From an uncultured bacterium (lineage in GTDB: Bacteria > Patescibacteriota > Minisyncoccia > Phycocordibacterales > UBA9973): a DNA stretch of 64,000 nt. Shown piece by piece: positions 1 to 64,000 of the stretch (positions are counted from its first letter, which is position 1; the number at the start of each line of letters is the position of its first letter). Below the pieces are notes generated by a model. The model saw only the letters and a list, made by a program, of their open reading frames with translations, was not told the origin of the DNA and did no database searches. The DNA is taken from the NCBI GenBank assembly GCA_903892035.1, contig CAITGV010000001.1, positions 226,711 through 290,710 of the forward strand. The letters run 5' to 3'. The translations under genes and the position numbers were made by a program.

Positions 1-2
1 TG

Positions 3-332
3 AATGAACTCGGTGGTGAAAAAATCGATATCATTCCTTGGAGTGATGTTCCCTCACAATTTGTCGCAAGCGCACTCTCTCCTGCAAAAGTTCTCGATAT
101 ACAAATTGACGAAGAAGAAAGAAAAGCTGTTGTTGAAGTAGCAGATGACCAGCTCTCTCTTGCTATTGGAAAAGGTGGACAAAATGTTCGCCTCGCCGCA
201 AAGCTTACTGGTTGGAGAATCGACATCAAAGGCATAAAGGGTGAAGAAGTTGTTTCTTCTGACGAAGTTGGAAAAGAAATGACAGAAGAAGGTTTTGTAA
301 AACTCGAAGATCTAAACAAAGACGAATTATAA
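3..332 (+). CDS. nusA: Transcription termination/antitermination factor NusA, C-terminal part (5' end outside window)
   Basis: Frame open from window start to TAA at 330-332. Translation contains KH-domain motif [25 protein letters not shown], typical of NusA KH2. Confidence 0.7.
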
Positions 333-350
333 TTTAATAACAAATATTTT

Positions 351-938
351 ATGGCAAATATAAATCATAAACCATCGAAGTACATGTTAAATTTGCTTCA
401 TGTTCTGCCTCCTTTTGCAGACGAAGAAGCTGGTGTAGTAAATGCAATCATTGAAGTTTCTGCAGGTAGTATAAATAAATACGAACTCATTACTGAAAGT
501 GGACAACTTAAACTTGACCGTGTTGGTTATTCTTCACTTTCTTATCCTTTTACATATGGAGCAATTCCTATGACATGGGACTACGATGGCGACCCACTCG
601 ATGTTGAAATAGTAAATATCACAGAACCCCTAGTTCCAGGATCACTCGTAGAGGCTCGCGTAATTGGTGTAATGAAATTTATCGACGGCGGTGAAGTTGA
701 CGACAAAATTATCGCAGTATTAAAAGATGATAAACGTTCAGATTACATAAAACACGTAGATGATTTAGGTGAATACTTTAAAACTGAAACAAAATATTTT
801 TGGGAAAACATCAAAGCTCTTAAAAAACCAGGTACAGGAAAAGTTGAAGAATTTTTCGGACCAGAAGAAGCTATGAAAGTTCTAAAAGAATGTGCAGAGA
901 AATACAATAAAGAATACGCTCCTAAGTTAGAGAATTAA
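351..938 (+). CDS. ppa: Inorganic pyrophosphatase (family I)
   Basis: NAIIEVSAGSINKYE...LDRV...YP.TYGAIP.T...DGDPLDV signature of soluble PPase, with a short C-terminal extension. Confidence 0.85.
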   Translation: MANINHKPSKYMLNLLHVLPPFADEEAGVVNAIIEVSAGSINKYELITESGQLKLDRVGYSSLSYPFTYGAIPMTWDYDGDPLDVEIVNITEPLVPGSLVEARVIGVMKFIDGGEVDDKIIAVLKDDKRSDYIKHVDDLGEYFKTETKYFWENIKALKKPGTGKVEEFFGPEEAMKVLKECAEKYNKEYAPKLEN

Positions 939-956
939 AAGTTAAATTAAATATTT

Positions 957-2027
957 ATGGATATTAAAATAAAAAAACTGCCAAAGAGCGAGCTATTTAT
1001 TGAAGGTGAGCTTTCTGCAGAAAAATTTGCATCGTATGAAAATAAAGCACTCAAACATTTGGGTGAGAGAGTTGAATTAGACGGTTTTCGAAAAGGTCAT
1101 GTGCCTGAAGCAATGCTACGCTCAAAAATTCCAGAAATGACTTTAATGGAAGAGATGGCAGAAATGGCATTGGGTGAAATGTACCCCGAGCTTTTAGAAG
1201 AAAATAAAATCGACGCTATTGGTCGCCCGGAAATTGCTATTACAAAGATAGCAAAAGGTAGTCCTCTTGGTTTCACTATCAAAACTGCAGTGCTTCCAGA
1301 GGTCACAATGCCTGACTATAAAAAAATTGCAAAAGAAAATTCTAAAATGGATGCAAGTGTAGATGTAGATGAAAAAGAAATTGATGACGCTCTTCTTTCA
1401 ATTCGTAAAATGCGTGCTCATGACAAAATGCATGAGAACGATACACACGAAGAAGGAGAGGAGGCAAAACACGATCACGGAGAAATAAAAGACGAAGACC
1501 TTCCCCCACTCGACGATGAATTTGCAAAATCTCTCGGACAGTTCGCAAGTATCGATGATTTAAAAACAAAATTAAAAGAAAATCTCAAACTTGAAAAATT
1601 ACAAAAGGAAAAAGAGAAAGTTCGAGTAAAAATTCTTGAAGGAATTATTGAAAAAATGAAAGCCGATGTTCCAGAAATTTTAGTGCAAAGCGAAGTTGAA
1701 AAAATGATTCAAATGATGAGTGCCGATATGGAAAGAATGGGAATGAAATTCGAAGATTATTTAACTCAAATAAAAAAGTCAGAAGCTGAAGTTCGCGAAG
1801 AATTTAAAAAGGAAGGTGAGAAGCGCGCAATGCTTTCTCTAGCCCTTTCTGAAATTGCGAAAATAGAAAAAATTGTTGCTGACGAAGAAAGAATTCAAAC
1901 AGAAGTTTCCGCTCTCCTTGCTCGCTATGCTGATGCCGACCCCGCTCGTGCTCGCATGCACGTCGAAAGTGCTCTCACAAATGAAAAAGTCCTAGCATTT
2001 CTCGAAAGTCAGTCAGACGAAAAATAA
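957..2027 (+). CDS. tig: Trigger factor-like chaperone (N-terminal ribosome-binding and C-terminal arm domains; PPIase domain apparently absent)
   Basis: GFRKGHVP ribosome-binding signature motif. At 356 aa it is about 75 aa shorter than canonical TF, and the central FKBP region seems missing. Confidence 0.7.
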   Translation: MDIKIKKLPKSELFIEGELSAEKFASYENKALKHLGERVELDGFRKGHVPEAMLRSKIPEMTLMEEMAEMALGEMYPELLEENKIDAIGRPEIAITKIAKGSPLGFTIKTAVLPEVTMPDYKKIAKENSKMDASVDVDEKEIDDALLSIRKMRAHDKMHENDTHEEGEEAKHDHGEIKDEDLPPLDDEFAKSLGQFASIDDLKTKLKENLKLEKLQKEKEKVRVKILEGIIEKMKADVPEILVQSEVEKMIQMMSADMERMGMKFEDYLTQIKKSEAEVREEFKKEGEKRAMLSLALSEIAKIEKIVADEERIQTEVSALLARYADADPARARMHVESALTNEKVLAFLESQSDEK

Positions 2028-2103
2028 AATTTATTTACTAGAATGAGAAAAGCACCCCTACATTTAAGTAAGCGGTGCCTTTTCTTTTGGATGAGCTGTA
2101 ATT

Positions 2104-2775
2104 TTATTTTACTGCAACATCTTTGTAATTTTTGCCGTTTGCTTTCGCCACGGCATCGGGCGATACTGGATGTCTTCCACCAAACACTGAATGTGTCGGT
2201 ATATTCATGCTCAAACCATTTACATCGGTTTTCGCAGGAACAAAACTTCCAGATTTTTTTTCTACAGCAGGTTGTGTAGAACCTTTTCTCAATTCTCTTT
2301 TCAAAGAATCAAGATTTTGGTTTACTTTATGCAACTCATCACAAGTTGCACCTTCCTTCGCTGGAGTAGTAACGTAATGTACTACTGGCTTTTCAATCAC
2401 TACAGGAGCTGGAATTATTGGTTCCATACCTCCAGCAGAGATACCTAAGTAAAGGTCGTCTGCAAACACAGCATAAGCAACCTTGTGTTCAATTGCCATG
2501 ATATGTTCGGCAGTACCTGCATCGTCTACACTAACCATCTTGCTTCCACCATCTTTGTAAAAGATACGAGCAGGGTTTACGTTTGCTGATGCAATTTCCT
2601 TTAACCAATGTTCCTTCACAGGAACTTGCGTTGGACAAACTGTTTCTTTTTTGAACATTGAGGCAATCCCCATGATCATTAAAGCTAATACTACTAACGC
2701 TATTACAGCGTACATTGCGTTGCGTAACCATTCTCCATGAGACTTAGCATGCGCGTTGAAAGTTTCGTGATTCAT
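2104..2775 (-). CDS. Hypothetical membrane-anchored protein (single N-terminal TM)
   Basis: 223-aa ORF with an N-terminal hydrophobic helix. Ala/Val/Gly/Pro-rich composition unlike its Lys/Ile-rich neighbours. No recognisable motif. Confidence 0.4.
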   Translation of the reverse strand: MNHETFNAHAKSHGEWLRNAMYAVIALVVLALMIMGIASMFKKETVCPTQVPVKEHWLKEIASANVNPARIFYKDGGSKMVSVDDAGTAEHIMAIEHKVAYAVFADDLYLGISAGGMEPIIPAPVVIEKPVVHYVTTPAKEGATCDELHKVNQNLDSLKRELRKGSTQPAVEKKSGSFVPAKTDVNGLSMNIPTHSVFGGRHPVSPDAVAKANGKNYKDVAVK

Positions 2776-2958
2776 TATTTAATTATTAAACCCTGACAGG
2801 CGGGTCGCCTTTATTTTTTATAGTATAGCATTTTCAAACCAATTTGTCAAGCTCTGCCTTTACATTTTCTAAAGAACGTTATAATATAAGGTGTTTCCAA
2901 ATATTAGTAAATTTGCTATAGTTTAGTCATTAGAAATTAGTAATTTAGACATTTATCT

Positions 2959-3552
2959 ATGTTAATCCCAACAGTTATAGAAAAATCACAATTTGGCGAA
3001 CGCGCTTATGACATCTACTCTCGCCTTTTGCGTGAGCGTATTATATTTTTAGGTGGCGCAATAGATGACCACATGGCAAATATTGTAATTGCTCAGCTTA
3101 TTTTCCTCGAACACGAAGACCCGAAAGCAGATATCAAACTCTACATAAACTCTCCTGGTGGCTCAGTCACAGCTGCAATGGCAATTTTCGATACGATGAA
3201 TCACGTAAAGCCAGATGTCTCTACCGTGTGTATCGGTATCGCCGCTTCAGCTGCTGCTGTACTTCTTTCATCTGGAGCAAAAGGTAAAAGATTTGTTTTG
3301 CCAAATAGTGAAGTAATGATTCATCAAGTCATGGGTGGCGCAGAAGGCCAAGCATCCGACATAGCAATCGTCGCAAAGCACATCCTCCGCACAAAGGAAA
3401 ATTTGAATAAAATCTTGGCAAAAAATACTGGCAAGCCAGTCGATCAAATAGAAAAAGACTCCGACCGCGACTACTACATGACAGCCGACGAAGCCAAAAA
3501 ATACGGCATCGTCGATGACATCATAAATAAACCAAAATCTGGAACGAAATAA
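2959..3552 (+). CDS. clpP: ATP-dependent Clp protease proteolytic subunit
   Basis: ClpP signature. [28 protein letters not shown], catalytic Ser/His/Asp context ([12 protein letters not shown]). Confidence 0.9.
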
Positions 3553-3557
3553 AATTT

Positions 3558-3622
3558 ATACCACCCCCGTCTCGAGTACGAGTCACCCCCTCCTAAATTA
3601 GGAGGGGGTTAGGGGGTGGTAT
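3558..3622. repeat. GC-rich nested-hairpin repeat element copy 1 (ATACCACCCCC...CCCCCTCCTAAATTAGGAGGGGG...GGGGGTGGTAT)
   Basis: Outer 11-bp inverted repeat encloses an inner perfect palindrome CCCCCTCCTAAATTAGGAGGGGG. Two near-identical copies lie at 14665-14730 (inverted) and 38673-38738. This copy starts 5 nt after the clpP stop. Confidence 0.8.
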
Positions 3623-3819
3623 ATTTATTAATTCGGCTATTTCCTGTTTTGAGTAACCTGTGTTATATTAGAACTATCGACATTTAGCAATTTTAAGAAT
3701 GCTTACAGGTACGCTTATATTCAAAAATTTTAGATTTTTATGTTTTTCTTTCCAAATACAGCTTTTAAGAACTAAAATAAAACCTTTGATACAGGGCTAC
3801 TTGTAGGCGCAAAACGTTT

Positions 3820-5346
3820 ATGAGTTTAATAGCAATATTTATAGCAATCGCCGCCCTAGCAGGTGGTACAGGCATAGGATATTACCTACGCCGTGTTGTT
3901 GCACTCGGTCAGCGCCGTTCTATTGAAATCGACATCAAACAAATGATGGTCGGAGCAAAAGAAGAAGCGCAGAGAATAGTGGACGACGCAAAAAAGAAAT
4001 ATGAAGAGAGAGATGGAGAATTAAAAAAACAAGAAAAAGAAAAAGAGGTCGAATACAAACGCACAGAAGAACGTCTTATTAAAAAAGAAGAACTTCTCGA
4101 CTCAAGACAAGTAGAAATAGATAAAGAAGTTGAAAATATAAAACTTAAGGTTGAAGAAGTTAAAAAAATTAAAGAGCGCATCGATGAGGCAGATAAAGTG
4201 AAACAAAAAGAATTGGAAAAAATTTCTCACCTTTCTGTCGAAGATGCCAAAACAGAACTCTTTAAACAAATTGAAGATGAATACGAGCAAGACTTTCTTG
4301 TGCGAATGCAGAAGCTTGAAGTTTCAGCTGCCGACAAACTTGATCGTCGCGCAAAAGAAATTCTTTCAACTGCAATCCAACGTCTCGCCGCTTCTACTGC
4401 TTCAGATATGATGACGACAAATGTCATAATTCCAAATGATGACATTAAAGGAAAAATTATTGGAAAAGAAGGGCGCAACATTCGTGCATTTGAACGTGCA
4501 TCTGGCGTTGAGTTAATTGTCGATGACACTCCAGGAACAATTGTTATTTCATCATTTGATCCTGTTCGCCGACAAGTCGCGCGCCTCGCTTTAGAAAACT
4601 TAATTCTTGATGGAAGAATTCAGCCAGCAAAAATTGAGGAAATGGTAGACAAGGCAAAAGAAGATATAAATAAAATAATTAAAGAAAAAGGTGAACAAGC
4701 AGTTTACGAATGTGGAATATTTAACTTCGATCCACGCCTCGTCACCATCGTCGGTCGTTTATATTTCCGAACAAGTTACGGACAAAACGTTCTACAACAT
4801 TCTATTGAAATGACACACATCGCAGGTATGCTTGCTGAAGAACTTGGCGCCGATGTTGCGATAGCAAAAGCTGGCGCACTTGTTCACGATATCGGAAAAG
4901 CACTCGACCATGAAGTTCAAGGAACTCACATAGAAATTGGAATTCGTATTTTGCAAAAATTTGGTGCAGACCCTCGCGTCATCACAGCGATGAAATCTCA
5001 CCACGAAGACTACCCATACGAAACTATCGAGGCTGTCATCGTGCAAACTGCCGATGCAATTTCTGGAGGTCGCCCTGGTGCTCGTCGTGATAGTGTAGAA
5101 AATTATTTGAAGCGCTTGCGTGAACTCGAAGGATTGGTAAATGCCTTTCCTGGAATAGAAAAATCTTATGCTCTTCAAGCTGGTCGTGAAATCCGAATCT
5201 TTGTCACTCCAGAAAAAGTGAACGATGTCGAGGCTCGTGAAATGGCTCGTGAAATTGCAAAGAAGATTGAAAACGAACTCAAGTACCCTGGAGAAATCAA
5301 GGTTACAATGATCCGAGAAACTCGCGTTATAGAATTTGCCCGCTAA
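3820..5346 (+). CDS. rny: Ribonuclease Y (N-terminal TM, coiled coil, KH and HD domains)
   Basis: N-terminal TM helix, long charged coiled coil, KH motif IGKEGRNIRAFE, HD motif HDIGKA...H..E. Confidence 0.9.
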   Translation: MSLIAIFIAIAALAGGTGIGYYLRRVVALGQRRSIEIDIKQMMVGAKEEAQRIVDDAKKKYEERDGELKKQEKEKEVEYKRTEERLIKKEELLDSRQVEIDKEVENIKLKVEEVKKIKERIDEADKVKQKELEKISHLSVEDAKTELFKQIEDEYEQDFLVRMQKLEVSAADKLDRRAKEILSTAIQRLAASTASDMMTTNVIIPNDDIKGKIIGKEGRNIRAFERASGVELIVDDTPGTIVISSFDPVRRQVARLALENLILDGRIQPAKIEEMVDKAKEDINKIIKEKGEQAVYECGIFNFDPRLVTIVGRLYFRTSYGQNVLQHSIEMTHIAGMLAEELGADVAIAKAGALVHDIGKALDHEVQGTHIEIGIRILQKFGADPRVITAMKSHHEDYPYETIEAVIVQTADAISGGRPGARRDSVENYLKRLRELEGLVNAFPGIEKSYALQAGREIRIFVTPEKVNDVEAREMAREIAKKIENELKYPGEIKVTMIRETRVIEFAR

Positions 5347-5366
5347 AAATTATGTGTGAAACAAGA

Positions 5367-5408
5367 AAGCCCCCTAGAGATAAGTATCTCAGTGGGCTTT
5401 CTTTTAAT
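5367..5408 (+). terminator. Rho-independent terminator after rny
   Basis: Imperfect hairpin AAAGCCCCCTAGAGATA/TATCTCAGTGGGCTTT followed by CTTTTAATT. Confidence 0.5.
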
Positions 5409-5676
5409 TATTTTCATGACACATCAATCTCAAATTCAGTTTCACAGTTCTGGCAAGCTTGTATCATACTCGTAATAGTATGGTAATTGTCACCTATCGT
5501 CAATCCGCGTGTAACACTAGCTAAATTTTCAGATTACGCAGTGAAACCTATACTAACAATACCGAGGGAGAGTATTGAGGTTTGGTAGTAATGATAGGAT
5601 TAGTTTAGTAATTTTAAATATATAAACTTACATAACATATTGACGGCCGTCGTTGTGTTATACTATATCTTATATT

Positions 5677-6165
5677 ATGGATATACAAGAGGCGACAATT
5701 GGAGATTTGTTAATTGCTTTTCTTGGCAGTGCACGTAGCACTCGCGCCTTTTACCGAATCCTGCGAGAGCGGGCATTTGAAAGAGCAAATCCAAAGTCAG
5801 TGCGCACTACACTCAATCGATTACAGAAACAAGGTTATGTAGAAAATATAAATAGTGAATGGCAACTGACGGGAAAAAAATATGTAAAGAAACAAAAAAG
5901 ATCTCGTATTTATTTCATTCCCTCCCCTTTTAAAAAATCAGACCCTGATCATGCGATAATTAGCTTCGATATTCCGGAGTCAAAACGCTATGCGAGAAAT
6001 TGGTTAAGAAATCAATTGAAAATTTTTAATTATCGCATGGTTCACCAGAGCGTATGGGTAGGTCCGGGTCCATTACCAAAGAAATTTTCTGAGATAGCAA
6101 AGACTCTTGAAATAGAAACAAACATCCGCATTTTCAAAATTTCAAAAGGAAGTAAAATAAAATAA
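5677..6165 (+). CDS. Putative regulator with N-terminal winged-helix and C-terminal Cas2/PaaX_C-like domain
   Basis: C-terminal half ISFDIPESKRYARNWLRNQLKIFNYRMVHQSVWVG resembles the Cas2/VapD fold region (V.YDV...KRR.KL...L...G.RVQ.SVFE). N-terminus resembles a wHTH. Start is ambiguous (5653 or 5677). No CRISPR array nearby. Confidence 0.35.
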   Translation: MDIQEATIGDLLIAFLGSARSTRAFYRILRERAFERANPKSVRTTLNRLQKQGYVENINSEWQLTGKKYVKKQKRSRIYFIPSPFKKSDPDHAIISFDIPESKRYARNWLRNQLKIFNYRMVHQSVWVGPGPLPKKFSEIAKTLEIETNIRIFKISKGSKIK

Positions 6166-6196
6166 AAATGCTCACAATTGTGAGCATTTTTATTTA
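6165..6196. terminator. Bidirectional terminator hairpin between convergent genes
   Basis: Perfect palindrome AAAATGCTCACAATTGTGAGCATTTT, flanked by A-run and T-run. Confidence 0.6.
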
Positions 6197-6202
6197 GTAT
6201 TT

Positions 6203-7192
6203 TTATTTTTCTCCTAGCGTATACCTATCGAGCAAGCATTCAAACATCAGCGGAGCGACGATGGTGGCGTCGGATTCGATGACAAATTTTGGAGTGTCTT
6301 TTGTAAGTTTGTCCCAAGTGATTTTTTCATTTGGTGTTGCGCCGGAGTATGAACCATACGAAGTTGTCGAATCACTTATCTGACAGAAGTAAGCCCATGG
6401 TTTTACTTCTTGCTCTAGATCGTATTTGATAGAAGGCACAACACAAATTGGAAAGTCTCCAGAAATCCCCCCACCAATTTGATAAAATCCACAACCAAAA
6501 CCTTCCGAAAGTTTTTTATAAACATCGTAAAGGTAAACCATATATTCAACTCCACTTTTTACAATTTTTGGATCAAGCTCTCCCCTTTTACAATATCCTG
6601 CAAAAATATTTCCAAGTGTCGAATCTTCCCAACCAGGCACAACCATTGGTAAATCTTTTTCTGCGGCTGCAAGCAACCAGCACTCCGCTGGGTCACCTTC
6701 ATATAAATCTTTCAATTCTCCAGAGCGTAAAAGTTTGTAAAAATATTCGTGAGGAAAATATCTCTCGCCTTTTTCTTGGGCTTCTTTCCAAAAACGTAAA
6801 ATGATTGCTTCAATTTTTCTAAATGCTTCTTCTTCTGGAATAGACATGTCGGTCACACGGCGGTGCCCAGCGTCCAATATTGCAACATCATCTTCTTCAC
6901 GAAAATATCGATAGTCTGGGAAATCTTTGTAGCTGTGATGTGCAACAAGACGAAAGACTGATTCTTCAAGGTTTGCACCAGTACAAGAAACAGCATGCAT
7001 TTTATTTGCGCGAATCATTGGTGCTAAAGTAATACCAAGTCGTGCAGAAGACATTGCTCCCGCCATAGCGAGGAACATTGTACCACCTTGGTCTAAATGT
7101 TTTTGATAAGCCAATGTCGCATCTTTAAAAGCGCGAGCATTGAAATGGAAAAAAGTATTCGAAACCCAATCAATAAAATTTTTATTTTTCAT
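6203..7192 (-). CDS. Deoxyhypusine synthase-like protein (DHS / homospermidine-synthase family)
   Basis: VSCTGANLEESVF aligns with the DHS NAD-binding core (TTAGGVEEDLIK-like). Size 329 aa and GGGISGD motif fit the DHS family. Confidence 0.55.
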   Translation of the reverse strand: MKNKNFIDWVSNTFFHFNARAFKDATLAYQKHLDQGGTMFLAMAGAMSSARLGITLAPMIRANKMHAVSCTGANLEESVFRLVAHHSYKDFPDYRYFREEDDVAILDAGHRRVTDMSIPEEEAFRKIEAIILRFWKEAQEKGERYFPHEYFYKLLRSGELKDLYEGDPAECWLLAAAEKDLPMVVPGWEDSTLGNIFAGYCKRGELDPKIVKSGVEYMVYLYDVYKKLSEGFGCGFYQIGGGISGDFPICVVPSIKYDLEQEVKPWAYFCQISDSTTSYGSYSGATPNEKITWDKLTKDTPKFVIESDATIVAPLMFECLLDRYTLGEK

Positions 7193-7214
7193 ACGTTAAT
7201 TATAAGCTATTAAA

Positions 7215-8255
7215 TTATAAAAAAGAAGCAAGTCGGTAAAGCAATCGTGCTCCGACATTTGCGTCCCACTCCCCCTTACCTACCTCGTTTAAATCAAAAC
7301 CAATTATTTTCTTTCCACTTTTTGCCAATTGCTCAATCAAATATACTGCTTGTTCGTAACCAAGTCCATCTGGCACAGGAGTCCCTGTATTTGGGCAATT
7401 TTTCGGATCCAAACCATCAATATCAAAACTGATATATACTTTCTCAGGTAAATTCTTAATTATTTTCTTACACAAATTGTCCCATGTCGCACCATTACTC
7501 ATCTCTCCCGCCATATCTTTCATGTAAAATGCTTCCACGCGACCAGCTGAATTTTTTACAACATCCACTTCCCCTTCTCCGTAATCTCGTATTCCAACTG
7601 CAACCAATTTCTTTAATTCTTTTATTTTCAAAGCATTGTGCATTATAGACGCATGAGAATACGTAAATCCTTCAAAGGAATCTCTTAGATCATGATGAGC
7701 ATCAATTTGTAAAATTCCAAAATCACCATTTATTTCTGCGTGGGCTTGAAAAGCACCGAGCATTGCTCCATGCTCCCCTCCAAGGACTGCAACTTTTTTA
7801 CCCAATTTTGAAAATTTTATTACTTCATTTTTCAACCAAAGATTCAATTTCTCGCTTTCTTTATTTATTTCTGCAAGCTCTTTTTCTAATTTTATATTCT
7901 TTTTCGCTTTTTCACCCAATACTATATTTGCCAAATGTCTTTCTGCTTTCACACGAAGTTCTTTATTTTTTTTCAAAAGTGTTTTTGAAATTGGCTCGAG
8001 TGAAATTCCTTTTTTCCAAAAATCTTTTATTAAAGGATTATATAAGTCGACTTGGTCCGATGCTTCCGAAACTAAAGTAGGAGCACTCGCTGTCCCCTTT
8101 CTGTATGACACAGTCACTTCCCAGGGCACAGGAATAATAACAATTTCACTTTCTTCAGTCGTAAACGGAAGTCCAAAAATATTTCTACCCTCAAAAGCCA
8201 TTGCTGTTGGATCAAAATTTTTTATTTTATCTTCTTTTGTAAGTTTTTTTATCAT
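7215..8255 (-). CDS. Agmatinase/arginase-family ureohydrolase with ~60-aa coiled-coil insertion
   Basis: Ureohydrolase Mn-binding motifs LGGEHG (GGDHS variant), QIDAHHDLR, SFDIDGLDP. A lysine/glutamate-rich insertion (residues ~75-145) is not present in canonical SpeB. Confidence 0.7.
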   Translation of the reverse strand: MIKKLTKEDKIKNFDPTAMAFEGRNIFGLPFTTEESEIVIIPVPWEVTVSYRKGTASAPTLVSEASDQVDLYNPLIKDFWKKGISLEPISKTLLKKNKELRVKAERHLANIVLGEKAKKNIKLEKELAEINKESEKLNLWLKNEVIKFSKLGKKVAVLGGEHGAMLGAFQAHAEINGDFGILQIDAHHDLRDSFEGFTYSHASIMHNALKIKELKKLVAVGIRDYGEGEVDVVKNSAGRVEAFYMKDMAGEMSNGATWDNLCKKIIKNLPEKVYISFDIDGLDPKNCPNTGTPVPDGLGYEQAVYLIEQLAKSGKKIIGFDLNEVGKGEWDANVGARLLYRLASFL

Positions 8256-8390
8256 AATGCATCTAAATTAAGTAAAATAATCCACGGAATTAATTTTTTG
8301 AAAGGTCCTCGGAAAAAATCCCCAGACCATTTCAAAAAACAAATTCCGCTTCTTATAAAACCACACTATTTGTATCAAATGTGGCCTGTA

Positions 8391-8418
8391 TTGTCAAAAA
8401 AACAGGCAGGAGTATAAT
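8391..8418 (+). promoter_or_regulatory. Sigma70-like promoter upstream of hup (TTGTCA-16-TATAAT)
   Basis: TTGTCA at 8391-8396 and TATAAT at 8413-8418, about 80 nt upstream of the hup ATG. Confidence 0.5.
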
Positions 8419-8500
8419 GTCCTTATGTTTCAATGGTTTGACCCAGAGGCCAAACCAGACGCTGGTCGAGCTATTATTCGTTTAATTTTAAATAAACACA

Positions 8501-8773
8501 ATGAATAAACAAGCACTAGTAGAGTGGGTTCACGGCAAAATCGGGGGCACAAAGGTTGCTTCAGAAGAAGTCGTAGACGGTTTGATTGAGGCTATCATCG
8601 GTACTTTAAAAAAAGGAGGTGAAGTTTCAATTGCAGGCTTGGGAATCTTTTCAGTCAAGGCACGCGCAGCTCGTATGGCTCGCAACCCAAAGACTGGCGA
8701 AGCTGTAAAAGTTGCAGCTACAAAAGTTCCAAAGTTCCGCGCAGCAAAAGCATTCAAGGATGCTGTAAAATAG
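8501..8773 (+). CDS. hup: DNA-binding protein HU
   Basis: 90 aa. GLGIFSVKARAARMARNPKTGEAVKV is the HU/IHF arm signature. Confidence 0.9.
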   Translation: MNKQALVEWVHGKIGGTKVASEEVVDGLIEAIIGTLKKGGEVSIAGLGIFSVKARAARMARNPKTGEAVKVAATKVPKFRAAKAFKDAVK

Positions 8774-8794
8774 TTTTTTTCTCATGAGGAAATT

Positions 8795-8822
8795 AAAAAA
8801 TCACCCAAACGGGTGATTTTTT
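8795..8822 (+). terminator. Rho-independent terminator after hup
   Basis: AAAAAATCACCCAAACGGGTGATTTTTT. Perfect 8-bp stem plus T-run. Confidence 0.75.
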
Positions 8823-8879
8823 AATTGTTGCAAACTTCTCAATAGTGAGTATAGTGAGAAAGTATAAAAAAATTAAATA

Positions 8880-9332
8880 ATGCATATGAAAAATGACATT
8901 TTAGTGTACTCAAAGAATCCAGATTTTTTTAGTACTATCTACCCTACTCTAGGATTAGATACCTTAACAGGAGAAAAGATACAATTTAGTGAATATACTA
9001 AATTTAGTACTTTTTTTCGAGAAATGAGAACGTTGCCAGATATAATGCTAGTAGACAAGCTTAGTATTAGTTTTCCTGAAATGGGAGATATAATTCAAAT
9101 TGTTTACCCTTATATCGACGATGTCCTAACTGCAGTATTGTATAGTGAAGAAGATGGTAAGAACATTTTTCCATGTTTCGATGAATTAAAAAGAAAACAT
9201 AAAAATTTTTCTGTAATCGGAACAATTGAACCATGGAAACTAGGGTCAATGCTTGGTGGAGATTCGGCTCATGCCAGAATTCTTTTAGTACAAATACTAG
9301 AAGGAATTATCAAAAATAAGACAGGTACCTAA
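8880..9332 (+). CDS. Hypothetical protein
   Basis: 150-aa ORF with terminator-like hairpin (GACAGGTACC...GCCTGTC + T-run) at its 3' end. No recognisable motif. Confidence 0.4.
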   Translation: MHMKNDILVYSKNPDFFSTIYPTLGLDTLTGEKIQFSEYTKFSTFFREMRTLPDIMLVDKLSISFPEMGDIIQIVYPYIDDVLTAVLYSEEDGKNIFPCFDELKRKHKNFSVIGTIEPWKLGSMLGGDSAHARILLVQILEGIIKNKTGT

Positions 9333-9399
9333 CACGGCCTGTCATTATTTTTTCTTGTGTCAAAACGGCTTTTCTGATATTATGCCAACAGGTTTTCTT

Positions 9400-9470
9400 G
9401 CGGGATTAGTTAAATGGTATAACTCTAGTTTTCCAAACTAGTGTCGGGAGTTCGATTCTCCCATCCCGCA
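9400..9470 (+). tRNA. tRNA-Gly (anticodon UCC)
   Basis: Cloverleaf folded by hand. Acceptor GCGGGAT/ATCCCGC, anticodon stem CTAGT/ACTAG, loop TTTCCAA, T-arm GGGAG-TTCGATT-CTCCC. No encoded CCA. Confidence 0.8.
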
Positions 9471-9531
9471 CATTTGCATTTTCTATACATAAGAATACAA
9501 TTAGTAATTATAATTTAATCAATATAAATTT

Positions 9532-9735
9532 ATGGGAATGGAAAATGGAGGTATTGATCTTAGTAATCCAAAAGTAATAGCTGCAAGAAAAAAATTAATG
9601 GAAGAGGGAAAGCTAAATCCAGGTAATAATTTCATACGCACAGCAGATGGACTAATAATAAGAAAAGAAGACGCAGATGAAGAATCACGAAGAGAAGCAA
9701 GCTCGAAACACGCACCGGCAAATTATCAAAAATAA
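9532..9735 (+). CDS. Small hypothetical protein (67 aa)
   Basis: ORF between two tRNAs, followed by a strong terminator. Charged, low-complexity C-terminus. Could be spurious. Confidence 0.25.
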   Translation: MGMENGGIDLSNPKVIAARKKLMEEGKLNPGNNFIRTADGLIIRKEDADEESRREASSKHAPANYQK

Positions 9736-9737
9736 CT

Positions 9738-9766
9738 AAAAAAGCCAGCAAATGCTGGCTTTTTTA
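9738..9766. terminator. Bidirectional terminator hairpin
   Basis: AAAAAGCCAGCAAATGCTGGCTTTTTT. Lies between a +strand ORF and the 3' end of minus-strand tRNA-Pro. Confidence 0.7.
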
Positions 9767-9774
9767 GTATATTG

Positions 9775-9845
9775 TCGGGGCGCCGAGAATCGAACTCGGC
9801 CCTCTTGTTCCCAAAACAAGTATACTACCGATATACTACGCCCCG
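9775..9845 (-). tRNA. tRNA-Pro (anticodon UGG)
   Basis: Minus-strand sequence CGGGGCGTAG...anticodon stem CTTGT/ACAAG, loop TTTGGGA, T-arm GGCCGAGTTCGATTCTCGGC, acceptor CGGGGCG/CGCCCCG + A73. No encoded CCA. Confidence 0.75.
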
Positions 9846-9907
9846 AATAATTTATAAAAATACCAAGTTATACTACCACGAAATTTCATAAAAACAAACT
9901 AAAACTC

Positions 9908-10351
9908 TTACAAAACAATATCTTCATATCTTTTTACTCTCGCGAGGCGCTTACTCATATCCATATACACAACCAACACATCAAACTGCCATTCCCTATC
10001 GTCAGAGACTTTCCGTTGAAGTAAATAAGTTTGAATTGTCCTTGAAAGTCTTTTAAGTTTCCACAGATGTATATTATCTTCAGGTCTATAAAAATCAACC
10101 TTGTCTTTAATAGCTTTTCCACGTTCAGGAAAACATTCTTCTGCTTTTCGTTTTGTAATTTCACGTGTAACAGCTTTAACCTCAATAAAATATAGCATTT
10201 TACCTTTTTCAGCAATAATATCGATCTCGCCCCACTTTTTTGTATAGTTTCTTTCAACAATCGAAAAGCCTTGTTTCATGAGAAACATTACGGCAATTTC
10301 CTCACCTTTTGCCCCAATTTTTTGTTTTTCTGATGTAAATACTTTAGGCAT
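9908..10351 (-). CDS. yraN: UPF0102/YraN-family predicted endonuclease
   Basis: GE.IA...L...G..I..RN.....GEIDIIA motif typical of YraN. Confidence 0.6.
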   Translation of the reverse strand: MPKVFTSEKQKIGAKGEEIAVMFLMKQGFSIVERNYTKKWGEIDIIAEKGKMLYFIEVKAVTREITKRKAEECFPERGKAIKDKVDFYRPEDNIHLWKLKRLSRTIQTYLLQRKVSDDREWQFDVLVVYMDMSKRLARVKRYEDIVL

Positions 10352-10503
10352 TGTTACACATGTAACATTGATAATTCTTTCACGTGAAACATATTATCGG
10401 ACAAAAGACACAAAAAAGTGTCCTTTACAAACATAGTACACATAGTTATCCACAGTTTTGACCTTTTTGTGCATAATTACCAACAACAGTCAGAGACAAT
10501 ATG

Positions 10504-10575
10504 TGCGCTCGGAGGGATTCGAACCCCCAACAACTGCTTCGAAGGCAGGCATGATATCCATTTCACTACGAGCGC
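10504..10575 (-). tRNA. tRNA-Arg (anticodon UCG; one mismatch in anticodon stem)
   Basis: Minus-strand GCGCTCG acceptor, anticodon loop CTTCGAA, T-arm GGGGG-TTCGAAT-CCCTC, 3' CGAGCGC+A. Isotype assigned from the loop; 27:43 is a C.T mismatch. Confidence 0.6.
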
Positions 10576-10653
10576 ATTTAATTAACACCTTAAGTATATA
10601 TAATTATTAGTAAATAGTAAAATATGTTGATTTTTATAGATAAATAACCCAAA

Positions 10654-10682
10654 TTGCGTTATTTGCAACAAAATAGTATACT
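10654..10682 (+). promoter_or_regulatory. Promoter for tRNA-Gly(GCC) and downstream cca (TTGCGT-17-TATACT)
   Basis: -35 TTGCGT 10654-10659 and -10 TATACT 10677-10682. tRNA begins at 10704. Confidence 0.45.
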
Positions 10683-10703
10683 GGATAAGTTAAAAATTAA
10701 TTA

Positions 10704-10774
10704 GCGGGTATGGTTTAGTGGTAGAACACGTCCTTGCCAAGGATGAGACCCGAGTTCGATTCTCGGTACCCGCA
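10704..10774 (+). tRNA. tRNA-Gly (anticodon GCC)
   Basis: GCGGGTA acceptor, anticodon stem CGTCC/GGATG, loop TTGCCAA, T-arm CCCGAGTTCGATTCTCGG, 3' TACCCGC+A. No encoded CCA. Confidence 0.8.
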
Positions 10775-10784
10775 CAAAAAGGCA

Positions 10785-12323
10785 GTGAGCCAAAAACAAC
10801 AAAGTCTAATAGACATAAATACACAAAATATACCAGAATACGTTACACGTGTAACTGAAACGCTTGAAAAAGCCGGTTTTGAAGCGTACCTGGTGGGAGG
10901 CAGTGTTCGAGATCTTATCATTGATAGAAAACCAAAAGACTGGGACGTGACAACAAATGCTACACCAGAACAAATCATTCCTCTATTTATAAAAACTATT
11001 TACGAAAACAAGTTCGGTACAGTTGCCGTGGTTTTTGAGGGAAATAGTGAAAACAATAGTGTTACACATGAAACAAACATCGTAGAAGTGACCCCATACC
11101 GCCTTGAAACACAATATAGTGACCATAGACACCCCGACGAGGTTAAATTCAGCTCTAAGCTCGAAGACGACCTTAAGAGACGTGATTTCACCATTAACGC
11201 CATTGCAATGGACTCTAAAGGACATGTCATTGACCTTTATAAAGGACAACAAGATATAAAGGACAAGGTAATCAGAACAGTAGGGGATGCAAACGAAAGA
11301 TTTAATGAAGATGCACTCCGAATGCTCCGCGCTGTGCGATTTTCAGTTCAGCTTGGATTTACAATTTCGCATGAAACAACACTTGGAGTTATCCACAATG
11401 CAGAACTTATCAAAAAAGTTTCTTCGGAAAGAATTCGAGATGAATTCATAAAAATAATTAATTCACCTGAGCCAATGATTGGAATTGGAATGCTGCAGAA
11501 ATTTGGTTTATTAAAATACATAATTCCAGAACTTGAAGAGGGAATTGGCTGTGAGCAAGGTGGAGCACATAAGTACAATGTATTTGAACATTTACTTCAA
11601 GCACTTCAACACGCAGCAGATAAAAATTGGTCACTTGAAATTCGCATCGCTGCACTTTTTCATGATATTGGTAAACCACGTTCTCGTCGGGCGGGACTAA
11701 AAAAAGCATATACATTTTACGGCCACGAAGTTATCGGTGCACGCATGGCACAAAAAATAATGGAGCGTTTAAAATTTTCAAATGAAACTACAGATTTTGT
11801 TGTAAAACTCGTGCGCTATCATATGTTTTTTTCTGACACAGAAGCAATTACTCTTTCTGCGGTGCGTAGAACTATTGTTAACATTGGCCCCGCCGACGCG
11901 AAAGCTTTTGCAGGTGAAAAAGAAAATCATCCTATTTGGGATTTAATGAGAATTCGTGAGTGCGACCGTGTCGGTATGGCAAAAAAAGAAGCACCTTACC
12001 GTCTTCGAAAATATCATGCAATGATCGAAGAATGTTTGCGTGATCCCATATCAGTATCTGCTCTCAAAGTTGATGGAAATATTTTAATGAAAGAATTAAA
12101 TATTAAGCCTGGTCCGCGAATGGGTTGGATTTTAAATTCACTTCTAGAAGAAGTGCTTGATGGTCCAAATAAAAATACTCGCGAATATCTCGACGCGCGA
12201 GTAGGGGAACTTGATAAACTTTCCGACACCGACCTAAAATCTCTCGGTGAAAAAGCCAAAGAAACAAAACAAGAAATCGAAAATCTCGAAATAAAAAAAC
12301 TCCACAAAAAACACGGAGTATAA
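10785..12323 (+). CDS. cca: tRNA nucleotidyltransferase (CCA-adding enzyme) with C-terminal HD domain
   Basis: Pol-beta NTase motif YLVGGSVRDL...DWDV, later RF.....G, HD motif HDIGKP and HEV..A. The ORF-track start at 10734 overlaps tRNA-Gly. In-frame GTG at 10785 is the first plausible start after the tRNA, so the start is uncertain. Confidence 0.7.
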   Translation: MSQKQQSLIDINTQNIPEYVTRVTETLEKAGFEAYLVGGSVRDLIIDRKPKDWDVTTNATPEQIIPLFIKTIYENKFGTVAVVFEGNSENNSVTHETNIVEVTPYRLETQYSDHRHPDEVKFSSKLEDDLKRRDFTINAIAMDSKGHVIDLYKGQQDIKDKVIRTVGDANERFNEDALRMLRAVRFSVQLGFTISHETTLGVIHNAELIKKVSSERIRDEFIKIINSPEPMIGIGMLQKFGLLKYIIPELEEGIGCEQGGAHKYNVFEHLLQALQHAADKNWSLEIRIAALFHDIGKPRSRRAGLKKAYTFYGHEVIGARMAQKIMERLKFSNETTDFVVKLVRYHMFFSDTEAITLSAVRRTIVNIGPADAKAFAGEKENHPIWDLMRIRECDRVGMAKKEAPYRLRKYHAMIEECLRDPISVSALKVDGNILMKELNIKPGPRMGWILNSLLEEVLDGPNKNTREYLDARVGELDKLSDTDLKSLGEKAKETKQEIENLEIKKLHKKHGV

Positions 12324-12336
12324 AATTGGACAAAAA

Positions 12337-12378
12337 AATAAAGCCTCTGTATTTCTACTAGGGCTTTATTTCTTATTT
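12337..12378. terminator. Bidirectional terminator between convergent cca and hypothetical gene
   Basis: AAAGCCTCTGTATTTCTACTAGGGCTTTATTT hairpin with flanking A/T runs. Confidence 0.5.
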
Positions 12379-12388
12379 GGAATTCCTA

Positions 12389-12859
12389 CTAATTGCAGGA
12401 AATTCCTGTTAGCTCATGCCATCTAATGGCACACACAGTTGAAAGTACTTTACTCGAGCGACAAACTTTTGCCACATCATAAAGTCCTTCTACAGATTTG
12501 GTTTCGAGTATCTCTTCCACAACACCCAAACTCCAAACCTCGTACTGCGCCAGTTGGTGCAATTTGCTGTATTCTGATGTTAACTCGTATCTTATATTTC
12601 TTACTGTTTTATTTAAATGACAATCGTCTGTAGTCACTTCAACAATACGGTTCAATATATAAAATACGGCATCACATCTTTTAACAACTTCATCAACATC
12701 ATCAGATGCATTCAATTCCTCAAAATAATATCTGAAATGCACCAACATAAATTGTGCATATACTAGTAAATCATGAGGATCAGAACTTTTTAAGAAAAGT
12801 TCAAAAACCTTAGTTGGGAATTTTTTATAATTCTCCAACAATAATAACAATTCGTTCAT
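12389..12859 (-). CDS. Hypothetical protein
   Basis: 156-aa ORF with no recognisable motif. Acidic, Leu-rich. Confidence 0.4.
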   Translation of the reverse strand: MNELLLLLENYKKFPTKVFELFLKSSDPHDLLVYAQFMLVHFRYYFEELNASDDVDEVVKRCDAVFYILNRIVEVTTDDCHLNKTVRNIRYELTSEYSKLHQLAQYEVWSLGVVEEILETKSVEGLYDVAKVCRSSKVLSTVCAIRWHELTGISCN

Positions 12860-12958
12860 TCTATAATTATTTAGTTAAACAAAATTTATTTATTGTATAG
12901 ATCAACACAAATAAAGGAACACTGTGTCTACGTCTTAGGTGAGAATACGTTAAAAAGG

Positions 12959-13729
12959 CTATTTTGTCAACTCGAGTACGATGGGACAGTGGTCGCTACC
13001 CATATAGTCTGTGATCATCGATGTTTTTTTGATTTTTTGCATTATGTCGGAAGAAGCGAAAAAATAATCTATGCGCCAGCCGACATTTCGAGCTCGGGCT
13101 CCAGTTTTCATATCCCAATACGTATAAACAGCTTTTTTCCCAGGATTTAATGAGCGAAATACATCCACATATCCACGTGAAATTACTTTATCAATCCATG
13201 CGCGCTCGATGGGAAGAAAACCGGTATTTTCCTCATTGGCTTTTGGTCGAGCCAAATCAATTTCTGTATGCGCAGTATTTATGTCACCACAAAAAATAAT
13301 TTTATATTTTTCTTTTCTGAGTTTGTCGCAAAATTTTAAAAAATAATCGTAAAATTCAAGTTTGTATTTAAGTCTATCCGGCCCCGAACCACCATTTGGA
13401 AAATAGCAATTTATTAGAACAAAATCTTTAAAATAAGCCACGAGAGTGCGACCTTCATCGTCAAATTTTTTTACACCAAGTCCTGTGACTTTTTCAGGTT
13501 TTTCTTTTGAGTAAATTGCTACACCGCTGTAACCTTTTCTAAGTTTTGAATATGAAAAAAAACTATTGTAGTCCTTTATTTCTCGAACATCTTCAGGTAG
13601 TTGATGTGGTTCAACTTTTGTTTCCTGTAAACATAAAATATCTGGTTTGTAATTTTTAAAAAGCGGAATAAAAAATCCTTGCTTTGCTGTCGCGCGTAAT
13701 CCATTTGTATTCCAAGAAATTATTTTCAT
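12959..13729 (-). CDS. xth: Exodeoxyribonuclease III (AP endonuclease)
   Basis: MKIISWN.NGLRA, LCLQETK, CGDINTAH.EID, GSDHCPI. Classic EEP/Xth motifs. Confidence 0.85.
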   Translation of the reverse strand: MKIISWNTNGLRATAKQGFFIPLFKNYKPDILCLQETKVEPHQLPEDVREIKDYNSFFSYSKLRKGYSGVAIYSKEKPEKVTGLGVKKFDDEGRTLVAYFKDFVLINCYFPNGGSGPDRLKYKLEFYDYFLKFCDKLRKEKYKIIFCGDINTAHTEIDLARPKANEENTGFLPIERAWIDKVISRGYVDVFRSLNPGKKAVYTYWDMKTGARARNVGWRIDYFFASSDIMQKIKKTSMITDYMGSDHCPIVLELTK

Positions 13730-13740
13730 TTTAATATTAA

Positions 13741-14655
13741 TTAATTCTTTTTATCGTGAAACTTTTTGTGTACATCTCTTAACTGTTTGTCTGTAATGTG
13801 TGTATAAATTTGTGTTGTAGAAATATTAGCATGTCCAAGCATCATCTGCACACTACGAATGTCTGCACCATTTGAAAGCAAGTCGGTCGCAAAACTGTGC
13901 CGCAAAACGTGTGGGGTAACTTTTTTTGAAATTCCCGCTTTTATTGCGTAGTATTTTACAATTCTCTCTATGGAGCGAGGGGTGAGGCGAGCAGAGCCAC
14001 TTTGTTTTTTTGAAAGTTGGGCAAATAGTGGTTCATGCATATCCTTGCGAGCTTTTAAATATTCACGCAAAGCCATCTTTGCATCTTCTGAAAGAAAAAC
14101 AACACGAACTTTTTCTCCTTTTCCGCGGATTGAAAATTCATCTTTCGATAAATCTAAATCACGATTAAGAGAACAAAGTTCTGAAAGACGTAAGCCAGTT
14201 GAGAAAAAAAGTTCAAGTAATGCTCGATCGCGAAGTCCTTTTAAATTATTTGTATCAGGAGCACTTATAAGTCTACCGAGTTCGCCAGCAGAAACTAAAT
14301 CCAAACTTCTTTCTTTTACTTTTGCCAATTCGATGTGGTCAGGGGAGAGTGCTTTCATTCCACGCTTCATCATATATTTCAAAAAACCTCGAAGCGCAAT
14401 GAGGTGATAATTTTGTGTATTTTTTTTCAAACTCGCAGAAGTTTGACCTTTTACTTTCGCTCCAGCTTGTCGATTTAAATATAAACGAAATTCTCGAATT
14501 GAATCTTCTGAAATATCACCCTCATTTCCAATTTTTCCAAATTCAAAGTAGCGCGAAAGATAGCGATCGTAATTTTCGACAGTTTTTAGACTATTTCCTT
14601 TTTCAATTTCGACATATTCGAGGAATTCACGCTTAAGTTTTTGAATATCAGGCAT
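13741..14655 (-). CDS. xerC: Tyrosine site-specific recombinase XerC/XerD family
   Basis: C-terminal catalytic motifs TPHVLRHSFATDLL, GHANISTTQIYTH (R-H-R-Y tetrad context). Confidence 0.85.
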   Translation of the reverse strand: MPDIQKLKREFLEYVEIEKGNSLKTVENYDRYLSRYFEFGKIGNEGDISEDSIREFRLYLNRQAGAKVKGQTSASLKKNTQNYHLIALRGFLKYMMKRGMKALSPDHIELAKVKERSLDLVSAGELGRLISAPDTNNLKGLRDRALLELFFSTGLRLSELCSLNRDLDLSKDEFSIRGKGEKVRVVFLSEDAKMALREYLKARKDMHEPLFAQLSKKQSGSARLTPRSIERIVKYYAIKAGISKKVTPHVLRHSFATDLLSNGADIRSVQMMLGHANISTTQIYTHITDKQLRDVHKKFHDKKN

Positions 14656-14664
14656 AAAAACATT

Positions 14665-14730
14665 ATACCACCCCCTGGCCCCCTCCTAAATTAGGAGGGG
14701 GTGACTTGTACTCGAGACGGGGGTGGTATA
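14665..14730. repeat. GC-rich nested-hairpin repeat element copy 2 (inverted relative to copies 1 and 3)
   Basis: ATACCACCCCCTGGCCCCCTCCTAAATTAGGAGGGGGTGACTTGTACTCGAGACGGGGGTGGTAT. The side arm CTCGAG...is the reverse complement of the arm in copy 1. Sits in the divergent xerC/rpsO promoter region. Confidence 0.8.
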
Positions 14731-14788
14731 TTTATAACTAATTCCACCCTGCTTGCGTTTTTTTCCAATATATGCTATTATCTCTCGT

Positions 14789-15052
14789 ATGCTGACAACA
14801 AAGAAAAAAAGCTTAGTTATAAAGAAAAGCCAAATCCACGACAAAGATACAGGTTCTCCTGAGGTCCAAGTGGCTATTTTGTCTCGTTCTATAGACGATC
14901 TTGCAAATCACCTCAAAAAACACAAAAAAGATAACCATTCTCGCCGAGGTCTCATCAAAATGGTGGCTGACCGCCGAGGACATCTCAAGTATTTGGAAAG
15001 AAAAGACAAGGTTCGCTTTGCTGCTCTTACTAAAAAGCTCAAATTAGACTAG
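14789..15052 (+). CDS. rpsO: 30S ribosomal protein S15
   Basis: H.KDNHSRRGLIKMVADRRGHLKYL signature. Start moved to the internal ATG (MLTTKKK) to give the canonical ~88-aa length. Confidence 0.85.
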   Translation: MLTTKKKSLVIKKSQIHDKDTGSPEVQVAILSRSIDDLANHLKKHKKDNHSRRGLIKMVADRRGHLKYLERKDKVRFAALTKKLKLD

Positions 15053-15055
15053 TAA

Positions 15056-15568
15056 ATGTCAATAATTAAACACAAAGAACAAAGAGTCGGCGTATTCATT
15101 GATACGCAGAATCTCTATCATAGCGCTCGCAACCTTTATAAGGCTCGAGTAAATTTTTCTGCAGTACTGAAAGAAGTAGTGAGTGGTAGAAAGCTCGTGC
15201 GTGCTATAGCTTACGTCATTACATCTGAAGCAGGGGACGAAAAGAATTTTTTCGAAGCACTCAACAATATGGGTATTGAAACAAAGACAAAAGACCTTCA
15301 AGTTTTTGCCGGAGGAGCAAAAAAGGCAGACTGGGACGTCGGTATGGCTGTGGACGCTATCACAATGGCGCAAAAGCTCGATGCTATTGTCCTCGTCACT
15401 GGTGATGGAGACTTCGTACCTCTCGTAGAATATCTGCAACGCAACTCTGGTATTCAAGTGGAAGTCGCTTCTTTTGGTAAATCCACATCACAGCGTCTCG
15501 TCGAAGCGACCGACGACTTCATCGACCTCTCCGAAAATCCCAAAAAATATCTGATTGGAATCAGGTAA
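15056..15568 (+). CDS. NYN-domain (LabA-like, PIN-like) predicted ribonuclease
   Basis: VFIDTQNLYHS...LVTGDGDFVPLVEYLQ pattern of NYN/LabA domains. Confidence 0.7.
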   Translation: MSIIKHKEQRVGVFIDTQNLYHSARNLYKARVNFSAVLKEVVSGRKLVRAIAYVITSEAGDEKNFFEALNNMGIETKTKDLQVFAGGAKKADWDVGMAVDAITMAQKLDAIVLVTGDGDFVPLVEYLQRNSGIQVEVASFGKSTSQRLVEATDDFIDLSENPKKYLIGIR

Positions 15569-15592
15569 AATTCGTGCTAGAATCAGGAAATT

Positions 15593-17779
15593 ATGAAACA
15601 ACAAGAATTTAGCGTTTCTATCGGTGGCAAAGAAATGACCGCCGTTTTTTCAGACTTAGCCGAGCAAGCTCACGGAGCAGTAATATTGCGCTATGGCGAG
15701 ACTGTAGTGCTCGCGACTGCAGTAATGTCAAAAGACGGGACAAAAAATCCTGGATTTTTTAATTTGAGTGTGGACTATGTAGAAAAATTTTACGCAGCAG
15801 GAAAAATACTCGGTAGTAGATTTATGCGCCGAGAAGGAAAGCCCTCCGACGAAGCAGTGCTCGCAGGTCGTGTGATCGACCGTACAATTCGTCCACTTTT
15901 CGATCAACATATTAAAAATGCTGTGCAAGTTATCGTCACAGTTCTTGCTCTTGGTGACGAAGATCCAGGAATTCTCGCAGTAAATGCAGTGTCACTTGCA
16001 CTTGCAACATCAGAAATTCCTTGGCGTGGACCTGTTGGCGCAGTACGAATTCGCCAAAAAGACGGAGCACTAATTGTAAATCCATCAAAAAAAGATGCCG
16101 GACAAGACACAATAGCCGGACAAGCTGAAGTTTTCGGTGGAGATAATTATGATTACGACCTCATCGTTTGCGGAAAAGATGGAAATATTAATATGATAGA
16201 AGCAATTTCTTACGAAATAAATGAAGAAGAAATTGTAAACGGTTTCAACCTAGCAACAACGGAAATTACAAAGTTAGAAAATTTTCAAAAGGAAATTATT
16301 TCAAAAATTGGAAAAGAAAAAAGAAAAATTGAGAAAAAAGAATTATCAGCCGAATCTCTCGCTCTATTCAATGAAAACATTGCACCAAAAATGAAAGAAA
16401 GTATTTTTGCTGGTGCTGGAAAAAAGAAAATTGATGAACTACATAATATTTGGAATACTTTGATTGCAGAAAAATTTCCAGATATGGAAGACGACGGCCC
16501 AGAAGATGACCATTTTGACAATGAAGTAAATCGAATTCTACACGAAGAAGCAATACTAAACGACAAACGTGCAGATGGAAGAAAAATGGATGAGCTTCGT
16601 GATCTTTACGCACAGGCCGGAGGATTTTCAAAAATGCTTCACGGTTCTGGAATATTTTATCGCGGAGGTACACACGTACTTTCTGTACTTACTCTTGGTG
16701 GACCCGATGATGCAAATACAATAAACAGCATGGAAACAGCAGAAGAAAAAAGATTTATGCATCACTACAATTTCCCTCCATATTCAGCTGGGGAAACAGG
16801 TCGTGCTACTATGACAAATCGCCGAGAAATTGGCCACGGTGCGCTCGCAGAAAAAGCATTGTTTGTGGTTCTTCCAAGTAAAGAAGTATTTCCTTATACT
16901 ATCCGTGTCGTTTCAGAAAGTATGGCTTCAAATGGTTCAACATCTCAAGCTTCAATCTGTGCAGCGACGCTCGCACTCATGGATGGAGGAGTTCCAATAA
17001 AAGCACCAGTTGCAGGAATCGCAATGGGACTCATGACAGAAGAGAACGAACCCTTCGAATCCGCTCAGGGTAAAAATCCTAAATATAAAATTTTGACAGA
17101 TATCCAAGGTCCCGAAGATCACCACGGGGATATGGATTTTAAAGTTGCTGGAACAAAAAATGGAGTGACAGCAATCCAGCTCGATGTAAAAGTCGAAGGA
17201 GTGCCAGTGAAAATTATTGCTGAAACTTTGACTCAAGGAAAAACTGCTCGTTTGCAAATTCTTGAAACAATTACAAAAGCAATTTCAGAACCTCGAAAAG
17301 ATATTTCTTCTTATGCTCCAAAGATTTTAGTGATGACAATACGACCCGATCAAATTGGAATGGTAATAGGCTCTGGAGGAAAAGTAATAAACGGAATTAA
17401 AGACGATACTGGTGCAGAAATCACAATTGAAGACGATGGTACAGTTTACGTCACGGGTAAAAATGGTTCTGCTGAAAAAGCTTTGAAAATAATTGAAGAA
17501 ATGACTCACGAATATAAAATTGGTGAAGTCTTCAATGGGGAAGTTGTAAAAGTAATTGAAGTTGGTGCAATTGTTCGCATTGCTTCTGGCACAGAAGGCC
17601 TCGTACATATTTCAGAAATTGGAAATTTCCGTGTAAATAAAGTTAGTGATTTCTTGAAAGAGGGAATGCTTGTTCCAGTAAAAGTTGTCGGTGTTGATCC
17701 AGAACGTGGACGCATTTCACTTTCGATAAAAGCAATATCTCCAGACTTCATCAAAGCTCCACAATCTCCACAGGCATAA
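15593..17779 (+). CDS. pnp: Polyribonucleotide nucleotidyltransferase (PNPase)
   Basis: Two RNase PH-like domains, GDMDFKVAGT motif, C-terminal KH (GSGGKVINGI) and S1 domains. Confidence 0.95.
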   Translation: MKQQEFSVSIGGKEMTAVFSDLAEQAHGAVILRYGETVVLATAVMSKDGTKNPGFFNLSVDYVEKFYAAGKILGSRFMRREGKPSDEAVLAGRVIDRTIRPLFDQHIKNAVQVIVTVLALGDEDPGILAVNAVSLALATSEIPWRGPVGAVRIRQKDGALIVNPSKKDAGQDTIAGQAEVFGGDNYDYDLIVCGKDGNINMIEAISYEINEEEIVNGFNLATTEITKLENFQKEIISKIGKEKRKIEKKELSAESLALFNENIAPKMKESIFAGAGKKKIDELHNIWNTLIAEKFPDMEDDGPEDDHFDNEVNRILHEEAILNDKRADGRKMDELRDLYAQAGGFSKMLHGSGIFYRGGTHVLSVLTLGGPDDANTINSMETAEEKRFMHHYNFPPYSAGETGRATMTNRREIGHGALAEKALFVVLPSKEVFPYTIRVVSESMASNGSTSQASICAATLALMDGGVPIKAPVAGIAMGLMTEENEPFESAQGKNPKYKILTDIQGPEDHHGDMDFKVAGTKNGVTAIQLDVKVEGVPVKIIAETLTQGKTARLQILETITKAISEPRKDISSYAPKILVMTIRPDQIGMVIGSGGKVINGIKDDTGAEITIEDDGTVYVTGKNGSAEKALKIIEEMTHEYKIGEVFNGEVVKVIEVGAIVRIASGTEGLVHISEIGNFRVNKVSDFLKEGMLVPVKVVGVDPERGRISLSIKAISPDFIKAPQSPQA

Positions 17780-17805
17780 AAATTTAAAAAAGGTATAATA
17801 GTTTC

Positions 17806-18684
17806 ATGGAAGAAAATATACCAAAAAAAGAACCAGTAAAAGGTTTGCACACTTATTCTAGTGATATGGCAGAAGCACTTCGCAAAGAAGATGGCTCTGT
17901 AATAAAAATTGCAATTGCAGAACAAAAAAAGAGAGAGAAAGATAAAGAAAATTTTACTCCAACTTCAAAGAAAAATATAATAATGCTCGGCGTGAGTGTC
18001 GTATTGATTATAATAGCAATTACAGTAATTATTTATTTTATTTCAATTTCTGGTACACCTGCACCAGTGCCTGTCACGGGTCAGGTTTCTGGTACTTTGA
18101 TTTACGCTGAAAATAAAAAAGTTATCGACACAACAGACCTATCTACAGACCGTCTCGCAGGAGCAATTGCAAATGAAATAAACAATAGCAGTCTGGGAAT
18201 TGATGTAATTGAAAATATTTCTTTACAAAAAAATATTTCAATAAACCCACCAAGTGCCACAGAGCTTACAACTAGAGAATTTTTTAATGATTTTGGTGCA
18301 GATGCGCCCGATACTTTAGTACGATCGCTAGGGGAGAAATTCATGATAGGCGTAGATTCATATAATGGTAACGAGCTTTTTATTTTATTTAAAACAAATT
18401 CACTGAGTGACACGCGTGCTGGAATGCTGACATGGGAAAATAAAATGTTCGACAATATCTATTCATTGTTCAATATTCCTCTTGTGGGACCAAATACAAA
18501 CTTATTTAACACTCGCTGGACCGATGCAACAATAAAAAATAAAGACGCAAGAGCAATACGTGATTCTAATGGAAAAATAGTATTATATTATCTATTCCCA
18601 AATGATAATACGGTCCTTATAACCACAGGCAGTGGTGCACTAGATGCAGTAGTAGCGAGACTAAATGTAAACAAAACGCAATAA
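17806..18684 (+). CDS. Hypothetical membrane-anchored protein
   Basis: 292 aa. Charged N-terminus, single TM (IIMLGVSVVLIIIAITVIIYFI), rest extracytoplasmic. Confidence 0.45.
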   Translation: MEENIPKKEPVKGLHTYSSDMAEALRKEDGSVIKIAIAEQKKREKDKENFTPTSKKNIIMLGVSVVLIIIAITVIIYFISISGTPAPVPVTGQVSGTLIYAENKKVIDTTDLSTDRLAGAIANEINNSSLGIDVIENISLQKNISINPPSATELTTREFFNDFGADAPDTLVRSLGEKFMIGVDSYNGNELFILFKTNSLSDTRAGMLTWENKMFDNIYSLFNIPLVGPNTNLFNTRWTDATIKNKDARAIRDSNGKIVLYYLFPNDNTVLITTGSGALDAVVARLNVNKTQ

Positions 18685-18686
18685 AA

Positions 18687-18715
18687 TTGCAGACAAAAAA
18701 AGCCTGTGATACTAT
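18687..18715 (+). promoter_or_regulatory. Promoter TTGCAG-17-TACTAT
   Basis: -35 18687-18692 and -10 18710-18715. ATG at 18722 gives a near-leaderless transcript. Confidence 0.4.
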
Positions 18716-18721
18716 ATTGAT

Positions 18722-19078
18722 ATGAAAAACATCCAAGAATTTAAAAAACAGCTAGAAAAAGAAAAAGTAATCCTGTTAGATGAACTCAAAGCTGTGAGTG
18801 TGCTAAATCCAGAAAATGGTCGCTTTGAAGCAGTACCCGAGTCACAAAATGGCCCAGAAGCTGATGAAAATGATCTTGCTGATCGTTTTGAAGATTTCGA
18901 TGAACGCACATCAACAGTTAAAACATTTGCAGGACGTCTTCGCGAAATAAATAGTGCATTAGAAAAAATTGAAAATAATACTTACGGAAAATGTGAAATC
19001 TGTGATACCCCAGTAGAAGAAGCGCGACTACATGCAAATCCGGCAGCAAAAACATGTATCAAACACATGGCGGATTAA
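18722..19078 (+). CDS. DksA/TraR-family C4-type zinc-finger protein
   Basis: N-terminal coiled coil then YGKCEICDTPVEEARLHANPAAKTCIKH, matching the DksA/TraR zinc-finger signature (CxxC...RL.A.P.A..C..C/H). Confidence 0.55.
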   Translation: MKNIQEFKKQLEKEKVILLDELKAVSVLNPENGRFEAVPESQNGPEADENDLADRFEDFDERTSTVKTFAGRLREINSALEKIENNTYGKCEICDTPVEEARLHANPAAKTCIKHMAD

Positions 19079-19090
19079 TAAATTTTTCAA

Positions 19091-20644
19091 ATGAGTTTTT
19101 CACGAGTATACTCGGCACAAACACATTTACTGAAAGGACAAATTGTGACAGTTGAGACGGACATATCACGTGGGCTAAATGCTTTCTCGATTGTTGGCCT
19201 GCCTGATAAAGCTGTCGAAGAAGCAAAGGACAGAGTGGGAAGCGCTTTAAAAAATTCCGGCTTCGAATCACCAAAACACAAAAACCAAAAAACTGTCGTG
19301 GCCCTTGCTCCTGCAAATATCAAAAAAGAAGGGCCCTTTTTTGACGTTGCAATTGCTCTCGGATATCTACTTGCAAATGGGGAAATTGTTTTCAAACCTG
19401 AAGGAAAAATATTTTTAGGTGAGCTTTCGTTAAATGGCGAATTGCAAATGATAAAAGGTGCACTACCTCTGACAGAAGAAGCAAAGAAGCGTGGATTTAC
19501 TGAGATATATTTGCCAATTGAAAATGCAAAAGAAGCAGCTTTAATAGAAGACATAAAAGTCTACGGAATAAAAAATTTAAAAGAATTAATAAATGCAATT
19601 GATGAAAACAATTTGGAAGATGAAAATTATAAAAAAATTTCTATTCCTCAAACACCTAGAACAGAAATAATTTACAAAAGAAAAAATCAATCAATAGATT
19701 TTTCGGACGTGCGCGGACAAGAATCAGCAAAAAGGGGATTGGAAATCGCCGCAGCGGGTGGACACAATATTGCAATGTCGGGTCCGCCCGGAACGGGAAA
19801 AACAATGCTCGCTCGGGTTTTCACAGACCTGCTACCCGATTTGCGGCTTGAAGAAATTTTAGAAATTACTGGCATTCACTCTATCGTCGGAGCACTTGAT
19901 GATGACTTAGTTACAGCGCCACCATTTCGTGCACCACACCACACAGCATCATATGTTTCACTCATTGGTGGTGGCACAAATATAAAACCAGGAGAGGTGA
20001 CACTCGCGCATAGAGGTGTACTTTTTTTAGATGAGTTTCCTGAATTTGAAAAACGTGTAATTGAAAGTTTACGTCAACCACTTGAAGACAATGTGGTCTC
20101 AATTTCTCGAGCAAAAGGCACAGCACTTTACCCTTCAAATTTTATTTTAATAGCTGCAATGAATCCTTGTCCCTGCGGAAATGCTGGAGTAAAAAACAAA
20201 CACTGTGTTTGTAAACCAAGTGACACTGCGCGTTATGAAAGAAAAATTTCAGGACCAATTATGGATCGCATAGACATTTGGGTAAATGTCGGAATGGTGG
20301 ACTACGACAAATTAGGTGAGGAAAAGGGTACTGGAGAAAACACAGTCACAATAAAAAATAGGGTATTGAAAGCTAGAAAAATTCAAGCAGATCGTTTTCG
20401 AAAAGCTAAAAAAAATATCACTACAAATAGCGATATGAATGTAAAAGATTTGGCAATTTTTGCACCACTATCCGCTGACGTAAAACAAATTTTAAATCAA
20501 AGTGCTGAACGTTTACAACTCTCAGCTCGCGCATACCACAGAGTAATTAAACTCGCGCGCACAATCGCTGACCTAGAAGGCAGTGTAAATATTTTAGGAA
20601 ATCATATTTTAGAAGCTCTTCAGTACCGCCCAAAAAATAATTAG
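19091..20644 (+). CDS. yifB: Mg-chelatase-like AAA+ ATPase YifB/ComM
   Basis: N-terminal Lon-like domain, Walker A MSGPPGTGKTMLA, Walker B VLFLDEFPEF, C-terminal ChlI-like region. Confidence 0.85.
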   Translation: MSFSRVYSAQTHLLKGQIVTVETDISRGLNAFSIVGLPDKAVEEAKDRVGSALKNSGFESPKHKNQKTVVALAPANIKKEGPFFDVAIALGYLLANGEIVFKPEGKIFLGELSLNGELQMIKGALPLTEEAKKRGFTEIYLPIENAKEAALIEDIKVYGIKNLKELINAIDENNLEDENYKKISIPQTPRTEIIYKRKNQSIDFSDVRGQESAKRGLEIAAAGGHNIAMSGPPGTGKTMLARVFTDLLPDLRLEEILEITGIHSIVGALDDDLVTAPPFRAPHHTASYVSLIGGGTNIKPGEVTLAHRGVLFLDEFPEFEKRVIESLRQPLEDNVVSISRAKGTALYPSNFILIAAMNPCPCGNAGVKNKHCVCKPSDTARYERKISGPIMDRIDIWVNVGMVDYDKLGEEKGTGENTVTIKNRVLKARKIQADRFRKAKKNITTNSDMNVKDLAIFAPLSADVKQILNQSAERLQLSARAYHRVIKLARTIADLEGSVNILGNHILEALQYRPKNN

Positions 20645-21801
20645 TTTCCAGTGTAGCTATGATGTCCTTGACCTAGGGGATTTTTTGCGTGGCGAACTTC
20701 AAAATGCAAATGTGGACCAGTACTGTGCCCAGTATTTCCCACAGCACCAATTATTTCTCCACGAGAAACACTTTGTCCTTGCACGACATCAACACGAGAC
20801 ATATGGCCATAAAGTGTTTCAGTTCCATTTGGATGTTCGATTGCAACAAATTCTCCATAACCTTGGTTATAGCCTGAAGGTTTTGCAATAATAACTATTC
20901 CATCTGCTGCAGCCATTATTGGTGTACCAATACTTGATGCTAGGTCAACTCCATCCTTGAAATGCAGATCTTGAGAAACAACACTACTTGAGATTGAAAC
21001 AGGGCGCAAGAAATAATTTCCAAGATCAGGTCCAGAATACTGAGCGGATAATGCTGGCATACCATATGAACCACTTGAAACTTTTGGTTTTTTTGTATTA
21101 ATATTTTTTATAGGCGGAGTGTCACCTTCAACCAAATCTGCATTGCTTGGGATTAAAATCTCATCACCCAGAGCTAGAGCATCTCCTGCACCTATATCAT
21201 TGTAAAGACTTATATCTTTTGCATCAATTTTGTATTTTTTTGCAATACTTGCAAGCGTGTCACCCTTTTTTACAGTATATTGTGTACCAGATTCAGGTAA
21301 AATTGTAAGCATTTGGTCCAATTTCAAAGACTGACCACGCGAAAGATTATTTATACTTACAATTGTACTAGTAGTAACATCAAACATTTTTGCAACAGAG
21401 GCTATGGTATCTCCTTGGCGAACTCGGTAAACAGTAATTTGATCAGACGGAGTTGGCATCAAAGCAACGTCGGCAGAAGTTCCAAGTGGACCCACTTCAG
21501 AAACTAAAGAATTTTGAGAAATTGAAATATTTGTATCATCTTGATTTTTATTACCCATTGTCGGTGTAGAGACAGCCTGAAGGAGGGGAATTGTTTGCGA
21601 ATTTTTGTCAGAAGTTGAAGTACTCTGATCTTCGGCATTGGCCTGATTGCTACTAAATAGATTTCCTACGAAAGATAAAAATGAAGCACTTGCAGGTGTG
21701 ACCTGATACGCAAAGAAAAAAACCACAAGTGCTAAAAAGCCAATTTTTGCTAAAAGTGCCTTAAAATAAGGCTTATTTGGGATATTGTTTTGTAGATTCA
21801 T
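20641..21801 (-). CDS. LysM-repeat M23 family metallopeptidase (membrane-anchored)
   Basis: N-terminal TM. Two LysM motifs (YRVRQGDTIASVAKMF; YTVKKGDTLASIAKKY). M23 motifs HMSRVDV, GNTGHSTGPHLHFEV. Confidence 0.8.
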   Translation of the reverse strand: MNLQNNIPNKPYFKALLAKIGFLALVVFFFAYQVTPASASFLSFVGNLFSSNQANAEDQSTSTSDKNSQTIPLLQAVSTPTMGNKNQDDTNISISQNSLVSEVGPLGTSADVALMPTPSDQITVYRVRQGDTIASVAKMFDVTTSTIVSINNLSRGQSLKLDQMLTILPESGTQYTVKKGDTLASIAKKYKIDAKDISLYNDIGAGDALALGDEILIPSNADLVEGDTPPIKNINTKKPKVSSGSYGMPALSAQYSGPDLGNYFLRPVSISSSVVSQDLHFKDGVDLASSIGTPIMAAADGIVIIAKPSGYNQGYGEFVAIEHPNGTETLYGHMSRVDVVQGQSVSRGEIIGAVGNTGHSTGPHLHFEVRHAKNPLGQGHHSYTGN

Positions 21802-22034
21802 GAAAAAGGCTTATTTAATGGGCTTTTCTGGGGTATCTGCTAAAAAGTCTTTGTTTATAAGGCTATTTTAGAGATTTCTTTGCATTCTGGAGAAGGGAAA
21901 CCCCTCCTATATATAAGGGTAGCCCTATTAGACCCCGAAGTCAACCTTTTTTTGTCCACCTGTGGATAAAAAAAATTTGACACTATCCACAACTTATTGT
22001 TGCTAAAAATATACCCTTATATTACAATATCGGT

Positions 22035-24401
22035 ATGGCAACAAGAAAAACTCCAGGGTCAATGTCAAGTACAGGTGGCCCAGAAAAATTAAAATATAGT
22101 GTGAAGGCAGAAAGTAGTGGTCCAATTATTAATTTTAATCCTGTTATAAATAATAATCCTGAAAATACCAACAATATAAATATTGGTACAACAGGTACCC
22201 CAACGCCACCAACTCCGGCTGGTACTCCACCCGTTACACCAGTAACTCCTGGAACTACACCCCCAGCCCCAACTCCACCTGCTACTCCAACAACACCTGG
22301 TACAACTCCACCAACTCCGGCTAGTACTCCACCCGTTACACCAATAACTCCTGGAACTACACCCCCAGCCCCAACTACACCTGTAACTCCGGGAACTCCA
22401 CCTCCACCACCAGCTGCACCTCGAATGCCAACTGCGACATTTGAAACAGCTTTTCATAATGCTCGCGCAGATTATCTTGCAGCATTTGCTGCCGTTGTAG
22501 CTGCACGCCAAGCAGACGAACGTGCAAAACCAAAAGGTGTTATCGGTTGGATAAAAAATAAATTAACAAGTGAAAAAGTAGCAACAGGTCCTGCAAATGA
22601 CCCTGTTCTTGAAAGACAATTAGTAATTGCAGAACAAACATACAACAATGCAAAATACCAATACTACAACTCACAAATATTAGACGAAAAAGAAAGACTC
22701 GAAGGGTCAGTTTTACCCGGAGTACCAGGCCCACAATTTACTCCTGCTGAAATTGAATCACAAATGATGGTTTTTAAGCGTGACTTTGCAATGATTGATA
22801 TTGAAAACGAATTAAATGCTGTTCAGGCTGCAAAAGAAAGTGCAATGCCACCACTTCGAAAAACCCTACTCAGACAATCTCTTGAAAGTTACAACAACTG
22901 GCAACCAACAACACTAAAAGGAAAAATTGCAAAAAAAGCTCTCGCAATTGGATTAGCTACAGCAATTGCAATTCCAGCTGGAGGACTAATTTCTGCTGGA
23001 CTTGGTGCTGCAGGAGGAGCACTTGGAGTTTCCTGGCTCACTGGAACATTTAGTGGTGGAGTTGCTCATGCCCTCACAGGAAAAGCACTACTATATAGAT
23101 CGGGAATGGCACTCGGCGGTACAGCAGTCCTAGGTGGAATTGCTGAAAAATTAAATAAAGATAATTCTAAACATACTGCGATTGTTGAACGTGCTCAAAA
23201 TCGTGGAGAGTTAGCATTAGCACAAAATTTTGATCAAAACGTTTTGCAAAACTTCGAAGCACGTTACGCAGGAATTTCCGCAAAACAAAGAGAGACAGAA
23301 AAATCAAAACGTAAGCAAAATATGTGGCTAAGAATTGGATTGGGAACTCTTGCTTCTGCTGGAGCATCATTTTTGGCACCACATGAAAACATTCCTACAG
23401 ATGCTGTCACTGGAAACCATGCTGGTGGAGTTCCATATGATCCAAACTATTCTCACAGACTTGGACTTGATCCTTGGAACAATACTCCCGACTACACAAC
23501 TCACGCAATTCCTGTGAGTTCAATGGGTTTCAATACTACAATGGAACAACTTCAACATCAGTTTCAAGTTGATCATCCTGGAGTTGCATTACCACCAGAA
23601 CTTCAAGGAAGTGGCGCGGAAATTGCGCAAAGAATGGGAATGTTTCGCCCTGGAGCTACAGATGGAATGGAAAGTGGAGTAGTGCCTGCGGGTTCAACAA
23701 TCAGTATTGATAATCATGGAAATATGATTTTGCACAATTCTGTAAATGGCCAGGATGAAATAATAAATAAAGGCGCTCCATTTCACGATAAATTCTTCCA
23801 CTACACCGGCAACGACGCTCATGAAGTAGCTGGCAATGGAACAGTAGACAACACACCCCAAGGTGGTCTTGCTGAAAATGGAAACGTGGAGACAAACACA
23901 CAGGGTGATTTGTCTGGTAGTGCTACAAGTGCTACAGAATCTGCGACGAGCACAGCTTCATCTGGTTTCGCAGAAACATATTCAGGAATTGGTTCACACC
24001 CTGTTTACACTTCTTCAATGTTTTCAGGTTTTGCAACACCTGAAGCAAAAGCAGATTTTGGTTTCAAGGCTTTTATTGACAATGTTTACGGAGAACACGA
24101 CGCAACAGGACATTTATCTACAACTGGTTTCGAAACAGACGGTGGAAAAATGGCACTAGGTGGAGATTATCGTCCTGGTGAATTAATAAATGAAACAACA
24201 AGAGATGGAAACGTACTTGAAATCGATGGTAGCGATACACACGCTCAAGCATTTGTAAAAGGTCTACAGAAACTTTCAGAACTATCTGGAATTTATCCAA
24301 CAGCAACTGACTCAATGATGGATACAAAAACTTTCATTGAAGTTGCAATGTCAAAAATAAAAGAAGAAGATCTTATAAACGTCGTGAATTTGAAATATTA
24401 A
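22035..24401 (+). CDS. Hypothetical large protein with Pro/Thr-rich tandem repeat and Gly/Ala-rich hydrophobic segment
   Basis: 788-aa ORF. N-terminal PTPPTPAGTPP...repeat (two 34-aa units), then a glycine-zipper-like hydrophobic region. No known catalytic motif seen. Confidence 0.5.
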   Translation: MATRKTPGSMSSTGGPEKLKYSVKAESSGPIINFNPVINNNPENTNNINIGTTGTPTPPTPAGTPPVTPVTPGTTPPAPTPPATPTTPGTTPPTPASTPPVTPITPGTTPPAPTTPVTPGTPPPPPAAPRMPTATFETAFHNARADYLAAFAAVVAARQADERAKPKGVIGWIKNKLTSEKVATGPANDPVLERQLVIAEQTYNNAKYQYYNSQILDEKERLEGSVLPGVPGPQFTPAEIESQMMVFKRDFAMIDIENELNAVQAAKESAMPPLRKTLLRQSLESYNNWQPTTLKGKIAKKALAIGLATAIAIPAGGLISAGLGAAGGALGVSWLTGTFSGGVAHALTGKALLYRSGMALGGTAVLGGIAEKLNKDNSKHTAIVERAQNRGELALAQNFDQNVLQNFEARYAGISAKQRETEKSKRKQNMWLRIGLGTLASAGASFLAPHENIPTDAVTGNHAGGVPYDPNYSHRLGLDPWNNTPDYTTHAIPVSSMGFNTTMEQLQHQFQVDHPGVALPPELQGSGAEIAQRMGMFRPGATDGMESGVVPAGSTISIDNHGNMILHNSVNGQDEIINKGAPFHDKFFHYTGNDAHEVAGNGTVDNTPQGGLAENGNVETNTQGDLSGSATSATESATSTASSGFAETYSGIGSHPVYTSSMFSGFATPEAKADFGFKAFIDNVYGEHDATGHLSTTGFETDGGKMALGGDYRPGELINETTRDGNVLEIDGSDTHAQAFVKGLQKLSELSGIYPTATDSMMDTKTFIEVAMSKIKEEDLINVVNLKY
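22207..22410 (+). repeat. Tandem direct repeat (2 x 102 bp) inside CDS, encoding Pro/Thr-rich units
   Basis: ccaccaactccggct(g/a)gtactccacccgttacacca(g/a)taactcctggaactacacccccagccccaact repeated with period 102 nt. Confidence 0.7.
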
Positions 24402-24426
24402 TATTAACAATTAATTTAAAAAACAT

Positions 24427-24732
24427 ATGGACAATGAAATGATGGAAAAAATTTTGGTAGAGCTTGGAATGGGAAATCTACCAGAAGAAGAGAAAATTTC
24501 GACAATGGAGAGAATAGGAAAAATTCTTTACCAAGCTGTAATGTTGCGAGTAATGGACACAATGACAGACGAGCAAGCAGAAACTTTTGGCAAAGCAATG
24601 GGTGAAAATCCAACTCCTGAATTTATAATCAATTATTTGAAAGGTGTATTACCAAATATGAATCAAATAATTGAAGAAGAAGCTTTAAAATTCAAAGCAG
24701 AAAGCAAAGCAATAATGTCTTTAGGTGTATAA
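24427..24732 (+). CDS. Small hypothetical protein
   Basis: 101-aa ORF between two larger genes. No motif recognised. Confidence 0.35.
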   Translation: MDNEMMEKILVELGMGNLPEEEKISTMERIGKILYQAVMLRVMDTMTDEQAETFGKAMGENPTPEFIINYLKGVLPNMNQIIEEEALKFKAESKAIMSLGV

Positions 24733-24769
24733 ATTTTTATAACAAAACTATCGTGCTATAGTGTTATAG

Positions 24770-26698
24770 ATGAAAAACCATCTCGACACATTAAACGAAA
24801 AACAAAAAGAAGCGGTCCTAACACTTGTGGGACCGCTTCTTATTGTTGCGGGTGCTGGTGCTGGTAAAACCAAGACTCTCACGCACCGTATAGTAGAGCT
24901 TGCAAAAGAGGGAATTCCACCCGAGCAAATACTGGCCGTGACTTTCACAAATAAAGCCGCAAAAGAAATGCGAGAAAGGGCATTGGCACTACTTTCGAGT
25001 GAGCACATCGACGGTATTCCTTTTATTTCTACTTTTCACGCTTTGGGAGTTTATATAATTCGAGAAAATGCTGTAAAAATTGGTCTCACGAGAAATTTCA
25101 AAATAATGGATGAAGGTGATGCAATTTCTCTCATAAAAGAATCAGTGGTAGAAGCAGGACTCGACCCAAAACAATTTGAACCAAAGAAAATTAAAAGCGT
25201 AATCTCTCGAGAAAAAGGAAATTTTGTCACTCCAGCTGGATATGCAGATAAAGCATTTTCATATTTTGAAAAAGTTGTCGCAGACATCTGGGCAAGATAT
25301 CAGAAAAAAATAAAAGCCGAGGGTGGCTTGGATTTCGATGATTTATTGGTTGAAGCAGTTTTACTTTTAGAAAAGAATTTAGATATTCGCAAACACTATC
25401 AGGACAGGTGGCAATATATTCACATCGACGAGTATCAAGACACAAATCAAGTGCAATATGAATTTGCAAAACTTCTTGCTGGAACTTTGAAAAATATTTG
25501 TGTTGTGGGTGACACAGATCAAAACATTTATAGTTGGCGCGGAGCAAATTTGAAAAATATGCTCCATTTTGAAAAAGATTTTCCTGGTGCAAAAATTGTA
25601 ATGCTCGAGCAAAACTATCGTTCAACAAAAAATATTCTCACCGCTGCAAATGAAATAATTCAAAAAAATACCGTGCGTGTTCCAAAAAATCTTTTTACAG
25701 AAAAAGAAGATGGTGAAAAAGTTTCACTTCACGAAGCTTATGATGAAAGCCATGAAGCAATATATGTGGCTGACAAAATTCACTCACTTATGGAGGGTGG
25801 GGTAGAGGCAAAAGACATTGCTGTACTTTACCGTGCAAACTTTCAATCTCGCGCACTTGAAGATGCATTGCTTGCAGAGCAAATTCCTTATCAAGTTTTA
25901 GGTACACGCTTTTTTGATAGAAAAGAAATTAAAGATACTCTTTCGTATTTACGTGCAGCAGAAAATCACAATTCGCTTTCAGATATTAAAAGAGTAATAA
26001 ATTTTCCTGCTCGTGGAATTGGAAAAGTTACCATTGCAAAAATTTTTGCAGGCATGACAAATGAATTGCCAGCAGGTACACAAAAGAAAGTTGAAAACTT
26101 TTATAAACTTCTTGAAAAAATAAAAGCCTTCTCCCTCACAAGCACTGCGTCGGAAACTATTAAATACATCATCAAAGAAAGTGGCTTGGAAGAAATATTG
26201 AGAGCAGGGGGTGCAGAAGACCTCGAAAGACTCGAAAACATAAAAGAGCTTGTAACGCTTGCTAAAAAGTATGATAATCTTGGCGCCGATGGAGTGATAA
26301 AGCTTCTGGACGATGCCACTCTCGCAAGCGACCAGGATACTCTCCTTATGGCTGAAGGCAAAAAAGCCGACAATGCTGTGCGACTTATGACGGTGCACGC
26401 TTCAAAAGGTTTGGAATTTAAAAATGTTTTTATTACAGGTCTTGAGCAAGATTTATTTCCAAATAAAAATAGAGTGGCAAAAACAAAAGAAGATGGGGAA
26501 GAAGAGAGAAGACTTTTTTATGTCGCACTCACTCGTGCTGAAGAGAAAGTATTTTTAGTGTATGCTGGAATTAGAACCATATTTGGTTCAAGACAAATAA
26601 ATGCTCCGTCAGAATTTATTTATGACATACCGGAACATTTAGTAGAAATAGAATACGGAAATCCAGGAAAGAGTAAAGAAAAGATAGTTTGGATATGA
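24770..26698 (+). CDS. pcrA: ATP-dependent DNA helicase, UvrD/PcrA family
   Basis: LN..Q..AV....GPLLIVAGAGAGKTKTLTHRI (motif I), DEYQDTN (motif II), YRS, VHASKGLEF (motif VI). Confidence 0.85.
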   Translation: MKNHLDTLNEKQKEAVLTLVGPLLIVAGAGAGKTKTLTHRIVELAKEGIPPEQILAVTFTNKAAKEMRERALALLSSEHIDGIPFISTFHALGVYIIRENAVKIGLTRNFKIMDEGDAISLIKESVVEAGLDPKQFEPKKIKSVISREKGNFVTPAGYADKAFSYFEKVVADIWARYQKKIKAEGGLDFDDLLVEAVLLLEKNLDIRKHYQDRWQYIHIDEYQDTNQVQYEFAKLLAGTLKNICVVGDTDQNIYSWRGANLKNMLHFEKDFPGAKIVMLEQNYRSTKNILTAANEIIQKNTVRVPKNLFTEKEDGEKVSLHEAYDESHEAIYVADKIHSLMEGGVEAKDIAVLYRANFQSRALEDALLAEQIPYQVLGTRFFDRKEIKDTLSYLRAAENHNSLSDIKRVINFPARGIGKVTIAKIFAGMTNELPAGTQKKVENFYKLLEKIKAFSLTSTASETIKYIIKESGLEEILRAGGAEDLERLENIKELVTLAKKYDNLGADGVIKLLDDATLASDQDTLLMAEGKKADNAVRLMTVHASKGLEFKNVFITGLEQDLFPNKNRVAKTKEDGEEERRLFYVALTRAEEKVFLVYAGIRTIFGSRQINAPSEFIYDIPEHLVEIEYGNPGKSKEKIVWI

Positions 26699-26700
26699 GT

Positions 26701-26792
26701 CTTCCTCTCCTTTACAAGGAGAGGATACAGGAGAGGTTCTTAATTAATGCACCTCTCCCCAACCCCTCTCCTTATTAATGAGAGGGGGGGGG
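26701..26792. repeat. Second-family palindromic repeat (CCTCTCC/GGAGAGG modules), intergenic copy
   Basis: Hairpins CCTCTCCTTTACAAGGAGAGG and CCCCTCTCCTTATTAATGAGAGGGG. Shares CACCTCTCCCCAACCC(C)TCTCCTTA with the copy at 35234-35333. The G-run creates a spurious upstream ATG for ksgA. Confidence 0.75.
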
Positions 26793-26801
26793 AAATACAA
26801 T

Positions 26802-27653
26802 ATGTACCACAAAGCAAAAAAATCAATGGGTCAAAATTTTTTGAAATCGGCAAAGGCTTTGTCGCAAATTATTTCGGCGGGAGAAATAAATTTGCGGGAC
26901 ACAGTGCTTGAAATTGGTCCAGGAAAGGGGGCACTGACAGAAAAACTTTTAGAGACTAGTTGCACTGTTGTCGCTGTAGAAAAAGACAAATCTCTTTTTG
27001 AATTTTTAAATGAAAAATTTGCAGAATACATAAAAAATAAAAAATTAATTTTAACTGAAGACGATATATTAGAATTTGATATTTCAAAATTAAAGATACA
27101 AAATAAAAATTACAAGATTGTAGCCAACATTCCCTACAACATCACTGGTGCAATATTGAAAAAATTTCTTTCAAGCGAAAATCAACCTGCGAGTATGACA
27201 CTCTTGGTACAAAAAGAAGTCGCGGAGCGTATAGTGACTCGTGATAAAAAAGAAAGCATTCTTTCAGTGAGTGTGAAAGTTTACGGAATGCCAAAATATA
27301 TAGCAAAAGTTCCAGCACGGTATTTTTCTCCTGCACCAAAAGTTGATTCTGCGATAATTCATATTGGGGGGATTAATAAAGAGAAATTTAATACACCTCT
27401 CTCTAGCTCAATCCTCAATGAGCACATTGACCTACTGGGTTGTAAGGAGAGAGGACAGACTCCTGAAGATTGGTTTTTTACAGTTGTAAAAACTGGTTTT
27501 GCGCATAAGAGAAAAATGGCTATAAGTAATTTGTCTGAAATACTAAAAAGGGAAGATCTAGGTAAAGCATTTGCGACACTGGAAATTTCCGAAAAAGCTC
27601 GCCCAGAAGAAATCCCCACAGAAAAATGGCTTGCATTGTCAAAGATGCTATAA
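26802..27653 (+). CDS. rsmA: 16S rRNA (adenine1518/1519-N6)-dimethyltransferase RsmA/KsgA
   Basis: MGQNFL, EIGPGKGALT, NIPYNIT motifs. Start placed at the ATG after the repeat, not at 26778. Confidence 0.8.
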   Translation: MYHKAKKSMGQNFLKSAKALSQIISAGEINLRDTVLEIGPGKGALTEKLLETSCTVVAVEKDKSLFEFLNEKFAEYIKNKKLILTEDDILEFDISKLKIQNKNYKIVANIPYNITGAILKKFLSSENQPASMTLLVQKEVAERIVTRDKKESILSVSVKVYGMPKYIAKVPARYFSPAPKVDSAIIHIGGINKEKFNTPLSSSILNEHIDLLGCKERGQTPEDWFFTVVKTGFAHKRKMAISNLSEILKREDLGKAFATLEISEKARPEEIPTEKWLALSKML

Positions 27654-27660
27654 TTAAAAA

Positions 27661-28011
27661 ATGAAAAATAAAGTTTTACTCTTGGGAATTATCTCTCTTC
27701 TCCTGGTTTTTGTAGGTTTACTACAAGGACAAAAAGCAAATGCTGGGGTCGGGCTTTCTTTTGGAGGAAGAATCGTAACAACAGAAGTACCAGGGGTAGA
27801 ATGTGCAAGTGGGTATGGAATTATTTCAATTACCCCAGCAGGGAAATTTCAAGTTACAGATTACGCAACTACGGGTTTTTACCCAGTAGTAACACACGTT
27901 GGTGGATACATCCTTGGTTTATACAGTCCAATCATGGCTCCACTTTGCGTAGACGATGCAGGTACACCGTGGATGGCCTTCCCTGTAACATATTGGGGTT
28001 CAGGTAAATAA
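27661..28011 (+). CDS. Small secreted hypothetical protein (signal peptide)
   Basis: N-terminal signal peptide MKNKVLLLGIISLLLVFVGLLQG. First gene of the T4SS-like cluster. Confidence 0.45.
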   Translation: MKNKVLLLGIISLLLVFVGLLQGQKANAGVGLSFGGRIVTTEVPGVECASGYGIISITPAGKFQVTDYATTGFYPVVTHVGGYILGLYSPIMAPLCVDDAGTPWMAFPVTYWGSGK

Positions 28012-28012
28012 T

Positions 28013-28918
28013 ATGCAAAAATTTCTTCCTAGTAAAAAATTGGTAATCAAAATCGTAAGCATTGCTTTAATTTTAGTTATCATCTATTTTGCAATAAACC
28101 AAATAAGTAAAAACTCTATTAGTACCACAAACAACAACGACCCTAAAAATATTGCGAACCCGACAGTAGTTTTTACTAGCGTAGTACAACAAGATAGCAA
28201 TAACAATGGTATTCCAGACTGGGAAGAAACTCTCTGGGGACTGGACCCAAAAGGCAATGGTGATGCGAATAAAAAAATAATTGATGCAAAAAAAGCTACC
28301 TTACCTGATCAAGTAAACGGAAAAGATACTAGCGCCGACAATGAAACAACTCTTTTTGCAAAAGAGCTTTTTGCAAGTATTATGGCTTTAAAACAAAATG
28401 GCAATTTATCAGAGCAAAACGTATTGGCTCTTGGTAGTACACTGCAAGCAAATGTTTCAGAAAAAAAGGACATTCCTGATATTTATACGGAAAAATATTT
28501 AATTATAATAAATAGCAATACGCCAAATGACATTGAAAAATATAGACAAAATATGCAAAAGGCCATTGATCCATTTAATAAATCTGCAATGGGTAACGAA
28601 CTTTCAATAATGGCAAACATACTTTCAACTGGCGACAAATCTCAGCTTTCAGATTTGGTAGATATAGGTAAGACATATCAAAAATATGCAGAATCAATGG
28701 CAAAAGTACCAACACCGTCGGGAAATGTAAAAATTCAATTGGATATTGTGAACTCAACAGCAAAAACTGGACTAGCTATACAAAATATGTCTCAAATAAT
28801 AGACAATTCTCTTATTGGTTTACTTGGTGTCAGCCAATACGGCACATATATAGGGAAATATAACGATTCATTAAAAAATTTACATACCTATTTATTAAAT
28901 AATGCTATAATAAAATAG
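28013..28918 (+). CDS. Hypothetical bitopic membrane protein (N-terminal TM anchor)
   Basis: 301 aa, one TM (IVSIALILVIIYFAI), with an Asn/Lys-rich periplasmic domain. Topology resembles VirB8-like proteins, but no sequence motif confirms this. Confidence 0.4.
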   Translation: MQKFLPSKKLVIKIVSIALILVIIYFAINQISKNSISTTNNNDPKNIANPTVVFTSVVQQDSNNNGIPDWEETLWGLDPKGNGDANKKIIDAKKATLPDQVNGKDTSADNETTLFAKELFASIMALKQNGNLSEQNVLALGSTLQANVSEKKDIPDIYTEKYLIIINSNTPNDIEKYRQNMQKAIDPFNKSAMGNELSIMANILSTGDKSQLSDLVDIGKTYQKYAESMAKVPTPSGNVKIQLDIVNSTAKTGLAIQNMSQIIDNSLIGLLGVSQYGTYIGKYNDSLKNLHTYLLNNAIIK

Positions 28919-28922
28919 TAAT

Positions 28923-31394
28923 TTGATTTTAATGAAAAAATCATCACAAAAAATCATTGCTGGAGTATTATCTGTAGTACTAATTGCTCAAGTTTTTTTT
29001 CTTATTCCAACAAAAACAGCACAAGCAATTTCAATCGATGACGCAGCAAAATCTTTAACTGGTGCAATCGTTGGCTGTGCAGTGGGTATTGGTCTTCAGG
29101 CAATTGGGGCAACCACGAGTACGGCAGAATCTGCGGCTGCGGCTGCGCTGAGTGTAAGTGTGGTTGATGTTGTTGGTAACGCTCATTTGGGTGCAGTTGC
29201 AGGTGGAACTGCAGCAATAACAAACGTCCAAACTTGTTTAAACGCACTCGGAAAAGCTGCGGCTCAATTGGTATTGAAAGAAATTACCGCTGAAACAGTA
29301 AACTGGATAAACAGCGGTTTCAAAGGTCAGCCTCTTTTTGTAAAAAATCCTGGTTCATTTTTCAAAAGCATTGCCGACGAAGAAATTGGAAAATTTAGCG
29401 TGACAATTTCTGACTCAACAAAATATCCATTTGGAAAAGATTTCTTGAAATCATATTTGCTCGCAGCAAAAGCTGGTTTTGCTGGCAACGCACAATATAG
29501 TCTCGACAAAGTTCTCGCACAAGGAAATGGGGGAGTCGACGTCCACGCGAGTTTGAAATTCGTCGATGGTGGCGACTTCACACAAGGTGGGTGGACTGGT
29601 TGGGAAGCACTAACCCAATCGCCACAAAATAACCCGATTGGTTTTGGACTTTTAGCTGGTGACCAGCTTGGTTTTCAACTTTCTGGCACAGTTCAGTCTC
29701 CTGCAGATGTAGTTCACAGCCAACTTAATCAAAGTTTAGGTTTTCTTACTCCATCTGTCTGCGTTGACCCAAGAAACTATGAAGACCCCTCAAAAGATAC
29801 GAGTTTTACATTATCATCTGCCACAGCTCAAGCATCCCAAGACTATTCTACAAGCACAGATTCATATGACCCAACACAAGCAGCAAAAGATTGGCTGGCA
29901 AAGCACGTTTGTAAACGTTGGGAAACAACTACTCCGGGTGGAGTCATTGCAAATCAAATTTCAGCAACACTCAATGTTCCAAAAGATTCACTGATAAATG
30001 CAAACGATCTAAATTCTGACATCCAGGCAATTATGGATGCACTTCTAAACCAACTTTTTGACAAAGGACTTTCTTCACTTACTGATACTTCTAGTAATAC
30101 AAAAGTTTATGACAATAACAACAGTACCGGCCAAGGAGATAACAGCAACTCCACAAATTCAAGCGGCTCAAGTTGGAATAACAACAATCCAGTTGGTCCA
30201 AATAGTTACGTCCAACAAAACCAAGGAAACAATCCTTATCCAAATTTTGTTTGGCCAGATGATTTACCAAAAGTAATAGCAGACCAAACTGCATATGTAG
30301 ATGCGCTAAAAAATCAAAATAAAACTACACATGACTTGATTCGTGAAATTTATGAATTAGACTTTTGTGTTCCTGGACCACATCCTGGTTGGGAAAATAA
30401 TTTTCAACAAGGCACACAAAGTATAATTAATTCTCTACAAAGTCAGGTACCACAAGGTTCAGGCGCAACCCAAGATGTGATGTTTCAAATAATTAGTGGT
30501 TTGTTTTATCAGGTTTTTGGAGTCCCTGCTCATTTCAATAGTACAACACCCCACGTCGGCCTTGCTGGACAAGATATTGTAAAAGCGTATATGAGCAGTA
30601 TAGACGACCAAAATGGAGATTTTGCTTTTCAAAATAATACTTCCATCGCACCAGATTCAAAAGCGTGGTTCAATAAAATTGATTCCTACAAACAAAAGAT
30701 TAATGATAACGAAAATTCAATTTTGACTTACAATTCACTTATTCGTAGATTGGGTTACTTGCAGGACGAAGCAAAAGTACAAACTGATATAATTAAACAA
30801 TATGGTGGCCCACAAACTGGTCCAACAAATCCAAATATAAGTATGTCACCACAAGTTGATGCAGCACAACAGCAACTTGCTGTACTAAATAAAACCTTCA
30901 ATCGTATATATAAAGAGCTTGTAAATTCGGACATTGTAAAACAAGCAAATGACGAAACTCAGGGAATGATAGACGATATTGCAGATATTTCAAGTAGCTC
31001 TCGACCAGATTCTCTATTAAGTATTTGTATTAAAGAAACAATACCTACCTCTTCTAACCCTACTACTTACGTAGTACATCCATTTCGAACACCCTACATA
31101 GATACAACAAATCCAGATATTGATGCCCAGCATTGGGTTCACCCTGCAACAGTTTCATTTAATCATTTGACGTTCTACTATCCTACAATTTCTACTTTTT
31201 TGCCTTATTATTATATGTATACTTACCAACCAATAAACAGTGACCCAAATTTACACGCAATTAGTGTTGGTAGTAACACAAACTTTAATGATACAAGCAA
31301 CAATATGCCATACGGGCCAATTGGTCCAGATCTTTTGACTGGTCCACACAGAACAGGATTCAGCATTCTGGAACAAAAAACAGGTACTTGGTAA
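28923..31394 (+). CDS. Large secreted hypothetical protein (823 aa)
   Basis: Signal peptide/anchor, then Gly/Ala-rich stretch and Asn/Ser/Thr-rich regions. Part of the T4SS-like cluster. Confidence 0.45.
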   Translation: MILMKKSSQKIIAGVLSVVLIAQVFFLIPTKTAQAISIDDAAKSLTGAIVGCAVGIGLQAIGATTSTAESAAAAALSVSVVDVVGNAHLGAVAGGTAAITNVQTCLNALGKAAAQLVLKEITAETVNWINSGFKGQPLFVKNPGSFFKSIADEEIGKFSVTISDSTKYPFGKDFLKSYLLAAKAGFAGNAQYSLDKVLAQGNGGVDVHASLKFVDGGDFTQGGWTGWEALTQSPQNNPIGFGLLAGDQLGFQLSGTVQSPADVVHSQLNQSLGFLTPSVCVDPRNYEDPSKDTSFTLSSATAQASQDYSTSTDSYDPTQAAKDWLAKHVCKRWETTTPGGVIANQISATLNVPKDSLINANDLNSDIQAIMDALLNQLFDKGLSSLTDTSSNTKVYDNNNSTGQGDNSNSTNSSGSSWNNNNPVGPNSYVQQNQGNNPYPNFVWPDDLPKVIADQTAYVDALKNQNKTTHDLIREIYELDFCVPGPHPGWENNFQQGTQSIINSLQSQVPQGSGATQDVMFQIISGLFYQVFGVPAHFNSTTPHVGLAGQDIVKAYMSSIDDQNGDFAFQNNTSIAPDSKAWFNKIDSYKQKINDNENSILTYNSLIRRLGYLQDEAKVQTDIIKQYGGPQTGPTNPNISMSPQVDAAQQQLAVLNKTFNRIYKELVNSDIVKQANDETQGMIDDIADISSSSRPDSLLSICIKETIPTSSNPTTYVVHPFRTPYIDTTNPDIDAQHWVHPATVSFNHLTFYYPTISTFLPYYYMYTYQPINSDPNLHAISVGSNTNFNDTSNNMPYGPIGPDLLTGPHRTGFSILEQKTGTW

Positions 31395-31467
31395 TTCTCC
31401 ACACTCTCGCATAAATAAATAGCACTTTATTTCATTTTGTGTGATAAAATAAAATAGTTATACGCGG

Positions 31468-34400
31468 GTGCATATGAAAAAAAAGAATTTCATACAAAAA
31501 ATATTGATTGGCTTCATGCTCTGCGTGATTCTTCTCGCGCCTGTTTCTTTGTCTTTAAATAAAAATGATATAAAGAATTTTCTGGGAGGAAATAGAGCCG
31601 AAGCAGCAACGACACCAAATGCCATTCATGCGTCAAAATGGTATTACGTAAGTGATATTTCAGCTACAAGTGTAGGGAATACATCACTTACTTTAAAATT
31701 TAGTTTTAAAAAAATTGATAAATTAAGCATAGCTGTTGAAAGCTACGCAATATTAGTTTCTGTAAATGATGCAAACAATTTTACTACAACAAATGGGATA
31801 TCAACGGTAATTGCTGACGTTGAACCAACAACACAAAGTTGGGCAGATTCACCTGACACAATACCCGACCAAACTGCTACTTTTAATGACTTTTTCCCAG
31901 TAAGAGCACCTACTGACTATTACTTAAAAGCCAAATCAAATCAAACGGTAGGTTTTTTGCTTGGAAATATGGGTCTTTATTCTGATCCAATAAAAGTAAC
32001 CACCTTAGATAAAAACAACTCAATAGACCAACAAAATCAAAATGATCCAAATGCACTAAATTTAACTAATCCTGATCAAATTGATGTAAGTAATGACTTT
32101 AGTTGTGGATTTATTTCTAAAGATTCAAGCATACTGGGTTGTGTTGTTAAAATTACCTATTATGTTGTTTTTGTGCCTGCATCATGGGTATTTGAGTTAA
32201 CTGGAAAATTGTTTGATTTCTTTATTGGATACAGCTTGGACAGTAAATCTTACAGCGGATCAAGCATGATAACTGAAGGTTGGAAAATTGTTCGTGACAT
32301 TTCAAATATATTTTTTATATTTATTTTACTTTACGTTGCCATTGCAACAATTTTAGACTTACATGGTTTTGAAGCAAAGAAAATGATTGGTACTGTGGTC
32401 GTAATTGCAGTATTAATTAACTTTTCATTGTTTTTTACTCAAGTAATTATTGATACAGGAAACATTGCTGCTCGGGTTTTTTATAATGGAATTACAGTAA
32501 ATGGTCCAGACGGAACAGAGCTCAACTCAACTAATGGAAAACAACTTTCTGTTGCAATTGTAAATCAGTTTAAACCTCAGAAAATGTTTAATAAAACATT
32601 ACTAAACGAAAGCACCAGCATAAAGGATAGTAGCGGTAATATTGCGCAATTGGGTACTTCCGGTTATCAGGGATTTTTCATAATTATTACATTAATCGCA
32701 GCAGCAATTTGTTTACTTGGTGCTTACACATTCTTTATGTCTGCTTTTATCTTTCTCGGACGTGTGATTCAACTATGGATTTCAATGATATTCGCCCCTT
32801 TTGCTTTTGTTTCATATGTTGTTCCTGGCGCAAAAGGCATGAAGGGAATTGGTGCAGACTCTTGGTGGAAAGATTTACTTGGAAATGCATTTTTGGCACC
32901 AATTTTTATATTCTTCATTTATTTAATTATTCGATTTTTGAAAATAATCACGATCATTAACATTAGTAACGACGCATCACTTATGAGTATTGTGATGTCA
33001 ATCGTTATTCCTCTCTTAATTATAACTTTCCTTTTGATCAAAGCTCGTAAGATTGCCGAGAGTTTGGCGGGGGACATCGGTGGATATATGGTTACAGCGG
33101 CAAAAGCTGTGGGTGGCACTATTGTTGGAGCATCGATGGGTATTGCAGCTGTGGCTGGAAGGCAGACTGTGGGAAGAGGAGCAAACTGGCTTTCAAGCAA
33201 TAAAACTCTTGCAGAATGGTCATCTGGTAAAAAAGGTTGGGTAGCGCAAGCTCTTGCAAAACCTTTGTCATCGAAAGTAAATACACTTTCAAAATCAAGC
33301 TTTGATGTTCGTAATAGTGCTGGTGGCCAACAAGTTTCATCTCTCACTGGCTTTAACTTAAATAATGCAGGGACAAAATTTGCAACACTCGATACTGCAA
33401 ATACTGCTGGTGGTTGGGTAGGTAAACAGGCTCGCCAAGCTCAAAAAGAAAAAGAAATTGCCGAAAATCTAAACAAAGGTTACGACAAGGCTTTGTTTGA
33501 ACAACAAGATGAAGAAGTCCACCACAGAGAAGAAAAAATTCATGAGAAAGAAGAAGAAATTGCTGCAAAAACACTTAGTAGAGACCAGTTTACAAGAGGT
33601 ACACCACAATGGGAAGAAAATAATAAAGAATTGGCATTAATGAAACAAAATCTTTCAGTATTAAAAACTGGAGGGGTTATGAGAAAATATGTTGAAAAGG
33701 ATGAAATTGATCCTAATACAGGAGAAAAAACAGGTAATAAAATTAAAGTACTCGAAAATGAAAAAGATGCCGATGGTAAAGACAAAAAAACTGATGGCCT
33801 ATCAAAGATGCAGGGTGACCTTGCTAGAATTAAAACTGCACCGGAGACAGAATACTATGCAAATAAGCGTCGTGAATCTGGCCAGGTATTTATGGACGAC
33901 GAGCGTGACAAAAATGGAAACATTAAAAGATTTGGCAGACGCGTCACAGCAAACAATGCAGCTGCATATGAAACAGAAAGACTTACAAAGGATATAAGAA
34001 AACTCAATAACGAAATCGAAACAAGAAGAACAAAAAATCCAAATGATCCGAAAATCAAAGAGTTTGGTGAAAAAGTAACAGATTACGAAAAGAAAATTGG
34101 GGTATTACAATCTGAAAAAACTCTGGTTGATACTTTCCACAAAGATGCTTCGCAAGCAAAAAATAATGTTGCTTCACTAACAAAAGAAATACAAACACTA
34201 TATAAAAAAGGTGATCTAACAACTGCAGATAGAGCAACTATTGCTGAAAAGGAAGCTAAAATTAAAAACGAAACCGCAAAACTTACACCAAATGACGCAG
34301 TTAGTAAGGCAATGAAAAACCAAAAAGACTTAATTGGTGATATTAACTTCAAACAAGGAATGAAACAAATTGGAAAAGAAGCTGTTAAAGGATTCTTTGC

Positions 34401-34725
34401 TGGAGTTACTGATTGGCGTTCATGGGCTACTGCAACAGTCGGTTCAGCTATGGGTAAAAGTTTTGCAAAAGTATTGCTTGGAACTGGGGGTGGGGCTTTC
34501 GAATCAGTAAAACGCGTACTTATGGACTATAGTGGAAGAATGAATCAAGATATTGCAAAAGCGGCGGCGGCGAAGTTTGGAAAGTCTACATATGAAGCTC
34601 CGTCTGGAGGAGGTCACGGAGGTGGTGGACACGATGACCATCATGAAGAAGCACACGCTCCAGCATCAAATGGACACGGAGCAGGAGGTCACGATGATCA
34701 CGGTGGGGGAGGAAATAAACATTAG
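31468..34725 (+). CDS. VirB6/TrbL-like polytopic membrane protein with extracellular N-domain and long cytoplasmic coiled-coil tail
   Basis: Signal peptide and ~230-aa exodomain, at least 6 TM helices in the central region, then a ~550-aa charged coiled-coil C-terminus ending in a His/Gly-rich tail (GGHGGGGHDDHHEE..GGHDDHGGGG). This architecture is typical of Gram-positive-type VirB6 homologs. Confidence 0.5.
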   Translation: MHMKKKNFIQKILIGFMLCVILLAPVSLSLNKNDIKNFLGGNRAEAATTPNAIHASKWYYVSDISATSVGNTSLTLKFSFKKIDKLSIAVESYAILVSVNDANNFTTTNGISTVIADVEPTTQSWADSPDTIPDQTATFNDFFPVRAPTDYYLKAKSNQTVGFLLGNMGLYSDPIKVTTLDKNNSIDQQNQNDPNALNLTNPDQIDVSNDFSCGFISKDSSILGCVVKITYYVVFVPASWVFELTGKLFDFFIGYSLDSKSYSGSSMITEGWKIVRDISNIFFIFILLYVAIATILDLHGFEAKKMIGTVVVIAVLINFSLFFTQVIIDTGNIAARVFYNGITVNGPDGTELNSTNGKQLSVAIVNQFKPQKMFNKTLLNESTSIKDSSGNIAQLGTSGYQGFFIIITLIAAAICLLGAYTFFMSAFIFLGRVIQLWISMIFAPFAFVSYVVPGAKGMKGIGADSWWKDLLGNAFLAPIFIFFIYLIIRFLKIITIINISNDASLMSIVMSIVIPLLIITFLLIKARKIAESLAGDIGGYMVTAAKAVGGTIVGASMGIAAVAGRQTVGRGANWLSSNKTLAEWSSGKKGWVAQALAKPLSSKVNTLSKSSFDVRNSAGGQQVSSLTGFNLNNAGTKFATLDTANTAGGWVGKQARQAQKEKEIAENLNKGYDKALFEQQDEEVHHREEKIHEKEEEIAAKTLSRDQFTRGTPQWEENNKELALMKQNLSVLKTGGVMRKYVEKDEIDPNTGEKTGNKIKVLENEKDADGKDKKTDGLSKMQGDLARIKTAPETEYYANKRRESGQVFMDDERDKNGNIKRFGRRVTANNAAAYETERLTKDIRKLNNEIETRRTKNPNDPKIKEFGEKVTDYEKKIGVLQSEKTLVDTFHKDASQAKNNVASLTKEIQTLYKKGDLTTADRATIAEKEAKIKNETAKLTPNDAVSKAMKNQKDLIGDINFKQGMKQIGKEAVKGFFAGVTDWRSWATATVGSAMGKSFAKVLLGTGGGAFESVKRVLMDYSGRMNQDIAKAAAAKFGKSTYEAPSGGGHGGGGHDDHHEEAHAPASNGHGAGGHDDHGGGGNKH

Positions 34726-34740
34726 AAATTGTTGAATTTT

Positions 34741-34773
34741 TCCCTCTCATTTCAGGAGAGGGTCAGGGTTAGG
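34741..34773. repeat. Second-family hairpin module (CCCTCTC-ATTTCAG-GAGAGGG) downstream of VirB6-like gene
   Basis: 7-bp perfect stem, GC-rich, 16 nt after the stop codon. Same CCTCTC/GAGAGG motif as the repeats at 26701 and 35234. Confidence 0.55.
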
Positions 34774-34811
34774 TAAGATAGTTTGAATTTAATTTATGTT
34801 ACAATAAATAT

Positions 34812-35615
34812 ATGGACAAAGAAAAAGTAATGCAAAGAATAAAAGAAGCTTATGAAATTTTGCCTGAAGATATTCAGAAGGCAATTATGGATTCAAGCTA
34901 TCAAGAAACTCTTACTGACATTGCAAAAAATAATAAACTTACTTACGAGCAACTTGGAAGTTTGGAAATGCAAACTACAATGGTAATGCTCGGTCTCACG
35001 CACCCAAATAGTTTCCGCCACGACCTAGGCGAAGATTTGGAAATTAAAGACCAAGAACTCTTGAAAAAAATTGTTGAAGAAGTGAATGAAAGAATATTTA
35101 AAAATATTCGTGAATCACTCCAAGCAATACATGAAGTAAATGAATCTGACACCGACGACGACAATGAAACTTTTTGGAAAGTTGGTCACGAAAATGAAAA
35201 AGTGCCAGGCGATGGGGAAGATGAAGAGGAAATCACCTCTCCCCAACCCTCTCCTTATAAAGGAGAGGGAGCCCAACCCGCAGTTTCCCCCCTCATTAAT
35301 AAGGAGGGGGGTCAGGGGGGAGGTTCTTCTGACATCTTCAAAAAATCCGGCATTGAATTTATAAACCCCGTAGTAAAAGTTCCAACCCCAATTCCACAAC
35401 CGACAGATACCGAAAGAAATAAAATATTAAGTGGTGTAGAAAACCCTATCGCTGGAACATCGGCAATGAATGTCCCACCCAAAGAAAGTATTTTAGAAAA
35501 AAAACTTACAACTTCTTTTGGTTTGCCAAAAGTTGAAAGTGATCATACTGTTCCGAATATCACAAAAGCTGAAGATAAAAAAGTAAGTAGTGATCCGTAT
35601 CGAGAAGCAATCTAA
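34812..35615 (+). CDS. Acidic hypothetical protein carrying an in-frame palindromic-repeat insertion
   Basis: 267-aa ORF. Residues ~141-175 (ITSPQPSPYKGEGAQPAVSPLINKEGGQGGG) are encoded by a copy of the CCTCTCC/GGAGAGG repeat. Confidence 0.45.
   Translation: MDKEKVMQRIKEAYEILPEDIQKAIMDSSYQETLTDIAKNNKLTYEQLGSLEMQTTMVMLGLTHPNSFRHDLGEDLEIKDQELLKKIVEEVNERIFKNIRESLQAIHEVNESDTDDDNETFWKVGHENEKVPGDGEDEEEITSPQPSPYKGEGAQPAVSPLINKEGGQGGGSSDIFKKSGIEFINPVVKVPTPIPQPTDTERNKILSGVENPIAGTSAMNVPPKESILEKKLTTSFGLPKVESDHTVPNITKAEDKKVSSDPYREAI
35234..35333. repeat. Second-family palindromic repeat copy located inside a CDS
   Basis: CACCTCTCCCCAACCCTCTCCTTATAAAGGAGAGGG...CCCCCCTCATTAATAAGGAGGGGGG. The second hairpin is the reverse complement of the CTCCTTATTAATGAG module at 26770-26790. 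Confidence 0.75.
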
Positions 35616-36025
35616 TGCAATTCAAAGTTCCACAATTTATCGATGTTGAAGACAAGATTTTTGGGCCTTTCAGCTTCAAGGAATTTGCTTACATAGTCGG
35701 AGGCCTAGGTGCTTCATATGTAGTTTATAAAATAATGCCTTTAATTTTAGGTATTTTTCTTATAATCCCCATTCTTGCTCTTGCTGGGGCTCTGACATTT
35801 ATAAAAATCAACAATAGACCATTTATCGATATTCTTCAGTCGGCTTTTCAATACGCATTTCAAGATAAACTTTATGTTTGGAAAAAAGCTCAAAAGAAAA
35901 AGAAAAAAGTTGAAGAGGTGGTCGCAACAGAAAGTTTGGTTCCACGTTTATCTGAAAGTAAATTGAAAGATTTATCTTGGAGTTTAGATGTTTTGGATGC
36001 AAGAAAAAATAGTACTCCAAAATGA
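35615..36025 (+). CDS. VirB3/PrgI-like small membrane protein (two TM helices)
   Basis: 136 aa with two adjacent hydrophobic helices, sited immediately upstream of VirB4, as for PrgI/TcpE/VirB3. Assignment rests on position and topology only. Confidence 0.35.
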   Translation: MQFKVPQFIDVEDKIFGPFSFKEFAYIVGGLGASYVVYKIMPLILGIFLIIPILALAGALTFIKINNRPFIDILQSAFQYAFQDKLYVWKKAQKKKKKVEEVVATESLVPRLSESKLKDLSWSLDVLDARKNSTPK

Positions 36026-36137
36026 AATATTTATAAAAAAAGTCCTCGGGTCTCCTCATCTACGATTCGGCCAGACATTTTTTTATTAACATTTCATTTT
36101 TACGTACAAAGTCACATAACAATGATATAATAAATTT

Positions 36138-36827
36138 ATGGCAGTTAATGCAAAATCGACACAAGGATTTGTACCAATAAAAGAAGTACGCGATGGCATA
36201 GTAATCCTCAAAGATGGGGGAGTGCGCGCAATTCTTATGGCTTCTTCTGTAAACCTTTCACTAAAATCTGCCGATGAACAACGCGCGACAATTGCACAAT
36301 TTCAATCCTTTTTAAATTCTCTAGAATTTTCTACACAAATTGTTATTCAATCTCGCCGTCTAGACATCCGCCCATACCTTTTAACCCTAGAAACTAGAAT
36401 GAAGGATCAACTTGAACCATTGTTAAAAGTTCAAACTCGTGAATATATTGAATTTATCCGTTCATTCACAGAACAAGTAAATATAATGACAAAAAACTTT
36501 TTTATAGTTGTCCCATATTCAACTCCTGCAATTTCACCAGAGGGTGGAATAATGCAATTCTTAGGAATGTCGAAAAAATCTGGCAAAACAGGGGACAAAA
36601 AAGGTGATGCTTTGATTGATTTCGAAGAAAAAAGAAGCCAACTCGAACAACGCACAAGCATTGTTTCCGACGGTCTTTCAAGAATTGGAGTACGGACGGT
36701 GATGCTCGGCACAGAAGAAGTGATAGAATTGTTTTATAAGACTTTCAATCCAGGCGACACGAGTCAGGGTGTAGCACTGCCAGGAAAAGAAAGTGAGGGT
36801 GACGCAAATAAACAACCAAAACAATAA
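36138..36827 (+). CDS. VirB4-family ATPase, N-terminal domain encoded as a separate ORF
   Basis: FVPIKEVRDGIVILKDGGVRAILMASSVNLSLKSADEQ matches the conserved N-terminus of Gram-positive-type VirB4 (TrsE/PrgJ/TcpF). Stop TAA 36825-36827 is followed after 1 nt by the ATG of the next ORF. Confidence 0.6.
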   Translation: MAVNAKSTQGFVPIKEVRDGIVILKDGGVRAILMASSVNLSLKSADEQRATIAQFQSFLNSLEFSTQIVIQSRRLDIRPYLLTLETRMKDQLEPLLKVQTREYIEFIRSFTEQVNIMTKNFFIVVPYSTPAISPEGGIMQFLGMSKKSGKTGDKKGDALIDFEEKRSQLEQRTSIVSDGLSRIGVRTVMLGTEEVIELFYKTFNPGDTSQGVALPGKESEGDANKQPKQ

Positions 36828-36828
36828 T

Positions 36829-38667
36829 ATGAGCATAATAGACGATTTGTTTGGAAAAAAAAATACGAAGGTTGGAACAGACAAACAAGTCCTGCCTGTT
36901 TTGCCGTCTGAAATTTACGAAGCAGCAACTCTAGACTTCCAAGACATCATAGCTCCCTCTGCTTTGCGTGTTGAACCAAAAGCACTAAATCTTGGAGAAA
37001 AATTGGCGCGCACTTATTTTGTCATTTCTTACCCTCGATATCTTACAGACAATTGGTTTTCACCAATCATCAATCTCGATAAAATTTTTGATGTTTCAAT
37101 TTTTATTCACCCGATAGATACAGCAGTAGTATTAAGGCAATTTCAAAAAAAAGTTGCCGAAGTTCAAAGCCAAATAAACGAACGTTCAAAAAAGGGTCTG
37201 GTGCGCGACCCAATGCTCGACACTGCATACCAAGACTTGGAAGGCCTGCGCAACAATTTAATGCAAGCTCAAGAAAAAATGTTTGACGTCGGACTCTACA
37301 TCACAATGTATGCTGACAATGAAAATGAACTTTTCAAAATTGAAAACGAAATCAAATCAATTTTAGAATCTCGCCTAGTATATTTTAAACCAGCTCTCTT
37401 CCAGCAAGAAGAAGCTTTCAAGAGCGTAATGCCGACTGGCACCGACCTCCTAAATATTCACCAAAAATTAAATTCTGAACCACTCTCATCAATTTTTCCT
37501 TTCGTTTCTTTTGACCTCACTTCGGATAAAGGAATTCTTTACGGCGTGAATCGCCACAATTCTAGTCTTGTTATTTTTGATCGTTTCTCTTTGGAAAATT
37601 ACAACTCTATCACTTTTGCAAAATCTGGTTCTGGAAAATCATACGCTACAAAATTGGAAATCATTCGTACATTAATGTTTGATACAGAGGTAATAGTTAT
37701 CGACCCCGAGCGTGAATACGAATACCTTGCAGAAGCCATCGGTGGAAGATATTTCAATATCTCTCTTTCTTCAGATCACCATATCAACCCTTTTGATTTG
37801 CCAATACCAAGAAGTGATGAAAATCCTGCGGACATTTTGCGTTCAAATATCATAAACCTCGTCGGTCTTTTCCGTATTATGCTCGGAGGCTTAACTCCTG
37901 AAGAAGATTCAATTATCGATCGCGCAATCAGTGAAACTTACGCGCTTAAAGATATTTCAGCAGAATCAGATTTTTCAAATATCGAGCCACCACTTTTGTC
38001 TGATTTCGAAATGGTTCTATCTGGAATGGAGGGGAGTGAGTCTATTATTCAACGTCTTACAAAATACACTCGTGGCACGTGGTCTACTTTCATAAACCAG
38101 CCTTCAAATGTGGATATAAATCGTAAATTTGTCGTTTTCTCTGTACGTGATATGGAAGACGAGCTAAAACCAGTGGCAATGTACATAGTCACTCACTTTA
38201 TCTGGAATGCTGTTCGCAAAAACTTAAAAAAGAGGCTTCTTGTTGTGGATGAGGCATGGTGGATGATGAAATCTGACGACACAGCCTCTTTCCTTTACTC
38301 AATTGCAAAACGAGGCCGTAAATATTTCCTTGGTCTTGCGACAATTACCCAAGACGTCGGCGACTTTATGAAAAGCCCGTACGGTGTGCCAATTGTCACA
38401 AACTCTTCAATTCAAATGCTTTTAAAACAATCACCTTCGACTATCGACCTACTACAAAAGACCTTTAACCTTACAGATGAAGAAAAATATCTACTCCTTG
38501 AGTCAAATGTGGGGGAGGGCATATTCTTTGCGGGACTCAAACACGTTGCAATTAAAATTATTTCATCATATACGGAAGACCAAATTATTACTTCCGACCC
38601 ATCGCAGGTTTTAGCAATAAAAAAAGCAAAGGATGATTTGGCGGCAAGTGAATCTGGGCAGAAATAA
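36829..38667 (+). CDS. VirB4-family conjugation/T4SS ATPase, core and C-terminal ATPase domain
   Basis: RTYFVISYPR (VirB4 middle-domain motif), Walker A ITFAKSGSGKSYA, Walker B LLVVDEAWWMM. Confidence 0.8.
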   Translation: MSIIDDLFGKKNTKVGTDKQVLPVLPSEIYEAATLDFQDIIAPSALRVEPKALNLGEKLARTYFVISYPRYLTDNWFSPIINLDKIFDVSIFIHPIDTAVVLRQFQKKVAEVQSQINERSKKGLVRDPMLDTAYQDLEGLRNNLMQAQEKMFDVGLYITMYADNENELFKIENEIKSILESRLVYFKPALFQQEEAFKSVMPTGTDLLNIHQKLNSEPLSSIFPFVSFDLTSDKGILYGVNRHNSSLVIFDRFSLENYNSITFAKSGSGKSYATKLEIIRTLMFDTEVIVIDPEREYEYLAEAIGGRYFNISLSSDHHINPFDLPIPRSDENPADILRSNIINLVGLFRIMLGGLTPEEDSIIDRAISETYALKDISAESDFSNIEPPLLSDFEMVLSGMEGSESIIQRLTKYTRGTWSTFINQPSNVDINRKFVVFSVRDMEDELKPVAMYIVTHFIWNAVRKNLKKRLLVVDEAWWMMKSDDTASFLYSIAKRGRKYFLGLATITQDVGDFMKSPYGVPIVTNSSIQMLLKQSPSTIDLLQKTFNLTDEEKYLLLESNVGEGIFFAGLKHVAIKIISSYTEDQIITSDPSQVLAIKKAKDDLAASESGQK

Positions 38668-38672
38668 AAATT

Positions 38673-38738
38673 ATACCACCCCCGATTCGATTACGAATCT
38701 CCCCCTCCTAAATTAGGAGGGGGTAAAGGGGGTGGTAT
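38673..38738. repeat. GC-rich nested-hairpin repeat element copy 3
   Basis: ATACCACCCCCGATTCGATTACGAATCTCCCCCTCCTAAATTAGGAGGGGGTAAAGGGGGTGGTAT. Same orientation as copy 1. Starts 6 nt after the VirB4 stop. Confidence 0.8.
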
Positions 38739-38768
38739 CTTGTACATATTTTTACTATAATATAAACA

Positions 38769-39752
38769 ATGAAAAGAATTTTATTTTCTTTCTTGATATT
38801 GGCTATATTTATGCCTTTTTCTCTGGCTCTTGCTGCTGGTCAAGTTTCAGCTTCAAGTATAAACGTCGCAATCAATCCTGAAGTTCCAGGACCAAATACA
38901 AATACTTCAATAACACTTTCGAGCTATGCGACAGACATAAATCGTGCATTAATCTCCTGGACACTAGACGGGAAGACGATGCAGTCTGGTATTGGAAAAA
39001 CAATTTTTTCTTTCACTACAAAAGGCGTAGGAACAGCCACAACAGTTACGGTAAATATAAGTATTGATTTACAACCCGCAATTACAAAAACAATAGTCAT
39101 TACTCCCGCAGATGTAGATATGCTTTGGGAAGCTATCGATTCATATGTGCCACCTTTCTACAAAGGTAAAGCCATGCCAAGCTCTGAAGCAAAAATAAAG
39201 GTCACAGCAATGCCCAATATAAAAGGCGCAAACGGAGTAAAAATAAAATCTTCAGATATGGTTTACAATTGGAAACACAATTACGACAACGATCCAAACG
39301 GTTCTGGTTACGGAAAAGATTCCTACATAGTAAATGCAAATTATTTAAATAATTCTGAAATTGTTGATTTGAGTGTTTCGTCAGTAAGCAATTCTAGTGC
39401 AGCATCGGGTAGGGCAGTGCTCGTGACTGGGGACCCTAAAATTGTTTTTTATCAAAAGGATCCACTTGAAGGAATAAAGTATGAAAATGCTTTAAAAACT
39501 GATTTAAATCTCTCAACAGATGAGACAACCTTGGTCGCAGAACCATATTTCTTTTCACCCGCTGATATAAATTCTTCAAAATATAAATACACATGGAACA
39601 TAAATGGTAGCGCAGTGGACACTCCAGCAAAAAAGAATGTGATGACTCTTCGAAAAGGACCAACTGGAGGAACTGCAAATATTTCTCTAGAAATCGAAAA
39701 CGTATTAAAATTATTCCAAGACGCAAAGCAGAATTTAAACATTAACTTCTAA
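38769..39752 (+). CDS. Secreted hypothetical protein (signal peptide, Ser/Thr/Asn-rich)
   Basis: Signal peptide MKRILFSFLILAIFMPFSLALAAG. Predicted beta-rich extracellular protein within the T4SS-like cluster. Confidence 0.45.
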   Translation: MKRILFSFLILAIFMPFSLALAAGQVSASSINVAINPEVPGPNTNTSITLSSYATDINRALISWTLDGKTMQSGIGKTIFSFTTKGVGTATTVTVNISIDLQPAITKTIVITPADVDMLWEAIDSYVPPFYKGKAMPSSEAKIKVTAMPNIKGANGVKIKSSDMVYNWKHNYDNDPNGSGYGKDSYIVNANYLNNSEIVDLSVSSVSNSSAASGRAVLVTGDPKIVFYQKDPLEGIKYENALKTDLNLSTDETTLVAEPYFFSPADINSSKYKYTWNINGSAVDTPAKKNVMTLRKGPTGGTANISLEIENVLKLFQDAKQNLNINF

Positions 39753-41890
39753 TGAAAATGAATAAAAAAATTAAAATAATTTTTCTATCCGCCTTATTGA
39801 TAATCACCGGATTTTTTGCAATCAAAGCAAGCGCTGCAACACCAGCAGGTTTTACAGGAACAACAGTAGCTGACGGCTCTACTTTATATAAATATGACTC
39901 AACTTGTGCAGTTGGTGCTGGAATATTCAAAAAACAACGCGGAATAATTGTCCCAACCAATGCAACGTCTGTATCAAAAGGTTACATATATTTCCATGGA
40001 TTAAACACATCCACAAACCCAACATCAGACTACATGTGTACTACTTCAGGACTTTGTGCTTCAGCAAAAGCTGAAAATTCAGTCATTTTTACACCTGAAA
40101 CAAATGTTACGGGACAGACTGCTCAAACAGTAGGATACAAAGATGAATTTGATTGTTTCATACAGGAAGCAAAAACAAAACTTCAATCACTTCATATTGG
40201 TGTTCCAAATACAATTGATATTGCAGGTCACAGTGCAGGAGCAAAACTTGTAATGAATACAGTGAACCTTGCGCCAGGGTTTTCCACAAGTAGTAGGGTG
40301 GACGCAATTATTTTTGATGGTTGCTATGGAAATTGGTGTAATCAAATTATTGCCTCGCCCCACACAAATCATGTATATCTTTACTATCAAACTCAAGATA
40401 CAGACGGTACTGGTCCACTTTCAATTGCCGCATATAATACAAATAAAACAAAAGCAAGTATTTTAAAAGTTGAGGCTGGACACTATAGAATTCCTGCAAA
40501 ATGTTTTATGGACCACATAAATGGAGATAAGTGTGGTGCTCCTGAAGTTCCTTCAGACCAAGGTTACAACGTAGATGTAAAACAGGTTGCGGGAACGGTG
40601 GCAAATTCTTCAAAAATTACGGTCACATATAGCGGTTTTACTGAAACAACTCCAGCTAGAATAAATATGGAATATGCAAGTGCTGCAGAAAATGACAGCC
40701 CAGCACAAAGTGCAACAATATCCATGACCGCAAGTTCAAGTCCTCAAACAATAGAAAAAACTTTTAGTAACCTTACAGACCAAACAGAATATAGAATTAC
40801 GGTTACAGAAGATAAATCGTTCGACGACCCTAGTAGATTATCGTATAGTGACCCTGTAACTTTTACTCAATCAACTGTAATAAATGGCAACGGGGATAAC
40901 AAACTTGATTGTAGTGATCCAAAAAATACAGACAATCAGGATTGTAAATGTACAACAGGGTATTGTTTACTTCAACCAATTGCGGGATTAAAAACTATTC
41001 CAGATAGTACATCAATTTCTACATATTTAAATATAATGTTTAAAATTGGTATTGGTCTAGCAGCTGTCCTTGCTGTGATAATGATCGTCATCGGTGGAAT
41101 ACAATATATGTCCACAGATGCAATATCTGGAAAAGAAGACGGCAAACACCGCATCAAGGGCGCTCTCACTGGCCTCATCCTCGCTCTCGGTGCATGGGCA
41201 CTTCTAAACACAATCAACCCCGACCTCGTCCTCATAAAACTCGACCTCAAAAGCGCACAAGTTAAGATAGACACCTCAAGTGTCGACGTACCAGCAACTA
41301 ATCTAACCACAGGCTCTCCTGTTTGTGGTGGTAAATACAAAGTTGGAGACGTATGGCAAGCAGATGATGTTATTAGAAAAAAATACACTGATACTTTTGG
41401 AAGCAGTTCAGTTAATGTTGGAAATTGTAAAACAGTTGGACAACATTCTTGTACCAGTCTTGCAGGGCTTCCAGATAGCACATACTCAGGTATGAAAAAA
41501 TTAGAAGATGCAATAATTAGTGCTCAAGTTAATATTCTACCTGGACCATCTTGTAAGGATTACACTTGTCTAGAAATCACAGGAGGTACTGAATGTTGGG
41601 ACCATGGGAACAGTCAAAGTACGCACATACCAGGAAGTGATGTTGTTGATTTGCTTAATAGTAACCAGTTAAATCAATTTTTAACAACTTTTGCAAATGG
41701 ATCAAATAATAATAAAGGATATACAAGAACTATAGGTCAATTTGGTTTAACACCAAATGCAACTCTCTATGTTTATCAATGGGGAGGAACAGGTAATGAT
41801 TATTTATCTATAGTTCACGAAACAGTACCAGACCATTTTCATGTTTTAAGTTGGATGGGACCACCACCGGCACAGTGGCCAAAACAATAA
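39752..41890 (+). CDS. Secreted multidomain protein: alpha/beta-hydrolase-like (GHSAG) N-domain + VirB2-pilin-like TM hairpin + Cys-rich C-domain
   Basis: Signal peptide. Nucleophile-elbow motif DIAGHSAGAKLV. Two hydrophobic helices separated by a short charged loop (IGIGLAAVLAVIMIVIGGIQYM-STDAISGKEDGKHRIKG-ALTGLILALGAWALLNTI), as in VirB2/TrbC pilins. C-terminal ~200 aa has 10 Cys. Confidence 0.5.
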   Translation: MKMNKKIKIIFLSALLIITGFFAIKASAATPAGFTGTTVADGSTLYKYDSTCAVGAGIFKKQRGIIVPTNATSVSKGYIYFHGLNTSTNPTSDYMCTTSGLCASAKAENSVIFTPETNVTGQTAQTVGYKDEFDCFIQEAKTKLQSLHIGVPNTIDIAGHSAGAKLVMNTVNLAPGFSTSSRVDAIIFDGCYGNWCNQIIASPHTNHVYLYYQTQDTDGTGPLSIAAYNTNKTKASILKVEAGHYRIPAKCFMDHINGDKCGAPEVPSDQGYNVDVKQVAGTVANSSKITVTYSGFTETTPARINMEYASAAENDSPAQSATISMTASSSPQTIEKTFSNLTDQTEYRITVTEDKSFDDPSRLSYSDPVTFTQSTVINGNGDNKLDCSDPKNTDNQDCKCTTGYCLLQPIAGLKTIPDSTSISTYLNIMFKIGIGLAAVLAVIMIVIGGIQYMSTDAISGKEDGKHRIKGALTGLILALGAWALLNTINPDLVLIKLDLKSAQVKIDTSSVDVPATNLTTGSPVCGGKYKVGDVWQADDVIRKKYTDTFGSSSVNVGNCKTVGQHSCTSLAGLPDSTYSGMKKLEDAIISAQVNILPGPSCKDYTCLEITGGTECWDHGNSQSTHIPGSDVVDLLNSNQLNQFLTTFANGSNNNKGYTRTIGQFGLTPNATLYVYQWGGTGNDYLSIVHETVPDHFHVLSWMGPPPAQWPKQ

Positions 41891-41892
41891 TA

Positions 41893-41944
41893 TTTATGTC
41901 AAAACAAAAATTCATCTTCATAGTTTCAATGGTAATCGTCGGAT
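41893..41944 (+). repeat. 52-bp direct repeat, left copy (contains a 16-codon duplicate of the 5' end of the gene at 43211)
   Basis: Identical over 52 nt to 43208-43259. Encodes MSKQKFIFIVSMVIVG then a stop. Confidence 0.85.
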
Positions 41945-41946
41945 AG
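41896..41946 (+). pseudogene. Truncated duplicate of the N-terminus of the downstream beta-propeller membrane protein gene
   Basis: ATG at 41896. MSKQKFIFIVSMVIVG* is identical to the first 16 codons of the gene starting at 43211. Confidence 0.6.
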
Positions 41947-41988
41947 GGTTAGTGGGTTTAGACACTGATGATTTGTGCATACCTATAT

Positions 41989-42016
41989 TTGACAAAAAAT
42001 TGGTAGTTGCTATACT
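41989..42016 (+). promoter_or_regulatory. Strong sigma70-like promoter TTGACA-16-TATACT driving the DUF4143 ATPase gene
   Basis: Consensus -35 TTGACA (41989-41994) and TATACT (42011-42016), 8 nt upstream of the ATG at 42025. Confidence 0.55.
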
Positions 42017-42024
42017 AGTTTTAT

Positions 42025-43161
42025 ATGGAAAATTATATAAACCGGAGCTATAAAATAGAAGACCTAGTAATCGCAGGTAAAGTTCTTGTAGTATACGGTC
42101 CAAGAAGATCCGGTAAAACAACCTTAATAAAAAACTATACTGACAAATTAAAAACGAATTTTTTAGTAGATTCTGGAGACAATATCATAGTGCAAGAAAT
42201 TTTAAGTTCTGGTGATACAAATAGAATACTTGCCCGAGTTGAGGGATTATCTGTATATGTACTTGATGAAGCGCAAAATGTCGCGAACATTGGGCAGGCA
42301 CTTAAAATAATAATTGACGCAAGACCCGATCTGATAGTCATAGCTACAGGATCTTCCTCATTTGATCTAGCAAATAAATTAGGAGAACCATTGGTCGGTA
42401 GAAGAGAAATTGTTACACTATACCCCTTTGCACTTCAAGAACTAAATAAAAATTTTCCAAGAAACATACTTGATGATAATTTAAACTCTTTTCTTGTTTA
42501 TGGCCTTTACCCGCAGGTTTACAATTCAAAAACTAATTTCGAAAAGGAATCTCGTTTGCAAGAAATAGTGGAAGGATATTTGCTAAAAGATATTTTTGCT
42601 TTGGAACAAATAAAGTCACCTTCAAAATTGTTGCATTTAATTAAGCTACTTGCGCAATATATAGGCCAGCCGATAGCACTAAATAAACTAGCAGGAGAAG
42701 TTGGTCTCAATCAAAAAACAGTAGAAAGATATTTAGATCTTTTGGAAAAAACTTTTGTTATAAAAAAAATTATGCCTTTTTCAACAAAACTCAGCCAGAG
42801 CTTGAAATTTAAACCTAAATATTATTTTTACGATCTTGGTATTAGAAATTCATTGCTTGGAAATTTCCTACCTCCACCTGAAAGAGCTGATGTGGGTAGT
42901 CTATGGGAAAACTTTTGTTATATTGAAATAATTAAATTGAATGCTTACAAAAGAAAATCTCATCCTCAATATTTTTTCTATAAGTCATACCAAAATAATG
43001 ATGAAATTGATATAATTGAAGAATACAATGGGTACAAAGCCTTTGAGTGTAAGTGGAAATTTAGCAGAGATATGGTAAATATGGAAGAGTGGGACAATGC
43101 ATACCCAAACTCAAAAATTAAAGTGATAACAAGAGATAATTATTACGATTTTATTGTCTAG
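42025..43161 (+). CDS. AAA+ ATPase of the DUF4143/COG1373 family
   Basis: N-terminal P-loop VVYGPRRSGKTTLIKN, Walker B VYVLDEAQ, C-terminal region typical of DUF4143 ATPases. Confidence 0.7.
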   Translation: MENYINRSYKIEDLVIAGKVLVVYGPRRSGKTTLIKNYTDKLKTNFLVDSGDNIIVQEILSSGDTNRILARVEGLSVYVLDEAQNVANIGQALKIIIDARPDLIVIATGSSSFDLANKLGEPLVGRREIVTLYPFALQELNKNFPRNILDDNLNSFLVYGLYPQVYNSKTNFEKESRLQEIVEGYLLKDIFALEQIKSPSKLLHLIKLLAQYIGQPIALNKLAGEVGLNQKTVERYLDLLEKTFVIKKIMPFSTKLSQSLKFKPKYYFYDLGIRNSLLGNFLPPPERADVGSLWENFCYIEIIKLNAYKRKSHPQYFFYKSYQNNDEIDIIEEYNGYKAFECKWKFSRDMVNMEEWDNAYPNSKIKVITRDNYYDFIV

Positions 43162-43207
43162 AGATAGTAGTTTAATTTTATTTGCATTATAATGATACAA
43201 GCACACA

Positions 43208-43259
43208 TTTTATGTCAAAACAAAAATTCATCTTCATAGTTTCAATGGTAATCGTCGGA
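43208..43259 (+). repeat. 52-bp direct repeat, right copy (native 5' end of the downstream gene)
   Basis: Identical to 41893-41944. Confidence 0.85.
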
Positions 43260-44591
43260 TTGATTTTGGCATTTTGGATTGCCTCTGTTTTTATCACTAA
43301 ACAAAAAAGTGGGGGAGGACCAGTAACAATTCGAGATTTTTTTCCTATTTCAAATAGTCCAATTTCAAATACACCACCAGTAAACATAAATGGAAATGGT
43401 GAAACACTACCAACAGACAACGGTAATACAAACACTCCACCAAAATTCCGCCAAATTTCAAACTTTGCAGTAGCGGGTGCAACAGTTGTAGATGAAACAC
43501 CAGTGGCTCCTATTGTGGCAAAAACAAAGGTATCAAAAACAGTTCCAGCGACTCCTCCAATACCTCCAGTTTACGCTATACGCTACGTAGAACGCGCTAC
43601 AGGGCATTTATTTGAACAAATACTAGGAAGCTGGACTGAGAAAAAAGTTACGAATACGACGATTCCAAGCATTTACGAAGCAATGTTTGGAAATAATGGA
43701 AATTCTGCATTCTTGCGCTATTTAAATAGTGACAATCAAACAATTGAGAGTTTTTCTGGTTCAATTCCACTTCCAAAAGTACCAGCAAAAACTGCAAGTA
43801 CAACAGTTACGACTACAAATACTGCGACAGTAGCAAATGCTCTACCTATTGGAAATGATGTGGCAGAAACTCCAATACCAGAACTACTTGGTACATTTTT
43901 TCCTGAAAATATTTCAAGTGCAGTAGTATCTCCAGACGGAAGCAAAGTCTTTTATTTAAGTAGTTTTGGAGATCAAACTCTTGGTACATCAGCAAATCTC
44001 GACGGTACTAAAAAATCTCAATTCTTTACATCGAGTTTTAGTGAGTGGATTCCACAGTGGCCAACAGCTCGCATAATGACAATAACAACAAAAGCTTCTG
44101 CAAGCGTCCCAGGTTTTGTTTATACCCTAGACACACAAACAGGAGATATGAATAAAATTATTGGAGGACTTAAGGGGCTCACAACGCTTACAAGCAGTGA
44201 TGGAAAAAATATGCTTTACAGTGTATCAAATGGTAAAGATTTTTCACTTTATTCATATTCACTCAAAACAAATACAACAACAAATTTAAATATAAAAACA
44301 CTTCCAGAGAAGTGTGTGTGGTCAAGTGACAATATTACAGTTTACTGTGGTGTTCCAGTAAGTCCCGACGCTGGTGCTTACCCAGATGTATGGTACCAAG
44401 GTCTTACATCTTTCAATGACCAAATTTGGAAAATAAATACAGCTACAAGTGAGTTCAATATGATTGGTGACCCAAATTCCGATGTAAATGTATCGATGGA
44501 TGCGACAAAATTAATTCTCGACAAAACAGAGAGTAACCTATTTATAGTAAACAAAAAAGATTCTAAATTGTGGAGTCTAGCTCTACAGTAA
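43211..44591 (+). CDS. Membrane-anchored protein with predicted beta-propeller (TolB-like) periplasmic domain
   Basis: Start at the ATG of MSKQKFIF (the ORF-track start at 43182 is upstream of the repeat). N-terminal TM, Pro-rich linker, repeated SPDGSKVFY / SSDGKNMLYS motifs as in TolB/WD40-like propeller blades. Confidence 0.5.
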
Positions 44592-45069
44592 TATATTTAA
44601 TTTTTACTCGGCGTTCTCTTCCAACACCGACAGATTCAGTGGTGATGTCTTTTGCATTTGTGAGAAAAGCGTGAACTATTCTTCTTTCATATGAAGACAT
44701 CGGGTCAAGCTCAATACTTGACTTGAAAAAACGTGCACGCTCAGCCATCATATGAGCGGTGGCTTTTATATTTTCATGTTTCTTTTTTTGAAAACCATTT
44801 ATATCAATAGTGAAAAGAAATGGTACATTATTCATTTTTCCATTTTCATCTTTTGAAAAATCAGTCTTATTTTCAATCATTCTTTTTAAGATATGATTGA
44901 TGGCATCTAGTGTTTCACCGTCACGACCCAATAAAAATTGAGGCTCAGAAGTTTTCACTGAAAACCATGTAGTACCTTCTTCATCCATTGTAGTTTCAAT
45001 TTCCTCTGTTGCAAGAGGAATATTTCTTAAAAACTCTTCTATCATTTTTTGATATTCTTGATTTTTCAT
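44563..45069 (-). CDS. jag: Jag/KhpB-like RNA-binding protein (KH + R3H domains)
   Basis: R3H motif SYERRIVHAFL. Conserved position downstream of yidC. Confidence 0.65.
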   Translation of the reverse strand: MKNQEYQKMIEEFLRNIPLATEEIETTMDEEGTTWFSVKTSEPQFLLGRDGETLDAINHILKRMIENKTDFSKDENGKMNNVPFLFTIDINGFQKKKHENIKATAHMMAERARFFKSSIELDPMSSYERRIVHAFLTNAKDITTESVGVGRERRVKIKYITVELDSTI

Positions 45070-45070
45070 A

Positions 45071-45835
45071 TTATTGAATTACAGCAACATTTGCATATTT
45101 TTTCTGCAAAGTTTTCTGTTGAATTACTGCGTAAATATTATTTACAATCCAGTAAAGAGAAACTGCAACTGGAACTTGGAAGTAAGCTAAAAGAAAAATC
45201 ATCACTGGTAGAAAATATTTCATTTGTGACTGCATATTTTTCATCATTTGGTCTTGCATTGATTCTCCAGCAACTCCTGGTGCTGGTTTTGGTGTGAGCA
45301 TTGCAAATTGCATATATTGAGCCCCCGCAACTAAAATTGAGAACAATAAATTCTTTTTAGCTGTAAGATCTATGAAACCTAAAAAATGTATATTGATATG
45401 CGCTGGCATGTGCACAAAAGAATATAGAGAGCTAACCTGATTCATATCTAAACCTTTGGTAAAAACCCAATACAATGTTCCTAATATTGGAATTTGAATG
45501 AGTAGTGGAAGACAACCAGCAAAAGGATTTACTTTATGAATTTTATAAAGTTCAAAAGTTTTTTTATTTAACTCTTGTTTATTGTCAGCATATTTTTCTT
45601 TTAATTTGTTTATTTCGGGCTCTAACTTTCTCATTTCAAGCTGGCTTTTGATGGCCTTGCGAGTAAAAGGGGAGAGTATAAACTTAATAAGTAAAGTAAG
45701 TAAAATAATAGCTACCCCAGCGTCAGCCATCGGAGAAATATTCAAAAGTAAAACTAAAGTATTATATAAAGGGCGAAACAAAAGAGTTGTACCAATAAAG
45801 TGAAACATCCCGCTATTGTAACTCGAAAATGCCAA
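45071..45835 (-). CDS. yidC: Membrane protein insertase YidC (short form)
   Basis: NAGVAIILLTLLIKFILSP, NPFAGCLPLLIQIPIL motifs of the YidC/Oxa1 core. Confidence 0.8.
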   Translation of the reverse strand: MAFSSYNSGMFHFIGTTLLFRPLYNTLVLLLNISPMADAGVAIILLTLLIKFILSPFTRKAIKSQLEMRKLEPEINKLKEKYADNKQELNKKTFELYKIHKVNPFAGCLPLLIQIPILGTLYWVFTKGLDMNQVSSLYSFVHMPAHINIHFLGFIDLTAKKNLLFSILVAGAQYMQFAMLTPKPAPGVAGESMQDQMMKNMQSQMKYFLPVMIFLLAYFQVPVAVSLYWIVNNIYAVIQQKTLQKKYANVAVIQ

Positions 45836-45851
45836 AAAAGAAAGCTAAAAA

Positions 45852-46094
45852 TTATTTTACTGGGTCATAATCTGCGTGTGAAAATGGATTACATCGCAAT
45901 ATTCTTTTAATTGTCATTTTTCCACCCACAATTGCACCATATTTTTGTATTGCCTGTATGCCATATTCCGAACAAGTAGGGTAAAAAGAACATACTTGTC
46001 TTCTAACTAGACCTATTTTCTTTAAAAAACCATGATCTGGTGAAATAGTCTTTTGATAAATAACTATCAATAAAATTAAGGCTTTTTTAGGCAT
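45852..46094 (-). CDS. yidD: Membrane protein insertion efficiency factor YidD
   Basis: ISP.....[10 protein letters not shown]...RC.P motif. Confidence 0.75.
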
Positions 46095-46455
46095 TTATTC
46101 TATTTAATACATTTTTAAGAATTTCATTTACAGAGGATTCTATTTCTTCATATTTCATATTTTTACTCCCCTTAGAATAGAAAAAGGCTAGAGAAAATGG
46201 CTTTTTGGTGAAATTACCTTGTAAATATTGACTATTTTGTATAACTGAATAACCTTGGCGTCGAAGCTTATTTCTATCTACAGCAAGCTTTGCGACACTT
46301 TTAGGAGCCACAAAAGAAAAAAGGCACTCATTTTTTGCATTTTGACCTTGTAAAACAAGGGCTTTTGCTCTAATTAAGCCACAACTAAAAGAAACACCAT
46401 TTTTCATGGTTTCAGTAAAAAGGACTCTTGAAATCCTGTTTTTCTTTGGAATCAT
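46087..46455 (-). CDS. rnpA: Ribonuclease P protein component
   Basis: [13 protein letters not shown] (RNR motif). Conserved position between rpmH and yidD. Confidence 0.7.
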
Positions 46456-46466
46456 TCAATTAAGCC

Positions 46467-46628
46467 TTATTTTGCAGCCTTTTTGTGCTTAGGAGAAACA
46501 GTGAGTTTCGCGCGTCCCTTTTGGCGACGACGACGAAGAACATTTTTACCATTTGTACTCTTTGAACGGACAAGAAAACCGTGGGTTTTTGCTCGTTTTC
46601 TCTTTTTTGGTTGGTATGTTTGTGACAT
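46467..46628 (-). CDS. rpmH: 50S ribosomal protein L34
   Basis: Minus-strand translation [45 protein letters not shown]... This ORF is absent from the track because a different frame (46460..46663) was listed instead. Confidence 0.8.
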
Positions 46629-46825
46629 GACAATACAATACACCATTTATACGAAAAAATCAAATTATTTTACCCATTTAAAAACAGGGGATAGAGACAC
46701 ACCAAAATATCCTTTAGTACCAAGCTTATTTTAGTAAAAATATTCTTATCAACAGCTTATCAACATAGTAATGAAGTTATACAGTGTTTCCCCTTTTCAA
46801 TTCTGAGTATTATAATAGGGAAGCT
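46629..46825. promoter_or_regulatory. rpmH/dnaA intergenic region with tandem DnaA-box-like motifs (oriC-associated / dnaA promoter)
   Basis: cTTATCAACAgcTTATCAACA (two 8/9 matches to TTATCCACA), plus an AT-rich stretch. Confidence 0.5.
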
Positions 46826-48184
46826 ATGGAAGATACAAAAAAAGTTTGGGAAAATTGTTTGGGTGAAATTGAACTTGGAGTTTCTAAGGCAAATTTCAGT
46901 ACATGGTTTAGAAATACTCATATAATTAAAGAAGAGATGGGGTCAGTCTATCTTGGTGTGCCAAATGAATTCGTGAAAGATTGGTTATTGAATAAATACC
47001 ATAAATTAATACTAAAGACTTTAATGGGTTTTCATGAAGACATCCGCTCTTTGGAATATGTAATTGTAAAAAATGAAGGTGGACATAAAGAAAATCAACC
47101 ACAAGTATCTGAGACAGCAAAACCAATGCCGAATAAAGAATTACCTTTGGCAGATTTATATATAAACAAAGACGATAACCTGAACCCACGTTACATCTTT
47201 GATTCTTTTATTGTTGGATCATTCAATGAGCTTGGCTACGCAGCGGGGCAGGCCATCATTAAAGCTCCTGGGACAGCCTACAACCCGTTTTTTATATACG
47301 GCCCGACAGGTTTAGGTAAAACACATTTAATACAAGCTATAGGCAATTCCATCAAAGCTAAATATACAGAAAAAAAAGTTCACTATATTACTTTAGAAAA
47401 ATTTGCTACAGACCTCGTGAATGCACTTCAAACAAACAAAGCAAATTCATTTAAAGATAAATATAGAAAATATGATGTTTTAATCATCGACGATATCCAA
47501 TTTGTGGGGAAGATGGAAAAAACCCAAGAGGAACTGTTTCATACCTTCAATACTTTTCATGAAAACCAGAAACAGATTATTTTTTCATCTGATAAACACC
47601 CAAACTACATCCCAGGGCTAGAAGATCGTTTAAAATCAAGGTTTTCGGCTGGTATGATCGTAGATATCAACGAACCAGAGATAGAATCTCGTATAGCAAT
47701 ACTGAAAGCAAAAGTAAAAGATAGTGAGTATTTGATACCAGATGAAATCATAGAATACATAGCTTCGTCGATACAAGGAAACATTCGAGAATTAGAAGGA
47801 AGTTTAAATGCTATTGTATGCCAAACGGGGGTAAAAGGAAGATCTCTTTCATTGAGTGAAGTTAAAAGTTTAATCAAAAATAATATTAAACCAAAGAAAA
47901 ATATCTCTGTGAAAGAAGTGGTTAAAGTTGTTTCTGAGTTTTATAATGTCGACGAAATGACAATATATGAAACAACAAGGAGAAAAGAGATTGTGAAAGC
48001 AAGGCAAATGGTAATGTTTATTTTACGTGAGGACTTCAATGTATCTTACCCATTAATAGGTCAGAAACTCGGGGGTAAAGACCACACAACAGTAATACAC
48101 TCATGTTTAAAGATAAAAGAGGGAATTAAAAATGATCCATCAATTTTACAAGAATTAGAGCAATTACGTGCAATGTTTAAATAG
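46826..48184 (+). CDS. dnaA: Chromosomal replication initiator DnaA
   Basis: GPTGLGKTHL Walker A, DDIQF, C-terminal DNA-binding helix. Start set at MEDTKKVWENCL to give the canonical N-terminus. Confidence 0.9.
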   Translation: MEDTKKVWENCLGEIELGVSKANFSTWFRNTHIIKEEMGSVYLGVPNEFVKDWLLNKYHKLILKTLMGFHEDIRSLEYVIVKNEGGHKENQPQVSETAKPMPNKELPLADLYINKDDNLNPRYIFDSFIVGSFNELGYAAGQAIIKAPGTAYNPFFIYGPTGLGKTHLIQAIGNSIKAKYTEKKVHYITLEKFATDLVNALQTNKANSFKDKYRKYDVLIIDDIQFVGKMEKTQEELFHTFNTFHENQKQIIFSSDKHPNYIPGLEDRLKSRFSAGMIVDINEPEIESRIAILKAKVKDSEYLIPDEIIEYIASSIQGNIRELEGSLNAIVCQTGVKGRSLSLSEVKSLIKNNIKPKKNISVKEVVKVVSEFYNVDEMTIYETTRRKEIVKARQMVMFILREDFNVSYPLIGQKLGGKDHTTVIHSCLKIKEGIKNDPSILQELEQLRAMFK

Positions 48185-48402
48185 TGTTGATAATTTTGTG
48201 GATAAAGTAGTGAAAAAGATTGTTAATAAAAATATAAAGTGGGGATAAAAATTTAATAATTTTTTAAAAAAAAGTTATTAAATAGATTACACACAAAAGA
48301 TATCAAAAATAAAACAGTAAATAGGTTGATAAATATAAACAAAAGATACTTATCCACTTATCCACATGTATAGTATTAATAGTAATTTAATATATAGAAT
48401 AT
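48185..48402. other. Candidate oriC: AT-rich dnaA-dnaN spacer with multiple DnaA boxes
   Basis: TTGTGGATAA (perfect box, reverse orientation), GTGGGGATAA, and tandem TTATCCACTTATCCACA. Highly AT-rich with A/T tracts. Confidence 0.6.
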
Positions 48403-49500
48403 ATGAAACTCAACTGCACAACCGAAAAAATAAAAAACGCCATTTCAATAACTGAAAGAGTTACTGGTAAGAATTTAACATTACCAATTTTATCTTCAAT
48501 ACTTTTAATCGCATCTGGTAAATCACTTAAAATAAGAGCAACAAATCTTAGTATTGGTGTTGAGGTTGAAATACCTGCCACTATTGAAAAAGAAGGTGTA
48601 GCTGCTGTTTCTGGAGATATATTAAATAATTTATTTACCAATATAAATACAAATCAAGAAATTAATATAAGTTTAGAAAATGATAATTTATTAATACAAA
48701 CAAAAAATAATAAAATAATACTAAAAAATTTTTCGCCAGATGATTTCCCAACAATTCCAATAGTTAAAGGTGAAAGTATTACAATACCATCAAATAAATT
48801 TATAGATGGTATTAAATCTGTATATTACGCTTCAGCTATATCTGATATAAAACCAGAAATTGGAAGTATTTATATTTACCAGGAAAATGATAATTTAGTT
48901 TTTGTAGCTACAGATTCTTTTCGTTTAGCTGAAAAGAAAATTAAAATTAAAAATATTGAAAACTTTCCAGCAATATTAATTCCATTTAAAAATATAGTTG
49001 AAATACTTAGAATTTTTAGTGACATAAATGATGATATTAAAATTTGTTTTAGTAAAAACCAAATATCATTTTCATCCAAAAATATATATTTTACATCGAG
49101 AGTTATAGACGGAATTTTCCCAGACTATAAACAAATTATTCCGAAAAATCATACAACTGAAATAATAATCTTAAAACAAGATCTTTTAAATTCCCTTAAA
49201 ATGTCAAATGTATTTTCTGATAAATTTAATCAAATAACATTTCAAATTCAACCAAAAGAAAAACTTTTTGAATTGAAATCAAAAAATAATGATATTGGTG
49301 AAAATACTACAAAATTGGATGCTTCCCTATCTGGGGTGAGTATAGTAGCGAACTTTAATCAAAAATATTTACTGGACTGCATACAGTCTATAAAAGAGGA
49401 TAGTATTGTTTTACAAATGGTTGGCGATAATAAACCCCTAGTAGTTTCAGGGCTTTCAAATCAAAGTTTTATGTATTTAATAATGCCAATGAATAGATAA
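48403..49500 (+). CDS. dnaN: DNA polymerase III beta sliding clamp
   Basis: 365 aa immediately after dnaA. Three-domain clamp pattern (LKIRATNL...VEVEIPA, MPMN C-terminus). Confidence 0.85.
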   Translation: MKLNCTTEKIKNAISITERVTGKNLTLPILSSILLIASGKSLKIRATNLSIGVEVEIPATIEKEGVAAVSGDILNNLFTNINTNQEINISLENDNLLIQTKNNKIILKNFSPDDFPTIPIVKGESITIPSNKFIDGIKSVYYASAISDIKPEIGSIYIYQENDNLVFVATDSFRLAEKKIKIKNIENFPAILIPFKNIVEILRIFSDINDDIKICFSKNQISFSSKNIYFTSRVIDGIFPDYKQIIPKNHTTEIIILKQDLLNSLKMSNVFSDKFNQITFQIQPKEKLFELKSKNNDIGENTTKLDASLSGVSIVANFNQKYLLDCIQSIKEDSIVLQMVGDNKPLVVSGLSNQSFMYLIMPMNR

Positions 49501-49501
49501 A

Positions 49502-49759
49502 ATGGAATATATTCAAATAGGACAATTTTTACAAAAATTTGAAGTTGTTTTAAGTGATGATAAGGCTAAAAAAATATTAGTACAAAAAATATTAAAAAAT
49601 AATATTAATTTTGATATTGATTTAAATAATATAAAAATAAAAGACGGAGTAGTCTCAATTTTAGGCAGTGGTACTCTAAAGAACGAGATTTTCTTAAAAA
49701 AAGAAAAAATCGAAAAAATGATAAATGAAGGGACTTCAAATTTAAGAAGTATTCGTTAA
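49502..49759 (+). CDS. Small DUF721-like protein
   Basis: 85 aa after dnaN. Pattern ...KIKDGVVSILG...resembles DUF721 proteins common in dnaA-dnaN-recF regions. Weak assignment. Confidence 0.3.
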   Translation: MEYIQIGQFLQKFEVVLSDDKAKKILVQKILKNNINFDIDLNNIKIKDGVVSILGSGTLKNEIFLKKEKIEKMINEGTSNLRSIR

Positions 49760-52272
49760 TTTGAAATTGAAAAATTTTTATTTACTTCTACTGTGTTGTA
49801 GACAGTATCCTCAGCTACAATTTTTAGTGTATTAATAGAACCAATGTCAGATATTTGGGATGGTATAAATGAAAAAGAAAATGGTGCACTTGTTGAAGAT
49901 CCAATATAATTATTATTTATAAAAAAATCTACTTTACTTAATGGATAAAAACCAGTACTAGAAAGCGTAATTGTTATTTTTGAATTACTATTCTGGGGAA
50001 TATTTTCAACGGGATTGGTTATTTGAACATTTGGAAATTTCCCTGGAACGTGTACATTGTCGTCAAAATTTGGTTTATCATTTACTGTTGTAGTTGCATA
50101 TTTGTAGCCAAAATTTGCTAACCAGTTTTGTACAGGAATTTCCCAGTGATAGTATTGTGGATCTCCAGAAGAATTTATTTGGTAATCTCCATTTGGGTCA
50201 TCTTTATTTATCCAATACAAAATTGAGTGCCTGTTTGTTAATACTTTTTCTTCAGTTGCATCCTTGGGTGTATATTCTGTTGCGAGTCCACCAGAAATTT
50301 TATCAATTAAAAAACTTTCATTTCCTTGCCATTTCCCAGCAAGAACGGGTTTTATAGCTGTATAGTCAATTGGATCAGGTTTTTCAAATTTAACATCTGG
50401 AACTTTACTTAATGCATAATTCATAAATTCGTGCCAGAGTGGACCAGAAAGTACAACTGACACCTGTTGGGCCATTGCAGAATTATCATTGTTTCCAACC
50501 CAGACACCAACTGAAATATTTGGTGTATAGCCAACCAACCATGCATCATGTGAATCATTTGTTGTACCAGTTTTTGCAGCAACATCACGCCCTAGGAAAT
50601 ACATTGCTGAATTTAAACCGAAGTCGGGTGCACGTGCATTGTTGTCTGATAGTATATCCGTAACTTGTAATGCAATTTGTTTAGGTATTGCCTGGCTCTC
50701 TTCATCAGAATAACTTTCTAAGATATTTCCTGCGTTGTCTGTTACTTTTAAAATACCAGTTTCAGGATGCCTTACTCCTCCTGTTGCAAAAACGCCATAA
50801 GCACTAGCCATGTCGATAAGTTTTACTTCTCCTCCACCCAACACAAGTGATAAACCATACCTAGCAGCGTCTACAAGCGACGTTATACCCATCATGCGAG
50901 CTGTATTGATAGAATCTTGTATACCTGCTAAATAAAGCAATTTTACTCCAATAACGTTGACTGATTGAGCAAGAGCAGAGCGAAGTGATAGTGGTCCAGA
51001 ATTTAAACCATTGAAATTTTTTGGCATATAGCATTCACTTTTATTATGTCCAGGAAGTGGAGCCCCTGATGGATTACATGACATTGAAAATTCTGTCGGT
51101 ACATCAAATAATACTGTGTCGGGTGTATAACCTTTTTCAAAAGCAGTTGCATAAACAAATGGTTTAAAAGATGAACCTGGTTGTCGCATTGCTGTGGCTA
51201 TATTATAATTTCCGTCAATTTTTTTATCAAAATAATCTCTTGAACCAACCATTGAAAGTATTTGGCCAGTTGTTGGATCAATTGCAACAAGACCAGCGTT
51301 TGATGCATTGTAAGTTTTTTCATTTGATAAAGCATATTTTTTTACTACTTCTTCTGCTTTTTGTTGCATATCCCAATCAAGAGTTGTAGTTACCTGAAGA
51401 CCTCCTGTGTTTACAGCATCTTCACCGTATTTTTGTATTAAATAATCTTTAATGAAAAATACAAAATGAGGAGCAAGTATCCCTGTTGGATCTTGTGGTT
51501 TGAAATCAATTTTTTCTTTTAAAGCATTTTGGTATTCTGTGTCAGTTATGAAATTCAACTCTTTCATTCGAGCAAGAACTGTTTTTTGTCTGTCGTCTAG
51601 ATTTTTTCTATTTGTACCGTATGGTGAATAAAATGTTGGAGCTTTTGGAATTGATGCTAAATAACTTGCTTCGGCAAGGGTCAGATTTGCCGGTTCTTTT
51701 CCAAAATATGTTTTTGAAGCTTCTTCAACTCCGTAAATATTTCCGCCATAAGGAGCTTCATTTAAGTAAATTGCCAATATATCTTCTTTACTCATTTCAC
51801 GATCCATTTTAAGTGCAAGAATCCATTCTTCCATTTTTCTAGTAATTGTTTTTTGAGAAGATAGTAAAGAGTTTTTAACAATTTGTTGAGTGATTGTTGA
51901 TCCACCTTGAACAAAACTTCCGTGTGTAATGTTTACTAATAATGCGCGTATGATTGCAGTAGGGCGAATTCCTTGGTTTTGGTAAAAAGTTGAATCTTCA
52001 ATTGCTACTGTGGCATTTTTTATATATGGACCCATGTCAGCGAAAGCTATGATTGTTCTTTTTGTATTACTATTTACATCGTAAAGTACTGTTTTTCCGG
52101 TTCGGTCATAAATCCTTGTCGAACTTTCAACCTTTCTATCTTGGAAAGCTTTAAAGTCTGGGATTTTTATTGTACTTACCCAAATCACAACTCCTCCACT
52201 TACTAAAATAAAAATTCCTGCGAAAAACATCACAATATTTAACAACTTTCTTTTTAAATTACTCTTTTTCAT
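49756..52272 (-). CDS. Bifunctional penicillin-binding protein 1A (transglycosylase/transpeptidase) with C-terminal extension
   Basis: N-terminal TM. GT51 motifs EDSTFYQNQG, QGGSTITQQ. TP motifs SSFKP, SVN, KTGTT. ~150-aa C-terminal beta-rich tail. Confidence 0.85.
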   Translation of the reverse strand: MKKSNLKRKLLNIVMFFAGIFILVSGGVVIWVSTIKIPDFKAFQDRKVESSTRIYDRTGKTVLYDVNSNTKRTIIAFADMGPYIKNATVAIEDSTFYQNQGIRPTAIIRALLVNITHGSFVQGGSTITQQIVKNSLLSSQKTITRKMEEWILALKMDREMSKEDILAIYLNEAPYGGNIYGVEEASKTYFGKEPANLTLAEASYLASIPKAPTFYSPYGTNRKNLDDRQKTVLARMKELNFITDTEYQNALKEKIDFKPQDPTGILAPHFVFFIKDYLIQKYGEDAVNTGGLQVTTTLDWDMQQKAEEVVKKYALSNEKTYNASNAGLVAIDPTTGQILSMVGSRDYFDKKIDGNYNIATAMRQPGSSFKPFVYATAFEKGYTPDTVLFDVPTEFSMSCNPSGAPLPGHNKSECYMPKNFNGLNSGPLSLRSALAQSVNVIGVKLLYLAGIQDSINTARMMGITSLVDAARYGLSLVLGGGEVKLIDMASAYGVFATGGVRHPETGILKVTDNAGNILESYSDEESQAIPKQIALQVTDILSDNNARAPDFGLNSAMYFLGRDVAAKTGTTNDSHDAWLVGYTPNISVGVWVGNNDNSAMAQQVSVVLSGPLWHEFMNYALSKVPDVKFEKPDPIDYTAIKPVLAGKWQGNESFLIDKISGGLATEYTPKDATEEKVLTNRHSILYWINKDDPNGDYQINSSGDPQYYHWEIPVQNWLANFGYKYATTTVNDKPNFDDNVHVPGKFPNVQITNPVENIPQNSNSKITITLSSTGFYPLSKVDFFINNNYIGSSTSAPFSFSFIPSQISDIGSINTLKIVAEDTVYNTVEVNKNFSISN

Positions 52273-52344
52273 ATATGTGAAAATTGTAGCACGAAACTTT
52301 ATATAGGCACAGACAAAAAAAGCATTTTATGCTAAAGTAGAAAT

Positions 52345-53709
52345 ATGGAAAATAGTAAAATCATCGACGAATTGCTTTCTCGTGGAGTTGGAGAATTTAT
52401 CGACCCAAATGGAACATTTAGAAAGAAACTCGAAACAAACCCAAATGAGATAGTCATTAAGCTTGGGGTTGACCCAAACAGACCCGATATTCACATCGGG
52501 CATGCAGTTATACTACGCAAGCTTCGTAAATTTCAAGACATGGGTTGCAAGGTCATTTTTCTTATAGGAGACTTCACTGCTCAAATTGGCGACCCAACTG
52601 GTAAGAGTAAAATTCGTCCAGAAATTGACCAAATGGAAGTAAATAAAAATATGCAGACTTATTTAGATCAGGTTGGAAAAATATTAAAAACAGAACAGAG
52701 TGTTTTTTCTTGGATAAGAAATTCAGATTGGTTTGTTTCTATAAATGATATCATTGCCCCAGATAACAGAACTATAAATATTAAAAGTGGTGATCAGACA
52801 ATAACTACACCACCACTACCAGCAAGTGATATTTTAAATAAAGCCGAATTTTGGGTTGAAACAAGAATGCAAAAAATAAATATAAATAATTATTCACTGA
52901 TAAACTTGATGGCAATACTTCGCCGTATTACTTACGGTCGAATAATTGAAAGAGATATGTTTCAAGACCGAATAATAAAAGGCGAACCTGTTTTTATGCA
53001 CGAGATGCTTTACCCAATTTTTCAAGGAATAGACTCAGATGTATTGGCAAATATTTATGGATCTTGCGATTTAGAAGTCGGTGGAACTGATCAGCATTTC
53101 AATATGCTTGTTGGACGTGAGGTTATGGAAATGAATAAAAAAGTTCCTCAAGCTGTGCTGTCTTTTAAGCTCCTCGAAGGTCTTGATGGAAAAGAAAAAA
53201 TGTCAAAATCCCTTGATAATTATGTAGGAATTACAGATGAGCCTAATGATATGTATGGAAAAATAATGTCTATTCCAGATAGTTCTATTGTAAATTATTT
53301 TGAGCTTTGCACTTATACTCCAAATGAAAGCATTGAAGAAATAAAAGAAACTTTAAAAAACGGAAAAGAAAATCCAAAGAATATTAAAATGCAATTGGCT
53401 CGTCAAATTGTAGAAGAATATCACGGAAAAGAAAAAGCAAATGACGCTGAGGAAAACTTTACTAAAACTTTTTCAAAAGGTGAAATTCCAAAAGATATGG
53501 AAACAATTTCAGTCGCAAGTGTAAAAGAAATCCCCGAAGCTTTATGTTCAAACAATTTTGTTGCTTCGAAAGGAGAGTTTACTAGACTCTTGAAACAAAA
53601 TGCTGTGACAAACCTTGAGACAAATAAAAAAGTTTTGAGCTTAGAAGAATTTACAACAGGAGCTTATCGCATAGGAGCTCATCGTTTTGTAAAAATAGAT
53701 ATTAAATAA
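52345..53709 (+). CDS. tyrS: Tyrosyl-tRNA synthetase-like class I aaRS
   Basis: HIGH (DIHIGHAV), LIGDFTAQIGDPTGKS, KMSKS. The spacing pattern matches TyrRS rather than TrpRS. Contains insertions. Confidence 0.65.
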   Translation: MENSKIIDELLSRGVGEFIDPNGTFRKKLETNPNEIVIKLGVDPNRPDIHIGHAVILRKLRKFQDMGCKVIFLIGDFTAQIGDPTGKSKIRPEIDQMEVNKNMQTYLDQVGKILKTEQSVFSWIRNSDWFVSINDIIAPDNRTINIKSGDQTITTPPLPASDILNKAEFWVETRMQKININNYSLINLMAILRRITYGRIIERDMFQDRIIKGEPVFMHEMLYPIFQGIDSDVLANIYGSCDLEVGGTDQHFNMLVGREVMEMNKKVPQAVLSFKLLEGLDGKEKMSKSLDNYVGITDEPNDMYGKIMSIPDSSIVNYFELCTYTPNESIEEIKETLKNGKENPKNIKMQLARQIVEEYHGKEKANDAEENFTKTFSKGEIPKDMETISVASVKEIPEALCSNNFVASKGEFTRLLKQNAVTNLETNKKVLSLEEFTTGAYRIGAHRFVKIDIK

Positions 53710-53750
53710 AAAAACACCTCTCTGGCGCGGGCCAGAGAGGTGTTTTTTTA
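53708..53750. terminator. Bidirectional terminator (perfect 12-bp stem)
   Basis: AAAAACACCTCTCTGGCGCGGGCCAGAGAGGTGTTTTTTT. Confidence 0.75.
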
Positions 53751-53933
53751 TTAACGAAATTCTCTTCTATCAGAATACTCTTCATCATCCTCGTCCTCAT
53801 CTTTTATTGGCATTCCATCTTCATCAAGGTCGAGTGGTATCCCATCGTCGTCTAAAAGGTCATCATCAAGATCTAGTGGGGCATTTAAATCAATGTCCTC
53901 ATCTTTTATTGTTCCATCATCATTGAAATCCAT
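53751..53933 (-). CDS. Small highly acidic hypothetical peptide (60 aa)
   Basis: ORF with repeated D/E-x-P-L/I-DLD motifs. May be non-coding. Confidence 0.25.
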   Translation of the reverse strand: MDFNDDGTIKDEDIDLNAPLDLDDDLLDDDGIPLDLDEDGMPIKDEDEDDEEYSDRREFR

Positions 53934-54035
53934 ATATTAAAAAATTAACTTATAAAAATTAAACAAATTTACGTGCCTATTTTGTAACAAAATAGAGATA
54001 TCTTTGCAAGATATAAATTCATGAACTGTGGAAAA

Positions 54036-54536
54036 CTAGCCCCTAGTATAAGCAAAAGCCGTCAAGCCTATAGCTATTGCATCATATTCATCGTCAAGCA
54101 TTTTCCCTCGACCTGAGCTAGTCGAAGGTTTATTTGGTATTGCAATCAATTTTTCAACCATATTTATAACGGCATTTTTATCACTTTTGCCATACCCAGT
54201 CACTGCGACTTTTATTTGAAGAGGTGTGTATTCGAGAATTTCCAAACTAGCATTCATTCCTTCATAAATGATTACTCCGCGTGATTCCGATACACCCATA
54301 GCTGTCTTTTGATTATTTTCAAAATACAATTTTTCAATTGCCAATTTTTCTGGTTTATATTTTTTAATTATTTTTTTTACTTCACTACCTATTTCGAAAA
54401 TACGTTCCTCCATTTTTTTCTTTGGAAGTGTTTTGAAACAATCTGAATATAAAAGAGTCTCTTTTCCACCTTGAATTTTTTCCAAGACAGCAATACCAAC
54501 TCTTTCATAACCCGGATCAATAGAAATTATAATCAT
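54036..54536 (-). CDS. ruvC: Holliday junction resolvase RuvC
   Basis: IISIDPGYERVGIAVLE, C-terminal DDEYDAIAIGLTA motif. Confidence 0.8.
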   Translation of the reverse strand: MIIISIDPGYERVGIAVLEKIQGGKETLLYSDCFKTLPKKKMEERIFEIGSEVKKIIKKYKPEKLAIEKLYFENNQKTAMGVSESRGVIIYEGMNASLEILEYTPLQIKVAVTGYGKSDKNAVINMVEKLIAIPNKPSTSSGRGKMLDDEYDAIAIGLTAFAYTRG

Positions 54537-54566
54537 AGAAAATGTCTAATATCGAATTTCTAATAT

Positions 54567-54935
54567 CTAAGAAATACGAGAAGCTTTAGATTTATTAATA
54601 ATAGCCACAAATATTTTACGGAGTTGTTCACTTTCGTCAAGTAATGGATTAAGAGATTCTGTTTTTTCTTTTAAATGAATTAATAAAGTTAACCAGTATT
54701 CAGTTTCCTGAGCTTCTTTTTTACAGATACCAAGTTTGTGTTCGAAATCTTTTCTTGATTCAGCACCATCGGCTTCGTGATAGTTTGCGCCAATGCTTGT
54801 TCCTGATCTTAGGCATTGAATAATTAAATTTTGATTTATTGGTGTTCGTTTTACTGAGAGTAAAATCGAAAGTAGATTTTTACTAAATAATAGTGTTCTT
54901 TGTTTTAAGTCATATTTTATATTTGAGTTTTGCAT
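54567..54935 (-). CDS. Four-helix-bundle protein (TIGR02436-like, 23S rRNA IVS-encoded protein family)
   Basis: SIGANYHEA...DF..KLGICKKEAQETEYWL signature. Confidence 0.6.
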   Translation of the reverse strand: MQNSNIKYDLKQRTLLFSKNLLSILLSVKRTPINQNLIIQCLRSGTSIGANYHEADGAESRKDFEHKLGICKKEAQETEYWLTLLIHLKEKTESLNPLLDESEQLRKIFVAIINKSKASRIS

Positions 54936-54976
54936 TTATTTAGAAATTAGATATTAGTAATTAGTCATTCATTTTC

Positions 54977-55513
54977 TTATTCAGTATTAGTGAATACTTC
55001 TTGCACTTCATTATTTTCTTCGAGCTGCTCGACTAAATCAAGAAGTGCATTTGAATCTTCTTCAGAAATTGCTGTTGTTATATTTGGTTTCCAAATTACT
55101 CCTTCGGGAGTTATTTCTCTTACAAAACCCCAAGTGACCGAGCCGATGCCACCAAGAGCAAAACCATTTTTATCAAGTATGTGTCGGATTTCTTGTGCTG
55201 CGCGATTTTTACTATCTGTAAGTGCTTCAATTACAATTCCTACTCCACCAGGACCATAGGCTTCGTATGTAATTGATTCCATTGCATTTCCTGCTTCTGT
55301 CGCTTTTTTAATTGCTCGTTCGATATTGTCCGCTGGCATATCTACACTGCGAGCTTTTTTAATTGCCGCAGAAAGTCCAGATGATTCACGATTACCACCA
55401 GAGAGTTTTGCTTCGTGGGTAATCATCTTTACAAGTTTTGCATAGAGCTGACTTGTTTTACCTTCACTTGCTGCTTTTTTGTATTTCTTTTTCTCCCATT
55501 GTGAATGGCTCAT
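54977..55513 (-). CDS. yebC: YebC/PmpR-family transcriptional regulator (short variant)
   Basis: HSQWEKKKYKKA, YEAYGPGGVGIVIE signature. 178 aa vs ~240 for canonical YebC. Confidence 0.75.
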   Translation of the reverse strand: MSHSQWEKKKYKKAASEGKTSQLYAKLVKMITHEAKLSGGNRESSGLSAAIKKARSVDMPADNIERAIKKATEAGNAMESITYEAYGPGGVGIVIEALTDSKNRAAQEIRHILDKNGFALGGIGSVTWGFVREITPEGVIWKPNITTAISEEDSNALLDLVEQLEENNEVQEVFTNTE

Positions 55514-55539
55514 ATATTTAAACTATAAAAAATGTTCAA

Positions 55540-56553
55540 TTAAATTAATTTATCTTGTTTAAATCCTTCAAAACCCAAATGCTCATAAGCTTTTTTGGTT
55601 GCGATGCGTCCACGAGGGGTGCGTTCGAGAAGTCCTCGCTGGATGAGATAGGGTTCAACAACTTCTTCTATTGTTGCTTCTTCTTCGGACGTTGCTGCTG
55701 CGATAGTATTGAGTCCAACTGGTCCGCCATTAAATTTTTCAATTATAACTTCAAGAACTTTTCTATCAGATTCTGCGAGACCAAGCTCGTCGATACCTAA
55801 AAGTGAAAGTGCAAGAAAAACTGTTTTTTTATCTAAATCTTTTTTATGCACCTGCGCGTAGTCACGACAGCGTTTCAAAAAATAATTTGCTGTACGGGGT
55901 GTAAAACGTGAACGTTTAGCAATTTCAATAATCCCATCTTCTTCAAGATTGATACCAAGAATTTTTCCAGAACGTTTTATTATTTTTGCAATTTCTTCTT
56001 CACTATAAAATTCCAAACGAAATACTCCACCAGAAAAACGGGAGCGAAGTGGCGCTGAAAGTAGAGCGATACGAGTTGTTGCTGCGATGAGAGTAAAAGG
56101 TGGAAGGTCGAGCTGAATTGTGCGAGCAGATGGACCCTTGCCGATGATTATATCGAGTATTCCTGACTCCATTGCAGGGTAGAGGACTTCTTCAACCATT
56201 TTATTTAAGCGGTGAATTTCATCGATGAAAATAATGTCACCAGGAGAAAGATTTGTGAGTATTGAAGCGAGGTCACCAACTTTTTCAATTGCTGGTCCAG
56301 ATGTAATTTTCATTTGCCTGCCTGTCTCTTTTGCTATTAAATGCGCGAGTGTGGTCTTGCCCAGCCCTGGTGGACCATAAAAAAGTATATGTTCTGCAGG
56401 ATGATTGCGTTCTTTTGCGGCTTGAAGCAAAATTTTCAAATTTTCTTTAATATTTTCTTGGCCAATGTATTCTGACCAGGCACTCGGACGTAGTGTTTGG
56501 TCCAAAAAGAGCTCATCACCATTTTCAATTTGTTTATTATTTGGGCTTGACAT
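55540..56553 (-). CDS. ruvB: Holliday junction branch-migration helicase RuvB
   Basis: [11 protein letters not shown] Walker [10 protein letters not shown], conserved C-terminal winged helix. Confidence 0.9.
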
Positions 56554-56769
56554 TATATTTGATATCTGATATACTACCGGTAACGTTTTAATTATAGCAG
56601 ATATTTACAAAAGAAGATTTAAATCTCTAAGCAATCAGGCTGTAAGGCCCCTACGCGTTTGCGGAGGACGTTCTGGATCTATTTATAGCATTCTGGGGCT
56701 ATCCTTCAAGAATCTGTTACTTTTGTCGCATAGCGGCAGAAGGATTGTTTAGAGATTTTGGTCTTTTTT

Positions 56770-58494
56770 TTATGCCTCGTTTAGGTCAACGACGCTTCCG
56801 ACTTCATCATATGAAGTCACTCCATTTAAAATTTTAATTATGCCGTCTTCTCTCATTGTAAGTATACCTTGAGGGATGGCGGCTTTTTTTATTTCTCTTT
56901 CACTTGGGTTTGTTGGCACCAATGCCTCTATGGCAGCATCACTTTCTATTGCTTCAAATATTCCAAGTCGGCCTTTGTAGCCTGTGCCATTACATTTTTC
57001 ACAACCGATAGCTTCCCATAATTTAATTTCTTGATCAATTTTTACATTGTAAGAAGCCAAATCTTTTTTCTCATCCACGATAGTCTGTAAAATATTTTTT
57101 ATTGTTTTCAATTCCAACTCTGTTGGAGTTTTTTCTTTTTTACATTCAACACACAATTTTCGGACCAGACGTTGAGCAATTGAAAGTCTTAAAGCGGAAG
57201 TCATAATTTTTGGATTAACTCCGAGGTCGATAAGGCGGGGAATTACACCAGCTGCATCATTTGTGTGAAGTGTAGAGAAAACCAAGTGACCAGTAAGCGC
57301 TGACTCAATAGCTGTTTTTGCAGTTTCTCCATCACGAATTTCTCCGACCATTATCACATCGGGATCTTGGCGAAGTGCTGCACGTAGTCCTGCGAGAAAT
57401 GTATAACCCTTTTCTTCCTCAACCTGAGTTTGAGTAATACCTGCGAGGTGGTATTCGATAGGATCTTCAATTGTAATTATTTTCAATTCCGGAGAATAAA
57501 TTTTACGTAAAAAGCCATATAGTGTAGTGGTTTTTCCAGATCCAGTCGGACCTGTAATCAATATTAAACCGTTTGGTTTTTTGATTTGATCCATTACAAT
57601 ACTGTAAAGTTTGTGATCCATTCCCATGCTTTCAATTTCATGCTGAATAGATTTTGGATCTAGAATTCTCATCACCACACTCTCACCATACGCTCCTGGA
57701 ATTACAGACACACGCATGGAAATTTCTACTTCATTCATAAAAATACCAAAACGTCCGTCTTGAGCTGTAGTCGTCGAAGTAATTTTCAAACCAGAAATAA
57801 GTTTAATACGAGAATTTAAAAGTTTATGAGTAGGAAAATCCAATTGCATAATATTTTGCAAAACTCCGTCGAGGCGAAAACGCACGTGCACTTCGTGCTC
57901 TTCTGGTTCGATGTGAATATCTGATGCCCCCGTTGAAATTGCTCCAGCAAGAATTACTTCGAGCATTCTTGTTGCTTTGTGAGTTTTGCTTTCTTTTGTA
58001 ATTTCTTCTGCCACTCGACCGACGTCTCCCATTGTTTTTATTCTCTGTGCTAAGTCTGCAAGTACGGAAGGGGAAATATCGAGACTTCCAGATTTTGATT
58101 TTTCGGCAAAAGAAATTTCTGCATAACGTGACCAAGCTTTTTCAAGTGAAGCTAGAGAAACCATATAGAAAGTTGGCTTGTATCCTTTTTTTTCCAACTC
58201 TTCTTTAAATAAAGTTACTTCTGGTCGAGATGGTGCACGAACTGCAACTGAAATATTTTTGCCTGTAACTTTAAAAGGTGCCACTTCAATAGCCCTAGCT
58301 TCAGGTTCCGGTATTATTCGCAGTGCTTCGTTCTCGATAGTTGTAACCAGTAGGTTTATGTAGGGGATATTGTATTTAGCTTCAGCTAAAACTTGAGCTA
58401 GCTCTTCCTCTTCTTGTTTTCGGAGGTCGTCTACCTTTCTGTTTTGTTTATCTTCATCAAATTTGATTGCCATATAGCCCTTATTGTACTGCAT
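56770..58494 (-). CDS. pilB: Type IV pilus assembly ATPase PilB/GspE family
   Basis: N-terminal GSPII-like domain, Walker A GPTGSGKTTTL, Asp box, His box, CxxC...CxxC tetracysteine. Start moved to the MQYNK internal ATG (58494), since the ORF-track start at 58776 overlaps the divergent gene. Confidence 0.85.
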   Translation of the reverse strand: MQYNKGYMAIKFDEDKQNRKVDDLRKQEEEELAQVLAEAKYNIPYINLLVTTIENEALRIIPEPEARAIEVAPFKVTGKNISVAVRAPSRPEVTLFKEELEKKGYKPTFYMVSLASLEKAWSRYAEISFAEKSKSGSLDISPSVLADLAQRIKTMGDVGRVAEEITKESKTHKATRMLEVILAGAISTGASDIHIEPEEHEVHVRFRLDGVLQNIMQLDFPTHKLLNSRIKLISGLKITSTTTAQDGRFGIFMNEVEISMRVSVIPGAYGESVVMRILDPKSIQHEIESMGMDHKLYSIVMDQIKKPNGLILITGPTGSGKTTTLYGFLRKIYSPELKIITIEDPIEYHLAGITQTQVEEEKGYTFLAGLRAALRQDPDVIMVGEIRDGETAKTAIESALTGHLVFSTLHTNDAAGVIPRLIDLGVNPKIMTSALRLSIAQRLVRKLCVECKKEKTPTELELKTIKNILQTIVDEKKDLASYNVKIDQEIKLWEAIGCEKCNGTGYKGRLGIFEAIESDAAIEALVPTNPSEREIKKAAIPQGILTMREDGIIKILNGVTSYDEVGSVVDLNEA

Positions 58495-58612
58495 TTTAAG
58501 CCTATTTTCCCTATTGACATTTAAGCTTAAAAGTGATATACTAGTAGCTGTAGAGGTGTTCTTTACATGTAAACAATTAAATAATAAATAAATACATACA
58601 TAATTAAAAACA

Positions 58613-59611
58613 ATGAAAAAGGTAATCTTAGTAGTCCTTGTTCTGGCGACCACAGGTTGCCTAGGACAAAACCTGTTGCCATACAGGAATCCAAATGGCA
58701 AATGGAACATTAGAAGTTCTTGGTACGATTCTGCAAAGGTGGAGAGAATAAATAATCTTAACCACAGAATAAACAAAGAACTTCCTCAGTATAAACTGAG
58801 AGATGTCACCATCGGAGACTTGCCGGCTATTGAAGCCAGTGAAAGGCAAGTAGAAATAAGCACTCGCGGTGCAAACGGCGAGAAGCTTAATTTGGATCAC
58901 GCAATTGATCCACGCTCCAAAAAAGATATGCTTACCTATTCTCATGCTGAGAAAAGACAAGCATATCAGTACAACCCGAAGCTTTTTGGGGGACCTGATT
59001 TTTGGTGGAGTGAAAGGTTGGTATCTTGTGGAAATTTTTGGGATGGTATAGAGTTCGAGGAGTATAAGGCTTCTCTGACACTATCTCAAAATTCTCCTGC
59101 GAGTACTGGTAATGCCACTGGTTCAAACACCGTGGTAATATCAAAAGTTGATACAGTTTACATGCATGATACGGTTTGGGTTGAAAGACCCAATCAAAAC
59201 TATGCTGGTAATCAATATCAACAACCTTATGGTAACCAGTATGGTTACCAACAACCAATTTATGGATCAGCTTACTATGTTGAAAGCCAACCCTATTATT
59301 GGGGAGTATCTCAACCAGTTTGTTGGTCACAGTCAAACTGCCAGCATTATAATTATACTTATCAAGGTAGAAGTTATAATTGCAGGCAACGTCCAGTTGT
59401 TCAACAGAGAAGTGGATCACCGGTAAATGCTCCAACGGGGTATGTACATGGTGTTTCTCCTGTAAATGGACCAACTGGCTACACTCATTCTGGTGGCCCG
59501 ACAAATTCCGGCAACGGACTGTACGGACCAACAAATGGTTCAAATGGTTCCCATTTTCACAGTGTTGGAAATGGTGCCACCCAAGCGCCTCATGGGTTAA
59601 TGAGACATTAA
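58613..59611 (+). CDS. Lipoprotein with Gln/Tyr/Asn-rich low-complexity C-terminal half
   Basis: Lipobox LATTGC after the signal peptide. C-terminal QYQQPYGNQYGYQQPIYG repeats. Confidence 0.5.
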   Translation: MKKVILVVLVLATTGCLGQNLLPYRNPNGKWNIRSSWYDSAKVERINNLNHRINKELPQYKLRDVTIGDLPAIEASERQVEISTRGANGEKLNLDHAIDPRSKKDMLTYSHAEKRQAYQYNPKLFGGPDFWWSERLVSCGNFWDGIEFEEYKASLTLSQNSPASTGNATGSNTVVISKVDTVYMHDTVWVERPNQNYAGNQYQQPYGNQYGYQQPIYGSAYYVESQPYYWGVSQPVCWSQSNCQHYNYTYQGRSYNCRQRPVVQQRSGSPVNAPTGYVHGVSPVNGPTGYTHSGGPTNSGNGLYGPTNGSNGSHFHSVGNGATQAPHGLMRH

Positions 59612-59721
59612 AGTTTGGTAGAAGTGAGATTTATCCACTTCTACCCATACTTAAGGTTTTAATTTTAAATTGAAATTTTAAGTGTGCGAGATGAAATTAT
59701 AAGAATTAATTATTAATATAT

Positions 59722-62226
59722 ATGAAAAATTTTATGAAAAAATTTATAATGGTTTCCTTTTTTGCTTTAGCACTATTTTGTGCAAAGGCAACTTTTGCGT
59801 CGGCAAGTTTCAATACTGAGTATAATGATTTGCCAACTGTTCAGGTTTCAAATTATACTCAGCACCCAGGGTGTTCTACTTGTTGGGCACCGACAGTATC
59901 TGCAAATCCCGGAGATGTTGTAGCTGTCGAAGTGTATTACCATAATACAAGTCCAACTGTTGCATCATCGACTCATATATATATGTCACCACAAACAACT
60001 GGCGCAGTTTCATCTCAAACCTTCTCAGGTTCCGTCGGTGGTGTTTCAGGTTCTGCGGTTGTTTCACTTTCCTCATCCGTTACATTAAATTATATTTCTG
60101 GTTCGACTGTGTGGTATGCAGATCAAAACATGAGTTCACCCGCTGGACTTTTAAATGGACAAAATGGCAGTGAACTATTTTCTGGTGGATTAAATATTGG
60201 TGACATTGGCGGTGAAAATTCTTGCCCAAATAGTAATATTTTTTGTCATCAAGGAATTGTAATTGCACATTTTCAAGCGGGAAACGTGCAACAACAAGCA
60301 CAGTGTACAATAAATTCTTTCACAGCAAATCCTAGTAACATTACAGCAGGAAATATTACTTCTTTACAATGGAGTACAACAAACTGTTTAAATGTTAATC
60401 TCTCTGGTTTTGGAAATGTTGCGCCGTCTGGCAATCAGCAAACTGGTGCCCTTTATAATTCAAATTCTTACACTCTAAGTGCGACAGGAAATAACGGTAA
60501 TCCTTCGCAGACAGTATATGTGACAGTAAATCAGCAACAGCAAAATCCTTGTGTGATAAATTCTTTTTCAGCGAGTCCAACTTCAGTGACTTCTGGTGGT
60601 TCGACAATTTTAAATTGGTCAACATCAAATTGTACTAGTGCGTCAATTTCAGGAATTGGTTCAGTGGCAGTAACAGGAAGTCAGTCAACAGGCGCAATAT
60701 ACGGAACAATGAATTACACTCTTAGTGCATATGGAACAAATGGTAATCCATCTCAAACAATAACAGTCACAAGTCAGCAACAGCAAAATAATTGTTTTAT
60801 AAATTCATTTTCCGCAAATCCAACTTCAGTGGCTAATGGAGGCTATTCTACACTTTCATGGTCAACATCTGGATGTACTAGTGTTTCAATTTCAAATATT
60901 GGAAGTGTTTCAAATTCAAGTTCTCAATCAATTGGTCCAGTTTATGGAACAATGACTTACACACTTTCTGCTTATGGAAATTCAAATGGTGTTGTAACAC
61001 AAACAGTTAGTGTCTTTGCAAGTCAGCAACAGCAAAATAATTGTTACATAAATTCATTTTATGCATCACCTACAAGTGTCTCTTCGGGTTTACCTGTGAC
61101 ACTAAATTGGTCTACAAATTACGGAGGAAATGGCACGCTGACAAGTACAAATGGATATTATTCATCTGTATCTAGTACAGGATCACAAACTTTTTATCCA
61201 ACAGCAACTACTACATATACATTGAATATGAATTGTTCAAATTACAATTCGTACAATAGTTCTCCTGCGAGTCAGTCAATAACTGTGACAGTAAATCCAG
61301 TTTATGTGGCACCTGTTACAGCAACAGTATCAACATTGCTTGCAAACGGTATCACTCAAACATCAGCCCGACTCAACGGTCTTGTGATAAATAATCAAGG
61401 TACTTCTGTAACAGCACATTTTGAATATGGAACTACTACAAGTTATGGCTATGTGACCAGCAATCAAAGCATTGGTAGCGCGTCATCAATTTCATTTGCA
61501 GATACTGCTTCAAACTTAACACCAGCAACAAGTTATTTTTTCCGAGCAGTTGCTCAAACAGGAAATGGAACAGTTTATGGTGACCCGGTATTTTTCCGAA
61601 CACTTTCAAATAGTGTGCCAACTCCAGTAATTGTGCGATATGTAAATACATATACAGGAGGTGGACCTGAATCACTTTTGTCTCTTACTGTTACTACACC
61701 TTTCTCAACTGTTTATGCGGGAGACAGTGTGAATGATGTCATCACATACACAAACATTTCTTCTCAAAATCTTACAAATGCAATATTGCGTGTAGAACTT
61801 CCAAAAGATTTTACTTTTGTAAATAGTTCAGCGGGAAGTTACTCTTCATCTGACAATGCTGTGATTTTACAACTAGGAACATTGGTTCCAAAACAAACTG
61901 GCACAGTGACAGTACAAAGTAGAGTGTCAGGTAATGCAAAAGATAAAGATGCACTAGTTACAGCAGCCAATGTCGCATTTACAGATAGAAATACTGCACA
62001 GCAAGATGCTTTGGCTTATGCAATCCATAATTTCTCAACTGGTACAAATGGAAACAATCAAGCAGCTGCAGCATTTATGGCTGGATTTTTACCAACAACA
62101 TTGTTGGGGTGGTTAATATTAATAATTATAATTTTAGTTCTAATATATTTTGGACGCAGAGTATATGGAACAACAACAACTTCAAGTCGCACTACAACAA
62201 CTCACACCCCACCACCAAGTCACTAA
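59722..62226 (+). CDS. Cell-surface protein with four tandem Ig-like repeat domains, DUF11/CARDB-like region and C-terminal TM anchor
   Basis: Signal peptide. 4 x ~85-aa repeats (C.INSF.A.PTSV..GG...L.WST..C.S.SISGIGSV...SQS.G..YGTM.YTLSAYG). C-terminal LLGWLILIIIILVLIYFG TM then an Arg/Thr tail. Confidence 0.55.
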   Translation: MKNFMKKFIMVSFFALALFCAKATFASASFNTEYNDLPTVQVSNYTQHPGCSTCWAPTVSANPGDVVAVEVYYHNTSPTVASSTHIYMSPQTTGAVSSQTFSGSVGGVSGSAVVSLSSSVTLNYISGSTVWYADQNMSSPAGLLNGQNGSELFSGGLNIGDIGGENSCPNSNIFCHQGIVIAHFQAGNVQQQAQCTINSFTANPSNITAGNITSLQWSTTNCLNVNLSGFGNVAPSGNQQTGALYNSNSYTLSATGNNGNPSQTVYVTVNQQQQNPCVINSFSASPTSVTSGGSTILNWSTSNCTSASISGIGSVAVTGSQSTGAIYGTMNYTLSAYGTNGNPSQTITVTSQQQQNNCFINSFSANPTSVANGGYSTLSWSTSGCTSVSISNIGSVSNSSSQSIGPVYGTMTYTLSAYGNSNGVVTQTVSVFASQQQQNNCYINSFYASPTSVSSGLPVTLNWSTNYGGNGTLTSTNGYYSSVSSTGSQTFYPTATTTYTLNMNCSNYNSYNSSPASQSITVTVNPVYVAPVTATVSTLLANGITQTSARLNGLVINNQGTSVTAHFEYGTTTSYGYVTSNQSIGSASSISFADTASNLTPATSYFFRAVAQTGNGTVYGDPVFFRTLSNSVPTPVIVRYVNTYTGGGPESLLSLTVTTPFSTVYAGDSVNDVITYTNISSQNLTNAILRVELPKDFTFVNSSAGSYSSSDNAVILQLGTLVPKQTGTVTVQSRVSGNAKDKDALVTAANVAFTDRNTAQQDALAYAIHNFSTGTNGNNQAAAAFMAGFLPTTLLGWLILIIIILVLIYFGRRVYGTTTTSSRTTTTHTPPPSH
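60290..61130 (+). repeat. Four tandem ~255-bp coding repeats (Ig-like domain units)
   Basis: Recurrent caacagcaaaat...ataaattcattttc... nucleotide blocks, each beginning with CAGCAACAGCAAAAT. Confidence 0.6.
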
Positions 62227-62228
62227 TA

Positions 62229-62663
62229 ATGAAGAAAGAATTTACTAAAGATGAAATAAAAAAAGTAGGACAAGAAATTTACTCTTTAATTATTTCAAAA
62301 AAAAATAAAAACGCTACAATAGTCGCCCTCTCGGGCGACTTGGGCGTTGGGAAGACAACACTAACTCAATCGATTGCGAAACATTTAGGTATTACTGAAT
62401 CTGTAATTTCTCCTACGTTTGTAATTATGAAACGTTACGCGTTACGCGACTCACGTTACGCGAATTTAATTCACATCGATGCTTACCGCTTAAATTTAAG
62501 TTCCGAACTTTTGCGTCTTGGTTGGGAAGAAATAATTTCCAATCCAAAAAATTTAGTATTGATAGAATGGCCAGAAAGAGTAATTGATATAATTCCTAAA
62601 AATTGTATTCAAATTTCTCTTTCACATCATACTGAAAATACTCGTAAAATTTCAATTAAATAA
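62229..62663 (+). CDS. tsaE: tRNA threonylcarbamoyladenosine biosynthesis protein TsaE
   Basis: ALSGDLGVGKTTLTQ P-loop typical of TsaE/YjeE. Start at MKKEFTKDE, since the ORF-track 5' extension overlaps the upstream gene. Confidence 0.75.
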   Translation: MKKEFTKDEIKKVGQEIYSLIISKKNKNATIVALSGDLGVGKTTLTQSIAKHLGITESVISPTFVIMKRYALRDSRYANLIHIDAYRLNLSSELLRLGWEEIISNPKNLVLIEWPERVIDIIPKNCIQISLSHHTENTRKISIK

Positions 62664-62678
62664 TGCTATACTTTATGT

Positions 62679-64000
62679 ATGGCAAATACTAAAAACACCC
62701 CAAAACGCCTTATTTTGCTTGATTCCCATGCAATTATTCATAGGGCTTATCACGCGCTACCAGACTTCGCTTCATCCTCTGGTGAGCCTACAGGAGCCTT
62801 GTATGGGCTATCTACGATGCTCATGAAGATCATTGCAGATTTGAAGCCAGATTATATTGTCGCAGCTTACGATTTGCCAAAGAAAACTTTTCGCCATGAA
62901 GCCTACGGCGCCTATAAAGCTGGGCGAGCAAAGACTGATGATGATTTAATAACTCAACTTAAAAGTTCAAGAAAAATTTTTGAAGCATTTGGAGTGCCGA
63001 TGTACGACGCAGAAGGTTTTGAGGCTGATGATATTTTGGGAACAGTAGTAGAACATTTTGGTAAAAACCCTTCGAATTCTTCAGGGCAGGCAAAAAATTT
63101 AGATATAGTGATTGCTTCTGGAGATATGGATACAATGCAACTTGTAGATGGTAAACATGTACAAGTATTTACTTTAAAAAAGGGAATTAATGACACAATT
63201 TTATATGACGAAGAAGCTGTGCTCACTCGTTTTGGATTTAAGCCAAAACTTTTGCCCGATTATAAAGGTCTTCGAGGTGACCCATCTGATAATATTATAG
63301 GTATTAAAGGTATTGGAGAAAAAACAGCAACAACTTTAATTACAACTTTTGGAACAGTTGAAAATATTTATAAAGTTATAAAAAAAACTCCTGAACAATT
63401 AAAAAAAGTAGGTATTACTGAAAGAGTTTTACAATTATTAGTTGAAGGTGAAGAAGAAGCTTTATTTTCAAAAACTCTTGCGACCATTCGCCGTGATGCT
63501 CCTATTGACTTTAAACTTCCAGTAAAAGAATTTCGAGAATCAATTGAGATAAATAAAATTGAAAAGTTATTTAATGAATTGGAATTTCGTTCTTTATATG
63601 CAAGGGCAAAAAGCCTGTTTAATTCAAATGAAGAAATACTAAAAGAGGAAATTGCAGATAAAAAAAGTGAAAATAATGTTGACCCAAATGAATTAAAAAA
63701 AATTTCTATTGCACTTTGGCTTTTGAATTCTGAACTTTCAAATGTTACTTATGAAGACGTAATTAACTATGGAGGAAAAGATTTTGATGAGGCAAAAAAT
63801 AAAATATTGGCTGATATAGAAAAAAAAGAACTAAAATATGTTTATGAAAATATAGAATTGCCAATCATTGAACCGATTGAGGAAATGACTAAAGTTGGAA
63901 TAAAGATTGATAAAGTTTATTTAAAAAAACTTTCCGATGAGTACCATATAGAGCTTTCAAAATTAGAAAAAAATATATGGAAATATGCTGGTAGGGAATT
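62679..64000 (+). CDS. polA: DNA polymerase I, 5'-3' exonuclease (FEN-like) domain; 3' end beyond window
   Basis: LLDSHAIIHRAYHA, YKAGR, GIKGIGEKTA (H3TH). Open to the end of the window. Confidence 0.8.
   Translation, partial: MANTKNTPKRLILLDSHAIIHRAYHALPDFASSSGEPTGALYGLSTMLMKIIADLKPDYIVAAYDLPKKTFRHEAYGAYKAGRAKTDDDLITQLKSSRKIFEAFGVPMYDAEGFEADDILGTVVEHFGKNPSNSSGQAKNLDIVIASGDMDTMQLVDGKHVQVFTLKKGINDTILYDEEAVLTRFGFKPKLLPDYKGLRGDPSDNIIGIKGIGEKTATTLITTFGTVENIYKVIKKTPEQLKKVGITERVLQLLVEGEEEALFSKTLATIRRDAPIDFKLPVKEFRESIEINKIEKLFNELEFRSLYARAKSLFNSNEEILKEEIADKKSENNVDPNELKKISIALWLLNSELSNVTYEDVINYGGKDFDEAKNKILADIEKKELKYVYENIELPIIEPIEEMTKVGIKIDKVYLKKLSDEYHIELSKLEKNIWKYAGRE

Follow-up and report, generated by a model that had tools for sequence, protein, structure and literature searches.

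The closest described relatives of the locus analysed here are the type IV secretion systems (T4SSs) of Patescibacteria, whose gene clusters lie near dnaA, dnaN and ksgA (Quinonero-Coronel et al. 2025, Microb Genom, PMC12102498). Among the genes of these organisms are 2,272 that code for homologues of TrsD, 1,664 of which adjoin virB4; TrsD is described there as a homologue of unknown function, and the one belonging to Ca. Southlakia epibionticum is stated to be essential (PMC12102498). The essential cluster of this organism comprises SEML1_0006-0019 (Wang et al. 2023, PMC10633639). The main text of Guglielmini 2014, for its part, does not name TrsD. A TrsD-like gene beside virB4 is a published and near-universal feature of Patescibacterial T4SSs, and Pfam and NCBIfam models for it exist. 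The two-gene VirB4 arrangement that we discuss below is real, normal, ancient and already published; it is neither an error nor a new discovery.

The window, by which we mean the whole stretch of 64,000 nucleotides that was analysed, contains a T4SS cluster flanked by the genes for KsgA (26778-27653), DnaA (46784-48184) and DnaN (48403-49500), and its GC content is uniform, about 0.37, across the cluster. Directly upstream of the split virB4, on the same + strand, is the gene for a small PrgI/VirB3-like membrane protein of 136 aa (35615-36025; Pfam PF12666, PrgI, 33.2 bits against a cut-off of 27), and the order PrgI-then-VirB4 is found also in public gene calls and beside P0222, a fused relative to which we return. 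Farther upstream, a protein of 1085 aa with several long hydrophobic stretches (31468-34725, +) matches no Pfam family and is a VirB6-type candidate by its position only, as in monoderm T4SS clusters. On the other side, a protein of 712 aa (39752-41890, +) has a T4SS pilin domain at residues 419-488 (PF18895, T4SS_pilin, 29.6 bits against a cut-off of 26.6). A Pfam scan of the 27 larger ORFs, several of which matched no family, turned up neither a relaxase nor a coupling protein.

ORF1 (36138-36827, +) begins with ATG, ends with the TAA at 36825-36827 and codes for 229 aa; ORF2 (36829-38667, +) begins with the ATG at 36829, has a stop codon ending at 38667 and codes for 612 aa. The junction reads TAA-T-ATG (36825-36831, +), with a lone T at 36828 between the ORFs, and the frame of ORF2 is +1 relative to that of ORF1. 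In these particulars the original prediction was accurate: it described two adjacent ORFs with one nucleotide between them, halves that total about 840 aa, a canonical VirB4 length, and no obvious Shine-Dalgarno sequence before the second. The exact total is 841 aa, against 752-894 positions in VirB4 models, and no Shine-Dalgarno-like core is present within the 20 nt upstream of ORF2. Its absence tells us nothing about the junction, because 46 of the 48 genes in the window are likewise without one and just two carry one.

The ORF2 frame is open upstream of its ATG for 35 nt, back to a GTG at 36793, and both frames are open between 36793 and 36827. This GTG, which has AGGA 8 nt upstream, was considered as the start of ORF2 and rejected in favour of the ATG at 36829, because an ATG that aligns with it starts ORF2 in nearly all of the 79 related loci described below, because in most of those loci that ATG is closely preceded by a stop codon in its frame, because public gene calls use ATG 36829, and because the 624-aa protein that the GTG would produce is missing from the protein collection. 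Where the N-terminus of an ORF2 homologue differs, its start is within a few codons of the same position.

What do the two ORFs encode? ORF1 aligns to positions 101-233 of the 894 in the NCBIfam VirB4_plasma model, and to positions 9-118 of the 752 in the model of CD1110-family VirB4; these coordinates indicate that it corresponds to the first part alone, about 180-200 residues, of the canonical VirB4 N-terminal domain. It matches the TrsD/TraD model (NF041427) as well, over positions 15-142 of 201, with 28.5 bits and an E-value of 1.2e-6. Since the curated cut-off of that model is 200 bits, ORF1 falls outside the TrsD/TraD subfamily, and its link to TrsD of pGO1 is one of remote homology only. 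The precomputed annotation assigns PF26593 (TraC-like) to ORF1 and to all 120 of its best homologues listed, every one of which is 211-235 aa long; our local Pfam scan of ORF1 returned no family, presumably because that copy of Pfam has no PF26593 model. The motifs FVPIKEVRDG..LK.G and NLSLKS..EQ form the invariant core of the ORF1 family. Many other members of this family have long, low-complexity C-terminal tails of 300-440 aa, and in a haloarchaeal relative the module is fused to a transmembrane region, not to VirB4.

A direct sequence search of ORF1 against the PDB produced chance matches only (best E 0.22), and it is at the level of the predicted fold alone that homology to solved VirB4 structures becomes visible. 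The AF2 model of ORF1, built from an alignment of 91 sequences, has a pLDDT of 88.9; it supersedes an earlier model built from 18 close homologues, which had a pLDDT of 61.7 and yielded Foldseek E-values of 0.013 or worse. When the PDB was searched with the newer model, the 14 best Foldseek matches were all TrwK/VirB4 chains of R388 (E 2.6e-4 to 1.5e-2, probability 1.00, about 220 aligned columns), and the next match beyond them had an E-value of 0.096 and a probability of 0.23, so that TrwK/VirB4 accounts for the only significant matches of the modeled structure. The Foldseek output gives no aligned residue ranges, and hence it is the coordinates of the sequence models that place ORF1 on the N-terminal part of TrwK.

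ORF2, which is the core of VirB4, encodes the rest of the N-terminal domain followed by the C-terminal ATPase domain. It scores 380.4 bits (E 1.7e-113) against the NCBIfam model of CD1110-family VirB4 (NF045971), above the cut-off of 325, and covers positions 182-733 of the 752. No one polypeptide covers this model full-length, and since its positions are divided between ORF2 and ORF1 (9-118), the content of the family is present but spread over two genes. ORF2 matches Pfam P-loop_TraG (6.7e-25) and the VirB4 C-terminal domain of PDB 4AG5 (1.9e-38), and its residues 259-555 align to residues 446-735 of TrwK. Walker A, AKSGSGKS, occupies residues 264-271 (37618-37641, +) and Walker B, LLVVDE, residues 470-475 (38236-38253, +); G267 and K270 of the former and D474 and E475 of the latter are invariant in alignment A2. 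About 250 pre-ATPase residues, the remainder of the VirB4 N-terminal domain, are retained in ORF2 ahead of these motifs. The original prediction placed the VirB4 N-terminus in the first ORF and Walker A and B in the second, and both placements have stood up; profiles and fold agree, too, in relating ORF1 to VirB4 rather than to some other protein. Its division of the pair into an N-terminal domain and a core ATPase was right in order and homology but not in extent, because ORF1 accounts for only about 180-200 residues and ORF2 keeps the 250 or so that precede the ATPase. By these alignments the chain breaks within the VirB4 N-terminal domain, not where that domain meets the C-terminal one.

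Natural fusions, which are rare (P0222, P0270 and a protein of Vescimonas), reveal how the two halves fit together: in each they are contiguous through a variable linker, and always in the order ORF1-then-ORF2. In P0222 (797 aa), which adjoins PrgI, rnpA and dnaA in another Patescibacterial MAG, residues 1-221 of ORF1 align to 1-225 and residues 38-602 of ORF2 to 231-796. In the PrgI-VirB4 fusion of Vescimonas (942 aa), residues 11-131 of ORF1 align to 132-251 and residues 67-589 of ORF2 to 368-925. By alignment the two ORFs are complementary, collinear and non-overlapping; they are not duplicates. A weak BLAST match between ORF1 and the post-junction part of P0270 (E 0.001) hinted that a tandem duplication might underlie the VirB4 N-terminal domain. 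This idea was ruled out when the ORF1 and ORF2 families, compared profile against profile, showed no match (probability 0.2%, E 0.34), which means that ORF2 holds no copy of the ORF1 module.

The same split recurs in related genomes. Relatives of ORF1 are encoded in 513 species-representative genomes, and at all 79 related loci in species genomes whose sequence continues downstream, an ORF1 homologue ending in a stop codon is directly followed by an ORF2 homologue. The gap between them varies from -4 to 283 nt; a single nucleotide is the commonest (19/79), and the spacer is 6 nt or less in 47 of the loci and longer than 30 nt in 19. Each of the three relative frames is represented (30/26/23), and ORF1 always has its stop codon, even in the 26 loci where the ORFs share a frame and are separated by this stop and a few codons. 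In the same genomes ORF1 is 63-73% identical to its homologues and ORF2 74-89%, from which it can be seen that ORF1 evolves faster. Identity in both ORFs is about 0.8-0.95 at codon position 2 and about 0.4 at position 3, a pattern that shows strong purifying selection on each.

In the R388 machine, the N-terminal domain of VirB4 docks the ATPase onto VirB3 and the membrane platform, and VirB4 is present in central and outer copies. We consider it highly probable that the locus is a chromosomal type IV secretion cluster of a Paceibacteria/Nomurabacteria-like Patescibacterium in which VirB4 comes from two separate, co-oriented genes, and that the two polypeptides, as seems most likely, come together without a covalent link to restore a full VirB4 protomer. 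In such a protomer ORF1 would form the surface by which the ATPase docks onto PrgI/VirB3 and the membrane platform.

Alternatively, ORF1 might be a diverged accessory protein, descended from the VirB4 N-terminus but no longer completing the ATPase, and ORF2 a VirB4 that is naturally short at its N-terminus; ORF1 might then act as an assembly factor, a regulator or a partner of PrgI. The faster evolution of ORF1, the long tails of many of its relatives and the haloarchaeal fusion to a transmembrane region are what one might expect of such a protein. We nonetheless think it unlikely, because ORF1 and ORF2 cover full-length VirB4 collinearly and without overlap, because independent natural fusions join them in the canonical order, because the two are near-universally adjacent in the clade, and because the fold of ORF1 matches the N-terminal region of VirB4 and nothing else.

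If the protomer is indeed rebuilt from two polypeptides, how are these made? The box TGaTATAAT (36123-36131, +), an extended -10-like element read from the sequence 6 nt before the ATG of ORF1, may serve as the promoter of a leaderless mRNA for ORF1 and ORF2. Hexamers of the -10 type are enriched at position -12 in related loci: of 77, 25 have one starting there and 44 have one starting at -15 to -11, against a background of 0-5 per position; the TG extension is present in 29 of the 77, and the same geometry occurs at 15 of the 48 genes in the window. There is no terminator-like site on the + strand between ORF1 and ORF2, and an Rfam scan of the window found four tRNAs only, none of them, nor anything else, near the junction. 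Probably both ORFs are transcribed into one mRNA, with its 5' end at or very close to the ATG of ORF1 and the extended -10 box as its promoter; we found no literature on leaderless translation in Patescibacteria. Because the genome hardly uses Shine-Dalgarno sequences, we propose that ORF2 would be translated by ribosomes that terminate at the UAA and restart at the AUG one nucleotide later. Translational coupling of this kind, which the original prediction had put forward, is plausible here but is not universal, given the 19 loci with spacers longer than 30 nt.

The junction could in principle be read in another way, by a programmed +1 frameshift or by bypass of the stop codon, with a fused, full-length VirB4 produced besides, or instead of, the two proteins. 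Two things speak for this: the 35 nt over which both frames are open (36793-36827), and the 26 same-frame loci, where a stop and a few codons separate the ORFs. We regard recoding as very improbable, however: the relative frame is not conserved, most loci have a stop in the ORF2 frame within a few codons upstream of the ATG, the spacers extend to 283 nt, no conserved slippery or structured element is present, the RNA around the junction being unstructured (z = +0.82), and the alignment of start codons with ATG 36829 in nearly all 79 loci points to independent initiation.

Least credible of all, and so improbable that we set it aside, is that a sequencing error or a fresh nonsense or frameshift lesion interrupts a single virB4 of 840 aa and has made of it a pseudogene, for although a single indel could fuse the frames, ORF2 being in the +1 frame and open back to GTG 36793, and although single-ORF relatives such as P0222 and P0270 do exist, over 4,151 nt that include the junction an independent assembly (Logan, run ERR4194711) is identical, several contigs of more than one source carry exactly these ORF1 and ORF2 proteins, all 79 related genomes are split at the same protein position with differing spacers and frames, both ORFs are far better conserved at codon position 2 than at position 3, and the top 120 homologues of ORF1 listed all end where ORF1 does, at 211-235 aa. 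The original prediction had offered a genuine split gene, a recent nonsense mutation and a sequencing error as alternatives; the first of these stands, and the other two are effectively refuted.

There is some practical value in this for annotation. Neither 'pseudogene' nor 'frameshift' nor 'assembly error' is a fitting label for the junction, and ORF1 is better named a VirB4 N-terminal (TrsD/TraC-like) module than a 'hypothetical protein'. We can add one small thing that is not spelled out in PMC12102498: Patescibacterial VirB4 is, by alignment, without exactly the segment that TrsD supplies, the break lying inside the N-terminal domain. TrsD thereby gains a concrete candidate role, that of the detachable piece by which VirB4 docks onto VirB3, within a secretion system indispensable to an epibiotic lifestyle. 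One can go farther, and suppose that the break is not neutral but functional, and that a separate VirB3-docking subunit allows the ratio of docking module to ATPase core to be set. We offer this as a speculation that is probably wrong; were it true, there might be ATPase protomers with and without the docking piece, reminiscent of the central and outer VirB4 copies of R388, or the module might be exchanged or regulated. The faster evolution of ORF1, its variable tails, the haloarchaeal fusion to a membrane anchor and the re-fusion to VirB4 in some lineages would fit an adaptor acting in its own right.

How, finally, does the locus compare with systems already known? From the Patescibacterial TrsD-VirB4 pair it differs in nothing of substance: in both, the gene beside virB4 codes for a small TrsD-like protein that is remotely homologous to the VirB4 N-terminus, and PrgI/VirB3 and pilin-like genes accompany the pair in the chromosome near dnaA, dnaN and ksgA, so that the window is one more instance (PMC12102498). 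In TrsD/TrsE of the staphylococcal plasmids pGO1 and pSK41, and in TraD/TraE of pIP501-type plasmids, the gene directly before that of a VirB4-like ATPase (about 600-670 aa) likewise codes for a protein of about 200 aa, and the same split, with the break at the same place, occurs in Bacillota, in Pontibacillus, Sulfobacillus pY0017 and Priestia plasmids. The Gram-positive TrsD/TraD systems serve conjugation, are carried on plasmids and include a relaxase and a coupling protein, whereas the cluster in the window is chromosomal, and neither turned up in the scan of its large ORFs. Canonical, single-chain VirB4 (TrwK of R388, PDB 7O41/8RTB; the CD1110 family; TraC of the F-plasmid) has the same total length, the same order of conserved regions, the same Walker A and B and a VirB3 neighbor, and the ORF1 model has its N-terminal fold, with the difference that here the chain is interrupted some 180-200 residues from its start. 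At the other extreme are VirB3-VirB4 fusion proteins, such as the 942-aa 'PrgI family protein' of Vescimonas fastidiosa pMM35_02, which has the modules PrgI/VirB3, TrsD-like and VirB4 core in the same order, but whereas all three form one chain there, they are encoded by three separate genes here.

ORF1, the TrsD-like (TraC-like) gene, runs on the + strand from the ATG at 36138 to the TAA at 36825–36827 (229 aa). ORF2, the VirB4 core gene (612 aa), begins at the ATG at 36829, shifted to the +1 frame with respect to ORF1, and its stop codon ends at 38667; a single T, at 36828, separates the two. This is the geometry of the original prediction, and re-reading the sequence found its coordinates exact. 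In a mechanical ORF list the frame of ORF2 reaches back to a GTG at 36793, giving a 624-aa version. We reject that start in favor of ATG 36829, because nearly every one of 79 related loci starts the gene at an ATG aligned with it, in most cases a few codons 3' of a stop in the same frame, because public gene calls begin there, and because the exact 612-aa protein is present in the public protein collection; the 624-aa version was not found there.

ORF2 is a VirB4 ATPase. On the NCBIfam model NF045971 (VirB4-like, CD1110 family; curated cut-off 325 bits) its score is 380.4 bits, only over model positions 182–733 of 752, and it matches Pfam P-loop_TraG and the crystallized VirB4 C-terminal domain, 4AG5 (E 1.9e-38). 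Residues 446–735 of TrwK, the VirB4 of R388, align with ORF2 259–555. As predicted, Walker A (AKSGSGKS, 37618–37641, +) and Walker B (LLVVDE, 38236–38253, +) both lie in ORF2; they are invariant among relatives.

ORF1 is the N-terminal piece that ORF2 lacks. Its NCBIfam matches, all below the curated cut-offs, are to N-terminal positions in two models of full-length VirB4, VirB4_plasma (101–233 of 894) and CD1110 (9–118 of 752), and to the stand-alone TrsD/TraD family (15–142 of 201). Precomputed annotations assign Pfam PF26593, ‘TraC-like’, to ORF1 and to all its listed homologues; a local Pfam scan of ORF1 returned no family, the local copy apparently being without this recent model. An alignment of 91 diverse homologues gave a confident AlphaFold2 model of ORF1 (mean pLDDT 88.9, pTM 0.79). 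Every one of its 14 best Foldseek matches in the PDB is a TrwK/VirB4 chain from the R388 type IV secretion system (T4SS), with E 2.6e-4 to 1.5e-2, probability 1.00, query TM about 0.5 and about 220 aligned columns. The next match falls sharply to noise (E 0.096, probability 0.23). The model and fold matches bear out the earlier view of ORF1 as a VirB4 N-terminus. ORF1 ends in a short charged tail of 15 residues; many TrsD-like members, such as cluster representatives P0183 and P0210, carry long low-complexity C-terminal tails (300–440 aa).

The split of virB4 is genuine and old. Two readings had been offered, a true split gene and a recent nonsense mutation or sequencing error, and only the first survives. 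At least 8000 ORF1 homologues exist; the best 120 are all 211–235 aa in length and belong to Nomurabacteria, Paceibacterota, Wolfebacteria and other Patescibacteria. With each species represented by a single genome, 513 genomes encode an ORF1 relative. Of 80 loci fetched, 79 include downstream sequence, the basis of our junction counts, and the same split, sought as a check, is present in 79/79: the ORF1 homologue ends at a stop (TAA 69, TAG 8, TGA 2), and an ORF2 homologue, 74–89% identical over its full length, comes straight after it. Spacers vary: 47 loci have 6 nt or fewer (19 of them exactly 1 nt), 13 have 7–30 nt, and in 19 the spacer exceeds 30 nt, reaching 283 nt; in one locus the genes overlap by 4 nt. 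The relative frames of the two genes are mixed (30, 26 and 23 loci), which rules out a conserved frameshift or read-through device and, equally, a recent lesion. As for a sequencing error, the Logan assembly of run ERR4194711, made independently, does not differ from the window anywhere in 4151 nt, junction included. Both ORFs are under purifying selection: identity at codon position 2 (0.77–0.95) lies far above that at position 3 (0.38–0.48). Of the two, the ATPase core is much the better conserved, at 74–89% identity against 62–73% for the TrsD-like module in the same genome pairs.

Judged by alignment, ORF1 and ORF2 are complementary halves. The best 150 of 3172 cluster representatives matching the ORF1 profile include two long proteins, which in Patescibacteria join the TrsD-like module in frame to the VirB4 core; such natural fusions are rare. 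In P0222 (797 aa), residues 1–225 align with ORF1 and 231–796 with ORF2; in P0270 (898 aa), the corresponding stretches are 12–213 and 318–892, with about 100 aa of Pro/Ala-rich linker between them. P0222 (L087:544–2937; MAG GCA_964615945.1, contig CAZTUR010000004.1) lies directly 3' of a PrgI gene, and rnpA, yidC and dnaA adjoin. In Vescimonas fastidiosa pMM35_02 (L084:3108–5936), a 942-aa protein that bears the annotation ‘PrgI family protein’ unites PrgI/VirB3, TrsD-like module and VirB4 core in a triple fusion: residues 132–251 align with ORF1 11–131, and 368–925 with ORF2 67–589. The alignment across the junction that had been proposed thus finds the halves contiguous in these fused relatives, through a variable linker. 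Profile–profile comparison of the ORF1 and ORF2 families found no similarity, and ORF2 therefore has no copy of the ORF1 module of its own. The break falls at about position 180 of a VirB4 of some 800 residues (model coordinates), ORF2 residue 87 corresponds to about 255–269 in the TraC and VirB4_CagE models, and TrwK 446 corresponds to ORF2 259; these correspondences place the break inside the N-terminal domain, not at the boundary with the ATPase domain.

Most likely, ORF1 and ORF2 reassemble into a complete VirB4 protomer. The order PrgI, TrsD-like, VirB4 core, also kept in the double and triple fusions, is conserved and supports this view. In the R388 inner-membrane complex (TrwM/VirB3-TrwK/VirB4), the corresponding part of VirB4 sits against VirB3 and the membrane; structures of this complex, PDB 8RTB and 7O41, are among the Foldseek matches, and by analogy ORF1 would form the N-terminal surface facing both. 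In haloarchaeal plasmids the module's fusion partner is a membrane anchor and not the ATPase. In Haloarcula pelagica (NZ_CP126164.1) it is the N-terminus of a 556-aa protein (L083:3977–5647) with several hydrophobic segments resembling membrane spans in its C-terminal half, and a VirB4-like 761-aa protein (L083:5644–7929) follows directly.

No Shine–Dalgarno sequence precedes ORF2, as had been noted, yet this is uninformative because only 2/48 window genes have any Shine–Dalgarno-like core; 77/79 ORF1 starts and 69/79 ORF2 starts in the related loci are without one. An extended −10-like box, TGaTATAAT (36123–36131, +), stops 6 nt short of the ORF1 ATG. Its position is conserved: among 77 related loci, a −10-like hexamer starts at −12 in 25 and from −15 to −11 in 44 (elsewhere 0–5 per position). 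In 15/48 window genes a −10-like TATAAT box, often extended, likewise ends about 6 nt before the start codon, for example upstream of 13741–14655(−), 17806, 27661, 34812, 38769 and 42025. Boxes so close to start codons suggest leaderless mRNAs for the first genes of operons and, with so few Shine–Dalgarno-like cores, that leaderless mRNAs are widespread in this lineage, a subject on which a literature search found nothing. No + strand terminator-like site was found between ORF1 and ORF2, and the junction RNA is computed to be unstructured, so the simplest route to ORF2 would be restart of terminating ribosomes at UAAUAUG. Restart is not obligatory: 19 loci have long spacers.

The T4SS genes (roughly 27.6–41.9 kb) are surrounded by housekeeping genes, among them KsgA (26778–27653), DnaA (46784–48184) and DnaN (48403–49500), and GC content is uniform across the cluster region. 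It falls to 0.247 at 48001–50000 (dnaN and the following spacer, beside dnaA; window mean about 0.36), a candidate replication-origin region. Upstream of the cluster core, a 1085-aa membrane protein ends in a Gly/His/Asp-rich tail, GGGHGGGGHDDHHEEAHAPASNGHGAGGHDDHGGGGNKH (34600–34725), which may bind metal or be of low complexity. A T2SSE/PilB-type secretion ATPase (56770–58776, −; Pfam T2SSE, E 1.3e-116), some 15 kb away from the T4SS cluster, probably belongs to a type IV pilus system.

The two-gene VirB4 is the standard, already published organization of this lineage. Our sole addition is to show that what Patescibacterial VirB4 lacks is exactly the segment TrsD provides, and that the gene is broken within the N-terminal domain; through this complementarity, ‘TrsD, function unknown’ becomes a testable hypothesis. 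[quoted passage not shown] 2025 (PMC12102498), with 2272 homologues in Patescibacteria, from 2221 assemblies, 1664 of these homologues being virB4-associated, and the homologue of Ca. Southlakia epibionticum ML1, whose essential T4SS was described by Wang et al. 2023 (PMC10633639), is itself essential (PMC12102498). Patescibacterial T4SS clusters often lie near dnaA, dnaN and ksgA (PMC12102498), and the window fits that description in detail. Plasmids of Bacillota share this architecture, with the break in the same place: 274 + 621 aa in Pontibacillus, the second annotated as a CD1110-family VirB4; 231 + 606 aa in Sulfobacillus thermotolerans pY0017; 240 + 640 aa in Priestia megaterium; and, in pGO1-type plasmids, the TrsD/TrsE arrangement, with its dedicated NCBIfam model.

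Follow-up and report, generated by a model that had tools for sequence, protein, structure and literature searches.

A 64,000-nucleotide stretch of DNA (the window) carries, at positions 39752 to 41890, a gene for a 712-residue protein that combines, in order, a signal peptide, an alpha/beta-hydrolase-like domain, an FN3-like spacer, a cysteine linker, a VirB2-like hairpin and a LAS-like C-terminal domain. Weighing homology, conservation and gene order together, we think it fairly probable that this protein is a bifunctional hydrolase of the cell envelope, associated with the T4SS and anchored in the membrane through its hairpin. The original prediction for this gene had described a secreted fusion of a serine hydrolase, a pilin-like hairpin and a cysteine-rich domain, and had suggested a role in wall or membrane degradation; our analysis partly confirms the observation and supports the interpretation. 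The work further delineates two families of domains that had no annotation and whose candidate active sites are clear.

The fusion gene and its operon

The fusion gene closes an operon of PrgI/VirB3, TrsD, VirB4, partner and fusion genes, and a promoter-like site follows its end. The relevant features of the locus, counted from the first letter of the window, are:

31468..34725, plus strand: 1085-aa polytopic membrane protein with several TM-like segments, candidate VirB6-like channel subunit
35615..36025, plus strand: PrgI (VirB3-like), Pfam PF12666 at 33.2 bits against a cut-off of 27, two TM segments
36138..36827, plus strand: TrsD / VirB4-N-terminal-like protein, NCBIfam TrsD (1.2e-6) and VirB4_plasma (4.4e-9), both below cut-off
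36793..38667, plus strand: VirB4-type T4SS ATPase, NCBIfam conju_CD1110 at 380 bits against a cut-off of 325, and Pfam P-loop_TraG
38769..39752, plus strand: conserved secreted partner, 327 aa, with a signal peptide, translationally coupled to the fusion gene
39752..41890, plus strand: the whole fusion gene, an uninterrupted ORF of 712 aa

The end of the VirB4 gene and the fusion gene are 1.1 kb apart on the same strand with the partner gene between them, and the ATG of the fusion gene overlaps the stop of this upstream ORF (TAATG). For the TrsD-like gene PF26593 (TraC-like) was also recorded, and its VirB4_plasma match covers the N-terminal region of that model. Neither the partner nor the 1085-aa membrane protein matched any Pfam or NCBIfam family; the latter is a candidate VirB6-like channel subunit because of its position and by analogy with the 1088-aa VirB6-like SEML1_0013 of Southlakia epibionticum. 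The operon is chromosomal, belongs to a very small, host-dependent member of the Patescibacteria and lies approximately 5 kb from dnaA. A mobile-element or conjugative origin was rejected, as the locus sits on the chromosome beside ksgA, uvrD, dnaA and dnaN, and no relaxase or coupling protein was found in the subset of window ORFs scanned.

The fusion protein is identical to a 712-aa product (P0001) present on five public contigs. A minus-strand ORF at 40972-41481 was rejected as a gene because it lies wholly within the conserved coding region. The parts of the fusion gene are:

39752..39835, plus strand: Sec-type signal peptide, residues 1-28, from a hydropathy scan
39869..40546, plus strand: N-terminal alpha/beta-hydrolase-like domain, residues ~40-265, ~230 aa with 8 Cys
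39995-40000, plus strand: oxyanion-type HG, residues 82-83, conserved in the family
40226-40240, plus strand: nucleophile elbow GHSAG, residues 159-163, within DIAGHSAGAKLV (residues 156-167)
40316-40318, plus strand: D189, candidate acid residue, conserved
40481-40483, plus strand: H244, candidate histidine, conserved
40583..40867, plus strand: beta-rich FN3-like spacer, residues 278-372, a low-confidence assignment from a weak Pur_ac_phosph_N match
40910..40978, plus strand: four-cysteine linker, residues 387-409, ending in the conserved Y-C-L-L-x-P
41006..41221, plus strand: VirB2-like T4SS_pilin hairpin, residues 419-490, from Pfam PF18895, hydropathy and conservation
41324..41851, plus strand: C-terminal domain, residues ~525-700, un-annotated Patescibacteria family and putative LAS-type zinc peptidase

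Exactly three hydrophobic segments are present (residues 5-28, ~427-452 and ~470-488), every other 19-residue window having a Kyte-Doolittle mean of 0.7 or less. The first of these belongs to the signal peptide, which has a K-rich n-region, a 16-residue hydrophobic core and an ASA/AT site where, by the AxA rule, cleavage would be expected. The protein has 18 cysteines, with even numbers (8, 4 and 6) in its extracytoplasmic parts. The prediction is of a membrane-anchored protein, rather than a freely secreted one, with its two large domains, N-terminal and C-terminal, exposed on the outside of the cell. The spacer match to Pur_ac_phosph_N has an E value of 0.013 (2.5e-4 for one homologue), and a phmmer search of the whole protein against PDB returned only a chance match to NosL.

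Two enzyme-like domains

The N-terminal domain likely represents an un-annotated alpha/beta-hydrolase-like family of the esterase/lipase type with Ser-Asp-His as its putative catalytic residues. An exhaustive HMMER search yielded 68 cluster representatives of the family, and the hairpin is also present in 45 of 67 representatives. The GxSxG elbow first noted in this region is GHSAG, and its serine is, together with G83, D189, Y211, H244 and C251, invariant across 30 aligned homologues; over 65 sequences the serine stands at 89%, with approximately 10% of the family lacking it. The wider serine-hydrolase claim is supported by the conservation of HG, GHSxG, D and H and by the family profile, whose matches in PDB (52 of 52 at E<=10; E=0.013-2, the best at 0.013) are all alpha/beta hydrolases. 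The hydrolase region is shorter than the ~300 residues first proposed, as its ~230 residues are followed by the separate beta-rich domain of ~95. Individual relatives match Abhydrolase_3 (7.5e-7) and Say1_Mug180 (7e-8) as well as hormone-sensitive-lipase-type models. The fusion protein itself matched no alpha/beta-hydrolase model in Pfam or NCBIfam, and the single-sequence AlphaFold model of residues 29-400 reached a pLDDT of only 35.

In its order of HG, GxSxG, D and H the domain resembles both Abhydrolase_3/hormone-sensitive-lipase-type enzymes and minimal hydrolases (Abhydrolase_5 and cutinase-like esterases), with which it also shares a small size of ~230 aa and weak profile matches. It differs from known alpha/beta hydrolases in that the fusion protein falls below all family cut-offs, in its eight conserved cysteines, in its predicted extracellular location, in being joined to a pilin hairpin, and in an acid residue only 28 positions downstream of the serine, an atypical spacing for many enzymes of this superfamily.

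The C-terminal domain is probably a second enzyme, a LAS-like metallopeptidase. It contains the motifs ITGGTECWxH (609-618), H625-x7-D633 and E690-x4-H695-x-H697, and the pattern of LAS metal sites, H-x(n)-D and then later H-x-H, is both present and conserved. In an alignment of 65 sequences H625 is kept in 98%, and D633, E690, H695, H697, C559 and C567 each in 100%, none of these residues having formed part of the search pattern. The spacing of H-x7-D is one longer than the classical LAS range. The best structural match is Sonic hedgehog, as it is for the C-terminus of SEML1_0007 from S. epibionticum; a Foldseek search of the domain model against PDB and BFVD found nothing. At the level of sequence, HMM profiles built from 8 and 31 members gave nothing relevant against PDB sequences, neither the query nor 31 family members matched VanY, Peptidase_M15, M15_4 or M74 in Pfam, and hhalign comparison of the family profile with VanY-type and M15_4-type C-parts gave probabilities below 2%. 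Against 23 other clusters of C-parts from hairpin fusions, the best hhalign result was P=0.009 over 39 columns, with a probability below 5%. The domain therefore has no detectable sequence similarity to the LAS peptidases (MepA of M74; VanX, VanY and LdcB of M15; the Streptomyces albus DD-peptidase; the Hedgehog N-terminal domain), from which it is also set apart by its H-x7-D spacing, an extra invariant E-x-W-x-H and conserved disulfide cysteines.

The original prediction had left this domain without an assignment. Its description as a cysteine-rich region of ~220 residues after TM2 stands as to length, but the domain has six cysteines (525, 559, 567, 601, 606 and 615), and ten are reached only by adding the four of the linker (387, 398, 400 and 405). 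Members of both domain families were collected by exhaustive HMMER search and genome scan; word-index searching is patchy for such sequences (with the N-terminal 345 aa it found no protein, the query's own included, and with the C-domain alignment two proteins only). In the genome scan the C-domain family was confined to Patescibacteria, and a 1141-aa protein (L064) carries the domain but lacks a hairpin.

The conservation of the candidate catalytic residues bears on whether these domains are enzymes at all. A non-catalytic adhesin or scaffold, with enzyme-like domains that attach to polymers of the host wall but leave them uncut, would have a parallel in the inactive VirB1 homologues proposed as adhesins for Gram-positive systems (PMC12857230), and would suit those members of the N-domain family that lack the serine. 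However, all candidate catalytic residues are kept in the fusion protein and in most members of both families, and we regard this explanation as highly unlikely.

The hairpin and its partners in Patescibacteria

The hairpin is matched over residues 419-488 by PF18895 (T4SS_pilin; profile positions 2-71 of 71) at 29.6 bits against a gathering score of 26.6 (E=7.3e-7), and by the NCBIfam Mbov_0395 pilin-like model at E=2.9e-7, under its cut-off. Two hydrophobic helices with a 17-residue charged loop had been placed near residue 430, and they are indeed found there, as TM1 (~427-452), the loop MSTDAISGKEDGKHRIK (residues 453-469, with four K/R and three D/E) and TM2 (~470-488), with the conserved NTINP at 486-490. 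The VirB2-pilin-like character ascribed to them is borne out by the PF18895 score and by the operon with PrgI, TrsD and VirB4; the classical TrbC/VirB2 model PF04956 has no match in the fusion protein at E<=1 and is matched by 3 of 49 hairpin homologues at 1.5e-4. VirB2/TrbC (PF04956) and stand-alone Patescibacteria pilins (PF18895; SEML1_0014-0019) likewise have two hairpin helices joined by a short charged loop and lie in T4SS loci, and some PF18895 proteins match PF04956 as well. A stand-alone pilin would be a leader plus hairpin of about 100-190 aa, and those of S. epibionticum have 125-185 aa and no enzyme domain; the 712-aa fusion protein has ~390 residues ahead of its hairpin and ~220 behind it.

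Membership of PF18895 would also be expected of a true polymerising pilin, in which the hairpin enters the filament as a major or minor subunit or at its tip, and the enzymes travel with the filament to the surface of the host, making an "enzyme-decorated pilus". The fusion gene holds the sole pilin-like hairpin ORF of the window and of its T4SS locus, although separate pilin genes could lie outside these 64 kb. Both hairpin termini are predicted to be outside, and in F-type and T-type pili the side of the hairpin termini is the exposed side. The T4SS of S. epibionticum depends on its array of pilins, and the existence of a pilus has been suggested. However, known VirB2 pilins are small, flanks of ~400 and 220 aa would be expected to impede helical packing, and a T4SS pilus has been seen in none of the Patescibacteria to date (reviews PMC11665869, PMC12857230). 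We consider polymerisation unlikely.

Conservation at the borders of the hairpin suggests another possibility. P409, within a linker motif (C..YCLLAPLP) shared by sister proteins, and the stretch N486-P490 hardly vary among 49 hairpin proteins whose flanking domains are unrelated. Processing at both ends is a feature of classical VirB2/TrbC pilins, and the fusion protein could be a precursor, cleaved at Y-C-L-L-x-P before TM1 and at N-T-I-N-P after TM2 to free soluble enzymes and a small mature pilin. The motifs may instead be mere structural helix ends, and since the PF18895 model runs to approximately residue 488, NTINP would form part of the hairpin domain itself; we find a precursor improbable.

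Across Patescibacteria, a single ORF encodes both hairpin and C-domain in at least 55 of 63 species genomes, and in 44 of these VirB4 lies 1.5-5.3 kb upstream (mostly ~3 kb) on the same strand; in 40 of 45 loci the gene immediately preceding the hairpin::C-domain gene is a partner homologue. In sister proteins the N-parts are FN3-like beta repeats, and the slot after the hairpin is occupied by VanY, M15_4, M74, M15, M23, NlpC/P60, SLT, YkuD, Amidase_2 or CHAP; the enzyme partners vary across the lineage, with GDSL and alpha/beta hydrolases also among them. Fusion of a hydrolase to a pilin-like hairpin is unusual for classical T4SSs, as had been remarked, but it is recurrent in Patescibacteria. 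A literature search of incomplete coverage found no description of such fusions; their architectures can be looked up in public databases of protein domains. The suggested wall- or membrane-degrading role in the T4SS finds support in the VirB4 synteny and in the sister fusions with recognised peptidoglycan hydrolases.

Gene order also bears on the idea of a housekeeping autolysin or lipase that adjoins T4SS genes by chance and uses a generic two-helix anchor. The closest N-domain homologue, P0050, does not adjoin a VirB4, so the pairing of N-domain and hairpin need not belong to a T4SS operon, and the hairpin-free C-domain protein is also in keeping with this idea. Such a coincidence is nevertheless extremely unlikely: the order of VirB4, partner and hairpin::C-domain is kept across 40-44 species-level genomes, the fusion gene is translationally coupled to its upstream neighbour, and the anchor is specifically a T4SS_pilin homologue.

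Proposed function and relation to known systems

In the model we propose, the signal peptide would direct export of the N-terminal part through Sec, TM1 would halt transfer, the short K/R-rich loop would remain cytoplasmic and TM2 would export the C-terminal part. This topology would place, outside the monoderm cell, a Ser-Asp-His esterase/lipase-type domain on an FN3-like stalk together with a zinc LAS-type peptidase-like domain, both presumably stabilised by disulfides. Being homologous to Patescibacteria T4SS pilins, the hairpin may position these enzymes at the T4SS, where they would breach the cell wall, either that of the cell itself, that of the host on which it sits, or both. It is plausible that the C-domain cleaves peptide stems or cross-links, and that the N-domain cleaves an ester-linked component of the envelope. 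A cytoplasmic T4SS substrate like the X-Tfe effectors of Xanthomonas was rejected in view of the Sec signal peptide and membrane hairpin.

The T4SS is essential for the epibiotic growth of Patescibacteria and its function has been called completely unknown (PMC11665869), while most Patescibacteria with VirB2 homologues have no recognisable VirB1 wall hydrolase (PMC12102498). A hairpin anchor with two likely envelope enzymes may account for T4SSs without a separate VirB1. The variable enzyme partners and the conserved place of the hairpin::C-domain core after virB4 suggest that pilin-like proteins incorporate the "missing VirB1", that part of the "pilins" in surveys are enzyme anchors, and that breaking down the envelope where cells make contact is among the central tasks of the T4SS in Patescibacteria. 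A bolder and, in our view, unlikely extension is that the Patescibacteria hairpin is a general carrier, and that the T4SS builds subunits with interchangeable wall- or lipid-degrading enzymes into a filament, or into a structure at the point of contact, by which the host envelope would be breached. If so, the fusion protein would be one such subunit with an enzyme at each end of its hairpin, and enzymatic breach of the host envelope would be the essential, non-conjugative T4SS function in epibiotic life.

Returning to the membrane-anchored envelope hydrolase that we favour, a close parallel is SEML1_0007 of S. epibionticum ML1, a protein essential for epibiotic growth, encoded immediately downstream of virB4 and with a C-terminal Hedgehog/DD-peptidase domain (Wang et al. 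2023, Cell, PMC10633639 Table S2). Both are large proteins whose genes come shortly after virB4 within a T4SS locus of Patescibacteria, and the ECOD Hedgehog/DD-peptidase assignment of the SEML1_0007 C-terminus, compared here as given in Table S2, rests on the same Sonic-hedgehog template that best matches our C-domain. They differ in that SEML1_0007 has 1113 aa, with neither a PF18895 hairpin nor an alpha/beta-hydrolase domain reported in that table.

In function, the best reading is that the fusion protein would be the equivalent of anchored VirB1-type hydrolases such as PrgK and pIP501 TraG, though its anchor and its catalytic domains are of other kinds. Every known VirB1 homologue of Gram-positive systems is membrane-anchored and has its enzyme domains outside the cell, and hydrolases of the PrgK/TraG/Orf14 type are needed for T4SS passage through the monoderm wall (PMC12857230). 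Like PrgK (pCF10), TraG (pIP501) and Orf14 (Tn916), and like the monoderm VirB1-like group that also takes in CD419 and TrsG, the fusion protein is encoded in a T4SS operon, and it is predicted here to share their membrane anchoring and extracellular enzyme domains. For catalysis PrgK, TraG and Orf14 use SLT, muramidase, LytM or CHAP domains. No such domain was detected in the fusion protein, nor was NlpC/P60, although NlpC/P60, SLT and CHAP do occur in sister hairpin fusions. Where these enzymes have a single N-terminal TM anchor, the fusion protein has a VirB2-like hairpin, and it would carry enzymes on both sides of its anchor, one of them alpha/beta-hydrolase-like.

Architecture and membrane topology of the fusion protein

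The product of 39752-41890 is best read as a T4SS-docked, hairpin-anchored pair of putative envelope hydrolases. The predicted open reading frame was borne out exactly (39752..41890, + strand, 712 aa), its ATG overlapping the upstream ORF's TAA stop by one base (taATGaaaATG), and the motif DIAGHSAGAKLV, previously read as a lipase/esterase elbow, lies at residues 156-167. A 19-residue hydropathy scan found three hydrophobic segments only, with mean hydropathy not exceeding 0.7 in all other parts of the protein. The N-terminus is a signal peptide, with a K-rich start, a 16-aa core and ASA|AT near residue 28, and the two hydrophobic helices of the original prediction are present at residues ~427-452 and ~470-488, with the 17-aa loop MSTDAISGKEDGKHRIK between them. 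The ten cysteines assigned to the C-terminal domain were misplaced, as six follow the hairpin, with a further eight in the N-terminal domain and four in the linker ahead of the hairpin. Metagenomic contigs as long as 488 kb carry the identical protein, and all relatives with an organism name come from Patescibacteria MAGs, save for a small number of bins that are probably mislabelled.

The signal peptide and the two helices together predict a topology in which the N-terminal part would be exported, transfer would be halted by the first helix (TM1), the K/R-rich loop would be kept inside the cell, and the C-terminal part would be exported by the second (TM2). Each external part has an even number of conserved cysteines, which is consistent with disulfides forming on the outside.

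Residues 419-488 match the full model of Pfam PF18895 (T4SS_pilin) above its gathering score; an NCBIfam model for pilin-like conjugal-transfer proteins is matched too, with a score under the cut-off. The protein belongs to PF18895 on the grounds of score, topology and context, and carries the only hairpin of this type in the 64-kb window; a small stand-alone pilin it is not. The 48 proteins similar to the whole sequence have residues ~404-495 in common and vary on both flanks: the hairpin is preceded in every case by tens to hundreds of residues and, with one apparent exception (54 aa), followed by 150-350. Their Pfam content after and around the hairpin is mostly peptidoglycan-active, comprising NlpC/P60 (7), VanY (4), SLT (3) and YkuD (3), as well as M23, M15_4, SLT_2 and Amidase_5. 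Two motifs are kept across hairpin proteins whose flanking domains are unrelated: Y-C-L-L-x-P before TM1 (residues 404-409, window 40961-40978), with its P409 nearly invariant, and the nearly invariant N-T-I-N-P after TM2 (residues 486-490, window 41207-41221). These motifs could be processing or docking sites. Set against a docked, membrane-anchored protein are the alternatives that they may be processing sites, and that the hairpin may also polymerise, with the enzymes riding the pilus towards the host.

Two candidate enzymatic domains

A word-index search with the N-terminal part gave no match; when 1.8 billion cluster representatives were searched exhaustively with HMMER, 68 proteins, 47 of them at E<=1e-10, matched the N-domain (residues ~40-265), and the same hairpin lies downstream in 45 of 67 matches (the query's own protein left out). 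In an alignment of 30 sequences G83 (YFHG), S161 (GHSxG), D189 (FDxCY), Y211, H244 and C251 are invariant, and seven more cysteines are at least 90% conserved. The nucleophile serine is lost in ~10% of family members, which suggests that these are pseudo-enzymes. Searched against the PDB, the N-domain profile matched 52 distinct sequences at E<=10 (best E 0.013), every one an alpha/beta hydrolase, including esterases, lipases, cutinases and PAF acetylhydrolase; the alignments centre on the nucleophile elbow and some extend over the HG strand. Individual members match Pfam Abhydrolase_3 (7.5e-7), Say1_Mug180 (7e-8) and hormone-sensitive-lipase NCBIfam models (1.6e-4). A single-sequence structure model had a pLDDT of 35, too low to support a fold. 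The PDB, Pfam and NCBIfam matches provide good transitive evidence that the N-domain is a minimal, disulfide-rich, extracellular Ser-Asp-His hydrolase with a putative alpha/beta-hydrolase fold.

The partner domains in its sub-family are VanY (9), M15_4 (8), M23 (7), Peptidase_C39_2 (5), GDSL esterases (4), SLT (4), M74 (3), M15 (2), Amidase_2 and CHAP, from which we infer, as the putative target, an ester linkage within the envelope, either in a lipid or as an O-acetyl or D-alanyl ester. Linkage of the family to T4SS is not constant, as its closest member, P0050, lies between DsbA-like and RadA-like genes with no VirB4 within 6 kb. At that locus (L066) a DsbA/thioredoxin-like gene (3874-4530) sits two genes upstream of P0050, which fits the Cys-rich, extracellular nature of these fusion proteins. 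Seven homologues of 640-1300 aa (P0079, P0082, P0092, P0102, P0103, P0109 and P0113) carry the N-domain at their C-terminus and have no hairpin. The spacer at residues 278-372 is beta-rich and matches an FN3-type model weakly; one or more FN3-type repeats occupy this position in sister proteins.

The C-domain (residues ~525-700) is common to ten first-round proteins. When a single genome for each GTDB species was scanned with a pattern taken from the best-conserved part of the domain, 63 loci came up, almost all from Paceibacterota, Nomurabacteria, Yonathbacteria, Zambryskibacteria, 'Saccharibacteria' and other Patescibacteria MAGs. Across 65 aligned sequences conservation is 100% at C559, C567, T568, D633, E690, H695 and H697 and 98% at H625, all of them positions outside the search pattern; ITGGTE[CY]WxH is conserved too, but by construction of the search. 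A Pfam scan of 31 members, profiles of 8 or 31 sequences against the PDB, and Foldseek against the PDB and BFVD all gave no match, and hhalign against VanY, M15_4 and every other C-part cluster of the sister fusions gave no signal.

VanY and M15_4 domains have the Hedgehog/DD-peptidase (LAS) fold. The invariant H-x7-D, together with H-x-H on the last predicted strand, fits the known LAS metal site, the H-x7-D spacing being one residue above the classical range. Bona fide LAS peptidases occupy the slot of the C-domain in sister fusions. Furthermore, Southlakia epibionticum has an essential 1113-aa gene (SEML1_0007) directly after virB4, and Table S2 of Wang et al. 2023 assigns the C-terminal domain of its product to ECOD 'Hedgehog/DD-peptidase', with Sonic hedgehog as the template. 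These two independent observations agree. We give about an even chance to the reading of the C-domain as a LAS-type zinc peptidase with peptidoglycan peptides as its substrate; that it is a metal-dependent enzyme we consider more probable. A purely adhesive role for the fusion protein is unlikely, because all candidate catalytic residues are intact.

The T4SS locus and its conserved module

The fusion gene is the last of a co-directional block, in which it is preceded by:

27661-34725, + strand, several secreted or membrane proteins that match no family, among them a polytopic one of 1085 aa
35615-36025, + strand, PrgI/VirB3
36138-36827, + strand, TrsD-like protein
36793-38667, + strand, VirB4 ATPase (NCBIfam CD1110 family, 380 bits)
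38769-39752, + strand, secreted 327-aa partner protein

Ahead of PrgI, five co-directional genes without a family match (27661-35615, +) encode 116-aa secreted, 301-aa bitopic, 823-aa, 1085-aa polytopic and acidic 267-aa cytoplasmic proteins; presumably they are the remainder of the T4SS, the 1085-aa protein being VirB6-like by size and topology. The gap separating the fusion gene from the next ORF contains a strong promoter-like site (11/12 matches, with TG).

In at least 55 of the 63 loci the C-domain directly follows a PF18895-type hairpin in one ORF. The remainder are cut by contig ends, bar one: in a MAG labelled Saccharibacteria (L064, 4863-8285) a 1141-aa protein has an N-terminal anchor, the C-domain at its end and no pilin hairpin, and is similar in size and layout to the essential S. 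epibionticum protein SEML1_0007. In 44 of 63 loci VirB4 shares the strand of the fusion gene, starting 1.5-5.3 kb (mostly ~3 kb) ahead of the fusion gene start. The partner, which sits between VirB4 and the hairpin::C-domain gene, has no Pfam or NCBIfam match; in 40 of 45 loci a homologue directly precedes that gene, and the two often overlap. The partner may be a further subunit of the T4SS cell-wall complex. Since the 63 proteins have N-terminal parts of FN3-like repeats and none contains the alpha/beta-hydrolase domain, the fusion protein is this conserved T4SS component, made up of FN3-like stalk, hairpin and C-domain, to which a second hairpin-associated family has contributed an additional enzyme at the N-terminus.

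The surrounding housekeeping genes are chromosomal, with ksgA, uvrD and PNPase upstream and dnaA and dnaN (46784-49500, +) 5-7 kb downstream. The lowest GC of the window (0.247) falls in the 2-kb AT-rich stretch at 48001-50000, containing the dnaA-dnaN spacer and dnaN, which is therefore probably the replication origin region. A survey of Patescibacteria T4SSs described MPF-FATA-like systems, often near dnaA/dnaN and ksgA, with a relaxase usually absent and VirB2-like PF18895 pilins near virB4 (PMC12102498); the locus studied here follows the same pattern, including the closeness to the probable origin.

Elsewhere in the window, another wall hydrolase, a LysM-LysM-Peptidase_M23 protein (20641-21801, -), lies ~6 kb upstream of the T4SS block on the opposite strand. 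A T2SSE-family ATPase (PilB-like, minus strand) adjoins an 834-aa DUF11 surface-type protein (56770-62226), probably as part of a type IV pilus locus, and a tyrosine recombinase (Phage_integrase with a SAM-like N-domain; 13741-14655, -) could be XerC/D or an integrase.

Proposed role and relation to known T4SS wall hydrolases

As a hairpin-anchored pair of putative hydrolases, the fusion protein would do the job of the membrane-anchored VirB1 homologues that occur in Gram-positive T4SSs (PMC12857230). Such a role would explain why VirB1 is reported to be seldom recognisable in Patescibacteria (PMC12102498). No description of pilin-hydrolase fusions was found in the literature searched; the architectures are visible in public annotations, where one JGI entry names a VanY-bearing homologue 'VirB2 component (pilin)'. 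Both the N-domain and the C-domain belong to families without curated models. Compared with the T4SS wall hydrolases of the VirB1, PrgK and TraG types, the proposed work of the fusion protein is alike, but it contains no homologous catalytic domain and therefore stands outside these families.

What the first reader, a model, noticed from the sequence alone, without database searches (positions are those of the whole stretch)
41893..43259. DUF4143 AAA ATPase gene with its own consensus promoter inserted between perfect 52-bp direct repeats, duplicating the 5' end of the downstream gene
Sequences 41893-41944 and 43208-43259 are identical (52/52). The right copy is the true 5' end of the beta-propeller membrane protein gene (MSKQKFIFIVSMVIVG...). 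The left copy is a 16-codon stub that ends in a stop directly after the upstream gene. The 1263 bp between them holds only a TTGACA-16-TATACT promoter and a COG1373/DUF4143 ATPase gene. This geometry is a recent insertion with a long target duplication or a site-specific/homology-mediated cassette, with no transposase or integrase present. It suggests a mobile solitary-ATPase cassette of unknown mechanism that landed inside the T4SS-like operon.
Basis: seen in the sequence. Interest (0 to 1): 0.65.

Follow-up and report, generated by a model that had tools for sequence, protein, structure and literature searches.

The report
Solitary ATPase-nuclease gene cassette with duplicated target
A 1.26-kb stand-alone ATPase-nuclease gene (a very common candidate anti-phage gene) was recently inserted between two operon genes and copied 52 bp of the target on both sides without any recombinase, and relatives of this gene in many bacterial phyla show the same signature.

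Summary
They bracket a 1,264-bp insert holding only a TTGACA-16-TATACT promoter and one AAA_14+DUF4143 gene (PADLOC PDC-S01, E=2.6e-116). The right copy is the true 5' end of the downstream membrane-protein gene. The left copy is a 16-codon stub. Independent assemblies show the same structure.

The pattern extends across the family. In 150 related loci, cassettes 85-97% identical sit in unrelated contexts in different species. Homology starts 50-213 nt upstream of the ATG and ends 0-12 nt after the stop in most pairs. About 11% of loci are bracketed by 20-182-bp duplications of host sequence. In genome loci this is 13/73 for this family against 3/210 for other ORFs (p=3e-6).

No integrase, transposase or terminal inverted repeats are present. 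The closest precedent is "insertion with long target duplication", described for restriction-modification genes, whose mechanism is unknown.

In one sample a second element carrying a GOLLD RNA sits in the same 39-nt core, so an att-like hot spot remains a serious rival.

Verdict: real, recent, and a new member of a known but unexplained kind.

The parts
39752..41890 (+). Upstream host gene: T4SS pilin domain fused to a C-terminal cell-wall hydrolase-like domain. The stop TAA is at 41888-41890, 5 nt before the stub ATG.
   Evidence: ORF. PF18895 T4SS_pilin 7.3e-07. NF045849 pilin-like conjugal transfer protein. The best homologue is only 40% identical.
41893..41944 (+). Left copy of the 52-bp direct repeat. 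It forms a stub of the downstream gene: ATG 41896, 16 codons MSKQKFIFIVSMVIVG, and a TAG at 41944-41946 created at the junction.
41895..41933 (+). 39-nt core inside the left repeat. In sample ERZ27313596 this core is duplicated again around a second inserted element, which carries a GOLLD RNA at its left end and a hydrolase-like gene X at its right end.
   Evidence: L003 matches the window to 41933 (to 41937 with 1 mismatch) and then diverges. L001 matches from 41895 onward. GOLLD RF02032 scores 293 bits.
41945..43208 (+). Inserted cassette of 1,264 bp: an 80-nt leader, the ATPase ORF and a 47-nt trailer. GC is 31.5% against 36.3% for the window.
   Evidence: Bounded by the repeat. GC. No Rfam hit. 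No terminator-like site. No terminal inverted repeats.
41989..42016 (+). Cassette promoter TTGACA-16-TATACT. It ends 8 nt before the ATG, so the mRNA is leaderless or nearly so. It lies within a TAC...GTA palindrome conserved in the subfamily, a likely operator.
   Evidence: 11/12 match. Leader alignment across 8 loci.
42025..43161 (+). AAA_14 + winged-helix + DUF4143 (PD-(D/E)XK) ATPase-nuclease of 378 aa, the PADLOC candidate defence gene PDC-S01.
43209..43260 (+). Right copy of the 52-bp direct repeat. It is the functional 5' end of the downstream gene.
43212..44591 (+). Downstream host gene: a membrane-anchored protein with weak beta-propeller signals. The N-terminus MSKQK plus a hydrophobic helix is encoded by the repeat.
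   Evidence: ORF. Weak Kelch_3 and TolB-propeller hits. Gene callers used the internal ATG at 43245.

Best explanation
The 1,264-bp segment is a self-contained mobile gene cassette. It consists of its own promoter and operator plus one gene for an AAA+/STAND-like ATPase fused to a winged helix and a PD-(D/E)XK nuclease (PDC-S01).

It entered the chromosome recently at the 5-nt spacer between the T4SS pilin-hydrolase gene and the membrane-protein gene. The route was 'insertion with long target duplication': the target was opened by breaks on the two strands 52 nt apart, the cassette was joined in, and gap filling copied the 52 nt on both sides.

Because the duplicated stretch contains the start of the downstream gene, that gene stays intact on the right and a dead 16-codon stub is left on the left. 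No site-specific recombinase or transposase is involved.

Shown:
- The insertion, the duplication and their recency.
- The absence of mobility genes in the insert.
- The discreteness and inter-species mobility of the cassette.
- The family-wide enrichment of long host-derived flanking repeats.

Inferred:
- The staggered-break and fill-in chemistry.
- That the cassette's own nuclease, or the damage it causes, provokes the break.
- That the repeats later allow loop-out and re-entry by homologous recombination.
For: - **The window:** the 52/52 repeat brackets only promoter plus ATPase. The same structure appears in independent assemblies. The insert has lower GC, at the 5th percentile of windows.
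- **The gene is foreign to its surroundings:** it has many homologues at 70-78% identity, while the adjacent pilin-hydrolase has none above 40%. The closest relatives each sit in a different context: rplE|rpsN, TMEM175|exonuclease, photolyase|SNF2 and others.
- **The cassette is discrete:** in 11 pairs of loci, several from different GTDB species, 85-95.5% nucleotide identity is confined to the cassette. It runs from 50-213 nt upstream of the ATG to 0-12 nt past the stop in most pairs (maximum +64). Nothing else is alignable within +/-1 kb.
- **Long target duplications recur:** 13 of 78 genome loci and 4 of 72 metagenome loci carry flanking direct repeats of 20-182 nt at 85-100% identity, made of host sequence. 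L069 duplicates 182 nt of the 5' end of the downstream ORF, L119 134 nt starting at the ATG, L011 163 nt ending at the upstream stop, and L085 the 3' ends of radical-SAM genes. The inner edges of the repeats always enclose the homology-defined cassette.
- **Controls:** a flanking repeat of at least 16 nt exact occurs in 10/70 ATPase genes and 6/213 other ORFs (p=0.001). Three of those six other ORFs are further DUF4143 genes, giving 13/73 against 3/210 (p=2.7e-6).
- **Precedent:** restriction-modification units, including a solitary mcrA nuclease gene, inserted with long variable duplications and no mobility gene (PMC2853133).
- **An active enzyme is plausible:** the catalytic motifs are invariant.
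Against: - No empty-site genome was found for the window or for any other locus, so the single-copy state of the target is inferred from the stub/intact-gene geometry only.
- In sample ERZ27313596 a different element is inserted in the same 39-nt core. In L085 two unrelated ATPase cassettes used homologous target sequences. Repeated use of one sequence fits an att-like site better than random staggered breaks, unless selection confines harmless insertions to gene boundaries.
- One repeat-flanked case (L128) duplicates the 3' part of tRNA-Leu, the classic integrase signature.
- Some repeats (L065, L050, L144) are terminator or REP-like hairpins that may be multi-copy elements rather than duplications.
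- About 85-90% of loci show no repeat.
- Cassette ends vary between events and carry no conserved terminal sequence, so self-recognition of ends is unsupported.
- Nothing links the protein biochemically to insertion.
Confidence: 0.6

Rival explanations
1. Site-specific integration at an att site. In this reading the 52-bp repeats are attL and attR. The ATPase cassette is an integrase-less, cis-mobilisable mini-element. It is moved in trans by the integrase of a larger element that uses the same attB, namely the GOLLD-RNA element, which may be a prophage. The two elements then accrete in tandem.
For: Sample ERZ27313596 has three copies of the core in tandem: pilin gene - core - GOLLD...X - core - ATPase - repeat - downstream gene. 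One repeat edge coincides with a gene start or stop in several loci, as for elements that restore the gene end they integrate into. L128 sits in tRNA-Leu with a 68-nt perfect repeat. L085 and L041 show tandem or repeated use of one target.
Against: There is no integrase in the insert. The only tyrosine recombinase in the window is Xer-like and lies 27 kb away. Near-identical cassettes sit in unrelated sites in different species, and the repeats differ at each locus. A site-specific system could not serve all these sites unless each cassette first acquired a copy of its target. The ATPase is rare in phage records, 14 of 50,697. No integrase has been seen in the GOLLD element, because its contigs end.
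Confidence: 0.2
2. Homology-driven capture. Either a circular or linear DNA carrying the cassette plus a piece of the downstream gene integrated by single crossover at 52 bp of homology (Campbell type), or it entered by one-sided homology plus an illegitimate join. Both routes duplicate the homologous piece.
For: The repeat begins 3 nt before the gene's ATG, as expected if the donor already had the cassette abutting a homologous gene. A repeat-flanked cassette can loop out with one repeat and re-enter siblings this way. Imperfect repeats elsewhere (85-95%) could reflect donor/recipient divergence at the time of insertion.
Against: This explains spread within a population but not first arrival at new loci. 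Cassette pairs share no flanking homology at all. If a donor had the cassette at the same locus, two-sided homologous replacement would be far more efficient and would leave no repeat.
Confidence: 0.1
3. Remnant of a larger island. A prophage or island integrated with 52-bp att repeats, and deletions later removed everything except a selected defence gene.
For: Defence genes are often island cargo, and a larger element uses the same site in a sister population.
Against: Random decay would not repeatedly trim to promoter plus ORF within a few nucleotides. Repeat-bounded units measure 1,238-1,540 nt in most of the 17 independent cases (range to 1,913 nt), with the right repeat 3-47 nt after the stop in most. 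The repeats are 100% identical here, which argues against a long decay history.
Confidence: 0.05
4. Assembly artefact: a strain mixture or a circular molecule was mis-threaded through a shared 52-mer.
For: A de Bruijn graph of A-R-B-R-C is the same as that of A-R-C plus a circle R-B when k is below 52. The Logan unitigs are uninformative on this point.
Against: A k=141 contig spans R-B-R-C. Six blocks of the collection place the gene on 0.2-1 Mb contigs, and the places shown have the same gene order. Diverged repeats at other loci cannot be artefacts.
Confidence: 0.02

Closest known systems
Insertion with long target duplication of restriction-modification gene units (Nobusato et al. 2000, from memory; Furuta, Abe & Kobayashi 2010, PMC2853133)
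   Same: A small nuclease-encoding selfish or defence gene unit is inserted with a long, variable direct duplication of unique host sequence. The duplication exceeds 30 bp there; here it is 52 bp, and 20-182 bp in relatives. No integrase or transposase is present in the insert. The repeat often overlaps the end of a flanking gene. The mechanism is unknown.
   Different: The cargo is not a restriction-modification system but a single AAA+ ATPase-PD-(D/E)XK gene. The hosts include Patescibacteria-like (CPR) genomes. No empty-site genome was available here. A second element uses the same core.
PADLOC PDC-S01 / COG1373 (AAA_14 + DUF4143) candidate defence genes, found 'embedded' inside other systems' operons (Payne et al. 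2024 preprint; PMC12988326)
   Same: It is the same protein family, with a full-length HMM match. It is likewise a single gene lodged inside an unrelated operon.
   Different: Those papers treat it as a candidate immune gene. As far as the library searches show, they report no flanking duplications or discrete cassette boundaries.
Cis-mobilisable elements and tandem accretion at att sites of integrative elements (streptococcal CIME/ICE work, recalled from memory)
   Same: An integrase-less unit sits between direct repeats. In one sample a larger element sits in tandem at the same core, giving three repeat copies.
   Different: No integrase has been identified. The repeats are different host sequences at every locus of the family.
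IS1630 (IS30 family), which makes variable 19-26-bp duplications (cited in PMC2853133)
   Same: The target duplications are longer than usual and variable in length.
   Different: IS1630 has a DDE transposase and defined ends. Here there is no transposase and no terminal inverted repeats, and the duplications reach 182 bp.
Tn7/Mu accessory proteins (TnsA PD-(D/E)XK nuclease; TnsC/MuB AAA+ target selectors)
   Different: There is no DDE strand-transferase partner, no 5-bp duplication and no conserved transposon ends. The structural matches are at the generic AAA+ level, and archaeal AAA+ and STAND proteins score higher.

Membership tests
PDC-S01 / AAA_14-DUF4143 (COG1373) ATPase-nuclease | N-terminal AAA_14 P-loop domain with Walker A and B motifs | tested here: met
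   PF13173 2.7e-24 over residues 19-140. GPRRSGKTT and DE(81-82) are invariant in alignment A1.
PDC-S01 / AAA_14-DUF4143 (COG1373) ATPase-nuclease | C-terminal DUF4143 (PD-(D/E)XK superfamily) with catalytic D...E-x-K | tested here: met
   PF13635 7.6e-33 over residues 188-344. D329, E341 and K343 are invariant. DUF4143 is listed as a PD-(D/E)XK family in PMC3424549.
PDC-S01 / AAA_14-DUF4143 (COG1373) ATPase-nuclease | Full-length match to the PADLOC PDC-S01 model | tested here: met
   PDLC04789 E=2.6e-116, residues 9-377 against profile 8-373/375.
PDC-S01 / AAA_14-DUF4143 (COG1373) ATPase-nuclease | Anti-phage activity | not testable with these tools
   It is unvalidated even in the literature (PMC12988326).
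Insertion with long target duplication (criteria of Furuta et al. 2010) | Direct repeats longer than 30 bp flank the unit | tested here: met
   52/52 identical.
Insertion with long target duplication (criteria of Furuta et al. 2010) | No integrase, transposase or other mobility gene in the insert, and insert under 20 kb | tested here: met
   The 1,264-bp insert holds one ORF with ATPase and nuclease domains only.
Insertion with long target duplication (criteria of Furuta et al. 2010) | The repeat is unique host sequence, not a tRNA or a multi-copy element | tested here: met
   There are two copies only in the window. The repeat is the 5' end of a protein gene. No tRNA lies there. The rest of the genome was not available.
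Insertion with long target duplication (criteria of Furuta et al. 2010) | Both repeats align to a single copy in an empty-site genome | tested here: inconclusive
   No empty site was found. Exact look-ups gave only filled or GOLLD-filled alleles. The core was absent from the JGI metagenomes and the 27-nt and other probes from IMG/VR. The flanking genes have no close relatives.
Insertion with long target duplication (criteria of Furuta et al. 2010) | The cargo is a restriction-modification unit | tested here: not met
   The cargo is an ATPase-nuclease with no methyltransferase. It is therefore filed as a new cargo family for the same insertion signature.
Site-specific integrative element (att-flanked; CIME-like) | A recombinase is encoded in the element or in a tandem partner | tested here: inconclusive
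   There is none in the insert. The partner element is known only from 655 nt plus 511 nt at contig ends.
Site-specific integrative element (att-flanked; CIME-like) | The same core is reused by independent elements | tested here: met
   The GOLLD element is flanked by the 39-nt core in ERZ27313596.
Classical IS/transposon | Transposase gene, terminal inverted repeats and a short fixed-length duplication | tested here: not met
   There are no inverted repeats at the insert ends and no transposase domain. Duplications of 20-182 nt vary between loci. Cassette ends are not conserved.
Integron gene cassette | An attC recombination site at the 3' end and an integron integrase/attI nearby | tested here: not met
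   Only a weak 27-nt, 70% complementary inverted repeat lies at 43114-43179. No IntI-like gene is in the window. The only integrase-family gene is Xer-like at 13741-14655.

The most novel reading that the evidence does not exclude
The AAA+-winged-helix-PD-(D/E)XK protein is itself the insertion enzyme of a new class of single-gene mobile element. It would need no defined ends. It would open the target with nicks on opposite strands, spaced by the length of an ATPase oligomer or filament, which would explain duplications of 20-182 bp. On this reading much of what is annotated as the 'fourth most common defence system', PDC-S01, is a selfish mobile gene. The 25-year-old 'insertion with long target duplication' phenomenon would then have a tractable one-protein model.
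Probability: 0.2. Interest if true: 0.9.

Novelty: new member of a known kind. Interest (0 to 1): 0.68.

Why it matters
PDC-S01 is counted among the most abundant candidate defence systems of bacteria and archaea (PMC12988326; PMC13356809). Its function is untested, and nobody, as far as the searched literature shows, has described how it spreads.

Three results give a concrete account of why such genes turn up embedded inside unrelated operons:
- The gene travels as a discrete cassette of about 1.25 kb.
- It lands inside essential or conserved operons, here a T4SS-like operon and elsewhere the ribosomal protein operon.
- It is often bracketed by long duplications of the target.

This ties the family to the unexplained 'insertion with long target duplication' of restriction-modification genes. 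It also offers a much simpler, single-gene system for working out that mechanism.

There is a practical warning for annotation. The duplicated 5' end creates a stub ORF, and gene callers mis-start the downstream gene.

Tried and rejected
- **Phage or attP source:** four exact-pattern scans of IMG/VR found nothing. The patterns were the att core, the GOLLD-side junction, the end of L003 and the end of gene X.
- **Empty site:** the core 38-mer is absent from the JGI metagenomes. Exact-protein look-ups of both flanking genes returned only filled alleles.
- **Gene X** (the right end of the GOLLD element) has no detectable homologue.
- **Structured RNA** in the insert: none.
- **Transposon ends or short duplications** at cassette edges: none.
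- **Conserved nick or att motif** at repeat edges across loci: none seen by inspection.
- **Recent intragenomic transposition:** two homologues present on many contigs (P0049, P0076) always sit in one context. Paired ATPases within one locus are only 22-26% identical. So this is inter-genome transfer rather than active copy-and-paste.
- **Plasmid route to filled/empty pairs:** 138 plasmid records carry relatives, but the four examined have no repeats.
- **Phage cargo idea:** only 14 of 50,697 phage records carry a relative.
- **Sequence search of PDB:** only P-loop-level matches.
- **One cassette pair excluded:** L013/L016 turned out to share flanks, so it is the same locus and was left out of the cassette-only evidence.
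Full report
**1. The observation**

Window 41893-41944 and 43209-43260 are identical over 52 nt. The base before the repeat is A at 41892 and T at 43208.

With up to three mismatches there are only these two copies in 64 kb, and none appear in shuffles. The analytic expectation is about 5e-21.

The 1,264 bp between the copies (41945-43208) contain three things:
- an 80-nt leader with TTGACA-16-TATACT at 41989-42016;
- one 378-codon ORF at 42025-43161;
- a 47-nt trailer.

No terminator-like site and no Rfam family lie in the region.

The upstream gene (39752-41890) ends in TAA. Five nucleotides later the left repeat supplies ATG plus 15 codons, and a TAG is formed at the junction. The right repeat supplies the same ATG for a 459-codon ORF whose N-terminus (MSKQK plus a hydrophobic helix) looks like a membrane anchor.

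The structure is not an assembly artefact.
- A k=141 MEGAHIT contig from another sample (L001) contains repeat-ATPase-repeat-downstream genes at 100% identity over 11,267 nt.
- k=31 Logan unitigs end 30 nt inside the repeat, as a true 52-nt repeat predicts.
- The index places the gene on 0.2-1 Mb contigs in six blocks of the collection, and the places shown have the same gene order.

**2. What the gene and its surroundings are**

The ORF has AAA_14 and DUF4143 domains. It matches the PADLOC model PDC-S01 end to end (E=2.6e-116).

Walker A, Walker B and a C-terminal D...E-C-K motif are invariant in 30 homologues. DUF4143 is catalogued as a PD-(D/E)XK nuclease family (PMC3424549).

A confident AlphaFold model (pLDDT 90.9) resembles the following, in descending order:
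- STAND/NLR proteins;
- Orc/Cdc6;
- MuB and TnsC.

The neighbourhood is core chromosome:
- a T4SS-like operon with PrgI, TraC-like, VirB4 and a pilin-hydrolase gene;
- then jag, yidC, yidD, rnpA, rpmH, dnaA and dnaN;
- RuvABC components, PNPase and UvrD.

The only integrase-family gene in the window is Xer-like and lies 27 kb away. The insert is 31.5% GC against 36.3% for the window, which puts it at the 5th percentile.

**3. A second element at the same site**

In sample ERZ27313596, contig L003 is 99.99% identical to the window up to 41937. After ...TTTCAATGGT it continues into unrelated sequence. That sequence contains a complete GOLLD RNA (RF02032, 293 bits, E about 1e-84) before the contig ends.

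Contig L001 starts with 511 nt encoding the C-terminus of a hydrolase-like protein X. X is 30% identical to the C-terminal domain of the window's pilin-hydrolase and has no other detectable homologue. It is followed by TAA-T-ATG and then by sequence 100% identical to the window from 41895 onward.

The simplest reading is a single allele with this order: pilin gene - core - [GOLLD ... X] - core - ATPase - repeat - downstream gene. In that allele a second insertion has duplicated 39-45 nt of the same target.

**4. Is the ATPase gene mobile in general?**

The ATPase has many homologues at 70-78% identity, whereas the adjacent pilin-hydrolase has none above 40%. The closest relatives sit in different places in other CPR-type genomes:
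- between rplE and rpsN;
- next to TMEM175 and an exonuclease;
- next to a photolyase and an SNF2 helicase;
- another, 50% identical, lies inside a different T4SS-like operon.

I fetched 80 loci from species-representative genomes and 80 from JGI metagenomes.

All-against-all comparison of gene +/-1 kb gave 11 pairs in which 85-95.5% nucleotide identity is confined to the cassette. Nothing else is alignable in the flanks. Examples are L024/L121 at 95.5%, L009/L010 at 94.8% and L042/L048 at 92.3%. Homology begins 50-213 nt upstream of the ATG. In most pairs it ends 0-12 nt after the stop, with a maximum of +64.

The edges differ between pairs that share one partner, and no terminal motif or short duplication is visible. 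The transferred segment is therefore 'promoter + ORF' with slightly variable trimmings, not a fixed-end transposon.

Within the window's subfamily, only about 45 nt upstream of the ATG are conserved. This stretch is a palindrome around the -35 hexamer plus the -10 hexamer, which sits 8 nt from the ATG.

**5. Flanking duplications are a family trait**

Seventeen distinct loci have direct repeats of 20-182 nt (85-100% identity) bracketing the gene. Thirteen are among 78 genome loci and four among 72 metagenome loci. The left repeat ends 67-336 nt before the gene. The right repeat starts 3-47 nt after the stop in most cases.

The repeats are host sequence, different at every locus, and often carry a gene terminus:

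| Locus | Repeat | What is duplicated |
|---|---|---|
| L069 | 182 nt | 5' end of the downstream ORF; the left copy is a stub, the same geometry as the window |
| L119 | 134 nt | starts at the downstream gene's ATG |
| L011 | 163 nt | ends at the upstream gene's stop |
| L085 | about 68 nt | 3' ends of two paralogous radical-SAM genes, each duplicated around a different ATPase cassette (25% identical) |
| L128 | 68 nt | 3' part of tRNA-Leu |

The inner edges of the repeats always enclose the homology-defined cassette.

With real ORFs of similar size as controls, a flanking exact repeat of at least 16 nt occurs in 10/70 ATPase genes and 6/213 other ORFs (p=0.001). Of those six, three are additional DUF4143 genes. 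The others are a PDDEXK_2 nuclease, a Fic protein and a DUF6036 nucleotidyltransferase. Reclassified, the counts are 13/73 against 3/210 (p=2.7e-6).

**6. Mechanism**

The following are shown:
- a recent insertion of a discrete foreign cassette;
- duplication of 52 bp of target;
- no recombinase in the insert;
- a family-wide habit of the same kind.

The best-supported reading is recombinase-independent 'insertion with long target duplication'. Kobayashi's group defined this for restriction-modification units, including a solitary mcrA nuclease gene. Its features are long, variable duplications of unique host sequence and no mobility gene. The authors proposed a link to DNA breakage, and the repeats later allow amplification (PMC2853133).

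I infer breaks on opposite strands 52 nt apart, joining of the cassette, and fill-in. Because the duplicated interval includes the downstream gene's start, that gene survives. Selection of this kind explains why repeat edges so often sit at gene termini in compact genomes. That the cassette's own nuclease causes the break is plausible but untested.

The main rival is site-specific integration at an att-like core, with the cassette as an integrase-less passenger.
- For it: the GOLLD element uses the same core, L085 and L041 show reuse of one target, and L128 sits in a tRNA.
- Against it: the repeats differ at every locus, near-identical cassettes sit in unrelated sites, and no integrase is seen.

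Homology-driven capture can explain re-entry within a population but not first arrival. Island decay does not explain the repeatedly tight trimming.

**7. Comparison with the literature and novelty**

The searched literature treats PDC-S01 only as an abundant, unvalidated defence candidate found 'embedded' in other operons. I found no report of its cassette boundaries or flanking duplications.

The signature is a known kind, so I file this as a new member: a new cargo family and new host phyla. Failing the 'cargo is an RM unit' criterion lowers the claim of strict membership in that class. It does not lower the claim that the cassette inserts in the same way.

**8. Limits**
- No empty site was found.
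- The rest of this genome was not searchable.
- The GOLLD element is incomplete.
- A few of the repeats at other loci are hairpin or REP-like and may not be duplications.
- The boundaries of imperfect repeats depend on BLAST extension.

Noticed in passing
L003 12315-12717 (sample ERZ27313596; the site corresponds to window 41934): A complete GOLLD RNA (RF02032, 293 bits) lies about 170 nt inside an element inserted in the same core as the ATPase cassette. The host genome looks Patescibacteria-like (CPR). The element's other end (L001 2-511) encodes a hydrolase-like protein with no detectable homologues.
   Followed up: partly
L085 5597-5664, 7103-7170, 10797-10864, 12319-12386: There are four copies of a repeat of about 68 nt, which is the 3' end of two paralogous B12-radical-SAM genes. 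Two ATPase cassettes that are only 25% identical, one on each strand, each sit between a stub and an intact copy. The homologous target was therefore hit twice independently.
   Followed up: partly
L041 4542-5926 and 6001-7122; L013 3538-5224 and 6001-7119: A second, distantly related (22-26% identical) DUF4143 gene with its own 33-45-nt flanking repeat lies next to, or within about 1 kb of, the first. Cassettes therefore accrete side by side.
   Followed up: partly
L066 4521-5597(-), L082 647-1525(-), L020 3266-4048(+): The only non-ATPase ORFs with flanking direct repeats of 18-55 nt in the control set were a Fic protein, a PDDEXK_2 'transposase' nuclease and a DUF6036 nucleotidyltransferase. 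All three are solitary defence or toxin-type genes. The insertion route may serve a wider set of selfish genes.
   Followed up: no
L128 2803-2870 and 4477-4544: An ATPase plus a 102-aa ORF (1,674-nt unit) lies between perfect 68-nt repeats that are the 3' part of tRNA-Leu(taa). This is a classic integrase-type att geometry, but no integrase lies between the repeats.
   Followed up: partly
L092-L101 (P0076, 50% identical ATPase): Another DUF4143 gene sits inside a different CPR T4SS-like operon, upstream of PrgI, TraC-like and VirB4 genes, in many samples and without flanking repeats. In L006 and L104-L108, relatives 72-73% identical sit between rplE and rpsN in the ribosomal protein operon.
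   Followed up: partly
window 3536-3616 and 38651-38731: An 81-nt sequence occurs twice at 86% identity. It contains a CCCCCTCCTAAATTAGGAGGGGG hairpin and each copy overlaps the 3' end of a + strand gene, one of them VirB4. It looks like a terminator-like dispersed repeat.
   Followed up: no
window 43212 vs 43245: Public gene calls start the downstream gene at the internal ATG at 43245 (448 aa). This cuts off the MSKQK n-region of the membrane anchor. The list of ORFs instead starts at a TTG inside the insert (43182). ATG 43212, inside the repeat, is the likely true start.
   Followed up: partly
window 41989-42025; L037, L051, L063, L069, L144 leaders: The cassette promoters are of the leaderless type, with the -10 hexamer 7-8 nt from the ATG. 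Subfamily-specific palindromes or repeats overlap the -35 hexamer: TAC..GTA in the window's subfamily and CTCCATAAAT/ATTTATGGAG elsewhere. These are probably operators for the protein's own winged helix.
   Followed up: partly
window 22188-22430 and 60528-61091: There are in-frame repeats inside two large ORFs. One set has 102-nt units in 22035-24401. The other has 72-nt blocks spaced about 245 nt apart in the DUF11 protein at 59722-62226.
   Followed up: no
one search hit list (homologues of window 39752-41890): CPR T4SS pilin proteins carry interchangeable C-terminal cell-wall hydrolase domains in different lineages: NlpC/P60, SLT, YkuD, VanY, M23 and Peptidase_M15-like. The pilin-hydrolase gene next to the insertion is thus itself a fast-evolving, modular locus.
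   Followed up: no
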